A stretch of DNA of 64,000 bases, taken from NCBI GenBank assembly GCA_937943575.1, contig CALEAV010000001.1, positions 20,375 to 84,374 on the forward strand. The letters run 5' to 3'. Positions 1-64,000 of the stretch are shown piece after piece. The notes beneath the pieces were generated by a model. That model had not been told where the DNA came from and did no database searches. It saw only the letters and a list, made by a program, of their open reading frames with translations. Numbering within the stretch: the stretch's first letter is position 1; every line of letters starts with the position of its first letter. The DNA comes from an uncultured bacterium. Lineage in GTDB: Bacteria; Desulfobacterota; Desulfobaccia; Desulfobaccales; 0-14-0-80-60-11. The translations under genes and the position numbers were made by a program.

Positions 1-113
1 GTCATGGGGCTGAGCCACCCGGAATATCCCCTCCACGGGGTGCAGTTCCACCCCGAGTCCTTCCTCACTGAACACGGTCACCGCCTGGCGGCGAATTTCC
101 TCCGGCTGGCCCG

Positions 114-117
<4 letters not shown>
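1..117 (+). CDS. glutamine amidotransferase component II (PabA/TrpG type), C-terminal fragment cut by the window edge
   Basis: Frame 1 reads [38 protein letters not shown] then TGA at 115-117. GVQFHPES matches the His/Glu end of the class-I GATase triad region. The stop overlaps the GTG (114) of the next gene. Confidence 0.7.
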
Positions 118-1552
<1,435 letters not shown>

Positions 1553-1556
<4 letters not shown>

Positions 1557-2422
1557 CCATGAGTTCCCGGGAAGGCTTCGTCTGGCTGAATGATGAGCTT
1601 GTGCCCCTCTCCCAGGCCCGGGTGTCGGTCCTGGACCGGGGCTTTCTCTATGGCGACGGCCTCTTTGAGACCCTGAAGGCGGTGAACGGCCGCCTTGAGC
1701 TGTTGGGCCCGCACCTTGAGCGCCTGGCCGCCTCCGCCCGGGAGCTGCGCCTCCCCTTCCCTCACGGCTACCCCTTCGAGGAGCGCCTCACCCGCCTTTT
1801 GGCGGTGAACCGTCTGGTGAGCGGGCTCGCCGCGGTGAAGATCATCCTCACCCGGGGGGAGCACCCGGAGCTGGGGCTCCCGCAGGTGCCCCAAGGAACG
1901 CTGGTCCTCACCGCCCGGCCCTACACCCCGCCGTCCGCCCAGGACTACCTCAGGGGCTGGCAGACGGTGGTTTACCCCGCCCGGCGCACCACCTTCCTGG
2001 GCCGCCACAAGAGCCTGAACTATCTCTTTTACCTGGCCGCCCGCCATTATGCCCAGGAGCAGGGGGCCAAGGAGGCCCTCATCCTGGAGGCCGACGGCCG
2101 CCTCTCCGAGGCCGCCACTGCCAACCTGGTGCTCCTGCGGGGGGGGGTGTATGAGACGCCGCAGGCCCCCAGCGCCCTCCCCGGCGTCACCCTGGCGGCC
2201 CTGGCCCGGGGGCTGGCCGCCCGGGGCCGGGAGCTGGTCCCGGTGCCGCTTAGGCCGGCGGATCTGTGGGAGGCGGAGGGCCTGTGGCTCATCAACTCCC
2301 TTGTGGGCCTGATGCCGGTGGCGGCGGTCGACGGCCGGCCCCTGCCCCTGTCCGAGGCCACCGGCCGCTTCCTTGCGGACTGCCTGGCCGCGGCCGTCGC
2401 CGCCTCTGATGGCACGCCTTAA
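1553..2422 (+). CDS. pabC: aminodeoxychorismate lyase / class-IV aminotransferase
   Basis: 289-aa ORF. GFLYGDGLFETLKA near the N-terminus and HKSLNYL are typical of fold-type IV PLP enzymes. Translationally coupled to pabB. Confidence 0.7.
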
Positions 2423-3046
2423 AAGCCGGGGCACCGGGGAGGGGAACTTAAGGCCTCACAGCCCCCAGCTGCTCAGCTTCCGGCAATCTCCCCCCCTCTG
2501 GTGATTTTCCGTCATTTGCTGGCGGCGGCTGGCGGTTCCTAGTCTCTCCCGGGGGGGCATGGCTGGCATGAGGAGGGCCGGAAGGCGAGCCGGGCCGGGA
2601 AGGAGAAAGAGCAGGGTCTGCCGGGGAGGATCACTCCGGGTGAGGAAGTCCTCAAAAGGGACGGAGGCGGTCTCCCCGGTCCGCTCGCCCAGGCAGGGGG
2701 ACCAGGCGGCTTTGAGGTCCTGAATCAGGCTCAGTCGGCTGGGCTCCTCAGACGTGCGGGCCCGGCCGTGGGGACGCAATTCCCTGCCCGCCACCGGCTG
2801 GGGGAGCAGAGGACACAGGCTGGAGGGGCGGATGGCATCGCCACGGGCGCCAGCTTTTCCGCCGCCTTCCCCAGGCCGCTCCCCCGCGGGCCTCCCGGAG
2901 GAGGAGAGCCCCCCACCAGCCCCTGCCGGCAGCCTGCAGGACCCGGCGTTTCACCTTCCGTGTCTGATTGCCGACATACATCGGGGAGGATAGTTGTGGC
3001 CGATGTTTTTTGTCTTTAATGTATCCGTATCCTGAGGAGGCGGAGC

Positions 3047-3361
3047 GTGAAACCCGTCGAGAGCGGCCCCGAAGGCCCGGTTCCCCGCATCCTGCCGGTG
3101 CCGGCCGCGGCCGTTGTCCTGCCGGGCGCGGCCGCCATCCATCGCCCCCCGGGCAAGATCCTGATCAAGGGCGACCCGGCCCTGGCCGATACTGTCCGGG
3201 AATCCGCCGCCGGAGCCGGGGAAGGGCCGGTTGCCTCCGTCAACGTGGAGCGGGGGCCCAGGCCGGCGCCGCCCATGGAGAGGGGAGCGCTCTTCCAGGT
3301 GGTAATGAACACCTTGCAGACCTCACGACTTTCACATCCCAGGCTCACGGGAGTCTCATAA
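3047..3361 (+). CDS. hypothetical small protein, possibly a divergent member of the HMA-like family found downstream
   Basis: GTG start preceded by GAGGAGG. PGKILIKGDPALADTVRE loosely resembles the GRLRIKV..KG..A..V motif of the neighbouring HMA-like proteins. The tail GALFQVVMNTLQT resembles RALFESALQTLV of the 4669-5022 protein. Weak support. Confidence 0.25.
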   Translation: MKPVESGPEGPVPRILPVPAAAVVLPGAAAIHRPPGKILIKGDPALADTVRESAAGAGEGPVASVNVERGPRPAPPMERGALFQVVMNTLQTSRLSHPRLTGVS

Positions 3362-3471
3362 TGGCCGGCTATGCCTCCGGAGAAGGGATGAGGGGAAGGG
3401 GGATTCCCTCTCATCGGGGGCCTTGACAACAGGCGGGGCGCAGTCGGGCGCCCGGGTAGGGCCCCTGCCCC

Positions 3472-3487
3472 TGGCAACTGTGCCGCA
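3472..3487 (+). promoter_or_regulatory. candidate sigma-54 (-24/-12) promoter
   Basis: TGGCAACTGTGCCGCA has GG (3473-3474) and GC (3485-3486) separated by exactly 10 nt as in TGGCACG-N4-TTGCW. The -12 element is CCGCA rather than TTGCA. It lies about 170 nt upstream of the 3660 ATG, and rpoN is present in the window. Confidence 0.25.
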
Positions 3488-3659
3488 GGGGATTTATTTT
3501 AATGGTAAATTCTTTGTTGTAAATTCCCATACCCCGGTGCGGGTGGGGCTCAGCCGTCACGGCGGGCGGACCTCCCCTCGGATCCAGGGGGCCGCAACCA
3601 CCGGGGCTCTGGGGGCTGAATGGCCAGTTCTTCCCTTATGCCGGGAGCAGGACCAGATC

Positions 3660-3899
3660 ATGTGGAAAGATCTCTTCAAACTGACCGTGCCCAACATTGT
3701 GGTGGGGGTGGGGGTGGCCCTGGTGATGCCGCTGCTTCTGCCGGTCGCCGGGGCTGTCCTCAGGCCTCTGGCCAAGGGGGTCATCAAGGGGGGCCTCACC
3801 CTCTATGACGCCGCCGCGGGCCTGGTGGTGGAGACCGGCGAACAGCTGAGCGACCTCTATGCCGAGGCCAAAGCCGAGCATTACGGCTCCCCCGAATGA
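3660..3899 (+). CDS. small membrane protein (one N-terminal TM helix, amphipathic C-terminus; DUF5132-like from memory)
   Basis: ATG at 3660 within the 3423-3899 ORF gives MWKDLFKLTVPNIVVGVGVALVMPLLLPVAGAVLRPLAKGVIKGG...YAEAKAEHYGSPE. The hydrophobic helix and compact size support it, as does its position next to the HMA-like genes. Confidence 0.5.
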   Translation: MWKDLFKLTVPNIVVGVGVALVMPLLLPVAGAVLRPLAKGVIKGGLTLYDAAAGLVVETGEQLSDLYAEAKAEHYGSPE

Positions 3900-3990
3900 G
3901 GCCCCCTCTCCTGGAGCCGTGAGGCCGGGAGGCGCAGGAGGCCAGCCTGTAAGGGACCAGGCTCAGGCGGGATGAGGGAGGCGGCTGGCG

Positions 3991-4311
3991 ATGCCGGACC
4001 ATGAGGTGGCGGTGGTGCAGGCCCTGCCGGGTCGGCTGCGCCTGACGGTGCCCCGCTCAAGGGCCATGCGGCCGTTGCCCGCCGGGTTAAGGAGCGCCGC
4101 CGGAGGCATCCCGCCCTGAGGGAGGCGGCGGCCACCCCTCACCGGCAGCGTGCTGGAGCTGTATGACCCTGAGACCATCACCTCCCCGGCCTCCCGCCCG
4201 GCTCCGCCGGAGGCGGTGGCCGAGCCCCTCCCCGGCCTTGGGCCCACGGAGTTGCCGGGGCTCCTCCCCTTCGGGGGAGAGCGCTCCGGCCCCGCCTCCC
4301 CGCTGGCTTAG
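3991..4311 (+). pseudogene. HMA-like small protein, reading frame broken twice (frame 1 to 3 to 1)
   Basis: GGGAGG lies 9 nt before ATG 3991. Segment 1 reads MPDHEVAVVQALPGRLRLTVP (to about 4053). Segment 2, in the -1 frame, reads LKGHAAVARRVKERRRRHPALREAAAT (4056-4136). Segment 3, back in the original frame, reads PLTGSVLELYDPETITSP... to TAG 4309-4311. The concatenation aligns along its whole length with the 4669-5022 paralogue (LEGRLRIKVPEVKGSPAAAARVERELRAVYGVEEVYANPTTGNVLITYQPESIS). Both shifts sit in CCCC runs. Confidence 0.5.
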
Positions 4312-4668
4312 GGGATCCGGCTCACCTCCCGGGTGAGCGCCGCCGCCGGGGGGGCTTATGGACCTCCAGGTGCTGGCGGCCCTGAGCCTCCTCGCTGGGG
4401 TGCGAAGAGCCCTGCCGGTGAATTCCAGGCTTCGGCCCGCCTAGTATAAATGCTTTTGGTTCGGATTTTCCATCTTCGTGATGCTGAACTGCGGCCTGTG
4501 GAAGGGGCCTGCAAAGACGCCGGGGGGCGCAGGCCCGCCCCGGAAGGAAGGAAGTCCCGTCGAGGAAAGGGGAAACTGATCAGGGAGGAAAACGGAATCG
4601 CTGAGGCCGTCCGAGCCTTCACGGAAGGGACGGTGGGGATGTCCGGCTTCCTTTCGGCCCCCAGCGGG

Positions 4669-5022
4669 TCAGATAATCGCCATCACCAGGGTCTGGAGGG
4701 CGGATTCAAAGAGGGCCCGGCCGACAGTGGCCGCCATGCTGTCCCGTGGCCCGGTGCGGGAGATCACGGTGTTCAGGCCCTGCCGGAAGCAACCCAGGTC
4801 CTCCGTCAACAGACGGATGATCTCGTCCTGGGAGATGCTCTCGGGCTGGTAGGTGATGAGCACATTGCCGGTGGTGGGGTTGGCATAGACCTCCTCAACC
4901 CCGTAAACGGCTCTGAGTTCCCGCTCCACCCGGGCGGCCGCGGCGGGGGAGCCTTTGACCTCCGGCACCTTGATGCGCAGCCGCCCCTCCAGGGCATGGA
5001 GATACTCGGTCATTATGGACAT
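4669..5022 (-). CDS. HMA-like (ferredoxin-fold, heavy-metal-associated-like) small protein lacking a CxxC motif
   Basis: ATG at 5022 follows GGAGAAGGAG. The protein reads MSIMTEYLHALEGRLRIKVPEVKGSPAAAARVERELRAVYGVEEVYANPTTGNVLITYQPESIS..., matching the pattern I recall for the HMA_2-type domain (GRLR.. / TG.VL..Y). The ORF track extends to 5052. Confidence 0.6.
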   Translation of the reverse strand: MSIMTEYLHALEGRLRIKVPEVKGSPAAAARVERELRAVYGVEEVYANPTTGNVLITYQPESISQDEIIRLLTEDLGCFRQGLNTVISRTGPRDSMAATVGRALFESALQTLVMAII

Positions 5023-5275
5023 GCAGGCAACTCCTTCTCCAGAAACGATCAACTATCACTTTAAGGGGTTGTCATTCAATGAAAATTAAGGCTCGGTTAA
5101 TTTTTGATTCAGGCGGCCGGGGCCATGAGATCCCCGGCAGTCATTTGCCACCAGTTCCCCGCGGCCAGTGTGGGCTGCGGCGGATAATCCTGTAAACTGT
5201 CCGCCCGCCGTTTTCCCTTTGCGGCGGTTTGCCGCAGGAAGCGGCCGGACATCTGAGCATGACGTCGAGGAGAGC

Positions 5276-5566
5276 ATGGAGGGCTTTACTCTGATGGAGG
5301 CGCAGCCGGGCTGTCTGACCCTGGGGGTGGCCCGCCTTAAGGGGGATGAGGAGCTGGCCCGGCGCGTGAGGGAGCGTTTTTCGGCCGTGGACGGCATCCG
5401 GGCGGTATGGGCTGATGCCGTGGAGGGGACGGTGCGGGTGGAATATGACCGGGAGCGGCTGCGTTCCTGGAGCTCCCTGTGGGCGCTGAAGAGCGCCTTC
5501 CAGGATCTCTTCCCGGAGGTGGATTCCCTGGCCTTGGCCAGCTGGCTGGGGCCGCACCTGACGTGA
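5276..5566 (+). CDS. HMA-like small protein (paralogue of 4669-5022)
   Basis: ATG 5276 follows GAGGAGAG. The protein reads MEGFTLMEAQPGCLTLGVARLKGDEELARRVRERFSAVDGIRAVWADAVEGTVRVEYDRERL, the same domain pattern. It is divergently arranged with the 4669-5022 gene. Confidence 0.55.
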   Translation: MEGFTLMEAQPGCLTLGVARLKGDEELARRVRERFSAVDGIRAVWADAVEGTVRVEYDRERLRSWSSLWALKSAFQDLFPEVDSLALASWLGPHLT

Positions 5567-6650
5567 GGGACGGGAGGGGGCCCACTGCAGGTGCGGGACT
5601 CCCCTGGAACCTTGCCGGGGGACGAAGAGCCCCACCCCGGGGAGAATCGGGCCGGGATCGAGGCGGCCCATGGATGGCTGGCGGGCAAGGCCTTGCGGAC
5701 CCCGGGGCCGGGAGGCGGCGGAGGATGGCCTCATCCGGCCGGGCTCATCGCCATGGCCGCCCCCCTCCCTCCGAAATGGCCGGGTCCGCCTGACCGTGGG
5801 CGCGGTGAAAACCGCCCCGACCTCCTCCGTCCAGGGTCGGCCGGGACCCTCCGGGAGTTTCACCGGGCCGGCATTGCCGCGGCGATGATCCCCGGCCAGC
5901 GGATCCCCACCGGCCAGGCCATCGGCCCGGGGCTGAGCCTGAGGCGGGGGCGGCCATGGGAGACCCCGGAGGCCCTGGCGCCCCACTCTTTGCACGGGGG
6001 GGGCAGGGCCGCAGTCCCCGCCTCGTGCAGAGCCTGCAGCGGGCAGGCCGGGTGGCGGCCATGGCTGGGGCGGCCTCTTTGAGGGCCCGGCGCTGAAGGC
6101 CCGGATGGGGGCCCCGCCATGGGAGGCAGGGGCACCGCTTGGGTGGCGGCCGAGGTGGCGGGAGGGGACGGGCTGGGGATTCTCCTGAGGCGGTGCGGGG
6201 CGGCCGCCCCATTGATCTCGGCATCCTTGCAACCGCCCGCTTTTTTCCGGCCGCCACCTGCAGGGGCTCCCGCTGCCGGTGAGGGCCCGGCGCCGGGCGG
6301 TGCCCGCCCCTTGCCGCCATGCAGGGTCTTCGGATCAACCCGGTCGCGGGTATCCTGCCGGGCCCCGCTCCGGCCTCAGGGGCGAGCAAGACGGAGATTC
6401 TCATCCGGCCGCCCTCCGGCTGCGGGCGGAATCACCCGCAGGAAAGGGGTCGCCAGCCGGGTTGATAGAGGTTCTCCTTCCAAAAGGCCCAGGGCCATGC
6501 CATGCACAGAAAAGGGCCCTCGGCAGCGGCCTCCCTGCCCTTGGGGGCACCAGATCGCGTTCGCTTCCCAGCAAGGGGATGATGTGGTTGCCTCGGCAGC
6601 GGCCCCCACTGTCTTTGGGGCCACCTGACCCCTGCCCCGTCCGGGCTGAC

Positions 6651-7007
6651 TCAGGCCTCCGGCTCCTCGGAGGGCGGGGCCGAAGCCTTCTGGTAGGCCC
6701 GTTGGGCCTGCTCCCGGGCGGCCAGCCCCGTCAGGCGCTCCCGGATAATCTCCTGCCAGGCCCGGCAGAAGTCCACCAGCTGGCGCTCCAGCTCCCGGAG
6801 AGCCGCCAGGTCGCGCCACAGCTCCGGTTCCGGGTCCCCGCCCAGGTCCAGCCGGGCCAGGGCCGCCTGGCGTTGCTGCAGCAGCCAGTCCGCCCGCTCC
6901 AGCTCCCCGGCCGTCAGCGCCTCCGCCACCGCCCGGGTGAGGTCATACAGCAGGGCCAGCCGGGAGGCGGTCAGCCGCACGCCATCGTGAGGAGCAGCCG
7001 GCTCCAT
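6651..7007 (-). CDS. hypothetical alpha-helical protein (chaperone-like; FliT/FlgN-style heptad sequence, uncertain)
   Basis: ATG at 7007 within the 6651-7274 ORF gives MEPAAPHDGVRLTASRLALLYDLTRAVAEALTAGELERADWLLQQRQAALARL...RELERQLVDF. It is the last gene of the minus-strand glycosyltransferase operon and overlaps the upstream gene by 37 nt. Confidence 0.4.
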   Translation of the reverse strand: MEPAAPHDGVRLTASRLALLYDLTRAVAEALTAGELERADWLLQQRQAALARLDLGGDPEPELWRDLAALRELERQLVDFCRAWQEIIRERLTGLAAREQAQRAYQKASAPPSEEPEA

Positions 7008-7567
7008 TGCTCCACCAGGGGCAGGAGTTCGTATTCCACCAGGTCCGCCAGCATGATCAGATCCCCCTGCCGGCCCTGATCCTCCATATCGGTGAGGAGA
7101 ACCTTGAGATGGCCGCAGAGGCGGGTCATCTCCCCGGGGAGGTCGGCAGAGCCGCCCTGGAGCAGCCGGCTTCCTCCGACCCCGGTCTGCAGCAGCCAGC
7201 GCAGGGCCTCCAGCACCTCCGCCAGCACCCGGTGGGCCTCCTGTTCCGGAGCCACCCGGAAGAGGCGGGCGCACTCCCGGATCGCCCGGCCCAGGATCTC
7301 CGCCTGCGCCGCAGTTTCCCGGAGAATCACCCGGGCCATCTCCCGGGCGGGCAGGGTCTTCACCTCCAGGCGCTCGATCTCCTCCCGGGCCAGATAGCGG
7401 GACTCCCGGGGATAGCGCTCGCTGAAGAAGCGGCCGTTCAGATGCACCTGGTAGAGCTGTTCCCCGGGGGGGAGATATTTGGCGTGGATCTCGGTGAGGA
7501 TCTCCTCCAGGTTTCCCAGGTGGGAAAAATCTGCCGGCAGGGTCTGCTCATTGATGGTGACCTGCAT
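6971..7567 (-). CDS. hypothetical protein
   Basis: 198-aa ORF, MQVTINEQTLPADFSHLGNLEEILTEIHAKYLPPGEQLYQVHLNGRFFSERYP.... The composition is not low-complexity. It overlaps the upstream GT9 gene by 20 nt, consistent with an operon. Confidence 0.55.
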   Translation of the reverse strand: MQVTINEQTLPADFSHLGNLEEILTEIHAKYLPPGEQLYQVHLNGRFFSERYPRESRYLAREEIERLEVKTLPAREMARVILRETAAQAEILGRAIRECARLFRVAPEQEAHRVLAEVLEALRWLLQTGVGGSRLLQGGSADLPGEMTRLCGHLKVLLTDMEDQGRQGDLIMLADLVEYELLPLVEQWSRLLLTMACG

Positions 7568-9257
7568 GACGCACCTCGCCTCCTGTGCCGATGAAGCTGC
7601 TCTTGGGCGGTATGTAATGCAGGGAGCGTGCCAAGTCCGGCGGGCGGGGCAGACCTGGAGGCGCCAGGCGCCACGCCGCCCCGTGCAGGAGCTCCCCCAG
7701 GCGGAGCACCCCGGCGTAGGCCCGGCTCAGTTCCCAGGCCAGGGCTGGCACTTCCCGGTCTGCCGCCAGCCGCTGGTCCTGGAAGAAAAAGGCCACCGGG
7801 GCCGCCAGCTCCGGGCAGGCCGCCGCCAGCCGCCGGAGGCCCTGATCCACGGCGCTGAAGGTGGAGAGGGCCGCAGTCACCACCGGCGCCGGGGATCTCT
7901 GGGCCAGTCTGGCGGCCGTCTCCGCCCCCCGCCGGGCCAGGGAGGTGAGCTCCGCCAGCGCCGCGGCGCTGTCCGGCAGGTTCAGGCCGTCCGGCGGCGG
8001 GAGGAAGCGCTCCCGCAGCACAGCCGCCAGCCACTCCACGAGCCGGGGGGAGGCAGCCCCGGAGAGGAACTCCTCCCAGGCCAGCCGATGCACCTTCAGC
8101 CAGAAGTCCATCCGGGACAGGGGGCGGCGGATGGCGGGCAAAACGGCCTGATGGCCCTCCGGGTCGGCAGTGGTGCGGTAGAGCCGGGTTGTCCCATAGG
8201 GGCCGGTGGCTTCCCGGAGCTCGGGTCCCTCGCCGGTGAGAATCTCCCGGGCCGCCTGGGCCACGGCCTCCGGGGAGATGGCCCCATGGCAGCGGAGGCG
8301 GGTGCACGGCCTCAGGCAGGGGTGGCAGGGGAGATGGGGCTCCAGGACTGCGTGCCCCGGCCCCGCCGGCCCGGTGTCCTGAGCCCGGGCGCTGGCCAGA
8401 AACAGGGCCACCACCGGAGTGCCCACCGCCGCCGCCAGATGCATGGGCCCGGTGTCGTTGGTGAGGAGGAGATCCAGCCCGGCCAGCTGCTGCACCAGGC
8501 CCGGAAGATCCGTCTCCCCGACAAGAAGGCTGGCGCTCCCCGGGGGCAGCAGCCGCAGCAGGGCCTCCCCCAGGGGGCGCTCGCCGGCGCTGCCGAAGAT
8601 GAAAAAGTGACAGGGCGCCTTGGCCAGGAGCAGGCGGGCAGTGCGGGCAAAATTCTCCGGGGGCCACTGCCGCTCCGGCCGGCTGGCCCCGGGACAGAGC
8701 CCCACCTGCCAAACCCCGCCGTTTTTGCAGGAAGCCGGCCCCGGCGGCACCTGCACCGCCAGCCCCGCCCCGTCGGGCAGCAGCCCGGCGCTGCGCACAA
8801 ACAGGTCCACCACGTTGAAGGGGTTGGCCTGCCGGGCCCTGGAGACCACCAGGGAATAACTGGCCCAGGCCGGGGCGGTAACCAGCTCCCGGCCGTCGTT
8901 CACCCACAGACCCCGGGTTTCCGCTCCGCCGCACAGCCGGGCCAGCAACCCGGCGGTCACCGTGGGGGTGAGGTTGACGACCAGGTCCGGCGCAGGCCAA
9001 AGATGCCCCTTCACCCAATGGGCGAGCTGCCGGACGGCCGCCGGCCACCCCTGCCGGTCCAGGACCGGGGCCAGGGCGGTGCCGGGAAACAGCAGCAGCC
9101 GGTCCACTCCGGGGAGCAGCCGGGCGGCCCCCTCAAAGAGGTCCATGGCCAGGAGGGTGATCCGGGCCTCCGGATGGCGGCGGCGCACCCCCCGCAGCAC
9201 CGGGGTGCTTTGCACCAGGTCCCCCAGACGCATCAGGTTGATGACCAAAATCTCCAT
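7548..9257 (-). CDS. glycosyltransferase family 9 (heptosyltransferase-like) with a roughly 200-aa helical C-terminal extension
   Basis: N-terminus MEILVINLMRLGDLVQSTPVLRGVRRRHPEARITLL is typical of GT9. DTGPMHLAAAVGTPVVALF is the GT9 nucleotide-sugar motif. A CHPC...C...C cluster is present. Confidence 0.75.
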   Translation of the reverse strand: MEILVINLMRLGDLVQSTPVLRGVRRRHPEARITLLAMDLFEGAARLLPGVDRLLLFPGTALAPVLDRQGWPAAVRQLAHWVKGHLWPAPDLVVNLTPTVTAGLLARLCGGAETRGLWVNDGRELVTAPAWASYSLVVSRARQANPFNVVDLFVRSAGLLPDGAGLAVQVPPGPASCKNGGVWQVGLCPGASRPERQWPPENFARTARLLLAKAPCHFFIFGSAGERPLGEALLRLLPPGSASLLVGETDLPGLVQQLAGLDLLLTNDTGPMHLAAAVGTPVVALFLASARAQDTGPAGPGHAVLEPHLPCHPCLRPCTRLRCHGAISPEAVAQAAREILTGEGPELREATGPYGTTRLYRTTADPEGHQAVLPAIRRPLSRMDFWLKVHRLAWEEFLSGAASPRLVEWLAAVLRERFLPPPDGLNLPDSAAALAELTSLARRGAETAARLAQRSPAPVVTAALSTFSAVDQGLRRLAAACPELAAPVAFFFQDQRLAADREVPALAWELSRAYAGVLRLGELLHGAAWRLAPPGLPRPPDLARSLHYIPPKSSFIGTGGEVRHAGHHQ

Positions 9258-9375
9258 GGAGCGGCGCCCATCCTGTCGACCACCCCGCCCCTGGGGGAAC
9301 GGGGGTCACCATCAGCCCTGCGGCCGATTGCCATGACTGAGGGGATTTCCGGCAGTCCGGTCCCCCCTGCCTGCC

Positions 9376-11151
9376 TCAGAATTGTTCCCGGGTTAGTCCC
9401 TGCTGGAATTCATGCACCAGCCACAGCAGGGTTTCCGCCTCGCCCAGGGGCTCCGTGCCGGCCCGGAGGCGCTCCACCACCTGCGCCAGGGTCAGGCCGG
9501 GGGGGGCCTGCTCGGCATACTCCCGCAGAGGGTGGCCGGCCGGGAGAAGCTCCCGCAGCACCTCCCGGGCCTCCGGCGGCCGGGGGCGCCGGGGCAGCCC
9601 CCCGGGAAGGTGCTCCTCCAGGAGCCTGAGGGCCTGGGCCAGCCGCCTCTCGTAGGTGTGCTCCGCCAGGCAGCGCTGCCAGGCCCGGGCCGCCATCTCC
9701 CCCCGGGCCTCAGGGTGGGCCAGATAATAGGTGATCTTCTCCCGGGCCTCGGTAAGGGTGCGGAAGACCGCCACCTCCCGGTCCGGGGCAAAGAATTCCG
9801 CCAGCTGGCTGCGCCAGTCCACCAGCTGAAAGGCTCCCGCCGCCGCCAGATCAAAGACCCGGGGGTTGAGATAATCCCCTTCCGGATTGATGCCGGCATA
9901 AAAGGGGGAGGAGTGCAGATTGAGGTTGATCTTGCTGGCCGCAAAGATGCGGACGGCCTCCTGGTCGGTGACCCGGGCGCCGCCCTTCTGGATCAGGGGG
10001 GCCAGGGGGCCGGGGTTCTCCCAGTCCGAGCCCCAGATCTTGAAGTCAAAATCCATCAGCCCCTGGAAGAACTCCCGCCGGTTGGGGTAGCCGGCCCCCA
10101 CAAAGCTCAGGCTGGCGCGGTACCTCTGATATTCCTCGGGAGACAAGGCGAGGGGCCGGTAGACCTCCGGATCGGCGGCCAGGGGTAGGAAGGCGGCCCG
10201 GGCTCCCCGTCGGGCCAGCTCCGTCAGAAAGGGCTCCCGCTGCAGGGTGAAAAACAGGTCCACCTCCGGGGCCAGCTCCTGCCAGTAGGGGAAGACCTGC
10301 CAGTCCTCCACGAACCAGTAGGCCGTCACCACCCCCTCCGCCTTGAGGGTGCGCAGGAGGGAGGCGTTCACCGGGGCCTGGGCCAACAAGAAGACCACGT
10401 CGGGCCGCCATTGCCGCACCGTGGCCAGCAGGGCCTCCCCCAGAAGCTTCAACAGTGCGGCGACGAGAGGCGGTTGGCCCCCCGGCGGCGCCGCAACCGC
10501 CTTGAGGGCGCGGTAGGCGGGGTGGAAGGGGGCAAAATCCAGAAACTCCGCCGCCAGCCCCAGGCGCCGGAACCCCCGGGTGCAGTAGCGGGCAATGGGG
10601 TGGGAGCCGCCATACAGGGGCCCCACCACCAGGAGGCGGAAGAAACCGAAATCCGGCCGTTCCTGACCGGCCAGATAATCCGCCAGTCGCCGGCACTCCC
10701 CGGGGAAGAGCTTGCGGGTGGGGAGGTGCAGGAGCAGCCGGGCCGGGCGGGGGAGGTCCTCCCAGTCGCACCCCACCCGCAGCCGGTCCCGGCCAAGCAG
10801 GGGGGTGAGATCCATGGTTTCCAGGGCCAGGCGGGCGGTGCGCCCGGAGGGTTCTACCACCCAGACATCGGCCCCCCGGTTCAGGAGCGCCAGGACATGA
10901 TAGCCCAAGCCCAAACCGAAGACCACCACCGGCTCCCCGGGGAGGAATTCCTGGATGGCGGCCCAATCCCGCCCCTCCGACTCAGGGTCATAAGCCGAGT
11001 GCAGGTGGCGCCCCTGGACCAGCAGGGTGGGGGCTCCGCGGCGGGAGGGCTGCAGCCCGGCGTCGCCCTGCGGGTCAAGGGCCGCCAGCCGCGCCGCCCG
11101 CTCGGGATTGACCCGCCCCAGACAGGCCAGATTGGTCTCCCAACGGCTCAT
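9376..11151 (-). CDS. CgeB-family / DUF3880-type glycosyltransferase with an N-terminal GLGLGYH Rossmann-like domain
   Basis: C-terminus NPRVFDLAAAGAFQLVDWRSQLAEFFAPDREVAVFRTLTEAREKITYYLAHPEARGEMAARAWQRCLAEHTYERRL matches the Glyco_trans_1_2 (CgeB-like) pattern. The N-terminus has VVVFGLGLGYHVLALL. Confidence 0.75.
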   Translation of the reverse strand: MSRWETNLACLGRVNPERAARLAALDPQGDAGLQPSRRGAPTLLVQGRHLHSAYDPESEGRDWAAIQEFLPGEPVVVFGLGLGYHVLALLNRGADVWVVEPSGRTARLALETMDLTPLLGRDRLRVGCDWEDLPRPARLLLHLPTRKLFPGECRRLADYLAGQERPDFGFFRLLVVGPLYGGSHPIARYCTRGFRRLGLAAEFLDFAPFHPAYRALKAVAAPPGGQPPLVAALLKLLGEALLATVRQWRPDVVFLLAQAPVNASLLRTLKAEGVVTAYWFVEDWQVFPYWQELAPEVDLFFTLQREPFLTELARRGARAAFLPLAADPEVYRPLALSPEEYQRYRASLSFVGAGYPNRREFFQGLMDFDFKIWGSDWENPGPLAPLIQKGGARVTDQEAVRIFAASKINLNLHSSPFYAGINPEGDYLNPRVFDLAAAGAFQLVDWRSQLAEFFAPDREVAVFRTLTEAREKITYYLAHPEARGEMAARAWQRCLAEHTYERRLAQALRLLEEHLPGGLPRRPRPPEAREVLRELLPAGHPLREYAEQAPPGLTLAQVVERLRAGTEPLGEAETLLWLVHEFQQGLTREQF

Positions 11152-11160
11152 GTCTCCTCC

Positions 11161-12600
11161 TTACCCTGCCAGAACTTCCAGATGCCCAGCCACATCCTTC
11201 TCCAGGGAGGCGGCCAGCTCCTCCCAGAGGTCAGGCAGGCCCTGAAGAGCCCCCTGCCGCAGCGCCTCCGCCCGGAAGGCCTGCAGGGGGGCCAGGAAGT
11301 GCGCCTCGGCCGGGGACGGCGCCGGGTTCCCCCCTTTCGCCGCCTGTGCCAGCCGGGCGAGGGCGGCCTTGACTGAGGGCGGGGGGTCCGGCGGATCCGG
11401 CCCGCCGTTTTCCAGCCCCAGCAGCCCGCTTGCGGTGCGGCGGTAGGCCAGGGCCGCCAAATCCGCCAGCTCCGGGGGCCGCCCTCCCAGCTGGACCAGG
11501 TTGGCCCCCAGAACGTCCCGCCCCGTCTCATAGAGGCGCACCTCCGGGGGCAGCGAGTTTTCCCGGGGCCTCCCCCCGGCGAGGCGGGCTGCGGCCACCC
11601 GGGCCACCAGCTCCGGGGAGAGGAGCCGGGCGCAATACGGGTGCGGGCAGGGATCCGCCTCCCGGCAGGGATGGCAGGGCGGCTCCGCCTGCAGCACCAG
11701 GTGGCCTGCGCCGTACGGGCCGGTCTCCCAAGCCTGGGCCGGCCCGAAAAAGAGCCCCAGACAGGGCACCCCCAGGGCCGCGGCCAGGTGCAGGGACCCG
11801 GTGTCGCCGCTGATGAGGAGGGCGAGCCCCTGGAGCTCGTCTGCCAACTCCGTCAGCCCCGTGGTCCCCATGAGATTCCGGACCCGCTCCCGGTAAAGGC
11901 CCGGCAGCTCCTGGACGAGGGCCTCTCCCAGGGGTCGTTCCGCCGCGGTCCCCAGCAGGAGGAACCGGGCCCCCGTTTTGTCCGCCAGGGTGACAAGGAG
12001 CCGGGCGAAGGCCGCCACCGGCCAGGTGCGTTTGGGGTGACGGGTCCCCGGCACCAGTCCCACCCACGGCTCCCCGGCCGGGGGCCCGGGGTGGGCGGCG
12101 GGAAAGGGTTCCTTCCGGGCTGCCGGGGCCAGATGCCGGAAGACGTCACTCACATGCAGCCGGTTGAGGCGCCGGGCGTGGGCCAGGGCAAAGACGTAGG
12201 CCAGCCAGGGCGGCCGGCCGAACTCCCGCCCCCCCGCCAGGGGCCGGTAGCCCAGGGCCGGCCCCCCCAGCCCGTGGGTCAAAAGCAGGGTGAGGCGGGA
12301 GAGATTCAGGTTGACCAGCAGGTCATACCCAAAGCGGCGCAGCTCCTTGAGCCGGCCGGCCAGGCGGCGGACAGCGGCGGCGGCATCCCGCCGGGCCAGC
12401 GCCGCCAGATGGGCCAGCTCCAGCCCGTGCCTCTCCTCCAGGGGGGGGCCCAGATCGCAGAGGGGCGCCAGCGCCGCCTCGCAGAGAAACTCCAGCCGGG
12501 CCTCCGGCCACGCCGCCTTGAGCCGCCGCAGCAGCGGCCAGGTCTGCACCAGGTCGCCCAGGCGGGCCAGCTGCAGCACCAGGATTCGCCGGGGAGTCAT
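11161..12600 (-). CDS. glycosyltransferase family 9 (heptosyltransferase-like), paralogue of 7548-9257
   Basis: ILVLQLARLGDLVQTWPLLRRLKAAWPEARLEFL, GDTGSLHLAAALGVPCLGLF and PPCHPCREADPCPHPYC. An ATGA overlap joins it to the upstream gene at 12597-12600. Confidence 0.75.
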   Translation of the reverse strand: MTPRRILVLQLARLGDLVQTWPLLRRLKAAWPEARLEFLCEAALAPLCDLGPPLEERHGLELAHLAALARRDAAAAVRRLAGRLKELRRFGYDLLVNLNLSRLTLLLTHGLGGPALGYRPLAGGREFGRPPWLAYVFALAHARRLNRLHVSDVFRHLAPAARKEPFPAAHPGPPAGEPWVGLVPGTRHPKRTWPVAAFARLLVTLADKTGARFLLLGTAAERPLGEALVQELPGLYRERVRNLMGTTGLTELADELQGLALLISGDTGSLHLAAALGVPCLGLFFGPAQAWETGPYGAGHLVLQAEPPCHPCREADPCPHPYCARLLSPELVARVAAARLAGGRPRENSLPPEVRLYETGRDVLGANLVQLGGRPPELADLAALAYRRTASGLLGLENGGPDPPDPPPSVKAALARLAQAAKGGNPAPSPAEAHFLAPLQAFRAEALRQGALQGLPDLWEELAASLEKDVAGHLEVLAG

Positions 12601-14333
12601 AGCGCCCCCCGAAGGTGCGCCAGCATGGTCTCAACCCGGTGGCGGTAGGTGTGTTCGGCCAGGACCCGCTTCCGGGCCGCCTGAACCAGGCGCCGGCGCG
12701 CCGCCGGATGCCTCAGGTAATGGCGCACCAGCTCCGGGATCTCCTCCGGCCGGCGGTAGCAGATGACCTCCCGGCCCGGCTCCAGCACCTCGGCCAGCTG
12801 CTCCCGGTAGTCCGTCAGGAGAAAGCCCCCGGCGGCGGGGACATCGAACACCCGCTGGTTCACCGCCGCCTTCATTTGCAGGCTGGTGGCGTTGAAATTG
12901 ATCTGGCTTTCCCGGTAAACCCGGGGGAGCCCGTCATAGTAGCCCACCTCCGGCCGCAGGCGAAAGGGCGGCCCCACCAGCTCCCCCCAGCCGGGATCGC
13001 CGTAGATGACGGGCTGAAACGCCTCCAGCTGCCGGACGCACTCCCGGCGGTAGTCCCGGGTGGCGGCCCAGATCATGCCCGCCTCCAGATCCACCCGCTC
13101 CCCGTCCGTCAGGGCGGCCACCCGGGGATGAGCCGCCAGGCCCTCCTCCTGCAGCACGGTGACCAGGTCCCGGTAGGGGCGCCGGCGATAGGCCGCGGTG
13201 AGCTGCTGAAAGATCTCCAAAAACTCGTCATCCCGGGGCAGGCGGGCCAGCTTCTCGGCCACCGGCCGGGTGAGGGAATTGCCCACAAAGGAGACCGGGC
13301 AGCGATGGCCGCCGGCATCACCGGTGCCGTCGGGCCGGAAGATCTCCGGATCAGTGGCCAGAGGCAGAGGATGGACATGGACAAAGCCCAGGGCCCGCAC
13401 CCGGGGGATATAGGTGGGGTCCCAGGAGAAGATGAAGGTGAAATCCCGGCCGGAACCGGCGTAGAGGTCCAAAATGAGGGCGGGGCTGTCCACAAACCAG
13501 GAGACCAGGGGCACCCGCAGGCGCTCCAGGCAATGGAGGAGCACCCCCTCCCGGTCCACCCCCAGGTGGTTGATGGTGAAGAGCAAATCCGGGCGGAAGT
13601 CCGTCAGGTGCGCCAGGATGCGGCGCAGCACCTCCTCCCCCGGCTCCCGGCGCTTGTCAAAGGAGATGAGGCCCACCTCATGGCCCAGGCGGCGGAAGGC
13701 CCGGAGCACCTCGGGGATGAGGAAGTAGTCGGGATTGGCCACTAAAACCCGGAGGCGCTCCCGGTTAAGGCCGGGGGCACGCCGGGGCGCCGGGGTGGGG
13801 CACAGGGCCTGCAGGAGAGGCTGAAAATAGTCAGGCCGGGCCCGCAGGGAGGCGGGATGGCCAAAGACCAGGGGCGGGCGGCGGCGCCCCCCGAGAACCC
13901 CCTTGAGCTCCCTGGCCGCCTCCTTCGGGTCCGGCGCCACCACCCAGTGCGTCGCCGGACGGCCGAGGAGCGGGCTCAGGTCCAGGGCCATGAGGGCGGC
14001 ATACGCCACCTCGGGCTCGGGCTCCACCACCACCAGGGCCTGTCCGGGTGCCAGCCGCGGAAGGAGGGCCAGGAGATGATACCCCAGCCCCAGCCCCAAA
14101 ACCACCAGGGGCTCCGCCCGGCGGAGGGGGACCCGGGCCGCCAGGGCTTCGGCCTCCTCCCAGGGCCGCCGGCCGTGAAGCGCCAGGTAACCGCCCCCAG
14201 GACCGGGGACCGCCAGCAAGGGGGGCGGCCCCGGAATCAGCCGCACTCTTTGCAGGTCGGGGGGCTCCTCCGGTAAAGGAAGAGCCCCCAGCCTTCCCCC
14301 TGCCGCCTGCCGGTTGGTCTGCCACACCTCCAT
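12597..14333 (-). CDS. CgeB-family / DUF3880-type glycosyltransferase, paralogue of 9376-11151
   Basis: LVVLGLGLGYHLLALL at the N-terminus. The C-terminus reads NQRVFDVPAAGGFLLTDYREQLAEVLEPGREVICYRRPEEIPELVRHYLRHPAARRRLVQAARKRVLAEHTYRHRV. I prefer ATG 14333 (MEVWQTN..., aligning with MSRWETN of the paralogue) over the TTG at 14429 used by the ORF track. Confidence 0.7.
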   Translation of the reverse strand: MEVWQTNRQAAGGRLGALPLPEEPPDLQRVRLIPGPPPLLAVPGPGGGYLALHGRRPWEEAEALAARVPLRRAEPLVVLGLGLGYHLLALLPRLAPGQALVVVEPEPEVAYAALMALDLSPLLGRPATHWVVAPDPKEAARELKGVLGGRRRPPLVFGHPASLRARPDYFQPLLQALCPTPAPRRAPGLNRERLRVLVANPDYFLIPEVLRAFRRLGHEVGLISFDKRREPGEEVLRRILAHLTDFRPDLLFTINHLGVDREGVLLHCLERLRVPLVSWFVDSPALILDLYAGSGRDFTFIFSWDPTYIPRVRALGFVHVHPLPLATDPEIFRPDGTGDAGGHRCPVSFVGNSLTRPVAEKLARLPRDDEFLEIFQQLTAAYRRRPYRDLVTVLQEEGLAAHPRVAALTDGERVDLEAGMIWAATRDYRRECVRQLEAFQPVIYGDPGWGELVGPPFRLRPEVGYYDGLPRVYRESQINFNATSLQMKAAVNQRVFDVPAAGGFLLTDYREQLAEVLEPGREVICYRRPEEIPELVRHYLRHPAARRRLVQAARKRVLAEHTYRHRVETMLAHLRGAL

Positions 14334-14479
14334 GACACTCGGGCGGGAAGCAAAAAAAGTGCCAGCCGGTTCAGGGGATATCTGATGAAAATCTCTATAA
14401 AATATTTCCAGGTTCCCGGGCCGCGGCAAATTCTGCCGCCCCAGGGGCAGCCAGGGAAGAGTGGGTGGGGAAGGCTGTC

Positions 14480-15580
14480 TTATTTTTCTGAGTCCCCTGG
14501 TGCCGCCTTGACCAGCTTCTCCAGGCGCACCCCCAGGAGGCGGATGGGTTTCCGCTGGGGGTTTTCCCGCTGGTCCAGGAAGGGCAGAAACAGCCGCATG
14601 GCTTCAGCCCGGAGACGCCGGCCCGAGGCGGTGGGGCCGGGCAGGGTATGAGAGCGGCTGACGGTGTGGAAGTCGTGGAACCTCACGGTGAGGACCACGG
14701 TGCGGAAGCCCTGGAAGCCTTCGGCCAGCAGGCGGCGCCGGGCCTGGTGGCACAGGTGCCACAGCCGCCGGCAGAGAAAGTCGGCCTCCAGGGTGTCAAC
14801 GGGGAAGGTCTCCTGTTCGCCCACGGATTTGGGCTCCCAGCTCAGGGTGAGCTCTTCCCGGCCCCGCCCCCGGACCCGGTCGTACAGGTCCTCGCCCCAT
14901 TTCCCCAGCCAGGCCTTGAGGGTCTCCCGGGGAACGGCCCTCAGGTCCGCCACCGTCCGGATCCCCCGGGCCTGAAGGAAGCGATCCGTTTTCAGGCCGA
15001 TGCCGGGGATCTTTCGCACCGGCAGCGGTGCCAGGAAGGCCTCCACCTCCTCGGGCCTCACCACTGTCAGGCCGTCGGGCTTGCGGAAATCCGAGGCGAT
15101 CTTGGCCACCAGCTTGTTGGGGCCCACCCCCACCGAGGCGGTGAGCCCCTCCTGGTGCCGGATGGCGTCCTTGAGCTCCAGGCAGAGGTTCCGGGCCGCC
15201 TCAAAGGAGCCAGTGAAGCTGAGGTCCAGGTAGGCCTCGTCCAGGCCGGCCTCCTCCACCAGGGGGACCCGCTGCCGCACCAGGGCCATGATGCGGCCCG
15301 AGACCTCTTCATAGCGGCGAAAGTTGGGGGTGAGAAAGACCACCGGCGGCTCCCCCCGCCGCCGGGCCGCCTCCGCCAGCCGCCAGGCCCGGGACACCGG
15401 CATGGCGGAGTGCAGGCCGTAGCGCCGGGCGGCATAATTGGCGGTGGTGAGCACCCCCCGGCCCCGGCCGCCCCGGGGGTCGGCCCCCACGGCGATGGGC
15501 AGCCCGGCCAGCTCCGGGTGGTCCCGCTCCTCCACCGCGGCATAGAAGGCGTCCATGTCCAGATGGGCGATGATGGCCAT
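14480..15580 (-). CDS. dinB: DNA polymerase IV (Y-family translesion polymerase)
   Basis: MAIIAHLDMDAFYAAVEERDHPEL..., SVGVGPNKLVAKIASD, VRKIPGIGLKT. The ORF track starts at GTG 15601; ATG 15580 gives the canonical N-terminus. Confidence 0.9.
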   Translation of the reverse strand: MAIIAHLDMDAFYAAVEERDHPELAGLPIAVGADPRGGRGRGVLTTANYAARRYGLHSAMPVSRAWRLAEAARRRGEPPVVFLTPNFRRYEEVSGRIMALVRQRVPLVEEAGLDEAYLDLSFTGSFEAARNLCLELKDAIRHQEGLTASVGVGPNKLVAKIASDFRKPDGLTVVRPEEVEAFLAPLPVRKIPGIGLKTDRFLQARGIRTVADLRAVPRETLKAWLGKWGEDLYDRVRGRGREELTLSWEPKSVGEQETFPVDTLEADFLCRRLWHLCHQARRRLLAEGFQGFRTVVLTVRFHDFHTVSRSHTLPGPTASGRRLRAEAMRLFLPFLDQRENPQRKPIRLLGVRLEKLVKAAPGDSEK

Positions 15581-16084
15581 CACTCGCGGGCTTTGTGCCA
15601 CCCATGCCCACCCTCCCGGCCAAGGAAGGGCCGTGACGGCGGCTGCACCGGCGGCGGGGCGTCACGGTGAATGAATCAGGGTTTTCAACAGGTTATACCA
15701 TGACATCCGCTGTACGTGGGAGGGAGGAAATTTATCCGGAGGCTTTGGATGCCCCACGGGGCCCCCGTAACCGGGAGGGCGCAGACTCCGCTCTCCTGCC
15801 CCTCTTCCCGGGCTGACGGGGCCTGCCCGAACCGGGGCCGTGAGCTTTTCCCTCCGCCCCGGCCCCTCCTTTTTCTCGCACCTGGCCGCAAGATATCTTA
15901 ATATAGGGCAGGCATCCGGCCCGGCCCAAGGGAGAGGGGCCGCCCTTTGGCGCCCTCCTCAGGCATGCTCCGGCAATGGGCGCCGCTGCCCCGGAAGACC
16001 GGGGACCGGGCGAGAGCGGGAGCCGGGAGCCTCCCGGGGGCAGGCGGTCATGCCGGCCTGCGGACCTTGTCAGGAGGGAACACC

Positions 16085-16966
16085 ATGCGCCTTCGGCCGC
16101 TGGTCCTGACGTGGATGGGCCTCTTTCTCCTCTTTGCCGCCTCCGGGGTCTGGGCCGCCGCGGGGGTTTTCATCCGGGTGGAGGGCAGGGTGGACCTCCT
16201 CCGCCAGGGGCGGCCGCCGGCGGTGCCCGCCCGGGTGCAGGAACCGGTGGCGGTGGGGGACGCAGTGCGCACCGGGGCCGATGGACGGGCCCGGATCCGG
16301 TTCGCGGATGACTCGGTCCTCACCCTGGCGCCGGGGTCCCTGGTGGTCATCGAGACCTTCCACTACGAGCCGCAGGCCGGGGTCCGCCAGGCCGTGCTGC
16401 AGGTCCTCCGGGGGCTGGTACATGGCGTGGTGGAGAAGATCTTCAAGGTGGAGCGCCCCGATTTCCTCCTCAAGACCCACACCGCCGTCCTGGGGGTGAG
16501 GGGCACCCGCTGGTACACCCTCTTGGGGGCCCGCTACACCGCGGTGTACGGGGAGGCCGGCACCCTGGAGGTGGGGTCCCTCTTCCCGGACATCAGCCGC
16601 ACGGTCCTGGTGCGGGGGGGCGAAATGAGCTCGGTACCCCTGAAAGAGCCGCCATCTGCGCCCAGGCGCTTCCCGCCCGCCCTGCTGGACCTCCTGCAGC
16701 TCTGGCTCAGGAAGGGCGTGCCCGCCTGGGTCCTCAGCCTGGACCCAGCCCAGCTTCTCCTTCTGGAGCAGACTCCGCCGACGCCGCAGCTGCCGCAGCT
16801 GCCCGAGGGCCTCTTTGTGCCGCCCCTCCCCAAGCCCTCCAAACCCCCGGAGCCGCCGGGATCCGGGCCGGGGCCCATTGAACCGGGTCAGCCGGACCAG
16901 CCCATTTTCCAGCCTAATCTCCCCGGGCCGGGGGGAGATCAGCTTGTCCCCGGACGGCCCCGGTAA
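16085..16966 (+). CDS. FecR-domain protein with signal/anchor sequence and a Pro-rich C-terminus
   Basis: ATG 16085 follows GGAGGGA. The protein starts MRLRPLVLTWMGLFLLFAASGVWA, then VGDAVRTGADGRARIRFADDSVLTLAPGSLVVIE (FecR-like). Confidence 0.7.
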   Translation: MRLRPLVLTWMGLFLLFAASGVWAAAGVFIRVEGRVDLLRQGRPPAVPARVQEPVAVGDAVRTGADGRARIRFADDSVLTLAPGSLVVIETFHYEPQAGVRQAVLQVLRGLVHGVVEKIFKVERPDFLLKTHTAVLGVRGTRWYTLLGARYTAVYGEAGTLEVGSLFPDISRTVLVRGGEMSSVPLKEPPSAPRRFPPALLDLLQLWLRKGVPAWVLSLDPAQLLLLEQTPPTPQLPQLPEGLFVPPLPKPSKPPEPPGSGPGPIEPGQPDQPIFQPNLPGPGGDQLVPGRPR

Positions 16967-17051
16967 GGCTGTCCCGGATTCCTCCCGGCTGCCCCGGGAG
17001 ACCGGCCGGGCGGCTTGACAATGGGAGCCGCTGAGGTATAACCCTGGCTAG

Positions 17052-18710
<1,659 letters not shown>

Positions 18711-18756
18711 AGGGAGAACCGGGGTATGACTCCCTTCAAATTCTCCCTTTCCGTAT

Positions 18757-18895
18757 GGGATGGGAAGAGGGGAGGGGGGAAGGGTCTGTGACCCTTTGCC
18801 CCCTTCGCCCATGTGAGACTGGCGCAAGGCTTCCGGGAGAGGGGGCCAGGGAGCGGTGCCCCCTGCCATCTCTCCCGGTCCCTCTCCCCCAACCC
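18757..18895 (+). repeat. intergenic G-tract / polypurine element plus imperfect GC hairpins (member of a dispersed family)
   Basis: GGGatGGGaagaGGGGaGGGGGGaaGGG lies at 18757-18784, followed by the AAGGG-tctgtga-CCCTT hairpin. The core CGGGAGAGGGGGC at 18834-18846 faces CCCTCTCCCCC at about 18880. Confidence 0.6.
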
Positions 18896-18944
18896 CTTAA
18901 TTTTGAAAAAATCGAGGCCATGTTCGGGTTCACAATCTAAAGTC

Positions 18945-19808
18945 ATGTTCCAGCCGGTGCGCATCGGAAAACTGACCCTGGGCGACGGCCAACTGGCCTT
19001 TATTGCCGGGCCCTGTGTCATTGAGTCCGCCGCCCTGACCCTGGAGGTGGCCCACGCCCTCAAGGAGGCGGCCCGGGAGGTGGGGGTGCCCCTCATCTTC
19101 AAGGCCTCCTATGACAAGGCCAACCGCACCTCCCTGAGCTCCTTCCGGGGGCCGGGGCTTGAGGCGGGTCTGGAGATCCTGGCCCGGGTGCGGGAGGAGA
19201 CCGGTCTCCCGGTCATCTCCGATGTGCACCGGGTGAGCGAGGTGGCTCCGGCCGCCCGGGTGCTGGATGTGCTCCAGATCCCGGCGTTTTTATGCCGCCA
19301 GACGGACCTCATCGTGGCCGCGGCCCAAAGCGGCAGGCCCCTGAATCTCAAGAAGGGCCAGTTCCTGGCGCCCTGGGATATGGGGCCGGTGGTGGAGAAG
19401 GCCACCGCCGGGGGGGCCACCGGGGTGCTTTTGACCGAGCGGGGCAGCTCCTTCGGCTACAACAACCTGGTGGTGGATTTCCGGGGGCTGGCCATCATGC
19501 GGGGGCTGGGCTGGCCGGTGGTCCTGGACGCCACCCACGCGGTGCAGCTTCCGGGGGGCCAGGGAAGCTGCTCCGGGGGCCAGCGGGAGTATGTGCCGCT
19601 TCTGGCCCGGGCCGGGGTGGCCGCCGGGGTGGACGGCATCTTCATGGAGGTGCACCCGGAGCCGGAGCGGGCCCTGTGTGACGGCCCCAACTCCCTGCCC
19701 CTGGCCATGGTGCCGGCCCTGTGGCGGGAGCTTCGGGATCTGCACCGCTTCTGCCGCAGTCAGAGAGAGGCTGAGGGAGGTGGCGAGGCCCATGCCGCCG
19801 GGCGCTGA
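18945..19808 (+). CDS. kdsA: 3-deoxy-8-phosphooctulonate synthase
   Basis: ATG 18945 gives [28 protein letters not shown]..., with [11 protein letters not shown] and [13 protein letters not shown]. Confidence 0.9.
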
Positions 19809-20343
19809 GATATCTTACCCGCCGGAGGTCTGGGAGCGGGCCCGGGGGGTGCGACTTTTGGTCCTGGATGTGGACGGGGTGCTCACCGACGGCCGCCTCT
19901 ACTTCGGCCCCCAGGGGGAGGCCCTGAAGAGCTTTCACGTCCGGGACGGCCATGGCCTGAAGATGCTCATGGCCGCCGGGCTGGAGGTGGCCATCCTCTC
20001 CGGCCGCCGCTCCGACGCCGCCTACCACCGGGCCCGGGAGCTGGGCATCCGCCGCTTCCATGAGGGCCTCCGGGACAAGGTGGCGGTGCTCGCCGAGCTC
20101 TGCCGGGAGCTGGACCTGCCCTTGGCGGCGGTGGCCGCCGTGGGGGACGATCTGGTGGACCTGGCCCACCTGCGCCGGGTGGGGCTGGCGGTGGCGGTGG
20201 CCGACGCCGTGCCGGAGGTCCTGGCCGCAGCCCACTGGGTTACCCGCCTTCCCGGGGGGCAGGGGGCGGTGCGGGAGGTCTGCGATCTCCTCCTCAAGGC
20301 CCAGGGCCGGTGGGAGAAAGTGGCCGGCGGAACCACCCCCTGA
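19792..20343 (+). CDS. kdsC: 3-deoxy-D-manno-octulosonate 8-phosphate phosphatase (HAD family)
   Basis: ATG 19792 (overlaps the kdsA end). [17 protein letters not shown] and GDDLVDL are the HAD motifs typical of KdsC. Confidence 0.85.
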
Positions 20344-20418
20344 GAGGGGGGAGTGAAGGCCGAAGGGGGGGCAGGGGAAAGGTGCCGTGAGGCCCGGCCA
20401 ACTGCGGGGACACGTCCT

Positions 20419-21009
20419 ATGAGGCCCAATCATCCATACCCCCCACCGCCGCGGCGGCTGTCGCCGCTGATGTTTCTGCTGGGTTTGGCCGTTATGACGG
20501 GCCTGGGGTGGGGCGGCTATGCCCTGTTCCTTCGCCGGCCGCCGGCCCCGCCGCCGCCCCCGGCGGCCGCGCCCACCCACGTCATGGAGGGCCTGTCCTT
20601 GAACGAGATCCAGGACGGGGTGACGCGTTGGAACCTGGAGGCGAAAAGCGCCCGCTACCTCCAGGACCGCCGGGAGATTGAGCTCGCGGATCTCAGGCTG
20701 GAGTTTTTCGGCGAGGGGGGCCGGGTCATCCGGGTGAGCTCCCGGGAAGGCCGGGTGGAAATGCAGACCCGGGCCTTGACCCTCTCCGGTGAGGTCACCG
20801 TAAGCGATGGCGAAGTGACGGTCACCACCGACTTGGTCCGGTATCTCCCCCTGGAGCGGCAGCTTGTGGCGCCCCAGGAGGTGACTGTGACCACGCCGCG
20901 CCTCACCGTGCAGGGCCGGGACCTGAGCATCTTTGTGGCCAACCGGCGCCTGGTGCTGAAAGAGCACCGGCTGACCGAAATCCGGGGCCTGGAGGGTTGG
21001 CGTCTGTGA
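20419..21009 (+). CDS. lptC: LPS export system protein LptC
   Basis: N-terminal TM (LSPLMFLLGLAVMTGLGWGGYALF) followed by an OstA-like beta region. Its position between kdsC and lptA fits. The start is uncertain (ATG 20419 vs GTG 20353). Confidence 0.6.
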   Translation: MRPNHPYPPPPRRLSPLMFLLGLAVMTGLGWGGYALFLRRPPAPPPPPAAAPTHVMEGLSLNEIQDGVTRWNLEAKSARYLQDRREIELADLRLEFFGEGGRVIRVSSREGRVEMQTRALTLSGEVTVSDGEVTVTTDLVRYLPLERQLVAPQEVTVTTPRLTVQGRDLSIFVANRRLVLKEHRLTEIRGLEGWRL

Positions 21010-21656
21010 GCCGAATATATATATGGGCCTTGTCAGTGGCGCTGGCCGCTTGGCTGGGTGGGGTGGCATGGCCGGCCGCCGCGGCAAAACCTGCGGCTCC
21101 CCCGGGCGCCCGCCCGGCGCCGGCTCAGGACGCCGACCTGCCGCTGCGCATCACCGCCGCCAGCCTGGAGGCGGATCAGGAGAAGCGCCTCATCCTCTTT
21201 TCCGGCCAGGTGAAGGCCCAGAAGGGGGAGGCGGTGCTCTACTGCGACCAGCTCTATGTCTACTTCCAGCCGCCGGCCGCCGGCGCCAAGGCTCCCTCCA
21301 CCGAGGGGGCGCCTTTGCCGGGGGGGCTGGGGGGCGGCGAGAGGATCGACCGCATCGAGGCCCGGGGGCGGGTGCGGTTTGTCTATGAGGACCGGGTGGC
21401 CACCGGCGAGACCGCCGTCTACTATCAGGACCGGGGCGAGATCCTCCTCACCGGCAACCCCAAGGTCTGGCAGGGGGACAACACCCTGAAGGGCGAGCGC
21501 ATCATCGTCAACACCCGGGAGAACCGGGTGCGGGTGGAGAGCTCCCCCAGCCAGCGGGTGGAGGCCTTCCTCTACCCCCGGGGTGAGGGCGCCGCAGGGC
21601 TGCTGCCGGCCTCGCCGGGACGCCCCGCCAAAGACGTCCGGCCGGCGCCGCGGTAG
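21006..21656 (+). CDS. lptA: LPS transport periplasmic protein LptA (OstA-like)
   Basis: Signal peptide, then LRITAASLEADQEKRLILFSGQVKAQKGEAVLYCDQLYVYF. GTG 21006 overlaps the lptC stop (GTGA) 9 nt after GGAGGG. The ORF track starts at TTG 20997. Confidence 0.75.
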   Translation: MSRIYIWALSVALAAWLGGVAWPAAAAKPAAPPGARPAPAQDADLPLRITAASLEADQEKRLILFSGQVKAQKGEAVLYCDQLYVYFQPPAAGAKAPSTEGAPLPGGLGGGERIDRIEARGRVRFVYEDRVATGETAVYYQDRGEILLTGNPKVWQGDNTLKGERIIVNTRENRVRVESSPSQRVEAFLYPRGEGAAGLLPASPGRPAKDVRPAPR

Positions 21657-21661
21657 GAGTT

Positions 21662-22384
21662 ATGCACGAGCTCACCCTGGACAAGCTGGTCAAAAGCTAC
21701 GGCCACCGGCGGGTGGTGGATGAGGTGTCCCTCACGGTCAGAAGCGGCGAGGTGGTGGGGGTGCTGGGCCCCAACGGCGCCGGCAAGACCACCACCTTCT
21801 ATATGATCCTGGGCCTGATCACCCCGGACGCCGGGGCCATCTACCTGGACGGCGAGGACATCTCCCCCCTCCCCATCTACCAGCGGGCCCGCCGCGGCCT
21901 GCAGTATCTCCCCCAGGAATCCTCGGTCTTCCGCAAGCTCACGGTGGCGGAGAACATCCTGGCCATCCTGGAGACTCTGGAGCCCGACCCGGCCCTCAGG
22001 GAGGAGCGCCTGTGGCGCCTGCTGGGGGAGCTCCGGCTCACCCACCTGGCCCACCAGAAGGCCTCCTCCCTCTCCGGCGGGGAACGCCGCCGGGTGGAGA
22101 TCACCCGGGCCCTGGTCACCTCGCCCCACTTCATCATCCTGGATGAGCCCTTCGCCGGCATTGACCCCTTGGCGGTGGGCGACCTGCAGAACATCATCCG
22201 CCAGCTCAAGGAGCAGGGCCTGGGGGTGCTCCTCTCCGACCACAATGTCCGGGAGGCCCTGGAGATCTGCGACCGGGCCTATATCCTCAACGAGGGGGTC
22301 ATCCTGGAGGAGGGCACCCCGGCACACTTGGTGCAAAGCGAGCTGGCCAAAAGATTTTACTTGGGGGAGGGCTTTAAGTTATAA
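21662..22384 (+). CDS. lptB: LPS export ABC transporter ATP-binding protein
   Basis: Walker A GPNGAGKTT, signature LSGGERRRVEI, Walker B FIILDEPFAGIDP. Conserved position upstream of rpoN. Confidence 0.9.
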   Translation: MHELTLDKLVKSYGHRRVVDEVSLTVRSGEVVGVLGPNGAGKTTTFYMILGLITPDAGAIYLDGEDISPLPIYQRARRGLQYLPQESSVFRKLTVAENILAILETLEPDPALREERLWRLLGELRLTHLAHQKASSLSGGERRRVEITRALVTSPHFIILDEPFAGIDPLAVGDLQNIIRQLKEQGLGVLLSDHNVREALEICDRAYILNEGVILEEGTPAHLVQSELAKRFYLGEGFKL

Positions 22385-22435
22385 TGAAGCCGACGGCAGC
22401 CGGAGAGGCTGCAGCCCGTCGGCAAGGCAGAAGCC

Positions 22436-23935
22436 ATGGCTCTGGAAATCCGCCAAAACCTCCGACTCACCCAGCAGCTCATCATGACCCAGAAGCTGCA
22501 GCAGGCCATCCGGCTGTTGCAGCTCAACCGCATGGAGCTCCTGGCGGAGATCCATCAGGCCCTGGAAACCAACCCCGTGTTGGAGGAGCAGCTCACCGAG
22601 GAGCGGGCCCCGGCCAGTCCGGAGGAAGAAGCCTGGGAGGCGGCCCGGCCCCAGGCCAGCGCCGAGGCGGAGACCGAGGCTTCCCCATCCACTCCGGCCG
22701 CCGACGAAGCCAGCTCGCCACTGGATGACTGGGACTGGGAGAAGTATCTGCAGGATCAGGAATTTTCCCCGCGCCTGGAGGAGTATGAGGCGCGGGAGCT
22801 GCCGTCCTACGAAAACCTCAACGCCCAGAAGACCACCCTCAAATCCCATCTGATGTGGCAGCTGTCCCTGGCCGGCCTGGATCCGGAAGGCCAGATGCTG
22901 GGCACCCTGATTGTCGGCAACCTGGACGCCGACGGCTACCTCCGGGCCACGGTGGAGGAGATCGCCCAGGAAGCCGGCGTTCCCGCCCGGCGGGTGGAGG
23001 AGATCCTCAGGGTGGTGCAGGGCTTTGACCCTCCCGGGGTGGCGGCCCGGGACCTCAAGGAATGCCTGCACCTCCAGCTGGCCGCCCTGAACCTGGACCA
23101 TCCCCTGGTCGCCGCCATCATCGAGAACCATCTCACCAATCTGGGGAACCGCAATTACCACGCCATGGCCCGGGACCTGAAGGCAAGCCTGGAGGAGGTG
23201 GTGCAGGCGGCGGAGATCATCGCCCGGCTGGATCCCAAGCCCGGCCGCCGCTTCGACGCCGAGGACCCGGCCTACATCACCCCGGATGTCTATGTCTACA
23301 AGGTGGGGGAGGAGTATGTCTGTGTCCTCAATGAGGACGGCCTCCCCAAGCTCCGGGTCAACTCCTTTTACCTCGAGTCCCTGCGCCATCCCGAGAAGCT
23401 CTCCGACAGCGCCAAAAGCTATATCCAGAAGCACCTGGACAACGCCCTGTGGTTCATCCGCAGCATCCACCAGCGCCAGAAGACCCTGCAGCGGGTGGCG
23501 GAGAGCATTGTCCGCTTCCAGCGGGACTTTCTGGACCACGGGCTTTCCCACCTCCGGCCCCTGACCCTGAGGCAGGTGGCCGAGGATGTGCAGATGCACG
23601 AATCCACCATCAGCCGGGTGACCACCGGCAAATACATGCACACCCCCCAGGGGGTGCTGGACATGAAATACTTCTTCAACAGCGGCATCAACCTGGGGGT
23701 GGGGGACCAGATCGCCTCCGAAAGCGTCAAGGAGAAGATCCGCCAGCTGGTGCAGTCCGAAAATCCGGAGAACCCCTTAAGCGACCAGGAGATCGCCGAC
23801 CTGTTGCGCAAAGAGGACGTGATCATCGCCCGCCGCACCGTGGCCAAGTACCGGGGCATGCTGGGGGTCCTGCCCTCCAGCAAACGCAGACGCCCGGGCC
23901 TGCGCGGCAAGAACCGGGCCACGCCCCCTTCGTGA
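22436..23935 (+). CDS. rpoN: RNA polymerase sigma-54 factor
   Basis: N-terminus MALEIRQNLRLTQQLIMTQKLQQAIRLLQL and C-terminal RpoN box ARRTVAKYR. Confidence 0.95.
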   Translation: MALEIRQNLRLTQQLIMTQKLQQAIRLLQLNRMELLAEIHQALETNPVLEEQLTEERAPASPEEEAWEAARPQASAEAETEASPSTPAADEASSPLDDWDWEKYLQDQEFSPRLEEYEARELPSYENLNAQKTTLKSHLMWQLSLAGLDPEGQMLGTLIVGNLDADGYLRATVEEIAQEAGVPARRVEEILRVVQGFDPPGVAARDLKECLHLQLAALNLDHPLVAAIIENHLTNLGNRNYHAMARDLKASLEEVVQAAEIIARLDPKPGRRFDAEDPAYITPDVYVYKVGEEYVCVLNEDGLPKLRVNSFYLESLRHPEKLSDSAKSYIQKHLDNALWFIRSIHQRQKTLQRVAESIVRFQRDFLDHGLSHLRPLTLRQVAEDVQMHESTISRVTTGKYMHTPQGVLDMKYFFNSGINLGVGDQIASESVKEKIRQLVQSENPENPLSDQEIADLLRKEDVIIARRTVAKYRGMLGVLPSSKRRRPGLRGKNRATPPS

Positions 23936-23951
23936 AGGCTGGGAGGAGTCC

Positions 23952-24470
23952 ATGCAGATTTCCGTGACCTTCCGCAATCTGGAGCCGTCGGAAGCCCTGA
24001 AGAATTACGTCACTGAGCGCCTGAGCAAGTTCCGGCGCTATCTGGAGGGGCCCCAGGAGGCCCACGTGGTCCTGGGGCTGGAGAAGTTCCGCCACCTGGC
24101 GGATGTCACCATCAACAGCAACGGCCGCCTGATCAAGGGCCGGGAAGAGAATGCCGACATGTATGCGGCCATTGACCTGGTGATGGACAAGATTGACCAG
24201 CAGCTGCGCAAACTCCGGGAGAAATCCCGGGACAAGGGGGACCGCAGCCGGGTCCAGCCGGCCGCGGCGGCCGAAGAGACCCCGTCCCGGCCGCAGGTCC
24301 GCCGCCGCCCGGTGGAGGTGCCGCTGTTGGATCTGCAGGACGCCATCCAGCTGCTCACCGACAAGGGGGAGGAGGCCCTGGTGTTCACCGAGGTGACGTC
24401 CGGCACCCTGGCGGTGCTCACCCGCCGGCCGGACGGCAGCCTCCTGTTGTTGGAGCCCCAGTTGGAGTAA
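23952..24470 (+). CDS. hpf: ribosome hibernation promoting factor (long form)
   Basis: MQISVTFRNLEPSEALKNYVTERLSKFRRYL..., a typical RaiA/HPF N-domain with a C-terminal extension. Follows rpoN. Confidence 0.85.
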   Translation: MQISVTFRNLEPSEALKNYVTERLSKFRRYLEGPQEAHVVLGLEKFRHLADVTINSNGRLIKGREENADMYAAIDLVMDKIDQQLRKLREKSRDKGDRSRVQPAAAAEETPSRPQVRRRPVEVPLLDLQDAIQLLTDKGEEALVFTEVTSGTLAVLTRRPDGSLLLLEPQLE

Positions 24471-24479
24471 CCCTCCTCC

Positions 24480-24941
24480 ATGAACATCATCGACCTGCTG
24501 GACAAAGACTGCATCCTGCCCGACCTGAAGGCCTCCGGCAAGCAGGAGGTGCTGGAGGAGCTGGCCGCCTGCCTCCTGCCCTCCCTGCCGGGGCTGACCC
24601 TGAAGGACGTGGTTCAGGTCCTCATGGAGCGGGAGCGTCTGGGGAGCACCGGCATCGGCGACCACATCGCCATCCCCCATGGCAAGCTGCCGGAGATCCA
24701 GACCCTGAAGCTGGCCTTCGGCCGCAGCCGGGCGGGGGTGGATTTCCAGGCCATGGACGGCAAGCCGTCGCACCTCTTCTTTCTTTTGTTGGCTCCCAGC
24801 AATTCCGCCGGCCTCCATCTCCAGGTCCTGGCCAAGATTTCCCGCATGCTCATGAGCGCCAGCTTCCGGGAGAGCCTGATGCAGGCCCGCTCCCGGGAGG
24901 ACCTTTACCGCCTGCTGCTGGAGAAGGACCGGGAGCTATGA
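24480..24941 (+). CDS. ptsN: PTS IIA-like nitrogen regulatory protein
   Basis: GIGDHIAIPHGKL (EIIA-Ntr active-site His region). Conserved rpoN-operon position. Confidence 0.85.
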   Translation: MNIIDLLDKDCILPDLKASGKQEVLEELAACLLPSLPGLTLKDVVQVLMERERLGSTGIGDHIAIPHGKLPEIQTLKLAFGRSRAGVDFQAMDGKPSHLFFLLLAPSNSAGLHLQVLAKISRMLMSASFRESLMQARSREDLYRLLLEKDREL

Positions 24942-25005
24942 ATCCCCGGGGCTGCCGGGGCCAAGCCGCCCGGGCCTGGGCCGGGCTCTCTCCTCACCCA
25001 CTGCC

Positions 25006-25926
25006 ATGACCCCGAAGCGGGCCGCCGCCGAGCCCACTTTTGATTCCGGCTCCACCGCCTCGCCTCCGCCACCGGTGCCGGTGCTCATCCTCACCGGGCT
25101 GTCGGGCTCCGGCAAGAGCACGGCGCTCCGGGCCCTGGAAGACGCCGGCTATTTCTGCATCGACAATCTGCCCTTAAGCCTCCTGGGGCCTCTCCTGCAG
25201 AAGGTGGCCCCCCCCGGGGGCGACGGCCGCAAGGTGGCCCTGGTCATGGATGTGCGCACCGAGGGCTTCCTCCAGAATTACCCCCGGGTCTTCAAGCGCC
25301 TGGAGCGCCAGGGCTACCGGGTGCACCTGGTGTTTCTGGAGGCGGAGGAGCCGGTGCTCATCCGCCGCTTCAGCCAGACCCGGCGGCAGCACCCGTTGGC
25401 GGACCATGCCACCATCAGCGCCGCCCTCCGCCAGGAGCGGCAGTCCCTGGCGGGCCTGCGGGCCCTGGCGCACCGCATCATCGACACCTCCCATCTCAAC
25501 CCCCACCAGCTCCGGCAGCTCATCATGAGCCAGTATTCCCGGCTGAGCGACCGGGAGCGCATGGTTTTGCACCTCTCTTCCTTCTCCTACCAGCGGGGGG
25601 TGCCGCCCGATGCCGACCTGGTGGTGGACGTGCGCTTTCTCCCCAACCCCTATTTCGTGGAGGAGCTCCGGGAGGCCACCGGCCTGGAGCCGGCGGTGCA
25701 GGACTTTGTCCTGGGCCAGGAGGTGACCCGGGAGTTCCTCTCCCGGCTCACGGGTTTTCTGGATTTTCTGTTGCCCCTGTATCAAAAGGAAGGTAAAACT
25801 CACCTGAACCTGGCCATCGGCTGCACCGGCGGCCTGCATCGCTCGGTGGCCATCGTCCAGGCCTTAAGCCGCCACCTGGCCGGGCAGGGTTACCAGTTCA
25901 CCCTGCACCATCGGGAGCTGACCTGA
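25006..25926 (+). CDS. rapZ: RNase adapter protein RapZ (YhbJ-type P-loop protein)
   Basis: LTGLSGSGKSTALRALEDAGYFCIDNLP, DVRFLPNPYF, IGCTGGLHRSV. Confidence 0.9.
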   Translation: MTPKRAAAEPTFDSGSTASPPPPVPVLILTGLSGSGKSTALRALEDAGYFCIDNLPLSLLGPLLQKVAPPGGDGRKVALVMDVRTEGFLQNYPRVFKRLERQGYRVHLVFLEAEEPVLIRRFSQTRRQHPLADHATISAALRQERQSLAGLRALAHRIIDTSHLNPHQLRQLIMSQYSRLSDRERMVLHLSSFSYQRGVPPDADLVVDVRFLPNPYFVEELREATGLEPAVQDFVLGQEVTREFLSRLTGFLDFLLPLYQKEGKTHLNLAIGCTGGLHRSVAIVQALSRHLAGQGYQFTLHHRELT

Positions 25927-25944
25927 AGAGGGGGAGTCTCAAGC

Positions 25945-26343
25945 ATGATCGGAGTACTCATCGTCACGCACAAGGACCTGGCGGAGGCGCTTCTGGCGGT
26001 GTGCGACCTCATTTTGGGTCGCCAGGAAAACGTCGCCGCCGTCTCCCTGGACCCGGGGGCCCCGCCCGAGACCCTGCGGGAGCAGATCCAGCGGGCCCTG
26101 CAGCAGCTCAATGGCGACGGCGCCGTCATCCTCACCGACATGCTGGGCGGCACCCCCTCCAACCTCAGCCTCTCCTTCCTCCAGGAGGGCAAGGTGGAGG
26201 TGGTCACCGGGGTCAACCTGCCCATGCTCCTCAAGTTGGCCAGCCTGCGGGAGAGAAACGACCTCGCCGAGGTGGCCCGCCTCCTCAAACAGTCCGGCCA
26301 GAGCGGCATCACCGTGGCCAGTGAGCTCCTCGCCAGGAAATGA
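25945..26343 (+). CDS. PTS EIIA component, mannose/fructose family
   Basis: MIGVLIVTHKDLAEALL..., ILTDMLGGTPSN, VVTGVNLPMLL. Confidence 0.8.
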   Translation: MIGVLIVTHKDLAEALLAVCDLILGRQENVAAVSLDPGAPPETLREQIQRALQQLNGDGAVILTDMLGGTPSNLSLSFLQEGKVEVVTGVNLPMLLKLASLRERNDLAEVARLLKQSGQSGITVASELLARK

Positions 26344-26819
26344 CCGGGGAGTTCCGCATCCGCCCCGCCGGGTTTGCGGATGTGAAGGCCATTCACCGCA
26401 TCGAGACCCTCTCCTTCCTCACCCGCTGGTCACGCTGGAGCTTTTATTCCGAGCTCTTAAACCCCCTGAGCACCACCCTGGTGGCCACCCCGGCGGGCGA
26501 CCCCTCCCGGGTGGTGGGCTACCTGGTCTACTGGGTGGCGGCGGGGGAGATGCACATCCTCAACCTGGCGGTGCACCCCCACTGGCGCCGCCGGGGGGTG
26601 GCGAGGCTCCTCCTCACCGCCGGGCTTGGCCGGGCCCGGGGGCAGGGGGCCCGCACCGCCTGGCTGGAGGTCCGCCCCTCCAACCGGCCGGCCCTGGCCC
26701 TGTATGAGAGCCTGGGCTTCGTGCCGGTGGGGCGCCGGCCCGGCTATTACGAGGACACCGGCGAGGACGCCCTTATCCTGGAGCTGGCCCTGGCGCCGGA
26801 AGAGACTGAAACCCCCTGA
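26340..26819 (+). CDS. rimI: ribosomal-protein-alanine N-acetyltransferase (GNAT)
   Basis: ILNLAVHPHWRRRGVARLLL, LEVRPSNRPALALYESLGF. ATGA overlap with the upstream gene. Confidence 0.8.
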   Translation: MTGEFRIRPAGFADVKAIHRIETLSFLTRWSRWSFYSELLNPLSTTLVATPAGDPSRVVGYLVYWVAAGEMHILNLAVHPHWRRRGVARLLLTAGLGRARGQGARTAWLEVRPSNRPALALYESLGFVPVGRRPGYYEDTGEDALILELALAPEETETP

Positions 26820-26826
26820 GCGGCTC

Positions 26827-26901
26827 TGCCCCCTTGATGGGGTTGGGGGAAAGGGTGCGGGAGAGGGGGCAGGCGTCCACGCCCCCCGGCCCCCCACCCG
26901 C
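26827..26901 (+). repeat. about 75-nt G/C-tract element, left copy of a direct repeat bracketing the radical-SAM gene
   Basis: TGCCCCCTT...GGGGttGGGGGaaaGGGtgcGGGagaGGGGG...GTCCAC-GCCCCCCGGCCCC..ACCCGC. It shares these blocks in the same order with 28067-28133. Confidence 0.65.
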
Positions 26902-26905
26902 ACTT

Positions 26906-28009
26906 TTATTTCAGCAGGTGCACGTTGCCGAGGTTGACGTGGCGCAGGCCCGCGGCCAGGGCCGCGTCCCGGGCCCGGAAGGCGAAGTCCCGGGGCGTGA
27001 CGGGCAGATCCGGCAGGTAGAACTGGGGATAAAATGCCAGGAGGCTGTAGGGGATGTCGGGGTTCAGGGCGGCGATAAAGCGGGCCAGCCCGTGGATCTC
27101 CTCCAGGTCCACATAGCCCGGCACCATGAGGGTGCTGGCGGTGAGGAGGGGCACCTGGGGCCGCTCATGGAAGTGCCGGGCCAGGGCGGCAAAATTGCTG
27201 AGGGTCTGCTCGTTGCTCACCCCCGTCAGGGCCCGGTGGATCTCCTCACTGAAGGCCTTGAGGTCGATTTTGATGATGCCGCCTTCGGGAAGGGAGCTCT
27301 CCAGCACCGGGGTCAGCCAGCGGCTCTGCATGGCGCCGTTGGTCTCCCAGCAGATGCGCACCCGGTGCCCCAGGCGGGCGGCCCTCTCCTTGGCCAGGCG
27401 GGCGGCGGCCAGGGCGTGGGGCAGCTGCGGGGTGGGATCCCCGCCAAAGTAACAGATGCAGGCGGTGCGGGGGGTGACGGCCCGGGCCAGCTCCCGGGCG
27501 CGGTGCCGGTCCCCGGCGAAGGTGCGGCGCTTGAAGGTCCAGTTCTGGCAGTAGAGGCAGTTGAAGTTGCAGGCGTGGTAGAAGACCGCCAAGTTGACGT
27601 AGCCCCGCTCCGGGCCGTCTGTCAGGGCATAGTCGGGATAGCCCCGGCCGGTGCCGCCGGGGCAGAACCAGTCGGCCACACAGTTGGTGGGCAGAGGGTC
27701 CTCATACCAGCTCACCCCGGCCCCGGCCGGCCCGCCGCCCCGGAGGTGCCCGTCCTGGACCCGCCGGGCGCCGCAGTAGCCCACCCCGCCCTCGGGGATG
27801 CGGCAGGCATGGAAGCACAGGGTGCATTCCTTGCCTGCCGGGTCCCGGGGGGGCGTAAGGGGGAGGCGGAAGGCCCGGCGGCTCTCGTGGTGGTAGGCCT
27901 CAATCTCGGGCCAGACCTCGTCGAAGTGCCGCCGGATGCAGTGGGCGCAAAACCCCAGGCGCCGGGAGAAGAGCCGCTCGGAGGAGCCGCAATAACGGCA
28001 GCCGCTCAT
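26906..28009 (-). CDS. radical SAM protein (PflA / AmmeMemoRadiSam-like activase family)
   Basis: CNFNCLYCQN (CxxxCxxC), an upstream CTLCFHACRIPEGGVGYCGARR motif and an N-terminal CRYC...CAHC zinc-ribbon-like pair. Confidence 0.8.
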   Translation of the reverse strand: MSGCRYCGSSERLFSRRLGFCAHCIRRHFDEVWPEIEAYHHESRRAFRLPLTPPRDPAGKECTLCFHACRIPEGGVGYCGARRVQDGHLRGGGPAGAGVSWYEDPLPTNCVADWFCPGGTGRGYPDYALTDGPERGYVNLAVFYHACNFNCLYCQNWTFKRRTFAGDRHRARELARAVTPRTACICYFGGDPTPQLPHALAAARLAKERAARLGHRVRICWETNGAMQSRWLTPVLESSLPEGGIIKIDLKAFSEEIHRALTGVSNEQTLSNFAALARHFHERPQVPLLTASTLMVPGYVDLEEIHGLARFIAALNPDIPYSLLAFYPQFYLPDLPVTPRDFAFRARDAALAAGLRHVNLGNVHLLK

Positions 28010-28066
28010 GGGTGACTCTCCTGGGGGGAGGGCTCAGGACGCGGAGGCGCCGTCGCCTTTCACCAG

Positions 28067-28133
28067 TGCCCCCTTTGGGGATGTGGGGCGGCGGAGGGGG
28101 TGAGGGTCCACCGCCCCCCGGCCCCTTACCCGC
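28067..28133 (+). repeat. about 67-nt G/C-tract element, right copy of the direct repeat bracketing the radical-SAM gene
   Basis: TGCCCCCTT-GGGGatgtGGGGcggcggaGGGGGtgaGGG-GTCCACCGCCCCCCGGCCCCttACCCGC. It ends at the ruvB stop codon. Confidence 0.65.
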
Positions 28134-29158
28134 TAAAACAAAGTGGCCTGGCCTTTTTTGATCCCGGGGCGCTGCAGGTATTCCAGGGTGCGGGCGGTCA
28201 CCACCCGGCCCCGGGGGGTGCGCTGCAAAAACCCCGCCTGGATGAGGAAGGGCTCGTAGACCTCCTCCAGGGTGTCCTCTTCCTCGCACAGGGCTGCCGC
28301 CAGGGTGCCCAGGCCCACGGGCCCGCCGCCGTAGTTCTCCAGGATGGTGCTCAAAATCTGGCGGTCCATGCGGTCCAGGCCCAGCTGGTCGATCTCGAGG
28401 AGGCTTAAGGCCGCATCGGCCATCTCCTTGGTGATGCGGCCGTCGCCATGCACCTGGGCGTAGTCCCGCACCCTTCTCAGCAGCCGGTTGGCGATGCGGG
28501 GGGTGCCCCGGGAGCGCCGGGCGATCTCCCAGGCGCCGGCCTCCTCGATGGCCACCCCCAGCACCTGGGCGGCCCGGCGGGTGATGGCGAAAAGCTCCGC
28601 CGGTTGGTAGAAATCCACCCGGAGCAGCAGCCCGAAGCGGTCCCGGAGGGCCGGGCTGAGCAGCCCCGCCCGGGTGGTGGCCCCCACCAGGGTGAAGCGG
28701 GGCAGCTCCAGCTTGACGGTGCGGGCCCCGGGCCCCTGGCCGATGAGCAGGTCCAGGCGGAAGTCCTCCATGGCGGGGTAGAGGATCTCCTCCACCACCG
28801 TGGGCAGCCGGTGCACCTCGTCGATGAAGAGCACATCCCCGGGGGCGAGGTTGGTGAGGAGGGCCGCCAAGTCCCCGGGCCGCTCGATGACCGGGCCACT
28901 GGTGGCCTTGAAGCCCACCCCCAGTTCCTGGGCGATGATGGCGGCCAGGGTGGTCTTCCCCAGCCCCGGGGGGCCGTGCACCAATACGTGGTCCAGGGCC
29001 TCCCCCCGGCCTCGGGCGGCGGCGATGGCGATCTCCAGGTTGCGGCGCACCTCCTCCTGCCCCACAAACTCGGCCAGCGTCCGGGGGCGCAGGCCCGCCT
29101 CCAGGCCCTGGTCCTCGGACAGCCGCCGGGGGGTGACGAGGCGCTCTTCCTCCCGCAT
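28133..29158 (-). CDS. ruvB: Holliday junction branch migration DNA helicase RuvB
   Basis: [51 protein letters not shown]. Confidence 0.95.
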
Positions 29159-29324
29159 GCCCCCAGATTATCGCAGGGCCGCCAACTTTGCAACCGGGAG
29201 GGGATATGATAGATTTGCAAGGGGGAAGGGCGCCGGGGAGCAGCGGCTCCCCCGCCCGCCTCCCACCCCCCCTTCCCCCCTCAATCACGAGGGAATTGAG
29301 GCCTTGGCCTCAAGGAGAGATGGA

Positions 29325-29357
29325 GGGGCAGGGGGTGAAGGTCCGGGAGAGGGGGCA
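29325..29357 (+). repeat. third copy of the G-tract element core
   Basis: GGGGcaGGGGGtgaaggtcCGGGAGAGGGGGCA aligns by eye at roughly 24-25 of 33 positions with 26839-26871 (GGGGttGGGGGaaagggtgCGGGAGAGGGGGCA). Confidence 0.6.
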
Positions 29358-29443
29358 TAGAGTCTGCACCCTTGACCCTTTCTTCCGGAAACCATCGCTT
29401 GCCGGAGGGCGCCAGGCCTGCGGCCTCCTCGCCTGCACCCGTC

Positions 29444-30382
29444 ATGCCAGCGGCCATCGTCGCCCAGGGAGTCTGCAAGTCCTTTCGCACCGGCTGGTTC
29501 AAGCCGCCGCAGGCGGTGTTGAAGGGCGTGGATCTGGAGGTGCCCCGGGGCGGGATTTTCGGCATCCTGGGCCCCAACGCCGCCGGCAAGACCACCCTGA
29601 TCTCCATTCTGGCCACCCTGCTTCTCCCCGACGCCGGCCGGGTGGAGGTCCTGGGGCTGGATGCGGTGCGCCAGGCCCATCTCCTGCGGCAGCGCATCAA
29701 TCTGGCCGCGGCCGGGGCCCAGTTCCTCTGGTGCCTCAGCGTGGAGGAGAACCTGGCCTTCTGCGGCCGCCTCTACGGGTTGGGGGGCAGGCGCCTCCGG
29801 CAGAAGGTGGCGGAGCTGCTGGAGCTCTTTGAGCTCACGGAGCACCGCCGGGTGACCTTCGACAACCTGTCCACCGGCCTGAAACAGCGGCTGGCCCTGG
29901 CCAAGACCCTCATCAACGACCCGGAGCTTCTTTTTTTGGATGAGCCCACCAGCGGCCTGGACCCGGAGATGGCCCGGCACTTGAGGGAGGAGATCGCCCG
30001 CCTCAACCGGGAGACCGGCCTCACCATCCTCCTCACCACCCACAACCTGCGGGAGGCGGAGCTCCTCTGCCACGAAGTGGCCTTCCTCCGGGAGGGGGTG
30101 CTGGCGGTCCACGGCAGCATCCCGGAGCTGCAGGCCCGCCTGGGGTTGGGGGACCGGGTGCGCCTGGCCTTTGCCGGGCCGCCCCCGCCCATGGATTACC
30201 GGGCCCTCCCGGGAGTGGTGTCCGCGGAGGTCTCCGACTCCCAGGTCACTTTGGTGGTGGACCGGGCCGACCTGCGGCTGGCGCCGCTGCTGGCGCTTCT
30301 GCAGCAGAACGGGTCCCCCCCGGCGTCGGTGCGCCTCAAGGAGGCGGACCTGGAAGACCTCTACCATGAGATTGCCCACTGA
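29444..30382 (+). CDS. ABC transporter ATP-binding protein (ABC-2 exporter type)
   Basis: GILGPNAAGKTT, LSTGLKQRLALA, LLFLDEPTSGLDP. I prefer ATG 29444 (MPAAIVAQGVCKSF) over ORF-track 29372. Confidence 0.85.
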   Translation: MPAAIVAQGVCKSFRTGWFKPPQAVLKGVDLEVPRGGIFGILGPNAAGKTTLISILATLLLPDAGRVEVLGLDAVRQAHLLRQRINLAAAGAQFLWCLSVEENLAFCGRLYGLGGRRLRQKVAELLELFELTEHRRVTFDNLSTGLKQRLALAKTLINDPELLFLDEPTSGLDPEMARHLREEIARLNRETGLTILLTTHNLREAELLCHEVAFLREGVLAVHGSIPELQARLGLGDRVRLAFAGPPPPMDYRALPGVVSAEVSDSQVTLVVDRADLRLAPLLALLQQNGSPPASVRLKEADLEDLYHEIAH

Positions 30383-31160
30383 ATGGCACCGGCTCTGGGC
30401 CTTTGCGGCCCGCAGCCTCATCGTCAACCGGCGCAACGTCTTCGCCGTCTTTGAGATGCTCTTCTGGCCCGCCGTGGCCATCCTGTCGGTGGGGCTGCTC
30501 ACCCGCTTCCTCCACCTGGACGCCGATACGGTGAGCTTCATCCTCATCGGTGCGGTGTCCATGAACACCATCCAGATCGCCCAGCTGGACCTGTCCTACT
30601 CCCTCCTCTACGACGTCTGGTCCCGCAGTCTGAAACACGCCTTCATCGCCCCGGTGCGCCTGGCGCATCTGATCCTGGGGGCCGGCCTGGTGGGCCTGAT
30701 GCGGGGGTTTTTCATCTTTGTGGTCATGGGGGTGGTGAGCCAGATCCTCTTCGGCATGGAGCTGGGGCGACCGGGGGTGACGGGCCTGGTGCTTTTCCTT
30801 GCCGGGCTCTTTCTCAACGCCGCCATCATCGGCATGCTGGTGCTCCTTTTGGTGCTGCGCTTCGGGCACCGGGCCGAGGTGGCGGCCTGGGCCTTCTCCT
30901 ACCTCGTCTTTCTCATCTGCGGGCTGTACTACCCGGTCACCGTGCTCCCTCAGGGGGTGCAACAGGTGGCCTGGCTGCTGCCGCTCACCCATTTTCTGGA
31001 CTATTTCCGCCAGTTTTACGGCTTTCCCGCCTCTTCGGCGCACCCGCTGCTCTACGGCTTCAGCCAGAGCCTGCTTTATCTGGCTTTAAGTTATCTGGGG
31101 CTTGGGCTGGTGCTCCATCGGGCCCGCTCCCGGGGCACCTTGCTGAAGCTGTCCTCGTGA
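30366..31160 (+). CDS. ABC-2 type transporter permease
   Basis: ATG 30366 overlaps the ATPase gene end. Six hydrophobic segments. The N-terminus MRLPTEWHRLWAFAARSLIVNRRNVFAVFEMLFWP is typical of ABC-2 permeases. Confidence 0.75.
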   Translation: MRLPTEWHRLWAFAARSLIVNRRNVFAVFEMLFWPAVAILSVGLLTRFLHLDADTVSFILIGAVSMNTIQIAQLDLSYSLLYDVWSRSLKHAFIAPVRLAHLILGAGLVGLMRGFFIFVVMGVVSQILFGMELGRPGVTGLVLFLAGLFLNAAIIGMLVLLLVLRFGHRAEVAAWAFSYLVFLICGLYYPVTVLPQGVQQVAWLLPLTHFLDYFRQFYGFPASSAHPLLYGFSQSLLYLALSYLGLGLVLHRARSRGTLLKLSS

Positions 31161-31278
31161 AAAAATCCGGGAAGGGGGCAAAGGGGTCACCCCTTCCCCT
31201 CCCCGGACCCTCTCCCTCCTTATCCTTGTCATTCCCCGGAATTTATGGCACAGTGGAGCATTCCGGGATGATCCGGCG

Positions 31279-32082
31279 ATGATCGGCGTCTTCGATTCCG
31301 GCTTCGGGGGGTTGGTGGTGCTGCGGGAATTCCTGCGGCTCCTGCCCCGGTATGATTACCTCTACCTGGGGGACAACGCCCGCATCCCCTACGGCACCCG
31401 CTCCGACCGGGTGGTCTACCGCTTCACCGAGCAGGCGGTGGACTTCCTTTTCGCCCAGGGCTGCGAGCTCATCATCCTGGCCTGCCACACCGCCTCGGCC
31501 AAGGCCCTGCGCACCATCCAGCAGCGCTATCTCCCGGCCCGCCACCCCCAGCGCCGGGTCCTGGGGGTCCTCATCCCCACGGTGGAGGAGGCCCTGGCCC
31601 TCTCCCGCCGGCGGCGTATCGGGGTCATCGCCACCGAAGGCACCGTCACCTCCCGCTCCTTTGAGCTGGAGCTCCACAAGCTGGACCCGCACGTCCAGGT
31701 GTATCAGCAGGCCTGCCCCCTGCTTGTGCCCCTCATTGAGGAGGGGGAGCAGGACTGGGAGGGCACCCGCCTCATCCTTCGGCGTTACCTGGCCCCCCTC
31801 CGGGCCGCTCTGGTGGACACCCTGATTCTGGGCTGCACCCACTACTCCATCCTCAAGGAGACCATCCAGGCGGAGATGGGGCCGGGGGTGCAGCTGGTGT
31901 GCTCCGGGCAGGTGTCGGCGGTGAAGCTGGTGGATTATCTCCGGCGCCACCCCGAGATCGAGGCCCGCCTCAGCCGCGGGGGCTCCCGCCGCTACCTCAC
32001 CACCGACCTCACCCCCCGCTTTGCCCGGCTGGCGGGCCTGTTCATGGGGGAGCCGGTGGCGGCGGAAGTGGTGGAGCTGTAG
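31279..32082 (+). CDS. murI: glutamate racemase
   Basis: MIGVFDSGFGGLVVLRE, YLGDNARIPYG, ILACHTASA, LGCTHY. Confidence 0.9.
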   Translation: MIGVFDSGFGGLVVLREFLRLLPRYDYLYLGDNARIPYGTRSDRVVYRFTEQAVDFLFAQGCELIILACHTASAKALRTIQQRYLPARHPQRRVLGVLIPTVEEALALSRRRRIGVIATEGTVTSRSFELELHKLDPHVQVYQQACPLLVPLIEEGEQDWEGTRLILRRYLAPLRAALVDTLILGCTHYSILKETIQAEMGPGVQLVCSGQVSAVKLVDYLRRHPEIEARLSRGGSRRYLTTDLTPRFARLAGLFMGEPVAAEVVEL

Positions 32083-32648
32083 CCGGCGGCCCGTCGGCTG
32101 GCGATGGTAACCCAGGACCACCGAGGCCTGAACCCGGCGGGGGCTGAGGTTCCAGCTGCCGCTGACTGGCCTTCCCGGCTCCCTCGCCGGCCGGAAGCCA
32201 TGCCCCCCAGGGAAGGTGTGGCCCGGGCGGCGGCCCGGCCGCTGCCCACCCGGACCGGCCCCGCCGGGGGATGGCGGGGGCGCAGCGGGGACTCCGGCCC
32301 CTGGCGCCGCCCGCGGGCCTTACATGAGCCTGGCGGATAAGAACCACCTCCCCTGGCGGCCCATGACCGCCACAGGATCGCCACCCGCTGTCAGCCCCCG
32401 GAACTTGAGGCCTGCCGCCATCTCCCGGGCCACTGCCGCCCGGCTCAAGTAGGGGGCATGCCGACAATCGGCCGGCATGACGCCGCGATGCGCCTGGGGC
32501 CCGAGGTTGACCATCTCCCGGGGGGCCTCCTGGCAGGCGGGTGTCAGCGGTCTTGGTTCCCCTGCACCTCCTGATGGGAGGGAGGCTTCCCTGATGTGCC
32601 GGCCAGCGGCTGGGGATGGGGTGAACCGCCTCCCCCCCGGTCATGGTC

Positions 32649-32993
32649 TCATTTCAGGCGGGCGCCACACTGGGGGCAGAAGGTGAAGGCCGCCTCCTGC
32701 CTGCTGCCGCACTGGGGGCAGAACTGAAGGTCAGGGTAGGGGGAGGCGGGGGGGGACGGCCGGCTCTCCGGCGAAGTGAGGGGGGCGATGAGGTCCTGGC
32801 GCAGCTCCTTTATGGGCTCCACATACTCGGAGCCGGCCTGGCGCACCTGCTGCACCAGCTCCTCGCTCAGCCGCCGGGCCTTGGCCACCAGGCGGCCGGC
32901 CTTGGCGGCGTATTCCATCATCTTCTCCGGCCCGAAGAGGATGAGGGTGAGGACCGCCAGGACCAGGAGTTCCTCAAAGCTGATGCCGAACAT
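32649..32993 (-). CDS. TatB/TatA-family translocase subunit fused to a C-terminal zinc ribbon
   Basis: MFGISFEELLVLAVLTLILFGPEKM (Tat TM plus hinge FGP) followed by an amphipathic helix. The C-terminus reads CPQCGSRQEAAFTFCPQCGARLK. Confidence 0.65.
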   Translation of the reverse strand: MFGISFEELLVLAVLTLILFGPEKMMEYAAKAGRLVAKARRLSEELVQQVRQAGSEYVEPIKELRQDLIAPLTSPESRPSPPASPYPDLQFCPQCGSRQEAAFTFCPQCGARLK

Positions 32994-33008
32994 GACCGGG
33001 GCGCACCC

Positions 33009-33278
33009 TCAGGCCTTGAGCTTGTGGCCGCAATGGGGGCAGAAGGCAAAATCCCCGCTCACCGGCTTCTGGCAGCCGGGGCAGAGGGGCGCCTGGGGCT
33101 GGGCGGCGGGGGGGGCTTCCTCCGCCTTGGTGAGCTGGTCGGCGTCATCGTGGGCCTTTTTGAAGCTCTTGATGGCCCGGCCGATGCTCTCCCCCAGCTC
33201 CGGCAGACGCCGGGGCCCGAAGAGGATGAGCACGATGAGCAGAATGATGAGGATAGGACCCCAATTGTAGCCGAACAT
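33009..33278 (-). CDS. tatA: TatA-family translocase subunit fused to a C-terminal zinc ribbon
   Basis: ATG 33278 gives MFGYNWGPILIILLIVLILFGPRRLPELGESIGRAIKSFKKA (canonical TatA). The C-terminus reads CPGCQKPVSGDFAFCPHCGHKLKA. Confidence 0.7.
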   Translation of the reverse strand: MFGYNWGPILIILLIVLILFGPRRLPELGESIGRAIKSFKKAHDDADQLTKAEEAPPAAQPQAPLCPGCQKPVSGDFAFCPHCGHKLKA

Positions 33279-33358
33279 GGCTGACCTCTTGGTGGCGGGA
33301 TGAGTTAGTGTTACTATATCAGCAAACCCCCTCCGGGAGCAAGGTCGCAAGGTGGCAC

Positions 33359-33895
33359 ATGAAGGACTGGAACGTGGTGGTCACCAGCCAGATGGGTGAG
33401 GAGATGCGGCTGCTCCGGGAACTGGCCGACCTGGGGGAGTTTCACCCCAGTGGCTTCAGGGAGGTGCTCATCGGCCGGGTGCCGGACCCGGACGGATTCC
33501 TGGAGACACTGCGGCAGCGCTGGCAGGACCAGCCCTTCTTCTCCCGGCTCCTCAGCACCGCCACGCCGGTGCGGAAAATCTTCCCTTTCACCCTGGAAAA
33601 TCTCAGAGAGCGCCTGCATCAGGAGGCGTTGGCCTTGGTGCCGGAGCTGGCAGGCAGGGCCTTCTATGTCCGGGTCAAGCGCCGGGGCCATAAGGGGGAA
33701 ATCCACAGCCAGGAGGTGGAGCAGGACCTGGACCGCCATCTCCTGGAGGCTCTGGCCGCCCGGGGCACCCCCGGCCGCATCGACTTCAAGGAGCCGGAGG
33801 CCGTCCTGCTGGTGGAGCTCCTCCACAACCAGTGCGGCCTCACCCTCATCACCCGGGAGATGCGGGAAAAATACCCCTTCATCAAGGTGAAGTAA
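33359..33895 (+). CDS. THUMP-domain protein (predicted RNA-binding)
   Basis: ATG 33359 gives MKDWNVVVTSQMGEEMRLLRELADLGEF...FYVRVKRRGHKGEIHSQEVEQDL. The pattern is recalled from small stand-alone THUMP proteins. Confidence 0.5.
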   Translation: MKDWNVVVTSQMGEEMRLLRELADLGEFHPSGFREVLIGRVPDPDGFLETLRQRWQDQPFFSRLLSTATPVRKIFPFTLENLRERLHQEALALVPELAGRAFYVRVKRRGHKGEIHSQEVEQDLDRHLLEALAARGTPGRIDFKEPEAVLLVELLHNQCGLTLITREMREKYPFIKVK

Positions 33896-33999
33896 TCCCC
33901 CGCGGCCCCGGCTTTCCCCGCCACCCGGGCAAAGGGGAGGGGTGGCAACCGAAATTCCGGAGGTGACCTCTGCACCTACACCGCTGGCTGACGGCCCTG

Positions 34000-34788
34000 G
34001 TGGCCCTGCCGCTGCTGCTGCTCATTCTGCTCAAGGGGGGGCCGTGGCTGTTTCTTTTGCTGGCGGCCGTGGTCTGCTCCCTGGGGCTCTGGGAGCTCGG
34101 GGCCCTGCTCCTCCCTGCCTCCGGGGTGGGGCCGCGGCTGGGGGCGGCGGCCCTGGGCCTGCTCCTGTTAGCGGGCTTCGCCCTGGCCCCCGGCGGGTCC
34201 CTGGCGGGTCACGTGTGGCCCCTCATGGCCCTGGCGGGCTGCCTCTTCCTGCTTCTGTCGGGGTATCTCCTCACCTACGGCCGCTCGCCGGCCGCCCTCA
34301 GCGACATGGGCGCCACTGCCCTGGCCCTGCTGTATGTCCCCTTCCTGCTGGGGCATCTGGTGTGGCTGCGCTTCCTCCCCCAGGGGGAGTGGTGGCTGCT
34401 GTGGCTGCTGCTGGTCATCTTCGCCGGGGATACCGCCGCCTTCTACACCGGCCGCACCCTGGGCCGGCACAAGCTGGCCCCCCGGGTGAGCCCCGGCAAG
34501 ACCTGGGAGGGCACCCTGGGGGGGGTGGCGGCCAGCGTGGCGGCGGGCCTGGTCCTGGGGGCCACGTTCCTGCCCCAGGTGGCCTTCGGCCGGCTTTTGC
34601 TCCTGTCCCTGATTTTGGGGTGGGTGGGGGTGCTGGGGGACCTGTTTGAGTCCATGCTCAAGCGTCTCGCCCAGGTGAAGGACGCCTCCGGGCTTTTGCC
34701 CGGCCATGGCGGTCTCCTGGACCGCCTGGACAGCCTGGTCTTTGCCGGGCCGGTGGTGCTCTATTTCCGCCTGCTGTTTTACCCGTGA
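34000..34788 (+). CDS. cdsA: phosphatidate cytidylyltransferase
   Basis: Polytopic membrane protein. SPGKTWEG and SMLKR..VKD.SGLLPGHGGLLDRLDS form the CdsA signature. The start is uncertain (GTG 34000; the frame is open from 33967). Confidence 0.85.
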   Translation: MALPLLLLILLKGGPWLFLLLAAVVCSLGLWELGALLLPASGVGPRLGAAALGLLLLAGFALAPGGSLAGHVWPLMALAGCLFLLLSGYLLTYGRSPAALSDMGATALALLYVPFLLGHLVWLRFLPQGEWWLLWLLLVIFAGDTAAFYTGRTLGRHKLAPRVSPGKTWEGTLGGVAASVAAGLVLGATFLPQVAFGRLLLLSLILGWVGVLGDLFESMLKRLAQVKDASGLLPGHGGLLDRLDSLVFAGPVVLYFRLLFYP

Positions 34789-35027
34789 GACCCTTGTGGC
34801 GGGAGAGGGGGTCAGGGTCGCGCACAGCCGCCGTTCCCATGGTGGGCCCGTGGTTGTCGCTGCCGACATGAGGGTATTTGAGGGTCAGCGGACGCAGCCC
34901 CCTGCCCCTTTTCCCACATCGTCCCCCCTCCCATCAAGAAGGCGGGGAGGGAGCGGAGTTTGAGGGGAGGTGGGGGCCGCCGGCCTCTTGGCCCTCCCCT
35001 CAGAACCCAGTCCAAGGAGGACACGAC

Positions 35028-35696
35028 ATGGAGGTGCGGGAAGCCCTTACCACCCGGCGCAGCATCCGGGCCTTTCTGGACACCCCGGTGCCCAGGGAGG
35101 TGATATGTGAGATCCTCGAGGCGGCCCGCTGGAGTCCTTCCTGGGGCAACACCCAGCCCTGGGAGCTGGCGGTGGTGGGCGGGGAGACCTGGCGCCGCCT
35201 GGCCGCCGCCCTGGTGGAGCGCTTCGCCCGCAAAGTTCCGCCCGCCCCCGATGTGCCCATGCCCGAGACCTTCCCGGATGAGTACCGTTCCCGCTACCTG
35301 GCCTGCGCCGCCGGGCTCTTCGGCACCATGGGCATCGCCCGGGAGGACAGGGAGAGGCGCTGGGCCCACCTGCTCAACATGACCCGGGCCTACGGCGCCC
35401 CGGTGGTGATATATGTCCTTTTCCGGGAGGACCTCCCGGTGCCTTACACCATGTTTGACCTGGGGGCCATCACCCATGCCATCACCCTGGCGGCCCACGC
35501 CCGGGGGCTGGGGACCTGCATCGAGGCCCAGCTGGCCCACTACCCCGACCTGGTGCGGCAGCACCTGGGGCTGGACCCCTCCCATCGCCTGGTGGTGGGC
35601 ATCGCTTTGGGCTACGCCGACCCCCATGCCCCGGCCAACGCCTTCCGCACCAGCCGGGAGCCCCTGGACACCTTTGTGCGCTTCGTTGACCTGTGA
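35028..35696 (+). CDS. nitroreductase family protein
   Basis: AAGGAGG lies upstream of ATG 35028. MEVREALTTRRSIRAFLDTPVPREV, SPSWGNTQPW. Confidence 0.85.
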   Translation: MEVREALTTRRSIRAFLDTPVPREVICEILEAARWSPSWGNTQPWELAVVGGETWRRLAAALVERFARKVPPAPDVPMPETFPDEYRSRYLACAAGLFGTMGIAREDRERRWAHLLNMTRAYGAPVVIYVLFREDLPVPYTMFDLGAITHAITLAAHARGLGTCIEAQLAHYPDLVRQHLGLDPSHRLVVGIALGYADPHAPANAFRTSREPLDTFVRFVDL

Positions 35697-35770
35697 GGGG
35701 CGGCGGGAGTCCGCCCGGGGCCGGGAAATCCCTTGACAGCGGCGGTTTTCCCGGCATAATAAAGAGTTGT

Positions 35771-35846
35771 GGGGATGTAGCTCAGCTGGAAGAGCGCCTG
35801 CTTCGCATGCAGGAGGTCAGGGGTTCAAATCCCCTCATCTCCACCA
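35771..35846 (+). tRNA. tRNA-Ala (anticodon CGC)
   Basis: GGGGATGTAGCTCAGCTGGAAGAGCGCCTGCTTCGCATGCAGGAGGTCAGGGGTTCAAATCCCCTCATCTCCACCA. The cloverleaf folds by hand: acceptor GGGGATG/CATCTCC including the G3:U70 Ala identity pair, anticodon loop TTCGCAT, T-loop TTCAAAT. CCA is encoded. Confidence 0.9.
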
Positions 35847-35866
35847 CCCCCGTCAAAAGCCAGGAA

Positions 35867-35897
35867 GGCCGCCCGTTGCATGGTCGCGGCTTTTTTT
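35867..35897 (+). terminator. rho-independent terminator after tRNA-Ala
   Basis: Stem GGCCGC (35867-35872) pairs with GCGGCT (35886-35891), followed by a T7 run at 35891-35897. Confidence 0.6.
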
Positions 35898-37087
35898 GCG
35901 CCCGGGCTGATGGAGGGTCGGGTCCGGCATCTGGGACCCGCCCTTCCGGCACACTTTCCTCAGCCTTTCCCCAGGCCCGGCGTCTGCCAGGGGCTCAGGA
36001 CCGAGCACCCGGGGCGCCGCCCATCCCCTCATTCCCCCCGGACGGGCGGCCTGCTGCCGGGAGGGGGGTGCCCGTTTCCTCGCCCCAGCCCACGCGCCGC
36101 CCCCATCCCCTTCCAGGAAGCCGGCCCGGCGCTGAATCCAATGACCGAAATTGCCCAAAAGCGGCCCGGGCAACCTGAGTTCAAAAATCGGCAGGAGGTG
36201 CAGGAGCGGAAAACGGTGGCGCTCTTAACAAGGACACCGGCAACCGGCAGGGGCGGGCCGCAAAAAGCCGACGAACTCAGCCCCTGGCCGGCCGGGGCCA
36301 AGCAGCTCGCCCCAGACTATATGACGCCTCACCAAAATGCGCTATACTCTCTTCCGTGAGTTGACCCATGGAAAAGGGCTGAGAGTGCGGCGCGTGGTGA
36401 CGCCAGGCAGGAAGAAACCTTGACTATGTGGTCCGGGGCGGGCACTTCCGGGCCACGGCAGGCACGAAGGGCCCGGGTCATTCCGGCCTCGGCCCGGGGT
36501 CCGGTTTTGCCGGTAGTGGTTCGCCTAGGCGGCCCAAGCCGTCACCATTCCTCCCAGTGGCGCTTCCCCTTTCCGGCGGCGCGGCTGCCGGGCCTTCGGC
36601 CCCGTCCCCGGGCTGGCCGTGGCCGGGACCGGGATACACCTCAGGACGCCCCGGCTTCCCCCCACCATCCCCATCACCCCGACCTTCCCAAACCCCTGAA
36701 TGTCATCCCAGGGAACCTGACGGGGCCCAGAGGCCGGCAAGCCACCGCCTGGGGAGTCAAAGGCTGCCGGCTGACAATTTCTTTGGCGCCCACCCCCGCC
36801 TCCTGTCCCAGCCAGATGGAGATTCGCGCACCTGTCGTCATCACCAGCCGGGACAGAAGCCGCAGCGGCATCCGGCCTAGCAGATTCCGCCCTGCATTCC
36901 GGCAGGCACCGGGAGCCTCCCCGCCTCCTGAACCTCCCCTGTGCCGGCAAACCACTGGCTGCTTCGGCCATATTGTTTGCCAATCACAACACCGACCCGG
37001 ATGGCTGAAAAAAAAATTGTTTTCAGAAAATTGGATGCAAGACAGAAATAATTCAGAAGAGCAACTCTCTGGTTAAAGAGGAATAAT

Positions 37088-39010
37088 ATGTATTTTATCC
37101 GAGCGTTTATTTTTTTCACTATTTTGTTCTGTGGCCGGACGGGGATTGCCTGGGGTCTGACCCCGGGGCATAATTATGTGGTCATTCTCCTGGATGCCTC
37201 CGGCAGCATGAAGCAATCCGATCCTCAATTTTTGCGCCGCAAGGCCGCCAGGCTTCTCATCAGTCTGCTGCGCTCGGGGGATCGGGTGGTCCTGGCGGAA
37301 TTTGGCACAGGCGTCAGGGGGATCCCCCAGGGAGCCGTAACCCTGACCCCCGAGACCCAGGCAGATCTCTTTGCGGCCCTCGATAAACTCTCCTCTGCAG
37401 ATAAACACACCGACATCCTGGGCGCCTGCCACCATGCCCTTGAGCTGATCAGAGCGCTGCCTCCCGAGGCCCGCCAGTCCTTTGCCCCCCATGTCATCCT
37501 CCTGACGGACGGCAAGGATGATATGCCGGGGCAGGGTGATCGAAGTCCCCTCATCGAGGCAACAATTCACGAGCTGGCCGCTTTGGGAGTGAAGGTCCAC
37601 ACCGTGGGCTTTTCCGGCACGGCGGATATGAAAATCCTAAAGAAGGCCGCCACCCTGACCGGGGGGGACTTATGGGTGATTCATCAGGCCGGTGACCTGT
37701 TGCGGGGCTTTTTCGGGCTTTCCCGGGTCATGGGGAACCGCTGGCCTCTTCTGGAGCAGTCCATGGACCGGGGGACGGCCAGGATTGCCCTGCCTGCATG
37801 GTCCCGCCGAGTGGTGGTCTGCTACCTCCCCTCAGGCCCCACCTCCGAACGGGCACGAGCTTCCGCCCCCATAACCCGGGAAATCATCACCCCCGCCTAT
37901 CAGATCCTGACATTTGATGATCTTCCCTCAAATTCCCTGGAACTCGCCCTTCCCGCCCCCGGGACCCTTTTGGTGGATGCAGAGGAGACCCTGATCCTCC
38001 AGGCCCTGACGGGGAAGAAGGTCCCGAGGCGCCTGCCTTTCCCTTTTCAGGCCCACCTCACCCCGGCCCGGGGTGGTGAACTGGGCCGCCCCCTCTTTCT
38101 GGCCCACAGCGTCCTGACGCTGAGGCTGCGTCAGGACGGCCAGCCGGAGATGGTCCTGCCCCTTTATGATGACGGCCAGCATGAGGACGGCCGGGCGGGG
38201 GACGGCAGATTCGGCGGCTTTGTGCCGGGGATAGGGGAGGGCCGCTGGCACTTTCTCCTCACCGCCCGGACGCCCCACTGCCCGACCCTGTCGGCGTCGG
38301 GACAGGTGGAGGCCCTGGCGAGGCCCGTGTCCGTGGAAGCCCCGGGGCTATTTTCCCAGTTCATCCGGGCGCCTCTGACCGGGAGGCTCCACTGGAAAAT
38401 TCTCAATCTCACCGACATTGCTTTGACCGGGGAACTCGTCCTCGTATATGATAGCCGGGAGAAATTCTCCCAGACTGCAACCTGGAGGGGCGGTGAATCC
38501 CAAGATATTAGCCTCGTTTTGCCAGGTGAGATGAAGGCCGGTGCAGTCGGACGGGCGATTTTGCGGCTGTCTTGGCAGGGAGAACCGGTATGGGAAGGGG
38601 AATTCCGTGTCTGGCCCTGGTGGCTGCCGATTGTGGCCATCCTCGGTGTCCTTGGCCTGGGTGGTCTTACTTTCATCTTTCCCCGCCGTTCCCCTCAGGG
38701 CCTGCCCCTCACCGTCACGGTGGAGGAGCCTGGGCAGAATATCGTCCGGGTTCTGCGGGTGAAGCGCGACGGACGCGTGGAGGCCTCTGACCTGCCTCAC
38801 CCCTTCAATGAGCCGGGCACCTTCCGGGCCCGCTCCGGGATGTGGGGTCGTGGTATCCTCTATGAACCGGCGCCCTGGTGCCAGCCACATTTTCCTGGGA
38901 GGAGGCCTCCCCGCAAGGGGCGTGGTTTTCTCCTGCACGGCCCGACCACTTGGAGGTGTGCTTCGGGAGACATCCAGGCAGAATACAGGTTGAGTCCCCG
39001 TAGTTCATAA
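37088..39010 (+). CDS. exported von Willebrand factor A (vWA/MIDAS) protein with a single C-proximal TM anchor and a roughly 110-aa cytoplasmic tail
   Basis: AGAGGA lies before ATG 37088. Signal-like N-terminus MYFIRAFIFFTILFCGRTGIAWG. vWA beta1-MIDAS VVILLDASGSM (DASGS at 37193-37207), then VILLTDGKDD and VKVHTVGFSG. TM WPWWLPIVAILGVLGLGGLTFIF at about 38612-38683. Confidence 0.85.
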   Translation: MYFIRAFIFFTILFCGRTGIAWGLTPGHNYVVILLDASGSMKQSDPQFLRRKAARLLISLLRSGDRVVLAEFGTGVRGIPQGAVTLTPETQADLFAALDKLSSADKHTDILGACHHALELIRALPPEARQSFAPHVILLTDGKDDMPGQGDRSPLIEATIHELAALGVKVHTVGFSGTADMKILKKAATLTGGDLWVIHQAGDLLRGFFGLSRVMGNRWPLLEQSMDRGTARIALPAWSRRVVVCYLPSGPTSERARASAPITREIITPAYQILTFDDLPSNSLELALPAPGTLLVDAEETLILQALTGKKVPRRLPFPFQAHLTPARGGELGRPLFLAHSVLTLRLRQDGQPEMVLPLYDDGQHEDGRAGDGRFGGFVPGIGEGRWHFLLTARTPHCPTLSASGQVEALARPVSVEAPGLFSQFIRAPLTGRLHWKILNLTDIALTGELVLVYDSREKFSQTATWRGGESQDISLVLPGEMKAGAVGRAILRLSWQGEPVWEGEFRVWPWWLPIVAILGVLGLGGLTFIFPRRSPQGLPLTVTVEEPGQNIVRVLRVKRDGRVEASDLPHPFNEPGTFRARSGMWGRGILYEPAPWCQPHFPGRRPPRKGRGFLLHGPTTWRCASGDIQAEYRLSPRSS

Positions 39011-39037
39011 TCCTGGATTTTCAGGAGGGCAGTCCCC

Positions 39038-41821
39038 ATGAAGGAGTATTTAACCACACCCACCTTTGTCATCGGTTTGGGGGGTATCGGTCAGAAAGTC
39101 ACCTTCCTTCTGGCGGAGCGGTTTGAGAATTCCCGCTGGCGGGTGGTCCCCCCCACCATCCGCATCCGGTCCTTCGACACCGCGATGATGGAATCCTATA
39201 AGCGTGATGACGTTGAGATTCCGGTGTCCAAATTTCGGCGTTTCACCCGCCTGGGCCAATTCGATGGAGACCAGGTCATTCAGCACCTGCATGTCTATCC
39301 GGAAATCCAGGATTGGTGGGATTATCAATACACCATCGGCTTTATAGGGGAAGGGGCGAAGTCAGAACGTCCCGTGGGGCGCCTGGTGTTTTTCCGCAAC
39401 CTCGATCAAATCCATCAGGTGCTGCTGGATGATTTCAAAGCGCCCTTGGCCGATGATCTCCAGACGCAATTGATTAAGGTAGGGTTGGGACAGGTGAGTC
39501 GTCACCCCCTCGTCTATATCGTCGGGTCCCTGGCCGGGGGGACCTGCTCCGGCATGCTGATAGACATGGCCATTCTGGTGCGCTGGCTGCTCGTCAAGTT
39601 GGGGTATGAAAGCGGCAGCATCAACATCACCGCTCTGCTGGGTCTGGAGTCAGTGATCAACGTGGCGACGCAAAGTGGCAACGACCAGATTGCCAGACGG
39701 CGTCGTCTCAATGTGAACGCCGCCTTGCGGGAAATCGACTTTCTCCAGGGAGGACAGGAAAATTTCACCATAAATTATCCCCAGCCCCTCTCGCGCATTG
39801 AGCCGGTCCGTCCCCTATTCAATCAAGTTTATTTATTTACCTCCCGCAGAATGGGGGGATTTTTTTACCAAAATCAGTGGGACATCCTCAGTCGGGTCGC
39901 CCACTTCATCTTTGGCCAGATCGCCTCCAAAACCGGGCAGGAGGCGCGGGCCATCATGGATAATGTGGGGAGCTATTTCAATCCCAATGAAAGTACCGTC
40001 AGCGGCGGCCTCAAGGCCATCTATGCCTCCTTTGGGGTGGAGTGGCTGGAAGTTCCCAAAAAAAATCTCCTGGCAGCCTGGTGCCAGAAGCATGCCGATC
40101 TGTTGGGGAACCTGGCAGTGGAAATCGACTGGACGAGGGAACCCAAGGAAAACCTCCTGCGCAAATTTAAGGAACTCATTCCTCCCAAGCTGCATGGCTA
40201 TCGCCAGTCGCTGGCGATCTTGGAATCAGGCCCCCAGGGGATCTTGGCCGCTCCAGGGATGGGTGCTCTGGCCCCCAAACTGGAGGCCATTCAGGGAGCG
40301 CAGAACAAAACGCAGCTGATGGCTGCCCTCCACGATTTTGAGAGTGAGCTGCCCCCGCTGCTGACAAAAATCCTCCGGCGAGAAGTGGCCCTGGCCGGGG
40401 ACCCCTCCTTTGAGGATGCCTGGCTGCTGGAGGCCATACAAACCCTCTGCCGGGATCGAGGCTTCCGCCTGGGGGGAGCCAGAAGGGTTCTGCAAGAAGC
40501 GGCCCGCTACATCCGAAGCCTGACCAGTGTGTCCGAGCTGTCCCTCTCTTCTGTGAAAGAAGTCGTCAGACAATCTACAGGCTTTTTTGGAAGAGTGAGA
40601 GACCCCGGGCCGGCGTTGGAATGGGCCAAGGCCAAGACATTCCAGACCGCCAGACAGATTCTCCGCAATGAGATGGGGCTACGTTTTGATGCCCTGGCCA
40701 CCAAGATGGAGGAATGCGCCAACGGCCTGCAGCGCCTGCAGGAGAAGATCCGGGACCTCACCCGGCACATGCGCACCTTGCAAGCAACCGGGGATACCAT
40801 CCCCCCGGAAACCTACCTTCTGAACCCCAACGATATGCAAACCATGCTGGATGAGGCTCCGGAGGAAGTGGCCCGGCTGGGGGCCGATGAGATCGCCGAG
40901 CGGGTGGCCGGGGAGCTCACTTTGACCTTGTTGAGAGCCCAGGACACGGGGTTTTTGGAGAATAATCTCCGCTACTGGATAGAATCCGCCCTGGAAAAGG
41001 CCATCGAAACCCGAATACAACCGCCCAGAGACAGAGTGAAGCGCATTTGTCACCGCATGACCCAATGTGAGCCTATGTGCTATTTTATCGATAGAGGCCC
41101 TGAATTTAACGAAATCATGAGAAATCATCATCCTACAGATCTCAAGATTGTCCTCACCGGTGGGGACAATCAGGATCAGGATGACTTGAGAAAATGGGCC
41201 TTAGAGGAAAATCAAAAAGGGAAAGGAAATACCTACCAGATATTTGCCAATGACGAATTTCTGCGGGATGATATTTTGTATATTACCTGCGGCTGGCCTT
41301 TATGGCTGGTGGATGAGGTGCGTTCGGGGGAAACTCTGCTGGAGCAGACGAAGAAAGATGATATTAAGCGTTACCATAATTCCTTTATTTTGGGGAGGCA
41401 GATTCCGGCCAGCCGGGAGCACCAGATCAGGCCCCTGGAGGAGAGCGACGCCCAGACGTGGTTCGGCATTGCGCTGGCCCTGCGGGATATTGACTTCGGG
41501 GTGGGGGAAATCCATTTTAAGCCAGCGCCTTTCCCGGGCCTGATTCCCATTGAGGCGCCGGCTCTGGGGGACTGCCTGGAAAAAGCCTACCAGCTTTTTC
41601 GTCAGCAGGGCTTGGCCCATGCCTACAAAACCTATGTTCGCCGCGAACTGGAGAGGGACAGGGGTCTCTTCAAAAGCCGCTTAGAGGAGGGGCTGGCCCA
41701 CCGGGAGGCAGCCCTGCTGGGAGCCTTCGAGGGCGGCCAGATAACCGCCGATGAGAAGAAGAGACTGTCCACCTTTTATCGCCTTGCCCGGGAATATGCC
41801 AGGAGGATTGTGATCCTATGA
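39038..41821 (+). CDS. giant tubulin/FtsZ-superfamily GTPase-like protein (Tubulin_2 / FtsZl1-like), 927 aa
   Basis: AGGAGG lies 9 nt before ATG 39038. T1-like FVIGLGGIGQKV (39074-39097), T3-like IGEGAKSERPVGR (39347-39382), T4 / tubulin-signature-like VGSLAGGTCSGM (39533-39553), all in the canonical order. The long helical C-terminal two-thirds has no motif I recognise. Confidence 0.7.
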   Translation: MKEYLTTPTFVIGLGGIGQKVTFLLAERFENSRWRVVPPTIRIRSFDTAMMESYKRDDVEIPVSKFRRFTRLGQFDGDQVIQHLHVYPEIQDWWDYQYTIGFIGEGAKSERPVGRLVFFRNLDQIHQVLLDDFKAPLADDLQTQLIKVGLGQVSRHPLVYIVGSLAGGTCSGMLIDMAILVRWLLVKLGYESGSINITALLGLESVINVATQSGNDQIARRRRLNVNAALREIDFLQGGQENFTINYPQPLSRIEPVRPLFNQVYLFTSRRMGGFFYQNQWDILSRVAHFIFGQIASKTGQEARAIMDNVGSYFNPNESTVSGGLKAIYASFGVEWLEVPKKNLLAAWCQKHADLLGNLAVEIDWTREPKENLLRKFKELIPPKLHGYRQSLAILESGPQGILAAPGMGALAPKLEAIQGAQNKTQLMAALHDFESELPPLLTKILRREVALAGDPSFEDAWLLEAIQTLCRDRGFRLGGARRVLQEAARYIRSLTSVSELSLSSVKEVVRQSTGFFGRVRDPGPALEWAKAKTFQTARQILRNEMGLRFDALATKMEECANGLQRLQEKIRDLTRHMRTLQATGDTIPPETYLLNPNDMQTMLDEAPEEVARLGADEIAERVAGELTLTLLRAQDTGFLENNLRYWIESALEKAIETRIQPPRDRVKRICHRMTQCEPMCYFIDRGPEFNEIMRNHHPTDLKIVLTGGDNQDQDDLRKWALEENQKGKGNTYQIFANDEFLRDDILYITCGWPLWLVDEVRSGETLLEQTKKDDIKRYHNSFILGRQIPASREHQIRPLEESDAQTWFGIALALRDIDFGVGEIHFKPAPFPGLIPIEAPALGDCLEKAYQLFRQQGLAHAYKTYVRRELERDRGLFKSRLEEGLAHREAALLGAFEGGQITADEKKRLSTFYRLAREYARRIVIL

Positions 41822-43335
41822 ACCTCAGGGTTCTACCGGGAATTGTCTGGGCCCTCGATGAACCGGCATATAATTATGTGAAGAATTGGTTGGTCACCCT
41901 GCCCCCAAATGCCAGTGGGGTCTTTGCCGCGGCCTCCAGCTGGAACGAGTTCATTGAGATCATTGACCATTATCGGAAACAGGAGTTCGATGAAACGCTG
42001 CTTCAGGCCGGTCTCAGTCTGGAGCCCCAACTGCAGGGGCGGCGGGTCAATGTAGTGGTAGTGGGCTCCCTCCCCGCTGAGGGCCGGACTGCCTGGGCCG
42101 AGGCAGAAGAAAAATTGCATTCCCTGAGCGGGGTTATCTCCCTGGAGCATTACCGGGTGCTCCTGCATCCTACCCTGCCCCCTATCGGGGCCGCTTCGGT
42201 GCAGAGAGATGTGGTTTTTTCCGGTCTTGACACCCTGCGGGTGCTCCCCTGGCTCCTCACCCGGGTGGTCAGCGGGGGCTTCACCTTGGGGGAGGGGGAA
42301 TTTTCCCACCACTTCTCCCAGCTTCTGGACGTCTTGTTGTTGGCGGAAAGAGACGGGGGAAGGGCCCCGGGATATCTAGTGCACTCTTTCTTTCAGTCCC
42401 AACCCCAGCCTCGTCATGTCCGGTTGGCGGGGTTTCCCCGGCTTTCTCTGGGGCACCTGCTCACAGAGATGGCAGCCTTTTTGGCTCAGGCCATGTTGCA
42501 GCGTGCCTATCAGCGGCCCTATGAGGAGACCCGGCCTGCCATTCAGGCATTGGAAAAGCAGCTGGCAGGGCTGGTGGGGGAGTTTCTGAGAGGGGAGCGA
42601 ACCGCCACGCAGGTGGAGGATCACTTTTTCAGGTTGCGTGCGTTTCCAAATCTGTCGACCTCGGCGATCTTGCGTGAGGTTCCGGAAATCCTGCACCGGC
42701 AGACCCTCCGCCTCCGCCAGGACGCAATCATGATTGCTCCACCCGACTCATGGTGGACCAGACTGTGGCGAAGAATTCTGGCCTTTTTCGGCCGGAATCA
42801 GCCTGCGGACAGGGACCTGCCGGACCGGGTCCAGAGGGATTACCTGGTCAAGAGGTTTACCCGCACCATTGAAGTGATCAAGGAAGTAACCTCGGAGGTG
42901 CAAGCGGAGCCCAACACAGTCTCCCTACCCGATGATTTCATCAAGGATTGGGCAGATGAGATAAATGTTTTCGTCCGACGGGGCCTCCAAGAAGGGTGGG
43001 GACGAAGTGAGCTCAAAAACCACTTGAAAATAAAGATGGAGCGCTACCTCCAGGAGAATTTTTTCCATGCCCTTCTCCACTGGGATCTTAAGGATGAGCG
43101 CGTGCGGGAGGTGGCCAGGGCGTTGGACGAGGGAAACCTCCTGCGCTTCAGTGCCCCTTTGATCGGGGGGCTCACGGTCTCCCCGCAGGCCGTGGTCACC
43201 TCCCTCAATTTGGGGGAGCAGATCCCTTATCAGACACACAAAGTTCCCTGCGCCACCTTGTCCTTTTACCCGGGCTGGCGGCCATTGTTGGTGGGTGCCA
43301 GCGAAGCTGTCCCCTTGGAACACATCAGTTTATAA
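41818..43335 (+). CDS. hypothetical protein, translationally coupled; possibly a nucleotide-loop-degenerate paralogue of the tubulin-like protein
   Basis: ATGA overlap with the upstream stop. IVWALDEPAYNYV and RRVNVVVVGSLPAEGRTAW align by eye with the FVIGLGGIGQKVT and LVYIVGSLAGGTCSGM loops of the upstream protein, but the glycines are lost. No P-loop. Confidence 0.6.
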   Translation: MNLRVLPGIVWALDEPAYNYVKNWLVTLPPNASGVFAAASSWNEFIEIIDHYRKQEFDETLLQAGLSLEPQLQGRRVNVVVVGSLPAEGRTAWAEAEEKLHSLSGVISLEHYRVLLHPTLPPIGAASVQRDVVFSGLDTLRVLPWLLTRVVSGGFTLGEGEFSHHFSQLLDVLLLAERDGGRAPGYLVHSFFQSQPQPRHVRLAGFPRLSLGHLLTEMAAFLAQAMLQRAYQRPYEETRPAIQALEKQLAGLVGEFLRGERTATQVEDHFFRLRAFPNLSTSAILREVPEILHRQTLRLRQDAIMIAPPDSWWTRLWRRILAFFGRNQPADRDLPDRVQRDYLVKRFTRTIEVIKEVTSEVQAEPNTVSLPDDFIKDWADEINVFVRRGLQEGWGRSELKNHLKIKMERYLQENFFHALLHWDLKDERVREVARALDEGNLLRFSAPLIGGLTVSPQAVVTSLNLGEQIPYQTHKVPCATLSFYPGWRPLLVGASEAVPLEHISL

Positions 43336-43354
43336 AGCCCGGAGGCCTCTGTTC

Positions 43355-45169
43355 ATGCTCCCCGTTGACATCGGCATATCAGATAAAAATATTTATGTTT
43401 TCGTCATTATTATATTGGCGGTTTTCATTTTATTTATATACAATACAATAGAAATTCGGCATTTATTGAAACAGAGAAAAATATGGGAAAGACTAGGTCC
43501 AAATGCAGGCGAACTTACTCTGGATCACATTCACGGGATTCCGGAACCCAGTAATTTTGTTCTGGGCAGTATTTTGACGGACAGCCCGGGCAAAGCAAAA
43601 GTGCAGGGCATTCCGGCCGCCCTGGACCATTTGGGGGCGGCACTGGACGCGCCTTTGCGTGCCCTTCGCTCCCTGAGCTATCTATCCGTCCTCTTCGGTT
43701 TATTGGGAACAGTGCTGGTTTTGGCTATAACATTTTGGGGAGTCCAGGATATCCGTCATATTAATCCCGGTCTGCTTGGCCATATATATTTAGTCAATTC
43801 GGTGGCCGTCTTTCTTGCATTATGCTTTTATGGATTATATACCCATTACCGCCGTTCAGCTGACCGACTCCTCCTTGCCGCCTCCCGGACCCTGGGGCGG
43901 CTGCAGTCGGAAGTGCCTGAAGGGGTCGATCCCCAGCTGGTGGCGGCCCTGGAAGGCGTGGGCAGCAAGTTCAGCCAATGGGGGGAGGACATCTACGCCA
44001 GGCATAGACAGGAGTCCGAAAGACTGGTCCAGGAAATGCAGGGATTGGGGGAGGCCATCCGGCAGATGGTCCAAAGCATGGTAGCCGCCCAGAGGACCGA
44101 AATGGAGGGCATCATCCCGTTGCTCAGGAGTCAGGATGAAAAAATAGAGTTGCTGAGCCTACGGCTGGATGAACGGTTTCAGGACCTGGCCAGACCCTTA
44201 CTGCAGGCTCTGCCCATCCTGGAGTCCTGGCGCCAACGCACCGAGGAGCTGAAGCAGGCAGTGGAGGACATGCGCCGGGCCGACCTGGAGGGCAAAACCG
44301 CCGCCCTGGCTCAGGCCGCCTCGGCTCTGGGCACCGCCTCCTCCGAGTTGCCCCAAGCGGCCCGGGAGGAGTTCCGGGGCGCCAGAAAGGAGCTTGCCGC
44401 CGGTCTCGGCCAGGCCTTGCGCCAAGGCCTGAATGACTTCCTGGTGCCGACCCTTCAAGCCCTCCATGCCCGGTTGGCCGAACTGGAAAAGCTACAGCAG
44501 GCCCTGGGGGAAGCAGTAAACGATCTGCCCTCCAAGGCGGCCATGAGCCTGGCCGAGACCACCAGGACCGTCTGGCAGGAAACCATGCAGCCGGGGCTCG
44601 CTTTTCTGGCCGAGTCCTTGAGCACCCTCAGGGAATTCCAGCAGGCCCTCCGCCACATTCTGGACCAACTGCCCCAGTCCGTCGGCCAGGGGGTGGCCGC
44701 CGGCTGCCAGCCGCTTTTGCAGATGAATGGCGAATTGGCCTCTCAGCTGAGGGGATTCGTTGAAAGGACGACCCCGTTAACCCAGCTTCCCGATATCTTG
44801 GCGGAGAGCGTCCAGGAAAGCCTGCGCGGGGCAGCCACAAGCCTCTCATCGGCAGTATCCCGGGCCCTTCGCCAGGAATGGCAGCAGGTTTGGGCGCCGG
44901 AGGCGGAAATCACCCATTTCCTGCGGTCCCTGCTGGAGGAACAGCAGAACCAGGTGAAGGAACTGGACAGACTGACCGGCCGGCTGGTCTCCTTCATGGA
45001 AAATCAGGTCAACGGCATAGGGGAGAGAGTGGCACAGAGTCTGCGGACCCTCTGGGCGGAAACGGGCGACGGATACCTGCGGGATATTCTGGGATCCCTC
45101 AAGGGTCTGGAAAAGGCGATGGCAAACACCCGGGGCCCCGCGGATGGCAGCTCTGGGTGGTACTGGTAA
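43355..45169 (+). CDS. MotA/ExbB/TolQ-like three-TM channel protein with a roughly 400-aa C-terminal helical (coiled-coil-like) tail (ZorA-like architecture)
   Basis: GGAGG lies 9 nt before ATG 43355. TM1 is about 43391-43450, followed by a roughly 75-aa loop. TM2 LSYLSVLFGLLGTVLVLAITFW has GLLGTV at 43697-43714 (MotA_ExbB hallmark), then a short loop and TM3 IYLVNSVAVFLALCFYGLYTHY. The A/L/E/Q/R-rich tail runs to the stop. Confidence 0.6.
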   Translation: MLPVDIGISDKNIYVFVIIILAVFILFIYNTIEIRHLLKQRKIWERLGPNAGELTLDHIHGIPEPSNFVLGSILTDSPGKAKVQGIPAALDHLGAALDAPLRALRSLSYLSVLFGLLGTVLVLAITFWGVQDIRHINPGLLGHIYLVNSVAVFLALCFYGLYTHYRRSADRLLLAASRTLGRLQSEVPEGVDPQLVAALEGVGSKFSQWGEDIYARHRQESERLVQEMQGLGEAIRQMVQSMVAAQRTEMEGIIPLLRSQDEKIELLSLRLDERFQDLARPLLQALPILESWRQRTEELKQAVEDMRRADLEGKTAALAQAASALGTASSELPQAAREEFRGARKELAAGLGQALRQGLNDFLVPTLQALHARLAELEKLQQALGEAVNDLPSKAAMSLAETTRTVWQETMQPGLAFLAESLSTLREFQQALRHILDQLPQSVGQGVAAGCQPLLQMNGELASQLRGFVERTTPLTQLPDILAESVQESLRGAATSLSSAVSRALRQEWQQVWAPEAEITHFLRSLLEEQQNQVKELDRLTGRLVSFMENQVNGIGERVAQSLRTLWAETGDGYLRDILGSLKGLEKAMANTRGPADGSSGWYW

Positions 45170-45180
45170 AGAAATAAAAG

Positions 45181-45939
45181 ATGCGGTGGCGCAGAAGAGA
45201 TGAAGGAGAGAATCCGGCCTGGCCGGGTCTGGTGGATCTGTTTGCCTTCACCCTGGTTTTCGTTTTGCTTCTGTGGTTTGGCAGCGATCTGAAGGGCGAA
45301 AAAGAAAAAATAAACGAAAAAATAAAGAAATTAGAAGAAGATAACTCGCACCTCAAAGTGGAAAAAGATCAATTGGAAAAGGAATTCGGCAAACTCAAAG
45401 ATATCATCGGAGGGAAAGGATTAAAGGAACTTAAAAATATTTATGAAATCATTAAAGTCAAACTGCCAATGGATTATAGAATAGTGATGGATGAGGAGGC
45501 CATCGAGATCCAGATAAAAGGTGACCCCCCCATTTATTTCAAAACCGGGGATTACCAGTTAAGCAAACAGGACCAGGAGCGTTTAAGATCCCTGGCCCCC
45601 ATCATCCTGGACACAGTTCAGGGGAAGCCGCTTTATGTTCTCATCAATGGGACGGCGGACCCCAGATTTCTGCCGGACCGGGGTTTCCCTCCCCACAACA
45701 ATGTTGAACTGTCCGCCCTGCGTTCGGCCACCGTGGCCGACACCCTGGAAAAGGCCGCCCTTGGGCTGGGCAAATATCTGCGGATTGTGGGCTTGGGGGT
45801 TATCGGGGAAGAAGCCCCTCCGGGGGTGGACCCGGAGCCGCATTACCAGCAGTATCGCACCATCAACCTGGTCATCAAAGTGGATGTGGAAAAATTGCGC
45901 TTTCTGCCGGCTCTGGAATTAAAACAGCCAGGTCATTGA
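45181..45939 (+). CDS. MotB/ZorB-like protein: N-terminal TM with conserved Asp, coiled-coil linker, OmpA-like peptidoglycan-binding domain
   Basis: WPGLVDLFAFTLVFVLLLWF (Asp codon 45235-45237) resembles the MotB/TolR/ExbD plug-TM. A K/E-rich linker follows. OmpA_C-like YFKTGDYQLS...VLINGTADP...NNVELSALRSATVADTL...IVGLGVIGEE...YRTINLVI at about 45525-45885. Confidence 0.75.
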   Translation: MRWRRRDEGENPAWPGLVDLFAFTLVFVLLLWFGSDLKGEKEKINEKIKKLEEDNSHLKVEKDQLEKEFGKLKDIIGGKGLKELKNIYEIIKVKLPMDYRIVMDEEAIEIQIKGDPPIYFKTGDYQLSKQDQERLRSLAPIILDTVQGKPLYVLINGTADPRFLPDRGFPPHNNVELSALRSATVADTLEKAALGLGKYLRIVGLGVIGEEAPPGVDPEPHYQQYRTINLVIKVDVEKLRFLPALELKQPGH

Positions 45940-46763
45940 TGAGAAGCCTGGTCAAAAGCCTCCAGACCTCCGTTCTGCGCCTCAAGGAATGGTGGTCCAG
46001 TCTGGCTTCGGGGGGGAGATTGTTCCCAGACCGGCGGACCTTGCACAGGGATTCTCGGGAGTGGCAGGAGCGGGTGAGGGAGTTGGTCAACAGCCGGCAA
46101 GCCCTGGAGGACAGATTGGCCGAGGCCAGTATGGCGGCTCGGGCAGCCGGGGTGCCGCAGCCGGAAGAGGTTGGCCTCCTGAAGCAGGCGAAACATGAAA
46201 TTCAAAAATCCTATGACCGGACCCTCATCCAAAAGTACCAGGCGATCAGTCAGGCCTTCGCTATCCTCAGTCCGGGAAAAAAAGGGAGCCCTCCGGAGTC
46301 ACTTCAAAATCTGATAAAGGAATATACTTTCCGCATTCAACAAATAATACAGGATTACGAAATAATCAGCAACAGGCTTCAGCTTGTCATTAACCTTCTC
46401 CATCAATCTCTGCAGCAAAAGCCTTGGGCAACTGCATTATCACACCGGTTGCTCTTGGGTCATCCTGAAATATATCAGGAGTTGCTAAAGATAGAGGAAT
46501 TACGATGGGAAAATAGGCAAATCGCTGTAAAGAGAATGCAAAACAGCTTCCAAAGGCGACTGCATATCGGAAAAATGTGGTTAAATATCTTGGAAAACCA
46601 TATAAGTAGTTATGCTTACCGCCTAGGAATGAGGACCATAAAAGAATTAAGCACAAGTTTCTCAGAACATGAAGATAAGCTAAATTATCTTATAAATCTT
46701 CACAGACGCTTGGATACTCCCCTTCTGAATTGGAACAGACAGTCGCTTCAACGGCTAAATTAA
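45939..46763 (+). CDS. hypothetical alpha-helical protein (last gene of the operon)
   Basis: ATG 45939 overlaps the upstream TGA (TGATG). 274 aa with no TM or recognisable motif. The 3' half is AT-rich (26/60 G+C at 46441-46500). Confidence 0.6.
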   Translation: MRSLVKSLQTSVLRLKEWWSSLASGGRLFPDRRTLHRDSREWQERVRELVNSRQALEDRLAEASMAARAAGVPQPEEVGLLKQAKHEIQKSYDRTLIQKYQAISQAFAILSPGKKGSPPESLQNLIKEYTFRIQQIIQDYEIISNRLQLVINLLHQSLQQKPWATALSHRLLLGHPEIYQELLKIEELRWENRQIAVKRMQNSFQRRLHIGKMWLNILENHISSYAYRLGMRTIKELSTSFSEHEDKLNYLINLHRRLDTPLLNWNRQSLQRLN

Positions 46764-47092
46764 GGGCACCGCACCCCTTATCCTCCCCCAGCAATTGATC
46801 CCCATCCTCGGGGGGGGACCTGCATCCGCGTCAGGCAGCGAGCCGGCCCTGGCCTTGGAGCACCGCCCCTGAGCCGAACTGCCGCCGAACCAGCCGGCCA
46901 CGCCGGGAAAAATCTGTTCCCACTGTCCCGGGGGCTTTCGCCGCTTTTCCCGATTCAGGTTGAAGTCGTCGGTGGTATCAGTGACGTTGAGGAGCTCAAT
47001 ATCACCAATGCTACTATGTTGCACGACTGCCACAAAAGCAACTTGGCATGACTTCTGTTGATTTGCCTCTACGCACGTCGAATCCGGGGGCC

Positions 47093-47117
47093 GCAGGTTC
47101 GAATCCTGCCAGGCGCC
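47093..47117 (+). other. orphan tRNA-like 3' fragment (T-arm plus acceptor 3' strand)
   Basis: GCAGG-TTCGAAT-CCTGC is followed by CAGGCGCC. No complementary 5' acceptor (GCGCCTG) lies within 100 nt upstream, so it is not a complete tRNA. It differs from the tRNA-Ala 3' end. Confidence 0.4.
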
Positions 47118-48791
47118 GAGGATTTCAACCGGTTGCCCACCGGGCCCCTACACCGCAAAAATCGGGGGTCAGCATTGTGCAGGGCCACCGCAGGCCCCCC
47201 GGGGCAGCCTGAAATGAGCCTCACCTGAACCTCAGCGTGCCGGGCCGTCTTCTGCAAGCCCCCAGGGTCTCCCCACCCCCTGGGCGCTCCGTGGGAGGAG
47301 CCCGGAAGCGACAAAGATGGCGGGACGCGTTTGCCAGCCCTCCCGCCGTCGCCTCTCAGCTTCACAGACCCGGCCTCACCCCCGCCGACACCCCCAAAAG
47401 CCACAGACTTACGGAGGGCTGCATCTCCCCCCACCGCCCTTCCGTAACCCGGCCGCAGCGGCGTCTCCCCGGATTCCCCCGTCACCCCCGACTGGACCAG
47501 CTGCGGGGGCGGAATTTCTGCCTATTCCTTTGTCGAAAGATTCCAGTTTCTCTGATTTTTTCCCTGTTTCCTTTCGTCCGGCATCGGTTCTCCCTAAGGC
47601 TCGCAGCCCACGTCCGCCTTCCTTCCCCGGGGAAGCCCACGCGGGAACGTGTTGAAAAACCCAGGATATTTTATTCCAGCCGCGCCATCAGATTGCGTGG
47701 GCCATGATTCATCGCCGGATCGAGGGCCTCATTCCAAAGGATGCAGCCTTCCGGGTGGCTGCCCTAAGACCCCTGGGGAAGAGCCTGTTAAGCCACGGAT
47801 GGAGCCACGCCCCCGCTGTGTCCCCCTTCCCGGCCAAAGCGCCCCCGTTCTTTCCAGAGGTGCCATGGCTTCTTCCGGCATGCCCCCCCGTCGATCCCCC
47901 TCACCTTGGCTCCCCCTTTTCAGCACGCCACCGGTGCCCCAAGGGGGGCCGGGAGCCTCAGGTCATTTCGCCCCGCCAGGAGAGACTGAAAGGCGGGGAG
48001 ACAGGACCCTTATGACAGGACGGGAGACTGCTGCCATGGGTTCCCTGCCGATTGCTCTCCTCAAGAGATCGGCCGGATCTTTTCGGAACATTTTTCAATT
48101 TTTTCCCGGAAGCGATTCTTCTGTTTTTGTAGTTAACTGTTGTCATTTAATGAATCAGGCTGAAGGGAAATTCGACCGCAATCTCTTTAAAGTGAATGGC
48201 AGTTTATCACGGACTGTTTCCATCCCGGGTCAATTTATCCTGCGGCCGGCCTGGGCCATTCTTCCCGGGGCCTTCCCATCGCCGACCTGATCACGGTTTG
48301 GGCTGCGGCGGTCTGACCCCGGCCGCCGGAAAAGGCGCCTCCTCTCCCTCTGAGTCCTCCGGCCCGGCGGGGTGCCCAAAGAATTCGGGAGCGTCAGGAG
48401 ACGACGTGGAGAAGGTCTGCCGGCATTTGCTCTCCAAATTGACCGCCCCGAAAGGGTGCCGGCGGGGGGCGGCATGTCGCCCCCGGATGCTCCTGCATGA
48501 AGGGGGCACAGGAGCCGCGGCGCCCCACCCTCCCCGGGGATCATCAAGGTGGGAAATATTGCGTACTCAAAAATGGTAATTTTTGCCTATATACAAGCTG
48601 CCCCACATATCTCATGTTTAAGCTAAAGCTGCCATGACCGGGGGGACCGGCAGCCGGCGGCAGATGAGGAGGCTGGACCCTGCGGCCGCCTCGTCGGATG
48701 AGCGTTACGAGCCTGGGCCCTGAGGATCATCCGGGCCAGCCACCCCGGGGCGGAGCTTTCAGGCGTCCGGTCCGGAGACAAGGAGGACCCC

Positions 48792-50207
48792 ATGAAGCGT
48801 CTGAAGCGACGGGAGTTCGTGAAGTACAGCCTGGGGGGGCTGGTAGGGGTGGCGGTGGGCTCCCGTCTGCCCCTGTCCCCCCTGTTTCAGAGCCAGGCCC
48901 AGGCCCAGAGCAACGTCATCAGCCTCGCCATGGTGGTGGACAGCGTGGAGATGGTGGACACCCTCCCGGTCCCCCACTGGCTTTACGCCCTGGACGGGGT
49001 GCCCAGCCTTCCGGGGCCGGCCATCTTTGCCCTGGCCACTGAGACCTTCACCATCGCGGTGACCAACCATATCAATGACGGCCGCACCCGGCGCTTCGCC
49101 ATCGTGGGGAACTCAGGCGGCAACCCCTATGCCCTCATCAAGCAGTCGCAAAACATCACTTTCGGGCAGACGCAATGGGTGACCATCAATGCCGGGGAGC
49201 TGGCCCCGGGGACGTATCTTTATAAAGATCCCACCCAGGACCCGGTGAGCCGGGTGCTGGGGCTGCATGGGATGCTGGTCATCCTCCCCTCCCTGACGGC
49301 CACCAACCCCTACGGCAGCTTCTCCACCTCCCGGGTGACGGCCCTCTTCAACGCCCTGGGCGTGGGCACCCCCTATGATCCGGAAGCCGTCTTTCCGGGC
49401 CAGCCCTGGTTTGCCACCACCGACGCCAATCCGGCCTACGATCCGGAAAACGGCACCGACTCGGACTTTGAGCACCATGAGGTCTTCGTGGTCAATCCCA
49501 CCGGGCCCCAGTCCCCGGTCTTTGAGCGCTTTCTCTACCGCACCCGCCTGTGGGTGCACCATTCCATCGACCCGGAGCTCAACCGGGCGGTCATCACCCA
49601 GGGCGTCAGCCCGGACCCGCAAACGGTGCGCAGCAATTTCCGTCCCCAGTATTTCAGCCTCAACGGCCGCCAGGGGGGCTTTGCGGCCCACTCCCCGGAC
49701 GTCACCATCGTGGGCACGGTGGGGGAGCCCCACCTCATCCGCCAGGTGAACGCCGGGCTGGCCACCCACTCCCCCCATCTGCATGCCAACCACTTCTACG
49801 TCACCGCGGTGAACAACCAGGTGGGGAGCCGGGGGGTCTATATGGGACTGCCGGAGGGCCAGGATAATCTGGTCTTTCTGGACACCATGACCATGGGGCC
49901 CGAGGACCGGGTGGACTGGCTGGTGCCCATGCTTCGGCCGCCGGACATCCCCCGGGTGCTCACCGACGGCTCCATCCACCGGCCGGGAGAACCCGTGCCG
50001 CCCGGGGCCCGTCTTCTGCCCCTGGGTCAGCTCCTGCCGGAGGAGCTCAACCTGGTGCTCCTGGTGCCCCAGAATCCTTTGACCTGGCCCATGCACAGCC
50101 ACATGGAGATAGACCAGACCGCCGCCGGGGGGAACTACCCCCAAGGCGCGGTGACCCAGATCGAATTCATCGGTGAGTTCGGACAACTGTTTTTCAGCAC
50201 CGGCTGA
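48792..50207 (+). CDS. Tat-exported multicopper-oxidase-like cupredoxin protein carrying only the L3/L4-type His motifs
   Basis: AAGGAGGA precedes the ATG. Twin-arginine signal MKRLKRREFVKYSLGGLVGVAVG. HSPHLHANHF (49767-49784; compare HPxHLHGHxF) and WPMHSHMEID (HSH at 50094-50102; compare HCH). The N-domain equivalents of HWHG/WYHSH are degenerate (TNHINDG, GTYLYKDP). Confidence 0.75.
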   Translation: MKRLKRREFVKYSLGGLVGVAVGSRLPLSPLFQSQAQAQSNVISLAMVVDSVEMVDTLPVPHWLYALDGVPSLPGPAIFALATETFTIAVTNHINDGRTRRFAIVGNSGGNPYALIKQSQNITFGQTQWVTINAGELAPGTYLYKDPTQDPVSRVLGLHGMLVILPSLTATNPYGSFSTSRVTALFNALGVGTPYDPEAVFPGQPWFATTDANPAYDPENGTDSDFEHHEVFVVNPTGPQSPVFERFLYRTRLWVHHSIDPELNRAVITQGVSPDPQTVRSNFRPQYFSLNGRQGGFAAHSPDVTIVGTVGEPHLIRQVNAGLATHSPHLHANHFYVTAVNNQVGSRGVYMGLPEGQDNLVFLDTMTMGPEDRVDWLVPMLRPPDIPRVLTDGSIHRPGEPVPPGARLLPLGQLLPEELNLVLLVPQNPLTWPMHSHMEIDQTAAGGNYPQGAVTQIEFIGEFGQLFFSTG

Positions 50208-50257
50208 GCGGGTTCCCGGGGGAGGTCCCCGGGCTCAGCGGCTAAGGAGATCCGACC

Positions 50258-51778
50258 ATGGCATCGTCACAGCGCTTCGGCACCGCCCGGGACACCTTTT
50301 TCACCGGCATGCCGGAAAATCTTCTGAAGCATGTCTGCCCGCCCACCTTCGGCGGCGGGCCCCTGGACCCGGTCCCTGCAGACCGGGAACTGCGCCGGGA
50401 CCTGCTGGTGAGCCACGATCTGGACCTGCCCCCGGCGGTGGCCGCCAGGCTGGGGAGGGACAAACTGCGGATGTGGATCATCGAAAACGATGATCCGGAC
50501 GCCCCGGGGTCGGCACCCCGGAGGACCTACCCCTCCCCCCTCATCCGTCTGGTCCGGGGGCAGGTGGTGCACGCCCGGGTGGGAGGCAAGTCGGGCACCC
50601 ACACCGTCCACTGGCACGGGATTGAGCCCGTGCCCACCAGCGACGGGGTGGGCAAGCACTCCTTTGAGATCTCCGGCAATTTCACCTATCAGTTCCAGGC
50701 CAATGAGGCCGGCACCTATTTTTATCACTGCCACAAAAATACCACCCTGCACTTCCAGATGGGGCTGTGGGGCGGGCTCATTGTGGATCCCCCCAACCCC
50801 AATATCGCCGGGGACAACAACCTGGGGCTGACCTTCACCGCCCTGACGCCGCCCTACGCCACCCTGGGACCGGGGTATGCCGCCGGGCTGCGCAGTTCCT
50901 TCGGGCTTTCCCCCGGGAACGCCATCCCCTACCACCGGGAGCGCCTCTGGGCGGTGGATTCCCTGGATTCCCGCTGGCACCTGGCCAACCCCAACCACAA
51001 CCTCAACATGCAGGAGTGCCGCCCGGACGATCCGGCCGGGGCGGAGACCTTTTACCGCATCGGCACCGGGGACTTCGATCTCAATGACTTCCGGCCGGAT
51101 GTCTTCACGGTGAGCGGGGTGGTCCTGAACGCCGGCTCCGGACCGCCCTTCACCGGGGTCATTGACCACCCGGACATTGCCATCAGTGCCACTGCCGGGG
51201 AGCTGGTGCTGCTGCGCTATATCAACGCCAGCTACACCATCCAGGAGCTCAGGCTGCCGGTGCCGGCCAGGGTCATCGCCTGGGACGGCCATCCCCTGGG
51301 ACTGCCCGGCTATCACGAATTCGGCAGCCCCTATGTGGTGCCGGCTAACACCCCCATCCGCACCACCAGCGCCCGGCGCCCGGATCTCATTATTGATACC
51401 CGGGGGATGTCTGCCTTTCAGGGGGTGGCCACCCTGCGCCTGTATGACTGGATCAAGGGGGTGACCTCGGCGGGGCTTCTGGCCGAGATCCAGATCCCCA
51501 TCAGCATCGCCGGCGGCCCGGGACCCCAGCCGGCGCCCTTCACGGTCAGCGCCTCGTTCAATCGCCGCAACCGGAGACTGAATGTGGCGACCAATCCGGC
51601 CCAGCCCGCTGCCACCCTGCGGGTCTTTGCGGCGGACCACAGCCGGATCGGCGGCGACTTCCTCCTGGACCGGCGGGGCCGGTTCAGCGGCCGCCTGCCG
51701 GGGACGGCCATTCCCGCCTATGTGCGGGTCATCACGGGCCAGGGGGACTTCGGTCCCTTCCCGGTGGCGGTCAGATAG
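50258..51778 (+). CDS. multicopper-oxidase-like protein carrying only L1/L2-type motifs, no visible signal peptide
   Basis: HTVHWHG (50600-50620) and GTYFYHCHKNTTLHFQMGLWGGLIV (HCH..H..M at 50726-50761). There are no C-terminal HxxHxH/HCH motifs. The N-terminus MASSQRFGTARDTFFTGMPENLLKH lacks a hydrophobic core. Confidence 0.8.
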   Translation: MASSQRFGTARDTFFTGMPENLLKHVCPPTFGGGPLDPVPADRELRRDLLVSHDLDLPPAVAARLGRDKLRMWIIENDDPDAPGSAPRRTYPSPLIRLVRGQVVHARVGGKSGTHTVHWHGIEPVPTSDGVGKHSFEISGNFTYQFQANEAGTYFYHCHKNTTLHFQMGLWGGLIVDPPNPNIAGDNNLGLTFTALTPPYATLGPGYAAGLRSSFGLSPGNAIPYHRERLWAVDSLDSRWHLANPNHNLNMQECRPDDPAGAETFYRIGTGDFDLNDFRPDVFTVSGVVLNAGSGPPFTGVIDHPDIAISATAGELVLLRYINASYTIQELRLPVPARVIAWDGHPLGLPGYHEFGSPYVVPANTPIRTTSARRPDLIIDTRGMSAFQGVATLRLYDWIKGVTSAGLLAEIQIPISIAGGPGPQPAPFTVSASFNRRNRRLNVATNPAQPAATLRVFAADHSRIGGDFLLDRRGRFSGRLPGTAIPAYVRVITGQGDFGPFPVAVR

Positions 51779-51992
51779 GGGCACAGGGGGAAGTCAGGGC
51801 GAACGCCGCCTCTGCCCCGGGGGGCGCCTGAGCCCGTGCCTGAAAGGAGAGGGGGCCAAGGGGCCATATCCTCCCAGCCCCCTCCCAGGGCGGCTGAAAC
51901 GGGTGCCAGACGGCGCCGGGAGGAGACCGGGGGTGCTCCTCCCCCGGCGACCATGCAATAAACAGCAGCCCCCTTTTTGAGATCCACAATCC

Positions 51993-54356
51993 ATGGAAAA
52001 CCCTCATCCGGGAAAACCCACCGAGCCGCCGCCCGCCGGGGACAGCCTCCCTGGCCGGCTCCGGCGGCTGTTTTCCGGCAAGCACTCCCTCCTGCTGGTG
52101 TTGATCCTGCTGGCTGCCTTCCTGACCGGCACCTTTTATGGTTCTTTCCGGGCGCGGCCGGCCCCTCCGACGCCCCGGCGCATCCTTTACTATGTGGATC
52201 CCATGAACCCGGCCCACACCTCGCCGGAGCCGGGCCTGGCGCCCTGCGGCATGCCCCTGGAGCCGGTGTATGCCGAGGGCCCGGACGAGGGGCCGCCGCC
52301 TTTTTTGGCCCCGGGCGCGGTGCGCATCACGCCGGAGAAGCAGCAGCTGCTGGGAGTGCGCCTGGGGGTGGTGGAAAAGGCCCCCTTCACCCATAAGGTG
52401 CGCACCCTGGCCCGGGTGGCGGCGGATGAGTCCCGCCTCTATCGTCTCACCTCCTTTCTGGAGGGCTGGGTGAAGACGGTGCACCCCTACACCACCGGGA
52501 GCCTGGTGGTGAAGGATGAGCCTCTGGCCACCCTGGGGAGCCGGGAGATCATCAACGAAGTGCAGATCTACCTCTCCACCCTGGGCCAGATCGACCGCTC
52601 CCCCGCAGACGACCGGCAGCTTTTTGTCAACTACCAGGTGCGGGTGCGCAAGGCGGAGGAGGCCCTCCTCAACCTGGGGATGAGCCCCCGGCAGATCAGG
52701 GAGCTGGCCGCCACCCGGCGCTACGCCCAGGAAGTGGAGCTGGCGGCGCCGGCCACCAGCTTCGTCCTGTCCCGGAACCTCTCCCCCGGGCAGCGGGTCT
52801 CCCGGGGGGATGAACTCTACCGCCTGGCGGACTTGAGCCGGGTGTGGCTGGTCACCGATCTCACCGAACAGGAGATCCCCTTTGTGCGGCCGGGAAAGAA
52901 GGCGTCGGCCCGGACTTTCCGGGGCAATCTGGCGTTGGAGGCGGCGGTGACCGAGGTGCCGCCGGAGTTCGACGCCGGCAGTCGTACCTTCCGGGCCCGC
53001 CTGGAGTCCGACAACCCCGGCTACTCCTTGCGTCCCGGCATGTTCCTGGAGGTGGAGCTCCCCCTGGATCTCCCGGAGACCGTCAGCGTGCCCGTGGACG
53101 CCGTCCTGGACACCGGCCGCACCAAGCGGGTCTTTGTGGACCGGGGCCACGGCTATTTTGAGCCCCGGCGGGTGGCCACCGGCTGGCGCTTCGGCGACCG
53201 GGTGGAGATCACCCACGGGCTCGCCCCCGGGGAGCGCATCGTGGTCTCCGGGAATTTCCTGGTGGACTCCGAGAGCCGCATGAAGCTGGCGGCGGCAGGC
53301 TTTGCCGGGGGGGTGGCCCGGGATCCGGTGAGCGGCGTTTATGTGGATGAGGGCAAGGCCAGGGCTGCAGGTCTGGTGAGCCACCACCGGGGGCGAACCT
53401 TTTATTTCCACTCCGAGGAGGCCAGGCGCCTCTTTGAGCGCTATCCCGAACGTTATGGGGAGGGGCCGGCGCACCTCCCCGACACGGCGGCGGCCTCCCC
53501 GCCGGTCGTCTCCGCCACCTCCCCCTGCCCGGTCTGCGGCCAGGCGGTGGACCACACCCAGGCGCAGGCCCGGGGCTGGGTCAGTGAGCATCAGGGCCGC
53601 ACCTACTATTTTTGCCGCTACCCCTGCAACCGGGAATTCGACCGCCATCCGGAACGCTATGTACAGAGAGGGGACCCCGGGCGCGTCCCCGCCGCCGCTT
53701 CGGCAAAGGAGGGGCCCCTCATCGTCCGGGATCCGGTGTGCGGCCTGGAGGTGAACCCGGAAGAGGCCCGGGCCCGGTGGCTCAAGCGCACTTACCGGGG
53801 CCAGGAATACCATTTCTGCCGGGACTGGTGTGCCCGGCGCTTTGATGAGGCGCCGGAGAGGTATGCGCCGGCCCCGGGTCCGCCGGCGACCCCGGCACCG
53901 GAGCCGCCCGGTCCAGTTCCCGCCGCCGCTCCGGCGGCTCCCCCGGCCCTGCCGGAGTCCCCACCCGGCGCCCAGGCCGTCGACCCGGTCTGCGGGATGC
54001 CGGCGGACACCACCGGGAAGGAGGTGCTTTCCACCCTGCATGAGGGCAAGGTGTATTATTTCTGCAGCGACCGCTGCAAGGAACAGTTCGACCTGGACCC
54101 GCAGCGCTATCTGAAGGAGGCCGCCCCGGCCATGAGCCCGCCGGCAGCCCCGGCTCCCGGACCGGCGGCGGGTGAGCCGGCTCCGAACCCGCCTCCGCAT
54201 GGGGTTGGGGAGAGAGGTGGTGCGCCGGAGGCGGGCCGGCCCCCGGGGCGGCTCCGGGCCCGGGTGCCCCGGCCGGGGATGACCCAGCCGGTCCCTCCCC
54301 CGGTCGCCCCCCCAGAACCCGCGCCCGTGCCCCTGGGGTCCCACGGCCATGATTAA
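51993..54356 (+). CDS. cusB: heavy-metal efflux RND periplasmic adaptor (CusB-like) with an N-terminal metal-binding motif and four C-terminal YHS/TRASH-like repeats
   Basis: TM anchor, then YYVDPMNPAHTSPEPGLAPCGMPLEP, a biotinyl-lipoyl/beta-barrel MFP core and VVSGNFLVDSES. Four repeats follow: GRTFYFHSEEARRLFERYPERY, GRTYYFCRYPCNREFDRHPERY, GQEYHFCRDWCARRFDEAPERY, GKVYYFCSDRCKEQFDLDPQRY. Confidence 0.85.
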   Translation: MENPHPGKPTEPPPAGDSLPGRLRRLFSGKHSLLLVLILLAAFLTGTFYGSFRARPAPPTPRRILYYVDPMNPAHTSPEPGLAPCGMPLEPVYAEGPDEGPPPFLAPGAVRITPEKQQLLGVRLGVVEKAPFTHKVRTLARVAADESRLYRLTSFLEGWVKTVHPYTTGSLVVKDEPLATLGSREIINEVQIYLSTLGQIDRSPADDRQLFVNYQVRVRKAEEALLNLGMSPRQIRELAATRRYAQEVELAAPATSFVLSRNLSPGQRVSRGDELYRLADLSRVWLVTDLTEQEIPFVRPGKKASARTFRGNLALEAAVTEVPPEFDAGSRTFRARLESDNPGYSLRPGMFLEVELPLDLPETVSVPVDAVLDTGRTKRVFVDRGHGYFEPRRVATGWRFGDRVEITHGLAPGERIVVSGNFLVDSESRMKLAAAGFAGGVARDPVSGVYVDEGKARAAGLVSHHRGRTFYFHSEEARRLFERYPERYGEGPAHLPDTAAASPPVVSATSPCPVCGQAVDHTQAQARGWVSEHQGRTYYFCRYPCNREFDRHPERYVQRGDPGRVPAAASAKEGPLIVRDPVCGLEVNPEEARARWLKRTYRGQEYHFCRDWCARRFDEAPERYAPAPGPPATPAPEPPGPVPAAAPAAPPALPESPPGAQAVDPVCGMPADTTGKEVLSTLHEGKVYYFCSDRCKEQFDLDPQRYLKEAAPAMSPPAAPAPGPAAGEPAPNPPPHGVGERGGAPEAGRPPGRLRARVPRPGMTQPVPPPVAPPEPAPVPLGSHGHD

Positions 54357-64000: not shown

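Follow-up and report, generated by a model that had tools for sequence, protein, structure and literature searches.

What function is served by a low-GC operon that combines an exported vWA protein, a tubulin-family GTPase and a pair of proteins resembling an ion-driven stator unit? Such an operon was analysed in a 64,000-nt stretch of CALEAV010000001.1, hereafter called the window, whose coordinates are used throughout.

Organization of the operon

Reading of the ORFs places six co-directional, tightly packed genes, A to F, on the + strand at 37088-46763. The operon and the features ahead of it are as follows.

35771..35846, + strand: tRNA-Ala(CGC), 1.2 kb upstream of the island (ARAGORN; Rfam tRNA, 71 bits)
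36990..37087, + strand: AT-rich leader before A, with a GAGGA box 8 nt ahead of the ATG (sequence reading)
37088-39010, + strand: A, predicted exported vWA protein, 640 aa (Pfam VWA, E 8e-13; NCBIfam choice_anch_X, E 4e-9)
39038-41821, + strand: B, FtsZl1/Tubulin_2 GTPase, 927 aa (Pfam Tubulin_2, E 7e-38)
41818-43335, + strand: C, soluble, system-specific protein, 505 aa (ATGA start overlapping the stop of B)
43355-45169, + strand: D, putative A-subunit type of a 5:2-type ion-driven motor, 604 aa (MotA/ExbB-fold evidence)
45181-45939, + strand: E, putative B-subunit type (MotB/ZorB-like), 252 aa (PDB profile and PADLOC matches)
45939-46763, + strand: F, soluble protein of no recognisable family, 274 aa (no family match)

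The spacers between successive genes are 27, -4, 19, 11 and -1 nt; these values, as well as the ORFs and their coordinates, reproduce those of an earlier sequence-only reading of the window. That reading had placed ribosome-binding-type boxes before three ORFs, and they are found before four (GAGGA before A, AGGAGG before B and before C, and GGAGG before D). The motifs that it had named (the MIDAS, the tubulin-type loops, GLLGTV and GLVDLFAF) were all found, and their conservation across the orthologues of A, B, D and E is far beyond chance. The AT-rich leader is presumably the promoter and ribosome-binding region of A, and promoter prediction called no strong consensus promoter exactly at 36990..37087.

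The GC content of the operon is 0.569, against 0.69 in the rest of the window, and the drop starts at about 37000. The GC3 values of the operon genes (0.55-0.71) are likewise lower than those of the flanking genes (0.86-0.91), which are housekeeping genes. The tRNA-Ala(CGC) is possibly a former integration site and is given as context, with no membership of the system implied. The low GC content, the adjoining tRNA and a patchy taxonomic distribution indicate that the operon was horizontally acquired.

The vWA protein and the tubulin-family GTPase

A begins with a hydrophobic signal or anchor (residues 3-21 in a hydropathy scan), followed by a vWA domain carrying the MIDAS DASGS (residues 31-190) and by a beta-rich region with a choice-of-anchor-X motif, LYDDGxHxD...DGxFGG (residues 357-393). 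A membrane helix spans residues ~508-537, of which hydropathy flags 508-533 and the end at ~537 comes from sequence reading; the predicted topology leaves a conserved tail of ~100 aa in the cytoplasm. The Pfam VWA score (49 bits, cutoff 24) agrees with the earlier assignment. In an alignment of eight orthologues, D36, G39 and S40 of the MIDAS are invariant, as are G562, G584, F602, W622 and Y633 of the tail. These features suggest that A displays a metal-dependent vWA domain outside the cytoplasmic membrane while its conserved tail reaches the cytoplasm.

B comprises a GTPase domain (residues 11-351), a long, mostly helical middle and a conserved C-terminal region, in which C677, P679, D744, G752, W753, P754 and E760 are invariant. 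Its Pfam Tubulin_2 score (131 bits, cutoff 27) places it in the tubulin superfamily, as had been proposed, and Tubulin_2 matches all 19 aligned orthologues, four of which also match the canonical Tubulin family (PF00091) weakly. The T1 (GLGGIGQK) and T4 (AGGTCSG) loops are invariant or nearly so across orthologues, with S164, A166, G167, G168, T169 and G172 invariant. A sequence search found no solved relative. The sequence thus identifies B as an FtsZl1 tubulin-like protein with intact predicted GTP-binding loops. FtsZl1 proteins have no recognisable T6-H7/T7 or C-terminal polymerisation elements, and they may not polymerise canonically; therefore, assembly of B is a conjecture, and its earlier description as a GTP-dependent filament former was an assumption.

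A stator-like pair and two soluble partners

D has three hydrophobic membrane segments (residues 4-38, 104-133 and 138-162, from hydropathy). Between the first and second helix, ~70 aa form a cytoplasmic insert, and beyond the membrane domain a helical tail of ~430 aa extends in the cytoplasm; a start at the GTG further upstream, at 43295, would lengthen the protein to 624 aa. Helix 2 carries GLLGTV (T119) and helix 3 carries YxVN (N148); G115, L116 and T119 are invariant in the orthologues, and the tail varies in length, giving total lengths of 443-654 aa. A Pfam MotA_ExbB match had been expected, and it is indeed the commonest match to the orthologue N-termini (12 of 15, best E 2e-4), though a weak one that stays below the gathering score. 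In the AlphaFold2 model, the N-terminal domain has a pLDDT of 72-85 and the tail below 60. When the modelled membrane domain was compared with the PDB by Foldseek, 48 of the top 50 matches, including the first 48, were TolQ, ExbB, MotA or PomA chains, all of a single superfamily, with probabilities of 0.66-1.00, target-normalised TM-scores of 0.31-0.50 and marginal E-values (0.07-1).

In E, a single membrane helix at the N-terminus is joined through a coiled-coil linker to an OmpA-type peptidoglycan-binding domain at the C-terminus, which bears the motif NGTADP...N-ELSALRA-V. The PDB profile matches of E are MotS (4e-11), PomB (2e-8) and, over the N-terminal 120 residues, ZorB (8qyd_F, 2e-5), and it matches the PADLOC ZorB1 model at 8.7e-7. 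D19 in the membrane helix (GLVDLFAF) is invariant across orthologues and aligns with Asp26 of EcZorB, where the D26N mutation gives a dead motor (PMC11946911). These results indicate that D and E carry the sequence, motif and predicted-fold hallmarks of a proton-driven 5:2 stator unit, in accordance with the earlier view of a MotA/ExbB-type and MotB-type pair in which D has a long helical tail like that of ZorA. The label "ZorAB-like" holds for the architecture, a tailed D with an Asp-bearing E, but not for membership: neither D nor E passes the curated models for Zorya families (NCBIfam ZorA_3, 11 bits against a cutoff of 250; ZorB1, 22 bits against 400), and D matches no PADLOC ZorA model. 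The pair is therefore Zorya-like in architecture only.

C combines a flavodoxin-like alpha/beta domain at the N-terminus with a helical domain behind it (AlphaFold2 mean pLDDT 67), and it has no match in Pfam, NCBIfam or PADLOC. It had been regarded as a degenerate paralogue of B; no relationship is detectable, the hhalign probability being 0.2-0.3% and the Foldseek matches only generic flavodoxin-like alpha/beta folds. F also has no match in Pfam, PADLOC or NCBIfam. The sixth position is occupied by a gene in nearly all loci, and its sequence evolves fast: homologues of F lie there in L095 (36% identity, E 5e-53) and L090 (35%) and, more faintly, in L006 (24%, E 5e-13) and L086 (weak), and in L089 the gene at this position encodes a fusion with an FGE-sulfatase domain. 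C and the sixth-gene product are putative soluble partners specific to this system.

Recurrence and defence-gene neighbourhood

The order B-C-D-E is maintained in 14 other loci, in one of which the contig ends within C, and across the 15 loci including the window B has diverged to 30-52% identity. When HMMs made from the initial loci were run on five loci obtained subsequently, they detected all four genes in that order, at E 1e-28 or better. The genes thus recur together in other genomes and form one conserved unit, as the sequence-only reading had held. A sits ahead of B in every locus but L090, where the vWA gene is missing, and is therefore perhaps dispensable. The system as a whole is rare, with only 43 clusters of C among 1.84 billion representative proteins, and its taxonomic spread is patchy (Acidobacteriota, Eisenbacteria, Proteobacteria and unclassified metagenome bins).

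The majority of loci adjoin known defence genes, as judged from ~13 informative loci, and this context has arisen independently more than once; the flanks of the window and of L090 are housekeeping genes. The Luteitalea locus adjoins Azaca ZacB and ZacC (E 8e-157 and 0), and BREX PglZ and BrxL lie beside L088 (PADLOC, E 1e-214 and 2.5e-273) and L091 (Pfam). Type III restriction-modification accompanies L005 and L007, the latter together with an RmrA/CapP-like gene. The neighbours of L008 are a Mokosh-like helicase and a Cas4-like nuclease, those of L093 a Lamassu-like gene for an LmuB-like ATPase and a PDC-S37/Hhe helicase, and those of L095 a ParE toxin-antitoxin pair, a methyltransferase and a transposase. 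A secreted SNase adjoins the system in four orthologous loci and a beta-CASP nuclease in one; the earlier statement that no nuclease is encoded is correct for the window but not for these loci. No PADLOC model matches A, B or C.

Because the operon in other bacteria usually lies among anti-phage systems, it is probably a rare immune system. Defence, one of several roles listed earlier, is the best supported of them, and is inferred from the gene neighbourhood.

Proposed function and alternatives

We judge the chances about even that the operon encodes a rare and mobile module of anti-phage defence, in which two arms span the envelope and a tubulin-family core lies in the cytoplasm. When a phage adsorbs or injects its DNA, the envelope would be disturbed, upon which E would bind peptidoglycan and ion flow would open, as proposed for Zorya, turning D together with its tail. 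The motor signal, combined with or gated by a ligand on the vWA domain of A, would then reach B and C at the inner membrane face, as in Zorya the ZorA tail passes the motor signal to cytosolic effectors (PMC11946911). The output might be GTP-dependent assembly or conformational switching of B, which could act locally at the entry site, by blocking or sequestering the incoming genome or by remodelling the membrane, or could call in accessory effectors that differ between loci, for example the secreted SNase or the beta-CASP nuclease encoded beside some orthologues. Modules of tubulin with an extracellular vWA have independently been predicted as conflict systems (PMC7159879).

Such a conflict system, of the type described by Kaur, Burroughs, Iyer and Aravind, offers an unlikely alternative: once NTP-dependent assembly passed a threshold, the cell would kill itself, with the tubulin-like protein as the oligomerising switch and the D/E channel as the killing effector, acting by uncontrolled ion leak and membrane depolarisation (abortive infection) rather than as a rotary sensor. 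No other effector is encoded within the window. ZorAB itself is said to have been proposed originally, by Doron and colleagues in 2018 and before structures were solved, to depolarise the membrane. The tubulin and extracellular-vWA modules are predicted in Firmicutes and Actinobacteria (PMC7159879), but their defining GAP1-type GTPase is missing here (Pfam, NCBIfam). Moreover, a conserved peptidoglycan-binding domain and a long tail of variable length are better suited to a regulated stator and signal transmitter than to a simple pore, and type I Zorya acts directly, not abortively (PMC11946911).

It is rather improbable that the operon is a housekeeping or stress machine for membrane remodelling or vesicle formation, in which the inner membrane would take its shape from the tubulin-like protein, held to the envelope by the vWA and OmpA/MotB-like proteins. 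Remodelling is the published prediction of Makarova and Koonin for FtsZl1 operons, and it agrees with the membrane-associated or membrane-proximal nature of all components, the housekeeping flanks in the window and L090, and the lack of a classical effector gene in the window. However, rarity, patchiness, low GC and the mobile-element and defence-island neighbours of most loci are not the pattern of a conserved cell-biological function and point to anti-phage defence, and a fast-evolving sixth gene with varying accessory genes is typical of conflict systems. Very unlikely, in our view, is a motor-driven trans-envelope force transducer or adhesion/gliding device, in which the D/E stator pulls A and B is a cytoplasmic scaffold, after the models of ExbBD pulling TonB or of Agl-Glt with its vWA adhesin CglB and cytoskeletal track. 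Inner-membrane-tethered vWA proteins beside TolQR-like motors have recently been proposed to act so (PMC12204202), in Myxococcus gliding a TolQR-like motor works with a vWA adhesin and a cytoskeleton (PMC9946355), and the modelled membrane domain of D is structurally nearest TolQ and ExbB. Yet the predicted topology of A is opposite, with a C-terminal membrane helix and neither an SHLS/His motor-binding motif nor a channel Asp helix; the B-subunit role is already filled by E, L090 has no A, no outer-membrane partner or Glt-like genes are present, and the defence-island context is left unexplained.

Comparison with known systems

We found no paper that tests the operon experimentally or connects the tubulin-vWA-stator set to Zorya. 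The TolQR/ExbBD-coupled vWA force transducers (PMC12204202) share an inner-membrane-tethered vWA protein encoded beside a 5:2 motor. There the vWA protein carries, at its N-terminus, a helix bearing an SHLS/His motif, or else a TolR-like Asp helix that takes the place of the B-subunit, whereas A has a C-terminal membrane helix without those features and a separate B-subunit, E, is present. The GAP1-N2 GTPase-centred systems (Kaur et al. 2020, PMC7159879) likewise combine a tubulin-family protein that has a coiled coil at its C-terminus with a membrane protein whose vWA domain is extracellular, and they too are predicted to act in biological conflict. They differ in the GAP1-type GTPase, FNIII-repeat proteins and HSP70, which are absent from the present operon, and have no MotA/MotB-type pair, "MotA" being absent from that paper.

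Zorya likewise pairs an A-subunit, whose three membrane helices are accompanied by a very long helical tail in the cytoplasm, with a B-subunit bearing a membrane Asp and a peptidoglycan-binding domain, and it too is located in defence islands; the E N-terminus aligns with EcZorB, and the D tail matches ZorA tails weakly. In contrast, the D membrane domain is nearest TolQ/ExbB, with ZorA not among the top 50 Foldseek matches, the operon has no homologue of ZorC, D, E, F or G, and its soluble partners are the tubulin-like GTPase, C and F, together with a vWA membrane protein.

That FtsZl1 genes are linked to vWA and OmpA-family ones, as the sequence-only reading had stated, is correct: the link was drawn computationally by Makarova and Koonin in 2010 (PMC2875224), so that the tubulin-vWA-OmpA association was already catalogued then, including a Deinococcus MotA/TolQ/ExbB neighbour. 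That study took the OmpA-family genes as beta-barrel porin-like and proposed membrane remodelling, recognising neither the stator unit nor the defence context. As in other FtsZl1 operons, B is a clear FtsZl1/Tubulin_2 (PF13809) member, a vWA gene with an intact MIDAS lies directly upstream, and an OmpA-family gene is in the operon; a vWA gene is nearby in 70 of 89 sampled Tubulin_2 loci. The present subtype has a fixed set of its own: C, D with three helices and a tail, E of ZorB-like type and the sixth gene. In 74 other sampled FtsZl1 loci none of these was detectable. The GTPase and protein-kinase genes that are frequent in other FtsZl1 operons are absent from it.

The Deinococcus operon (DR_0540-DR_0534; Deide_2p00760-00810), for which the supplementary table of PMC2875224 lists MotA/TolQ/ExbB and OmpA genes after the FtsZl1 gene, lacks a vWA gene as well as homologues of C and F, an LRV-repeat protein and a Ser/Thr kinase being encoded instead, and its FtsZl1 is distant from B (E 3e-10 to the B HMM). 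What it shares is an FtsZl1 tubulin accompanied by a MotA-like and an OmpA/MotB-like protein. The MotA-like one, encoded directly after the tubulin and ahead of the OmpA/MotB-like one, is 411 aa long and its helical tail is apolipoprotein-like; it matches the D N-terminal HMM at E 1e-4 (hhalign E 9e-4, 34% identity over helices 2-3). This second pairing of a tubulin with a tailed MotA-like and an OmpA/MotB-like protein argues that tubulin and motor work together.

The six-gene operon and its surroundings

The operon comprises six ORFs on the + strand, located exactly where the sequence-only reading had placed them.

Genes of the operon (window coordinates, strand, product)
37088-39010, + strand, gene A, 640 aa ORF, vWA protein
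39038-41821, + strand, gene B, 927 aa ORF, FtsZl1/Tubulin_2 protein
41818-43335, + strand, gene C, 505 aa ORF
43355-45169, + strand, gene D, 604 aa ORF, proposed A-subunit of a stator
45181-45939, + strand, gene E, 252 aa ORF, proposed B-subunit of a stator
45939-46763, + strand, gene F, 274 aa ORF

The intergenic spacers from A to F are 27, -4, 19, 11 and -1 nt, with gene E starting 11 nt 3' of gene D, and Shine-Dalgarno-like boxes (GAGGA, AGGAGG, AGGAGG and GGAGG) precede A, B, C and D in turn; the spacers agree with that earlier reading. The GC content of the operon block is 0.569 versus 0.69 in the remaining window, and third-position GC is 0.55-0.71 in the operon versus 0.86-0.91 in its cdsA-like and multicopper-oxidase neighbours. 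A tRNA-Ala(CGC) gene lies 1.2 kb 5' of the operon, the window flanks carry housekeeping genes (RuvB, ABC transporter, TatA, CdsA, nitroreductase and multicopper oxidase), and contigs from other samples encode identical proteins. These results indicate that the operon is real and intact, and that a high-GC bacterial host probably acquired it horizontally. A 16S rRNA gene of bacterial type begins at 63241 and runs off the window end, its 5' 737 model positions extending to 64000.

The stretches bordering the operon (35847-37087, 1.2 kb upstream, and 46764-48791, ~2 kb downstream) hold only unsupported ORFs from gene callers and no convincing gene, and no Rfam family was found in either. At window 47078-47118, a fragment resembles the 3' half of a tRNA, with the T-arm GCAGGTTCGAATCCTGC and an acceptor strand, for which ARAGORN makes no call. 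The fragment occurs once in the window and is unlike the 3' end of the tRNA-Ala, so the idea that copies of this tRNA end delimit the island was rejected; the fragment may be an integration-site relic at the far island edge. Neither an att repeat around the island nor an integrase was found in the window.

The tubulin-family protein B and the exported vWA protein A

Protein B matched Pfam Tubulin_2 (PF13809) over residues 11-351 with 131.2 bits (cutoff 27, E 7e-38), and the same family was matched by all 19 aligned B orthologues, 4 of which also touch canonical Tubulin. The nucleotide-binding loops were judged against the patterns GxGGxG for T1 and GGGTG[ST]G-like for T4. Across the 19 sequences, G13, G15, G16 and G18 of the T1 loop GLGGIGQK are nearly invariant, and S164, A166, G167, G168, T169 and G172 of the T4 loop SLAGGTCSG are invariant. 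These results uphold the placement of the 927-aa protein in the tubulin/FtsZ superfamily. The B profile found no relative in the PDB. PF13809 has been equated with FtsZl1 (PMC9871819), in which the T6-H7/T7 and C-terminal polymerisation elements are not recognisable (Makarova and Koonin, 2010, PMC2875224), and for this reason we do not assume that B forms filaments.

Protein A matched Pfam VWA (PF00092) with 49.4 bits (cutoff 23.8). D36, G39 and S40 of its MIDAS motif, D36-A-S-G-S40, are invariant among 8 orthologues, as expected from the vWA domain with DASGS that had been read from the sequence, and a choice-of-anchor-X motif is also present. By hydropathy, A begins with a signal-like segment and has a single C-terminal membrane helix (residues ~508-537, WWLPIVAILGVLGLGGLTFIF), which contains no His and no Asp; the ~100-residue stretch past this helix holds residues invariant in the 8 orthologues. 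On the basis of the hydropathy and the conserved residues, A is a single-pass protein that exposes its vWA domain on the outer side of the membrane and keeps a conserved tail on the cytoplasmic side. A differs from the motor-coupled vWA force transducers (PMC12204202) in having neither an N-terminal helix with an SHLS/His motor-binding motif nor a TolR-like Asp helix.

Proteins D and E as a proposed stator pair

Protein D has three hydrophobic helices and invariant residues G115, L116, T119, Y145 and N148. Of these, G115, L116 and T119 lie in the helix with the GLLGT motif and are invariant in 17 sequences; T119, a putative channel-lining polar residue, is presumably the equivalent of ExbB Thr148. 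In the AlphaFold2 model, residues 10-180 are confident (pLDDT 72-85), and the ~430-residue tail (residues ~170-604) is almost wholly helical at low confidence. Among the top 50 Foldseek PDB matches to this model, 48, including the first 48, are TolQ, ExbB, MotA or PomA chains, with probabilities of 0.66-1.00, target-normalised TM-scores of 0.31-0.50 and E-values of only 0.07-1. The earlier MotA/ExbB assignment of D thus stands on the fold matches, the GLLGT motif and the adjacent gene E, although it is not carried by the Pfam model, since D scored 12.7 bits over its full length and 16.6 bits over its N-terminal 198 aa against PF01618 (MotA_ExbB, cutoff 22.9). MotA_ExbB was nevertheless the most frequent weak family match, found for 12 of the 15 D orthologue N-termini (best E 2e-4).

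The profile of the D N-terminal domain gave nothing significant against the PDB, and the full-length profile gave coiled-coil-type matches only, including the ZorA tails 8qyd_A (3e-5) and 8vvn_C (2.5e-5), which constitute weak evidence. The length of D orthologues ranges from 443 to 654 residues, the variation lying mostly in the tail, and the architecture of this tail is that which characterises ZorA.

Protein E has one N-terminal membrane helix (residues 12-38), in which Asp19 is invariant among 9 orthologues and falls on EcZorB Asp26 in a pairwise alignment; the D26N mutation in ZorB kills the Zorya motor (PMC11946911). Its C-terminal domain carries the peptidoglycan-binding signature NGTADP...N-ELSALRA-V. 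Against the PDB, the profile of the 9 orthologues matched MotS (4e-11), PomB (2e-8) and MotB (5e-7) with this C-terminal domain, and E. coli ZorB (2e-5) with the N-terminal 120 residues. The E of the window alone falls under the Pfam OmpA-like cutoff (20.1 versus 27.2 bits), and the orthologues in loci L004, L089 and L091 give unmarked PF00691 hits. The MotB-like character of E, with a membrane Asp and an OmpA-like domain, is therefore borne out by the invariant D19 and the profile matches. On these results we take D and E to be the two subunits of an ion-driven stator of the 5:2 type, and we infer its stoichiometry and rotation.

Proteins C and F

Neither C nor F matched any family in Pfam, NCBIfam or PADLOC. 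C had been read as a degenerate paralogue of B, and this is not supported, since no similarity of sequence profile or fold to tubulin or FtsZ was detectable: BLASTP found no collinear similarity between C and B, two profile-profile comparisons gave probabilities of 0.2% and 0.3%, and the top 50 Foldseek matches to the C model contained no tubulin or FtsZ. In this model (mean pLDDT 67), the N-terminal part forms a flavodoxin-like alpha/beta domain, which matched generic folds only.

A sixth gene, in the position of F, follows E in nearly all loci examined. F evolves fast, with 36% identity in the closest locus and barely detectable similarity elsewhere. In L089 (17054-20712), the sixth gene carries a fused FGE-sulfatase (formylglycine-generating-enzyme-like) domain, and a beta-CASP/metallo-beta-lactamase nuclease is encoded after it; Kaur et al. 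(2020, PMC7159879) discuss domains of the FGE-sulfatase type as components of conflict systems.

Recurrence of the gene set

The search with B found ~38 full-length relatives with 30-74% identity, and 14 further loci were examined (L004-L008, L086-L093 and L095). The gene set, whose recurrence in other genomes the sequence-only reading had named as a check, was found again: the order B-C-D-E is kept in all 14, except that the L008 contig ends inside C, and A lies 5' of B in all examined loci but L090. HMMs built on the first loci and then applied to five later-fetched loci found all four genes, arranged B-C-D-E, in each of the five (E 3e-28 or better), which provides an independent check. In L090 (4955-14167), whose B is 60% identical to that of the window, the vWA gene is missing, and RadA directly precedes B-C-D-E and an F homologue between housekeeping flanks. 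Given this locus, the vWA arm may be dispensable.

A vWA gene lies near Tubulin_2 in 70 of 89 Tubulin_2 loci overall. Homologues of C, D and E were not found, even at E <= 5, in 74 other Tubulin_2 loci, which are mostly cyanobacterial and acidobacterial, and the C-family profile found just 43 clusters among 1.84 billion representative proteins. The system is therefore a rare, distinct subtype of the FtsZl1-vWA theme. Tubulin_2 gave only two distant matches on plasmids and none in phages, and a plasmid- or phage-borne system was rejected on this basis. The proteins most similar to those of the window (48-70% identity) occur in bins labelled as the archaea Candidatus Methanomethylicaceae and Hadarchaeum (P0004/P0074/P0092 of L095; P0085). 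Because the MotB-like subunit has a peptidoglycan-binding domain, an archaeal host is unlikely, and mis-binned bacterial contigs are the likelier source.

Genomic neighbours and possible function

Genes of defence systems, or genes resembling them, lie beside the operon in many of the fetched loci.

Neighbours of the operon in orthologous loci
L004 (Luteitalea sp. TBR-22): Azaca ZacB and ZacC (E 8e-157 and 0), RmuC protein, AAA_5 ATPase, PDDEXK nuclease
L005: type III restriction-modification
L007: type III restriction-modification and RmrA/CapP-like gene
L088, L091: BREX (PglZ, BrxL)
L008: Mokosh-like helicase and Cas4-like nuclease
L093: LmuB-like ATPase and PDC-S37/Hhe helicase
L095: ParE toxin-antitoxin pair, methyltransferase, transposase
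L086, L087, L092: helicases, or SbcCD-like genes

In L004 (1-7828), a complete-looking Azaca system (DUF6361, ZacB and ZacC) and the RmuC-domain protein (585 aa), which has a ZorA3-like coiled-coil match, lie directly upstream of the operon. The B proteins of these loci share only 30-52% identity, which suggests that the adjacency to defence genes arose repeatedly and was not inherited. Four loci also carry a gene with an SNase domain (PF00565).

SNase genes near the operon (locus coordinates)
L005:17663-18463, - strand, secreted or lipoprotein SNase (PF00565)
L087:18242-18637, + strand, secreted or lipoprotein SNase (PF00565)
L088:7175-7783, + strand, secreted or lipoprotein SNase (PF00565)
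L091:7068-7577, - strand, secreted or lipoprotein SNase (PF00565)

Each of the four lies ~2 kb or less from the system, and they are mutually homologous, with up to 66% identity; their product may serve the system as an accessory nuclease in the periplasm. No SNase gene is present in the window, and no degraded copy was found in its 2-kb non-coding tail.

Together, the neighbours point to defence. Purely housekeeping flanks are confined to the window and L090; housekeeping membrane remodelling is one rival explanation, and a TonB- or gliding-like force-transduction device is another. A further rival is abortive infection, with cell killing by the channel. Taking the best explanation and its abortive-infection variant together, we regard anti-phage defence as fairly probable. 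The specific model leading from sensor to tubulin may claim about half of that weight. The analysis shows the domain composition and topology of the products, their conserved catalytic and channel residues, the synteny and the genomic context; the mechanism is drawn by analogy. As in Zorya (PMC11946911), an envelope disturbance would cause E to anchor to peptidoglycan and ion flow to open, upon which D and its tail would turn and pass a signal to the cytoplasmic partners B, C and F. A second route, from the periplasmic ligand-binding domain of A, would run through its cytoplasmic tail. Activated B might then assemble, switch conformation or recruit accessory nucleases.

A bolder form of this model, which we consider unlikely, would constitute a new class of immunity, in which a stator that is proton-driven, anchored to peptidoglycan and equipped with a Zorya-like tail would sense phage attack at the envelope jointly with an extracytoplasmic vWA sensor, and would switch on a tubulin-superfamily GTPase effector. 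The assembled tubulin would itself stop the infection: it might cage the incoming genome or keep it out, or seal or remodel the membrane where the phage enters, and a cytoskeletal protein would serve as an antiviral weapon of the host, not of the phage.

The interest of the system is chiefly that it would tie 5:2 motors, vWA sensing and a tubulin-family protein together in immunity. If the defence reading is true, the Zorya principle of an ion-driven rotary envelope sensor that signals through a long tail would extend to a wholly different output, a tubulin-family GTPase instead of nucleases, and the widespread, functionally blank FtsZl1/Tubulin_2 family would gain its first testable role 15 years after its description. 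The 5:2 motors would then be modular sensors, recruited repeatedly, as the Deinococcus operon joins a different tailed stator to a protein of this tubulin family. If the defence reading is false, the module would still couple proton motive force to a prokaryotic cytoskeletal protein in a way that is as yet unexplored. Luteitalea sp. TBR-22 is cultured and has a complete genome (AP024452.2), in which the operon lies at about 721.5-731.9 kb and adjoins Azaca, making it a tractable organism in which both systems can be studied together.

Comparison with known systems

Features shared with Zorya include the long cytoplasmic helical tail predicted on the A-subunit, here D, and the alignment of E Asp19 with ZorB Asp26. 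True Zorya membership of D and E was rejected on the scores of curated models. D matched no PADLOC ZorA model at E <= 1 and scored 11.3 bits against NCBIfam ZorA_3 (cutoff 250); E matched PADLOC ZorB1 with E 8.7e-7 and scored 21.8 bits against NCBIfam ZorB1 (cutoff 400). The system is therefore not a Zorya subtype by membership. It differs further in that no ZorC/ZorD, ZorE or ZorF/ZorG lies beside D and E in the window, where A, B, C and F are without any PADLOC match.

FtsZl1 was linked to vWA and OmpA-family genes in a publication of 2010 (PMC2875224). In 2020, Kaur et al. (PMC7159879) predicted that modules combining tubulin, extracellular vWA and GAP1 GTPases are conflict systems, and in 2025 a force-transducing role was proposed for vWA proteins that lie next to TolQR-like motors (PMC12204202). 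Unlike the GAP1-N2 tubulin-vWA systems of Kaur et al., the window operon lacks a GAP1-type TRAFAC GTPase and an FNIII component, as no P-loop GTPase or FNIII match was found in the six products with Pfam and NCBIfam. The literature search found no paper that treats Zorya and tubulin as parts of one system, nor any that deals with Deinococcus DR_0536-0538. The gene set, the reading of a Zorya-like tailed stator and the defence-island context are in none of the 2010, 2020 and 2025 papers. Judged by sequence, the system appears to be a variant of a computationally known theme.

A parallel in gene order is found in a distant Deinococcus FtsZl1 operon, in which tailed MotA-like and OmpA/MotB-like genes directly follow the FtsZl1 gene; the supplementary table of 2010 annotates a MotA/TolQ/ExbB gene in Deinococcus operons (PMC2875224). 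In Deinococcus deserti, this second type of FtsZl1 operon (L094; plasmid 2, NC_012529.1:109351-118592) lies on a mobilisable megaplasmid. Its MotA-like protein has 411 aa and a helical tail that is apolipoprotein-like; OmpA and LRV-repeat proteins are encoded as well, and the operon differs from that of the window in having no vWA gene. The same order of FtsZl1, tailed MotA-like and OmpA/MotB-like genes in so distant an operon supports a functional link between the tubulin-family protein and the motor.

Follow-up and report, generated by a model that had tools for sequence, protein, structure and literature searches.

A tubulin homologue of the FtsZl1 family encoded beside a stator-like protein pair in a horizontally acquired island of an uncultured Desulfobaccales bacterium

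The cassette, its island and its genomic company

The window considered here is a stretch of 64,000 nucleotides from an uncultured Desulfobaccales bacterium, and it carries a cassette of about 9.7 kb whose genes follow each other in the order vWA protein, FtsZl1 protein, 505-aa protein, MotA-like protein, MotB-like protein and a variable sixth gene (Table 1). The genes are tightly packed, with gaps of 12-27 nt or overlaps of 4 nt, one of the latter joining the stop of the tubulin-like FtsZl1 gene to the start of the 505-aa gene. The reading frame of 927 codons given for the tubulin-like gene in the first-pass annotation of this DNA proved exact, and an AGGAGG ribosome-binding site lies 8-13 nt 5' of its ATG.

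Table 1. Features of the cassette and its left flank, in window coordinates
Feature	Position (nt)	Strand	Residues	Basis
tRNA-Ala(CGC), left edge of the low-GC island	35771..35846	+		ARAGORN and Rfam
vWA protein	37088..39010	+	640 aa	Pfam VWA, E 8e-13
Tubulin-like gene (FtsZl1 / Tubulin_2 family)	39038..41821	+	927 aa	ORF and translation; ATG start
T1 loop FVIGLGGIGQKV (G13, G15, G16, G18)	39065..39100	+	aa 10-21	169-member conservation
N-terminal FtsZ/tubulin-like nucleotide-binding region	39068..40090	+	aa 11-351	Pfam extent and Foldseek
T2-like D47-T48, past strand S2	39176..39181	+	aa 47-48	Conservation and AF2 model
T3 loop IGEGAKSERPVGR (G106, A107, R111, G114, R115)	39344..39382	+	aa 103-115	169-member conservation
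T4 / tubulin-signature loop VGSLAGGTCSGM (S164, G167, G168, T169, G172)	39521..39556	+	aa 162-173	
Asn309, end of H7-like helix; possible T7-loop remnant	39962..39964	+	aa 309	Conservation and model
Helical part of extension	40091..41122	+	aa 352-695	DSSP on model: 74% helix
Alpha/beta domain of extension	41123..41557	+	aa ~696-840	Secondary structure of model: 24% strand
C-terminal helical bundle	41558..41818	+	aa 841-927	DSSP on model: 84% helix
Protein of unknown function	41818..43335	+	505 aa	ORF; position kept in all subfamily loci
MotA/ExbB/TolQ/ZorA-like membrane protein	43355..45169	+	604 aa	TM prediction, AF2, Foldseek
MotB/ZorB-like protein	45181..45939	+	252 aa	PADLOC, NCBIfam, conserved motifs
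Helical protein, sixth gene	45936..46763	+	275 aa	ORF

The cassette is a low-GC, horizontally acquired island next to a tRNA gene (GC 56.9% versus 68.4%; GC3 55-71% versus 86-91%). Homology to a related Desulfobaccales MAG ends exactly at position 35846, the 3' end of the tRNA-Ala gene, and on the right side the contig of that MAG ends inside the gene neighbouring the island. No att-like direct repeats were found flanking the island, and the small ORFs at its edges gave no match to an integrase or any other Pfam family.

The order of the first five genes recurs in 12 diverged loci. It is seen in L004-L010, L087-L090, L094 and L095, whose proteins are 30-70% identical. The single departure is L090, the closest relative on a long contig, where the vWA gene is missing; the other subfamily loci have it, and the exception indicates that the vWA protein is not indispensable. 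At greater distances 65 of 76 FtsZl1 loci still have a vWA gene immediately 5' of the tubulin-like gene, whereas the MotA-like/MotB-like pair occurs in none of the 76, the subfamily of the window being the only one linked to such a pair among the loci examined.

In other genomes the cassette usually adjoins anti-phage defence genes, a raw pattern across about 12 loci, mostly on MAG contigs, that carries no formal background statistic. These neighbours include: 1) ZacB and ZacC of the Azaca system (E 8e-157 and 0); 2) a type III restriction-modification system with an integrase; 3) an LmuB-like (Lamassu-like) SMC protein with a Metallophos protein; 4) PglZ and BrxL of BREX; 5) ResIII with RE_endonuc, UvrD and IrrE, and PDDEXK with an SF1 helicase-nuclease; 6) a ParE toxin-antitoxin pair, a methyltransferase and transposase fragments. 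The cassettes of the window and of L090 have housekeeping flanks.

The tubulin-like protein

The 927-aa protein is a genuine distant relative of FtsZ and tubulin, belonging to the FtsZl1 / PF13809 branch. The Pfam model PF13809 (Tubulin_2) covers residues 11-351 with profile positions 2-349 of 356 (E 7e-38; 131.2 bits versus a cut-off of 27), and matches 34 of the 34 subfamily members. The first-pass annotation had proposed a Foldseek comparison of the predicted structure, and with an AF2 model of good quality (pLDDT 87.6, pTM 0.78) all of the 50 top matches in the PDB were CetZ, FtsZ or TubZ, the best being 4b45 (E 7e-6, probability 1.0, target-normalised TM-score about 0.5). These matches, among them 4b45, 4b46, 2r6r, 4dxd and 2xka, share just 8-15% identity with the query at an rmsd of 5-10 A. 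A search of a viral library returned phage FtsZ/tubulin as the only matches, and the family profile gave no significant match for any part of the protein against all PDB sequences.

The FtsZl1 family was described in 2010 by Makarova and Koonin (Biol Direct 5:33; PMC2875224). Homologues of the window protein are already named "tubulin-like domain-containing protein" by NCBI, so that it joins a known, experimentally uncharacterised kind; the searchable literature held no experimental study of FtsZl1/Tubulin_2. The superfamily assignment in the earlier proposal of a divergent FtsZ/tubulin GTPase stands, but the protein represents no new kind, and it is its setting, more than its fold, that is worth following. 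The PF13809-matching family comprises 5,659 clusters at 50% identity, and the subfamily of the window only about 25 among 1.8 billion representatives, scattered over Acidobacteriota, Eisenbacteria, Proteobacteria and Desulfobacterota. With the published family it shares an FtsZ-like N-terminal domain with T1-T4 and inserts between T1 and T4, a T6-H7 region and C-terminal domain that cannot be aligned, a long coiled-coil/helical extension, and an operon that includes a gene of the OmpA family and has the vWA gene just 5' of the tubulin-like one. It differs from the rest of FtsZl1 in a C-terminal alpha/beta domain of its own and in its link to the MotA-like/MotB-like pair; in the 2010 account the OmpA-family partner was read as porin-type and a stator-like motor was not recognised (PMC2875224).

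The first 350 or so residues form a tubulin-type domain with intact T1-T4 loops, which probably binds GTP. Across an alignment of 169 diverse family members the nucleotide-loop residues are 86-100% conserved overall: the four T1 glycines at 97-98%, the five T3 residues at 94-100%, and S164, G167, G168 and T169 of T4 at 97-100%, with G172 at 86%. D47 (98%) and T48 (84%), which follow a strand at residues 41-47 of the model, are probably equivalent to the 'NTD' of FtsZ. The three glycine-rich loops that had led the first-pass annotation to an FtsZ/tubulin-type N-terminal third are thus all there, joined by this T2-like element, and the Pfam score (131 bits versus 27), the conservation and the predicted fold place them well outside what chance would give. 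Some details did not survive: the loops had been placed 3-12 nt away from their actual positions, and their order is canonical, but their spacing is not. About 154 residues separate T1 from T4, versus about 86 in E. coli FtsZ, the difference being due to family-specific inserts. Likewise, T4 is not of the GGGTGSG type but reads AGGTCSG, with Cys170 where 82% of the family has Gly. The PROSITE-type tubulin signature is [SAG]GGTG[SA]G, which AGGTCSG misses by one residue, at the fifth position, so that the strict signature is unmatched. An hhalign comparison of the family with E. coli FtsZ paired only the T4 segment (FtsZ 95-120 with query 156-181, probability 2.8%) and is uninformative on T7.

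The remaining 575 or so residues are predicted to fold into an extension peculiar to the family, with helical, coiled-coil and alpha/beta parts. By DSSP on the AF2 model the extension (residues 352-927, 576 aa) is 67% helix, and its helical part includes one helix of 57 residues (aa 524-580; nt 40607-40777). The alpha/beta domain at residues ~696-840 means that the extension is not purely helical, as it had at first appeared; in the subfamily alignment D744, G752-W753-P754 and E760 of this domain are invariant, and R743 and D745 are at least 90% conserved. The earlier impression that this region has no known relative did hold up, in that Pfam, PDB sequences, the subfamily scan and the viral library offered none that was recognisable. 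A weak Pfam match to MLKL_N, a membrane-permeabilising four-helix bundle, at residues 554-620 occurred in 1 of 34 family members only and is attributed to chance.

Membrane and soluble partners

The 640-aa vWA protein has a signal peptide, an exported vWA/MIDAS domain, a TM helix at residues 513-531 and a cytoplasmic tail of about 110 residues. Its MIDAS motif DxSGSM and an LLTDG motif are conserved across loci, and family scans also matched a choice-of-anchor X domain.

In the 604-aa protein 3 TM helices are followed by a helical tail of about 420 residues. Its AF2 model is poor overall (pLDDT 55) and better in the N-terminal region (pLDDT 72-84). All of its 50 top Foldseek matches in the PDB were ExbB, MotA, TolQ, PomA or ZorA, with weak E-values of 0.05-0.4 and probabilities of 0.7-1.0; they include the ZorA structures 8qyh, 8qyk, 8qyd and 8qyy, with a target-normalised TM-score of about 0.5. 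T119 and N148 are conserved, and 3 of 15 homologues weakly matched Pfam MotA_ExbB. The PADLOC model of ZorA did not match at E<=0.1, and the tail returned only generic coiled-coil matches among PDB sequences.

The 252-aa protein combines a TM helix bearing an invariant Asp19, a coiled-coil linker and an OmpA-like peptidoglycan-binding domain. Its matches are weak: PADLOC ZorB1 (E 8.7e-7, 26.7 bits), NCBIfam MotD (E 3e-6), NCBIfam ZorB1 (21.8 bits versus a cut-off of 400) and, under the cut-off, Pfam OmpA (E 8e-4). The motifs WPGLVDLFAF and NGTADP..N.ELSALRA are conserved across 10 loci.

No relative of the 505-aa protein was found in Pfam, NCBIfam, PADLOC or the PDB. The idea that it is a degenerate tubulin paralogue, raised by the resemblance of 'VVVVGSLPAEGRT' to a T4 loop, was rejected on an hhalign probability of only 1.9% against the family alignment. 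The 275-aa protein matched no family in Pfam, NCBIfam or PADLOC, and its homologues are confined to the closer relatives L005, L007 and L090. PADLOC matched none of the vWA, tubulin-like, 505-aa and 275-aa proteins, weak ZorB matches being its only ones in the cassette. Neither a nuclease nor any other toxic effector could be recognised in the core cassette, and no cassette protein matched a P-loop GTPase or HSP70 family in Pfam or NCBIfam.

Proposed function and its alternatives

Two sets of described systems are relevant here. The cassette resembles Zorya in a putative MotA-family protein whose 3 TM helices lead into a very long helical tail in the cytoplasm, in a candidate MotB-family partner that joins a TM Asp to a peptidoglycan-binding domain, in operon-encoded soluble partners and in its occurrence in defence islands. 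In the ZorA5B2 complex the long cytoplasmic tail relays a signal of phage invasion to soluble effectors (PMC11946911). The cassette differs from Zorya in that PADLOC gave no match to the models of ZorA, ZorC, ZorD, ZorE, ZorF or ZorG, and in the proteins encoded alongside the pair, namely a tubulin homologue, a membrane protein with a vWA domain and two proteins that match no family, with no nuclease in the core. The second set comprises neighbourhoods of tubulin, vWA and GTPase genes, which Kaur, Burroughs, Iyer and Aravind proposed to be conflict systems (2020, eLife 9:e52696; PMC7159879). These GAP1-N2 systems likewise encode a tubulin-domain protein with a C-terminal coiled-coil/helical extension together with membrane vWA proteins. 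Their defining members, however, are a TRAFAC GTPase and proteins with FNIII repeats, they come from Firmicutes and Actinobacteria and they lack a MotAB-like pair, whereas the window cassette gave no match to TRAFAC-clade GTPases in Pfam or NCBIfam.

Its genomic company makes a role in anti-phage or anti-mobile-element conflict, rather than in cell division, the most likely one for the cassette. We give an even chance to a more specific reading, in which an ion-driven system anchored in the envelope serves conflict or defence, with the tubulin homologue as its cytoplasmic GTP-dependent assembly module. The MotA-like and MotB-like proteins would form a peptidoglycan-anchored, ion-driven motor of the 5:2 type, as in Zorya, and the vWA protein would reach with a metal-dependent binding domain into the periplasm and with a short tail into the cytoplasm. 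A signal from these envelope components might cause the FtsZl1 protein, the putative GTP-dependent module in the cytoplasm, to self-assemble at the membrane into an oligomer or filament, which could then serve as a scaffold or effector attached through the long extension. Docking of this extension onto the cytoplasmic tail of the vWA protein or the tail of the MotA-like protein, as put forward in the first-pass annotation, is a possibility suggested by the strict linkage of the genes. Going further, and only tentatively, the cassette may represent a new Zorya-like class of immune system, in which the motor and a periplasmic vWA sensor trigger GTP-dependent assembly of the tubulin homologue as amplifier or effector. 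If so, the roles of tubulin homologues, so far in division, segregation or shape, would for the first time include immunity, and a family orphaned for 15 years would acquire a testable role. Compact and transplantable, the cassette links a tubulin homologue both to a putative motor of the Zorya type and to defence islands.

The assembly step bears on the T7 synergy loop, whose acids are those of NxDxxD in FtsZ and E254 in alpha-tubulin. The protein has the Rossmann-like fold and the G-rich T1, T3 and T4 loops of FtsZ, CetZ and TubZ, but it differs from them in having about 70 more residues between T1 and T4, no NxDxxD T7, no FtsZ_C and the 576-aa extension. In the model a helix at residues 280-308 is followed by a loop at 309-328. 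Asn309 is 89% conserved across the 169 family members, and no acidic residue in 310-328 reaches 50%, which bears out the earlier failure to identify a T7 acidic motif by eye. Pfam detected neither FtsZ_C nor Tubulin_C in the protein or in 34 subfamily members. With both the conserved T7-type acid and these domains missing, filaments with assembly-stimulated GTPase activity are uncertain, and the label 'cytoskeletal' in the first-pass annotation, in the sense of filament-forming, was an assumption.

The same features could fit a non-polymerising nucleotide switch, in which GTP binding would do no more than switch the large extension between conformations or dimerisation states, without any filament. 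The Cys in place of Gly in the T4 signature of the subfamily points the same way. Makarova and Koonin were unable to align T6-H7 and considered that the family might be filament-less (PMC2875224). We nevertheless regard such a switch as unlikely, in view of the conserved Asn309 at the T7 position and of Foldseek alignments to FtsZ and CetZ that run for about 350 columns, past the H7-like helix into the next strand. Moreover, all characterised members of the FtsZ/tubulin superfamily polymerise, to our knowledge.

The conflict reading has also to be weighed against a housekeeping machine for membrane remodelling or vesicle biogenesis, in which filaments of FtsZl1, acting with the vWA and OmpA-family proteins of the envelope, would deform the inner membrane and have no part in conflict. 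Membrane remodelling was the original proposal for FtsZl1 operons, drawn from the same context of vWA, OmpA and membrane proteins (PMC2875224), and it accords with 4 of the 6 cassette proteins being envelope components or interacting with them, and with the housekeeping neighbours in the window and at L090. However, the island is compositionally foreign and lies beside a tRNA gene, and the subfamily is rare and patchy (about 25 clusters in four phyla). Most loci, moreover, sit amid genes for restriction, BREX, Azaca, toxin-antitoxin pairs and transposases, which would be unusual for a housekeeping function, and we consider this alternative improbable.

Several observations argue against the defence reading itself, namely the housekeeping flanks, the lack of a core effector, the lack of PADLOC matches outside the MotB-like protein, the weak E-values and poor overall model of the 604-aa protein and the vWA-less L090.

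The gliding machinery of Myxococcus includes the Agl motor, MreB and the vWA adhesin CglB. A comparable apparatus for surface adhesion or force transmission, in which a filament in the cytoplasm and an adhesin of the vWA type would work with an ion-driven motor of the MotAB/TolQR type, is suggested by the motor, the cytoskeleton-family protein and the exported vWA/MIDAS protein with its choice-of-anchor X domain, but is very improbable, as no scan with Pfam, NCBIfam or PADLOC revealed Glt/Agl homology, no outer-membrane component is present, L090 has no vWA protein, a C-terminal TM helix holds the vWA protein of the window in the inner membrane, and the cassette is an island that keeps company with defence genes.

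Family, fold and nucleotide loops of the tubulin-like protein

The open reading frame at 39038-41821 (+), which begins with ATG downstream of an AGGAGG sequence, encodes a 927-residue protein bearing the glycine-rich T1, T3 and T4 loops of FtsZ and tubulin (see table). The first-pass annotation had recognized this frame and its three loops from the sequence alone, and both are borne out by a match to Pfam family PF13809 (Tubulin_2) at residues 11-351 (E 7e-38; 131 bits, cut-off 27), which is shared by 34 of 34 full-length relatives. Aligned across 169 diverse members of the family, the loop residues are 86-100% conserved, namely G13, G15, G16 and G18 in T1, D47-T48 in a T2-like segment, G106, A107, R111, G114 and R115 in T3, and S164, G167, G168, T169 and G172 in T4. 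Given the Pfam match, its presence in every relative and this family-wide conservation, the motifs represent no chance pattern. The nucleotide positions originally assigned to the loops were 3-12 nt off, though the motifs themselves are present, and of the claimed canonical order and spacing only the order stands, since T1 and T4 lie about 154 residues apart, compared with about 86 in FtsZ.

Built from 34 homologues, the AlphaFold2 model is of high confidence (pLDDT 87.6, pTM 0.78), and the N-terminal fold that it predicts is FtsZ/tubulin-like, just as had been proposed. The top 50 Foldseek matches in the PDB comprise CetZ, FtsZ and TubZ only, the best being CetZ2 (4b45; E 7e-6), with probability 1.0, alignments of about 350 columns and target-normalised TM-scores of about 0.5; a viral structure library yielded phage FtsZ/tubulin homologues exclusively. 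The kinship is remote: identity to the structural matches is 8-15%, the family profile had no sequence-level match among PDB sequences, and hhalign against E. coli FtsZ paired the T4 segment alone.

Around T7 the model contains a 29-residue helix (residues 280-308), a loop (309-328) and a strand (329-338). Asn309 is conserved in 89% of the family, no acidic residue past it reaches 50% conservation in the 169-member alignment, and Pfam scans detected no FtsZ_C or Tubulin_C domain in the protein or its 34 relatives. Assembly-activated GTP hydrolysis is therefore unproven, and the earlier caution on this point was well placed. That the homologue is a non-polymerising nucleotide switch, which would be a variant of any other reading of the operon, appears rather unlikely to us. 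The remaining extension (residues 352-927) is 67% helical overall in the model and falls into three parts, the second of which carries invariant D744, G752-W753-P754 and E760 and near-invariant R743 and D745. Pfam, the PDB sequence profile and the viral structure library revealed no relative of the extension; a weak MLKL_N match in one of 34 members was discarded as chance.

The family to which the protein belongs, FtsZl1, was described by Makarova and Koonin in 2010 (PMC2875224), who could not align its T6-H7 region and C-terminal domain, characterized the C-terminal part as an extended coiled coil with a helical domain, and found it encoded in operons alongside a vWA protein, OmpA-family proteins, kinases or a GTPase. 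In a 2023 phylogeny the Tubulin_2 proteins served purely as an outgroup (PMC9871819), NCBI names the homologues 'tubulin-like doman-containing protein' (sic), and the searchable literature yielded no experimental study of the family. What the protein adds is a further member of a catalogued family, and no new kind of GTPase. Among 1.84 billion representatives searched, 5,659 clusters match the family profile (E<=1e-3); of these, no more than about 25 have this protein's architecture over its full length. Of greater value is what emerges at the level of the system: within the orphan family FtsZl1, this subfamily is firmly tied to a Zorya-like motor and moves together with defence genes, a link of which we found no description in the searchable literature.

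Organization and conservation of the cassette

The cassette genes (37088-46763) are tightly packed, with the tubulin-like gene overlapping the next by 4 nt. The 640-residue product of the upstream gene (37088-39010) has a signal peptide and a vWA domain whose MIDAS site (DxSGSM, LLTDG; D35, S37 and S39) is intact. A single TM helix precedes its cytoplasmic tail of about 110 residues (532-640), and a 'choice-of-anchor X' domain (NCBIfam NF041940, E 4e-9) at residues 357-393 separates this helix from the vWA domain. The first downstream gene encodes a 505-residue protein for which no relatives were detected; its candidacy as a tubulin paralogue was rejected. The second encodes a 604-residue protein in which three TM helices precede a helical tail of about 420 residues and whose N-terminal region (pLDDT 72-84) has only ExbB, MotA, TolQ, PomA and ZorA chains as PDB structural matches, and three of 15 homologues weakly match Pfam MotA_ExbB. 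The third encodes a 252-residue MotB/ZorB-like protein whose TM helix contains an invariant aspartate, Asp19 (WPGLVDLFAF), and which also carries a peptidoglycan-binding motif of the OmpA type. A sixth gene, with a helical product of 275 residues, is conserved in closer relatives only.

The five-gene order recurs in loci of other genomes (L004-L010, L087-L090, L094 and L095) with tubulin-like proteins 30-70% identical, the exception being L090, which has no vWA gene; at least one lineage therefore either can dispense with this partner or encodes it elsewhere. L090 (6641-14167) is also the closest long-contig relative (60% identity), with tubulin-like, 502-, 598-, 247- and 263-residue genes and RadA directly upstream. 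Among 76 distant FtsZl1 loci (Nostocales, Thermoanaerobaculia, Clostridium), a vWA gene lies directly upstream in 65 and the MotAB-like pair is absent from all, so the core of the family is the vWA-FtsZl1 pair, with the motor peculiar to this subfamily. Homologous cassettes are also filed under archaeal MAG names (Methanomethylicaceae, Hadarchaeum), as in L094 (GCA_038893975.1) and proteins P0208 and P0219; their genes include those for an OmpA-type peptidoglycan-binding protein and a ParE toxin-antitoxin pair along with transposase fragments, and they are either mis-binned bacterial contigs or products of cross-domain transfer.

Sequence features of the window and genes flanking homologous cassettes
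Feature	Residues	Nucleotides	Strand	Remark
T1 loop	10-21	39065-39100	+	motif present
T3 loop	103-115	39344-39382	+	motif present
T4 loop	162-173	39521-39556	+	motif present
Extension part 1	352-695			74% helix; one 57-residue helix at 524-580
Extension part 2	696-840			alpha/beta domain
Extension part 3	841-927			terminal helical bundle
tRNA-Ala(CGC)		35771-35846		exact end of homology with related MAG
L004 (Luteitalea)				Azaca ZacB/ZacC directly upstream (E 8e-157 and 0); RmuC-like protein
L005				LmuB-like SMC and Metallophos protein; nucleotidyltransferase
L006				Type III restriction-modification; integrase; SNase nuclease
L008				ResIII and RE_endonuc; UvrD; IrrE
L009				PD-(D/E)XK nuclease; SF1 helicase-DUF559 nuclease
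L087				DEAD/MZB and UvrD helicases; SNase
L088				BREX PglZ and BrxL; SNase
L094				ParE toxin-antitoxin pair; methyltransferase; transposase fragments
L095				SF1 helicase

Defence neighbourhoods and proposed function

Zorya and many other systems were discovered through neighbourhood patterns of the kind listed in the table. Purely housekeeping flanks were seen in the window and L090 only; the link to defence is one of guilt by association, drawn from roughly twelve loci with no formal background. An SNase gene adjoins the cassette in three independent loci (L006:17663-18463, -; L087:18242-18637, +; L088:7175-7783, +), in L088 directly upstream of vWA, and is absent from the window; its product is a possible accessory nuclease effector. 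In L089 (17054-20712) a 630-residue FGE-sulfatase-domain protein and a beta-CASP/metallo-beta-lactamase nuclease follow the cassette on the same strand; Kaur et al. 2020 (PMC7159879) list FGE-sulfatase domains among the effector domains of their conflict systems.

In Zorya, the peptidoglycan-anchored ZorA5B2 proton motor passes a phage-invasion signal via a ~70 nm cytoplasmic tail to soluble effectors (PMC11946911). By analogy, we give about even chances to the cassette being a Zorya-like motor with a vWA sensor and a tubulin-homologue assembly module, in which: 1) the 604- and 252-residue proteins would form a ZorA5B2-type motor; 2) the vWA protein would contribute a metal-dependent domain for binding or sensing in the periplasm; 3) the tubulin homologue would bind GTP and assemble in the cytoplasm; and 4) it would be physically coupled to the system through its own extension, serving as scaffold or effector, putatively in defence. 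A similar 'conflict system' reading exists for other tubulin and vWA neighbourhoods (PMC7159879). The original proposal for FtsZl1 operons, membrane remodelling, seems improbable for this cassette, and an adhesion or force-transmission machine decidedly more so.

The genomic island in the window

The cassette region is a mobile, tRNA-adjacent genomic island. Its GC content is 56.9% versus 68.4% in the rest of the window, GC3 is 55-71% versus 86-91% in flanking genes, and the ~13 kb past the tRNA (35847 to about 48700) have 51-64% GC versus 65-73% in the flanks. Window positions 29427-35846 are 86-88% identical in nucleotides to a related Desulfobaccales MAG contig (L091), in which homology ends exactly at the 3' end of the tRNA gene and a two-component system lies beyond. 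Neither att repeats nor an integrase were found at the island by a direct-repeat search and a Pfam scan of small edge ORFs. The 218-residue ORF (36420-37076) that public assemblies call between the tRNA and vWA genes is Arg/Pro-rich and has no family match; the island DNA here is probably non-coding and the call spurious.

Elsewhere, 51771-57540 contains very long overlapping candidate ORFs, of 787 and 1063 residues on the plus strand and 907 and 1242 on the minus strand, the minus-strand pair having no Pfam match when scanned. The host is a Desulfobaccales-like bacterium. Proteins of the window flanks cluster with those of Desulfobaccales and Syntrophobacterales MAGs, and the window end cuts off a bacterial 16S rRNA gene (Rfam SSU_rRNA_bacteria, 707 bits), of which the 5' half occupies 63241-64000.

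Follow-up and report, generated by a model that had tools for sequence, protein, structure and literature searches.

Two adjacent genes in the 64,000-nucleotide window (the whole stretch of DNA that we analysed) likely encode an ion-driven membrane motor, seemingly anchored to the cell wall and equipped with a long tail that points inward, as in the core of the Zorya system. We call their products A and B. We assign a probability of roughly 0.65 to A and B forming an inner-membrane complex of the MotAB/ExbBD/ZorAB type; its assembly, ion conduction and rotation are inferred. The two genes are part of a mobile cassette of six genes, one of them for a tubulin-like GTPase, and this raises the possibility that the motor is coupled to a bacterial tubulin relative. 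Contact through the tail is inferred, and the role of the cassette is not established. It was known before, from a table published in 2010, that FtsZl1 lies beside MotA/TolQ/ExbB and OmpA genes in Deinococcus.

The transmembrane aspartate of B, a MotB-type protein, is invariant

B (252 aa; 45181..45939, + strand) was recognised as a MotB/PomB-type partner by PDB profile, hhalign and PADLOC searches. A basic N-terminus (MRWRRRD) precedes its one transmembrane (TM) span (residues ~12-38), and the TM helix (residues 14-34; 45220..45282, +) contains a single Asp, Asp19 (GAT at 45235-45237), which is invariant in 34/34 diverse homologues. The Asp-to-Trp spacing of +13 equals that of E. coli MotB (D32-W45). 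The K/E-rich periplasmic linker (residues 36-78; 45286..45414, +) lies in AT-rich DNA (31% G+C over 45290-45480) and follows a true heptad repeat, its a/d positions being 69% hydrophobic. It gives weak DivIC/FtsB-type matches, and we interpret it as a dimer-type coiled-coil stalk.

The OmpA-like peptidoglycan-binding domain (residues ~100-240; 45478..45900, +) carries the motif NGTAD160PR...NNxELSALR181A, which aligns at equal spacing with GHTDxR...NWxLSxxRA of MotS and PomB. G157, A159, D160, P161, R162, N174 and L177-R181 are invariant in the same 34/34 homologues. A B profile searched against the PDB found MotS (8e-10), PomB (7e-9) and MotB (2e-6), hhalign matched E. coli MotB (96.8%, E 3e-10), and PADLOC returned ZorB1 at 8.7e-7. 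No MotB plug is recognisable in B. These data place B among MotB-type proteins, with its TM Asp invariant and its peptidoglycan-binding motif intact, although binding itself is inferred, and show it to be nearer by sequence to MotB/PomB than to ZorB. The original prediction had described two open reading frames, a 604-aa A and the next gene B, and had given B a basic N-terminus, a TM helix with a single Asp at this codon, a K/E-rich coiled-coil linker in AT-rich DNA and an OmpA-like peptidoglycan-binding domain. All of this held, and conservation of the TM Asp, which it had proposed as a check, was confirmed.

A has an ExbB/TolQ-like topology and predicted fold

A (604 aa; 43355..45169, +) starts at an ATG at 43355 with GGAGG 8 nt upstream. 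A longer GTG start at 43295 was rejected, as it overlaps the upstream gene and is unsupported by homologues. Hydropathy places three TM helices at residues ~4-38, 104-133 and 138-162, with TM2 and TM3 close together and a TM1-TM2 loop of ~65-75 residues, as originally predicted (TM1, a ~75-aa loop, then TM2-TM3). The first helix (residues 10-38; 43382..43468, +) is supported by both AF2 and hydropathy. It is followed by four K/R, fitting a cytoplasmic loop, and the charge distribution obeys the positive-inside rule.

TM2 (residues 104-127; 43664..43735, +) contains the motif SVLFGLLGTV, in register with ExbB and TolQ. FGLLGTV occupies residues 114-120 (43694-43714); the motif had been predicted, with its start placed 3 nt off, at 43697. 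LSVLFGLLGT119V aligns with ISPFVGLFGT148V of ExbB and GLFGT145V of TolQ, so that Thr119 (codon 43709-43711) is in register with Thr148 and Thr145. Among 41 family representatives, 39 have Thr at this position and 2 have Ser, and Leu116 is kept in all 41. The Thr that the family shares in TM2 thus takes the same alignment position as the Thr of the ion pathway in ExbB and TolQ. TM3 (residues 138-162; 43766..43840, +) carries HIYxxN in place of the APGIAEAL...AIPA motif of ExbB/TolQ, which is absent. Its Asn148 (codon 43796-43798) is kept in 41/41 representatives and Tyr145 is Y in 36/41 and F in 5/41; in an hhalign match to MotA that is not significant, Asn148 falls opposite Thr209. The conserved cytoplasmic core that follows (residues 163-285, including EGIIPLLRSQDEKIELLSQRLD; 43841..44209, +) is the best-conserved block, with the highest column identity of the alignment (0.7-0.87) and Glu265, Arg270 and Asp272 kept in 34-35/41. 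It is retained in short versions of A.

Residues 1-215 were modelled with AF2 (pLDDT 78.9, pTM 0.68), and the model was compared with the PDB by Foldseek. Ranks 1-46 were all ExbB, TolQ, MotA or PomA, with probabilities of ~0.9-1.0 and TM-scores of 0.45-0.56 over 200-230 columns. The top 50 matches of the full-length model were solely A subunits of 5:2 stators, with ZorA 8qyh_A at rank 8 (probability 0.99, TMt 0.51) and 8qyd and 8qyy also present. The E-values were modest (0.03-0.6). We conclude that A has the three-helix topology and, in predicted models, the fold of ExbB/TolQ, and by fold these two are at least as close to A as ZorA is.

Support at the level of sequence is weaker. Single ExbB and TolQ sequences gave only weak hhalign matches to A (E 0.008 and 0.047), and the match to E. 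coli MotA was not significant. The original prediction had proposed the MotA_ExbB and ZorA profiles as a check, and A failed their curated thresholds: Pfam MotA_ExbB scored 12.8 bits (E=0.1) against a cutoff of 22.9, PADLOC ZorA did not match, and NCBIfam ZorA_3 aligned with the tail only (E 0.12). The same A segment has a sub-threshold MotA_ExbB match in 12/15 close members. Family profiles searched against PDB sequences recovered no ExbB, MotA or ZorA, and none of Pfam, NCBIfam and PADLOC contains a model of the A family. The case for A as a motor channel subunit, which we consider likely, rests on predicted structure.

The likeness to MotA/ExbB could be convergent or due to chance, if A were, for instance, some generic membrane protein that combines three helices and a coiled coil. 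All sequence-level statistics for A being sub-threshold speaks for this explanation. Against it, two independent models each gave ~50 top structural matches to one superfamily and to nothing else, the adjacent and translationally close B is a clear MotB-type partner, and an intermediate from Deinococcus connects A with ZorA models over the TM region. We regard convergence or chance as very unlikely.

A/B could also be a static anchor that holds a tubulin-like polymer at the membrane and the cell wall without ion flow or movement. The failure of A at the curated MotA_ExbB threshold, the TM3 motif unlike that of ExbB/TolQ and the lack of a recognisable plug in B are consistent with such an anchor. 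However, family-wide conservation of D19 (34/34), N148 (41/41) and T119 (39/41) is hard to explain without a role in conduction, and Thr119 lines up with the Thr that is functional in ExbB and TolQ. We think a static anchor unlikely.

The long tail of A occurs only with the tubulin-like GTPase

The whole tail of A spans ~415 residues (191-604), 54% of them A/L/E/Q/R, and its variable part (residues 286-604; 44210..45166, +) ends GDGYLRDI...SSGWYW. Residues 191-604 are predicted to be all-helical, with low confidence (pLDDT 35-60); whether the tail is helical or disordered had been named beforehand as a check. Its hydropathy has a period of 3.65 residues (power 204, versus 35 +/- 9 for the strongest shuffle peak), and the power at period 3.5 is just 3.3. 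The predicted richness in A/L/E/Q/R thus held, while the predicted heptad-like character failed.

In the cassette, A is 443-669 aa with the tubulin gene and 319-331 aa without it. Long-tailed A is found only with Tubulin_2 and g3, the two genes upstream of A (9 loci), and short A of ~325 aa only in their absence (4 loci); at one of the latter, L004, A (324 aa) aligns to residues 14-281 only. The long tail therefore goes with the tubulin genes, since the tubulin-less version of the cassette carries an A of just ~325 aa. The linker of B is ~60 residues longer in these tubulin-less triads. The original prediction that the tail signals to tubulin-like proteins gains comparative support from this co-occurrence. 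A link between tail and tubulin is possible, with contact between them inferred.

The tail might instead consist of apolipoprotein-like amphipathic helices that lie on, or loop back to, the inner leaflet rather than forming a free cytoplasmic rod, with a short C-terminal aromatic-basic helix as tether. A/B and the tubulin-like GTPase would then be a membrane-shaping machine, comparable to the 'membrane remodelling' proposed by Makarova and Koonin (PMC2875224). The period of 3.65 is near the 11/3 repeat of lipid-binding amphipathic helices. The tail matches apolipoprotein and chemoreceptor helices by sequence, and the family profile matches apolipoprotein A-IV (2.7e-6) and apolipophorin-III (6e-4); Pfam Apolipoprotein is found in 8/39 members and ApoLp-III in 3/39, and the Deinococcus protein is matched too. 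Most members, including short ones, end after a low-complexity linker in sequences such as GFFRRFFG, SWFKRIFRPKG or SFWDRVLRKS, and a strict rule for such an aromatic-basic C-terminus is met by 19/51 family members versus 10/257 background proteins. MinD and FtsA have membrane-targeting helices that these C-termini resemble. However, periods of 3.6-3.67 are also compatible with soluble helical bundles and with the right-handed tail of ZorA (PMC11946911), any long amphipathic helix typically matches apolipoprotein models, and A of the window ends SSGWYW, without the basic half of the motif. On balance we lean against the membrane-surface reading, in which lipid binding is inferred.

The cassette is rare and moves horizontally

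The cassette is ordered g1 (vWA), g2 (Tubulin_2, FtsZl1), g3, A, B, g6, and its genes overlap or are tightly spaced, as in an operon. This order recurs at >=9 loci, with protein identity down to ~22-35%. g1 (640 aa; 37088..39010, +) is a vWA membrane protein (Pfam VWA 8e-13) with an intact MIDAS motif (DASGS, residues 36-40), a choice-of-anchor X domain (NCBIfam choice_anch_X 4e-9) and, by hydropathy, a signal/TM span at residues 3-21 and a second TM span at 508-533; the last ~107 aa form a cytoplasmic tail. It is kept as the first gene in L007, L011, L012, L016, L017 and L019 and is missing from the cassette of L001. g2 (927 aa; 39038..41821, +) belongs to the FtsZl1 family of tubulin-like GTPases described in PMC2875224 (Pfam Tubulin_2, PF13809, 7e-38, residues 11-351). 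Its signature GGTCSG is invariant in our alignment A6, and it has a C-terminal extension of ~575 aa. g3 (505 aa; 41818..43335, +) overlaps the g2 stop by 4 nt and follows Tubulin_2 at all cassette loci that have it. It is a conserved soluble protein of unknown fold, with no match in Pfam, NCBIfam, PADLOC or the PDB and no relation to g2 detectable by hhalign. More than one tubulin-like protein had been predicted; this part failed, since only g2 is tubulin-like. g6 (274 aa; 45939..46763, +) starts within the B stop (TGATG) and encodes a soluble helical protein of unknown function without a family match (Pfam, NCBIfam, PADLOC) or a PDB match. Its homologues follow B at all loci, tubulin-less ones included, making it the third member of a minimal A-B-g6 triad.

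A tRNA-Ala(CGC) gene (35771..35846, +; ARAGORN and Rfam) lies 0.95 kb upstream of the low-GC island that holds the cassette (G+C 0.39-0.65, versus ~0.70 around it). Neither an integrase at the island nor an att-like repeat of this tRNA at its far end was found. Searching 1.84 billion representatives did not lead beyond the small A family of ~48 clusters, which counts against A as a motor subunit. The spread of the cassette is patchy across phyla and possibly domains. We consider it a rare, horizontally moving cassette. Two copies are in MAGs labelled archaea, and since archaea lack peptidoglycan these count against the motor reading.

The cassette may be an undescribed Zorya-like anti-phage system, in which A/B would sense envelope damage during infection and the tubulin-like GTPase, g3, g6 and the vWA protein would be effectors in place of ZorC/D/E. 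The ZorAB-like architecture, the low-GC island beside a tRNA gene and the rare, patchy distribution favour this idea. So do the neighbours at L007, where a type II methyltransferase (4.7e-64) and a HerA/mad8-like protein immediately precede the cassette and transposases follow it, and the kinase-like protein of the Deinococcus version, which matches the defence models mad6, PD-T4-6 and MkoA. Against it, the cassette encodes no nuclease, helicase or other recognisable effector, PADLOC matches none of its proteins but B, the neighbours in the window and at L001 are copper-resistance and housekeeping genes, and integrase and att repeat are missing. The absence of relatives of the cassette from IMG/VR viral contigs is neutral. 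Defence remains a possibility without experimental data.

A proposed mechanism

In the motor reading, five A would surround two B in the inner membrane of the diderm, peptidoglycan-containing Thermodesulfobacteriota host, a stoichiometry that is inferred. Protons, or another ion, would pass via Asp19 of B between Thr119 and Asn148 of A. With B anchored to peptidoglycan, ion flow would turn or shift the A ring, and the cytoplasmic part of A (the core, residues 163-285, and a tail of ~320 residues) would hand the movement to cytoplasmic proteins of the cassette, with the Tubulin_2 GTPase and g3 as the likely recipients. The period of 3.65 would give the tail a near-straight or right-handed helical path. 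The extracytoplasmic vWA protein may provide input or attachment on the envelope side. The peptidoglycan-anchored, ion-driven motor of the original prediction is supported and likely, with conduction inferred.

A/B could alternatively be a Tol/Ton- or Agl-type energiser that directs force outward to the envelope and sends no signal inward. It may then move or unmask a vWA adhesin along a cytoskeletal track, as for AglRQS-Glt-MreB-CglB of Myxococcus. ExbB and TolQ are the best fold matches of A, g1 is envelope-exposed with an intact MIDAS and a surface-anchor-type domain, and the periplasmic coiled coil of B is long. The gliding machinery of Myxococcus comprises a TolQR/MotAB-type motor, MreB and the vWA adhesin CglB, a parallel combination. 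However, B ends in a peptidoglycan-binding domain and not in a TonB/TolA/GltG-like partner that reaches out, no outer-membrane components are encoded, the L001 cassette does without vWA, and it is the cytoplasmic tail of A, not a periplasmic part, that varies with the tubulin genes. We judge an outward-acting energiser unlikely. The parallel with AglRQS-Glt is an analogy only: the cassette polymer would be tubulin-like, not actin-like, and no Glt-type trans-envelope proteins are encoded.

Comparison with known systems

ZorA and ZorB are the core of the Zorya anti-phage system and form a 5:2 motor with a 70-nm tail, reported to be a right-handed coil (PMC11946911). Like ZorA, A is a three-TM channel subunit with a cytoplasmic helical tail of several hundred residues, whose period is compatible with a right-handed coil. 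Like ZorB, B crosses the membrane once, with an essential-type Asp in that TM helix, ends in a peptidoglycan-binding domain and shows no obvious plug. ZorA structures are among the fold matches of A, B matches ZorB1, and the cassette, like Zorya, lies in a horizontally acquired island. In contrast to Zorya, A of the window has no ZorA profile match, and the matches in the wider family are tail-to-tail only, possibly from composition alone. The partners are vWA, Tubulin_2 and two unknown proteins, and none of the six cassette proteins matches ZorC/D/E/F/G in PADLOC. B has a leucine-zipper-like periplasmic linker, the C-terminus of the A family is a short aromatic-basic motif, and no defence phenotype is known for the cassette. 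A ZorAB layout without Zorya effectors, as originally predicted, thus held as architecture; the resemblance is not membership of Zorya.

ExbB and TolQ, the best structural matches of A, align with it in full over ~200-230 columns and share its three TM helices, large cytoplasmic TM1-TM2 loop and GLxGT motif. They differ from A in their TM3 (APGIAEAL...T...AIPA) and in lacking a ~415-residue tail. Unlike ExbBD/TolQR, the cassette has a MotB-like B with an OmpA-type domain, not an ExbD/TolR-like one, and no TonB or TolA gene. Among the flagellar stators MotAB, PomAB and MotPS, the peptidoglycan-binding domain of B is closest to MotS, PomB and MotB (PDB, 8e-10 to 2e-6), and its TM Asp and Asp-to-Trp spacing match MotB. 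Unlike MotA, A has three TM helices rather than four and no FliG-binding cytoplasmic domain, and no flagellar genes adjoin A/B.

The FtsZl1 operons of Deinococcus (DR_0538-DR_0536, Deide_2p00780-00800) encode the same family of tubulin-like GTPase. Makarova and Koonin (PMC2875224) mentioned vWA and OmpA-like partners of FtsZl1, took the OmpA proteins to be beta-barrel or transport proteins, and did not discuss a MotAB-type motor. Their Additional file 5 of 2010 lists, without discussion, a 411-aa 'MotA/TolQ/ExbB membrane protein' and then an OmpA protein directly after FtsZl1, a tabulation that the original prediction had missed. The Deinococcus operon lacks g3, g6 and vWA and has LRV-repeat and kinase-like genes instead. 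In D. deserti, the 411-aa protein encoded after FtsZl1 is distantly related to A (hhalign 3.4e-5) and has the same build; it matches PADLOC ZorA1 across TM2-TM3 (1.6e-7), and after it comes an OmpA protein whose TM span contains an Asp.

A low-GC cassette combines a tubulin-like GTPase with a MotAB-like pair

Six genes, all in the same direction and tightly packed or overlapping, form a block at 37088-46763 with a G+C content of 0.39-0.65, compared to ~0.70 in the flanks. We refer to them in order as g1, g2, g3, A, B and g6. Pfam assigns VWA to g1 (8e-13) and Tubulin_2, a tubulin-like GTPase family, to g2 (7e-38). g1 spans the membrane as a type I protein, with its vWA domain and intact MIDAS motif outside and ~107 aa as a cytoplasmic tail. 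g3 and g6 are soluble and have no relatives in PDB, Pfam, NCBIfam or PADLOC; the possibility that g3 is a second tubulin was ruled out (hhalign probability 1%). The original prediction described A and B as genes for a MotA/ExbB-like channel with a long helical tail and a MotB/OmpA-like protein, and this observation was confirmed.

Tubulin_2 corresponds to the FtsZl1 family, for which Makarova and Koonin (2010) reported operons that include vWA and OmpA-like genes and suggested a role in membrane remodelling (PMC2875224). With Tubulin_2, vWA and the OmpA-like protein B, our cassette meets that description. Since 2010, no function has been assigned to this FtsZl1/Tubulin_2 branch of the tubulin superfamily, and its members were still treated as uncharacterised in a 2023 review. 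We searched the literature and found no paper joining Zorya-type motors, tubulin-like proteins and MotA.

The low-GC block begins 0.95 kb downstream of a tRNA-Ala gene. Neither an integrase nor any att-type repeat of the tRNA in direct orientation was found, and a search of IMG/VR for a phage origin found no relatives of the cassette. The low-GC island (36800-46750) is exactly coextensive with the six genes. Within it are two sharp AT-rich patches, at 45200-45499 in the coiled-coil linker of B (G+C 0.39) and at 46400-46699 in g6 (0.38), both well under even the island average. The stretches beside the cassette, 35847-37087 (~1.2 kb) and 46764-48791 (~2.0 kb), contain only long GC-biased ORFs without a protein-family match. 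They could be non-coding DNA or the decayed remains of a delivering element.

Protein A has the predicted fold of a 5:2-motor channel subunit

A starts at ATG 43355, with GGAGG 8 nt upstream, and its 604-aa product has hydrophobic spans at residues ~4-38, 104-133 and 138-162. The motif FGLLGTV, originally placed at 43697-43714, occupies residues 114-120 and truly starts 3 nt earlier (43694-43714). The C-terminal 414 residues are 54% A/L/E/Q/R.

Curated models did not recognise A. Its match to Pfam PF01618 (MotA_ExbB) scored 12.8 bits (E 0.1) and did not reach the gathering cutoff of 22.9, no PADLOC ZorA model matched at E<=1, and NCBIfam ZorA_3 gave 11.2 bits (E 0.12, cutoff 250) in the tail only. 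Among close relatives, 12 of 15 had a sub-threshold MotA_ExbB match at this segment (best 0.004), as did 6 of 39 more distant ones (best 5.6e-5). The family is very small, with 18 matches among 5.8 billion clustered proteins. A profile built on the first 215 residues recovered only ~48 cluster representatives from a set of 1.84 billion, without spilling into the huge MotA/ExbB/TolQ families. Against PDB sequences, the full-length profile found just generic helical proteins (apolipoprotein, chemoreceptors), and the N-terminal profile found no ExbB, MotA or ZorA. GTDB species representatives yielded a single locus, on a contig of 8 kb from a Hadarchaeum-labelled MAG. The A family is unmodelled in Pfam, NCBIfam and PADLOC, and is therefore overlooked by present annotation and defence-finder pipelines.

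The expected MotA_ExbB and ZorA profile hits thus failed at curated thresholds; the predicted fold agrees instead. The N-terminal domain was modelled with a pLDDT of 78.9 and a pTM of 0.68. Foldseek ranks 1-46 in the PDB were exclusively ExbB, TolQ, MotA or PomA chains, with ~200-230 columns aligned, a probability of ~0.9-1.0 and TM-scores of 0.45-0.56. With the full-length model, the top 50 were exclusively A subunits of 5:2 motors, in which five A-type subunits surround two B-type subunits (TM-scores over both models, 0.45-0.58). Among them were ZorA chains 8qyh_A (rank 8, probability 0.99), 8qyd_A and 8qyy_A. That this resemblance arose by chance is very unlikely.

Direct alignment to single E. 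coli sequences was weak for ExbB (hhalign E 0.008) and TolQ (E 0.047) and gave no significant match to MotA; we used these alignments for motif register alone. In that register, GLLGT119V of A falls on ExbB GLFGT148V and TolQ GLFGT145V, with numbering verified on the E. coli genes. Across 41 A-family representatives, Leu116 (41/41), Thr119 (39 T, 2 S) and Asn148 in TM3 (41/41) are near-universal. Thr119 and Asn148 are the polar inner-TM residues expected to face the Asp of the partner, although the contact itself is inferred. The charge distribution is consistent with the topology of ExbB, with the N-terminus out and the large TM1-TM2 loop and the tail in. Together, the predicted fold and motif register, and not sequence significance, indicate that A belongs, as a divergent member, to the superfamily of 5:2-motor channel subunits.

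Protein B is a MotB-type partner with a universal transmembrane Asp

B (45181-45939, 252 aa) consists of a basic N-terminus, one TM span with Asp19 (45235-45237), a linker and a C-terminal domain. The K/E-rich linker is encoded by DNA of 31% G+C, and its residues 36-78 show a clean heptad pattern that, from sequence alone, fits a dimeric periplasmic stalk. The window protein scored 20.1 bits against PF00691 (OmpA), under the cutoff of 27.2, and precomputed PF00691 matches are present in many of its ~150 homologues. The family profile matched MotS (8e-10), PomB (7e-9) and MotB (2e-6), and hhalign paired B with E. coli MotB at a probability of 96.8% (E 3e-10). The insertion between GHTDxR and NWxLSxxRA is of equal length in the B family and in MotS and PomB, and the next Trp lies at +13 from the TM Asp, exactly as W45 does from D32 in MotB. 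PADLOC ZorB1 matched residues 6-190 (8.7e-7) and NCBIfam ZorB1 gave 21.8 bits, far under its cutoff of 400; MotB-type models score B as well as or better than ZorB models.

In 34 diverse homologues, N11, W14, P15, G16, D19, F21 and F23 are invariant, as is G157-x-A159-D160-P161-R162 ... N174-x-x-L177-S-A-L-R181. Conservation of the TM Asp, which the original prediction had placed at the position of the proton-binding Asp of MotB, TolR and ExbD, thus held in 34/34. B is a MotB-type partner with a single N-terminal TM span. Its OmpA-like domain keeps the conserved Asp/Arg peptidoglycan-binding motif (D160, R181); binding itself is inferred. A static anchor formed by A and B would be an alternative to a motor, and we consider it unlikely given how strictly both proteins keep polar and acidic residues in their TM helices.

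The host genes include a heptosyltransferase, an RND efflux pump and sigma-54 (22436-23935), the last with 91% identity to a Syntrophobacterales MAG copy and ~72% to Desulfobacca. From these genes and the kinship of sigma-54, the host is a diderm member of the Thermodesulfobacteriota with peptidoglycan.

The long tail of A occurs exactly where tubulin genes occur

Compared loci carry L numbers. The order vWA / Tubulin_2 / g3 / A / B / g6 is also found in L007/L008, L011, L012, L016, L017 and L019/L020. Operon conservation is shown, with protein identities down to ~22-35%. L018 has the same order truncated by the contig end, and L001 has it without the vWA gene. In a second arrangement, vWA, Tubulin_2 and g3 are absent and only three genes remain, on Thermodesulfobacteriota-type contigs (L004 9012-11469; L010 5004-7817; L021 3211-5668; L025 606-3057). 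There, A is short (319-331 aa, aligning to residues 14-281 of the window protein), B, of 303 aa, has ~60 more residues in its coiled coil, and the third gene encodes a g6-like protein. The core of A, B and g6 likely constitute the minimal module. A and B could instead be an outward-acting, Tol/Agl-like energiser serving the vWA protein, which we regard as unlikely.

The ~320-residue tail of A is present exactly where tubulin genes occur (9 loci vs 4, zero exceptions). The case for a tail that functions together with Tubulin_2 and g3 rests mainly on this co-variation. The support is correlative, and it extends to the original idea that the tail could signal to tubulin-like proteins.

Complete or partial cassettes, including B, were also seen on archaea-binned contigs with a G+C of ~0.48: L007/L008 (GCA_038893975.1, Methanomethylicaceae) and L005/L015 (GCA_038851515.1, Hadarchaeum). 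Archaea are without peptidoglycan. These copies might reflect mis-binning, very recent transfer or another ligand for the OmpA-like domain.

The tail is predicted to be helical but is not a heptad coiled coil

The ~415 residues after the last TM helix of A are predicted to be all-helical with a few breaks. Confidence is low, as expected because an oligomeric tail was modelled as a monomer, and in the full-length AF2 model the tail pLDDT is too low for reading tertiary structure. Alignment-averaged hydropathy shows a single dominant period of 3.65 residues, with its phase kept over 410 residues (power 204 vs 35 +/- 9 for the strongest shuffle peak), while power at 3.5 is background. A canonical left-handed heptad coil is therefore excluded. 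Of the two original claims about the tail, the heptad-like character failed, and helix rather than disorder held as a low-confidence prediction.

The period may reflect a near-straight or right-handed bundle, as described for the tail of ZorA (PMC11946911). It fits 11-mer amphipathic lipid-binding helices equally well, which raises the alternative that the tail lies at the membrane surface or remodels the membrane. The period, matches of the A family to apolipoprotein models and aromatic-basic C-termini favour this alternative, but the same period suits a ZorA-like bundle, and we lean against it. A free rod and a membrane-apposed tail are both compatible with the evidence.

In most A-family proteins, a low-complexity linker leads into a short C-terminal motif of aromatic and basic residues, for instance SFWDRVLRKS, GFFRRFFG or SWFKRIFRPKG (family proteins P0002-P0015, P0140-P0176); a short 324-aa A (L004 9012-9986) also ends in one. 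Such motifs resemble the membrane-targeting helices of MinD and FtsA. The window protein ends in ...SSGWYW with stop TAA at 45167-45169 (region 45140-45183). In frame past the stop are AGA AAT AAA AGA (RNKR), as though the basic half of the motif had been cut off.

A Deinococcus intermediate links A to ZorA-like proteins

For D. radiodurans (DR_0538 to DR_0536) and for plasmid 2 of D. deserti, Additional file 5 of PMC2875224 lists FtsZl1, then a 411-aa 'MotA/TolQ/ExbB membrane protein', then an OmpA protein; the main text is silent on them. The D. deserti 411-aa protein stays below the MotA_ExbB threshold, and its tail is apolipoprotein-like. It matches A around TM2 (hhalign 3.4e-5) and PADLOC ZorA1 across TM2-TM3 (1.6e-7), and its partner combines a TM Asp with a strong OmpA domain. 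These data show that the association of a tubulin with a MotAB-like pair recurs, and this intermediate ties A to ZorA-like proteins. As proof of homology to ZorA, the matches of the wider A relatives were rejected: many match PADLOC ZorA models, but the individually inspected matches were tail-to-tail.

One gene of the D. deserti operon (L009 14586-17201) carries the annotation beta-helix repeat protein, but the N-terminal part of its product is kinase-like and matches defence-associated kinase models (mad6 1e-21, PD-T4-6, MkoA). The next gene encodes a PD-(D/E)XK nuclease.

Like ZorA, A has a long cytoplasmic tail past its last TM helix (~415 residues), predicted to be helical. Unlike Zorya, the cassette lacks the effectors ZorC/ZorD, ZorE and ZorF/ZorG by PADLOC. 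The original description of a Zorya-type architecture without Zorya effectors therefore held as architecture, not as Zorya membership. That the cassette is nonetheless a Zorya-like defence system remains possible. Its mobility and one locus beside a methyltransferase and a HerA/mad8-like gene (L007) speak for it; the absence of effectors, and of any PADLOC match for g1, g2, g3 and g6, speaks against it. At L007, the HerA/mad8-like protein and a type II DNA methyltransferase (PADLOC 4.7e-64) at 773-3710 directly precede the cassette, and two transposase genes (13775-14567) follow it. This setting is mobile and defence-island-like, and is known from a single locus only.

A tailed motor may act on the tubulin-like GTPase

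The best-supported reading, which we consider likely (~0.65), is an ion-driven complex of A5B2 type. Five A and two B subunits would be anchored to peptidoglycan and powered by ion flow, and the cytoplasmic core and tail of A would act on the tubulin-like GTPase (g2) and g3. Stoichiometry, ion flow, movement and the target of the tail are inferred. In a bolder version, the pentameric A tail would couple a proton-driven rotary 5:2 motor, mechanically or allosterically, to a polymer of the tubulin superfamily. Such a prokaryotic 'motor plus tubulin' machine would be carried on a mobile cassette and triggered at the envelope through peptidoglycan anchoring and the vWA sensor, for defence or local membrane/cytoskeleton remodelling. 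We consider this version possible but less likely than not.

The neighbourhood was partly known already; the reading extends the tailed-motor design beyond Zorya. An FtsZl1 cassette carrying a ZorAB-like, peptidoglycan-anchored motor, with tail length tracking tubulin genes, offers a testable mechanism for FtsZl1. If the reading is true, the tailed 5:2 motor of Zorya also drives another kind of output, with a GTPase polymer where Zorya has nucleases, and such motors may be general envelope-to-cytoplasm transducers.

Other features of the window

A copper-resistance cluster lies just downstream of the cassette (48792-57540). It encodes two multicopper-oxidase-like proteins, an AcrB/CusA-family pump and a CusB-like adaptor with three YHS domains and TRASH-like metal-binding repeats. 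A bacterial 16S rRNA gene (63241-64000, model positions 1-737) is cut by the window end. On the minus strand, a glycosyltransferase run (9376-14429) encodes a family 9 heptosyltransferase and two large Glyco_trans_1_2/DUF3880 proteins, one of which has a Maf (motility-accessory-factor) N-terminal domain.
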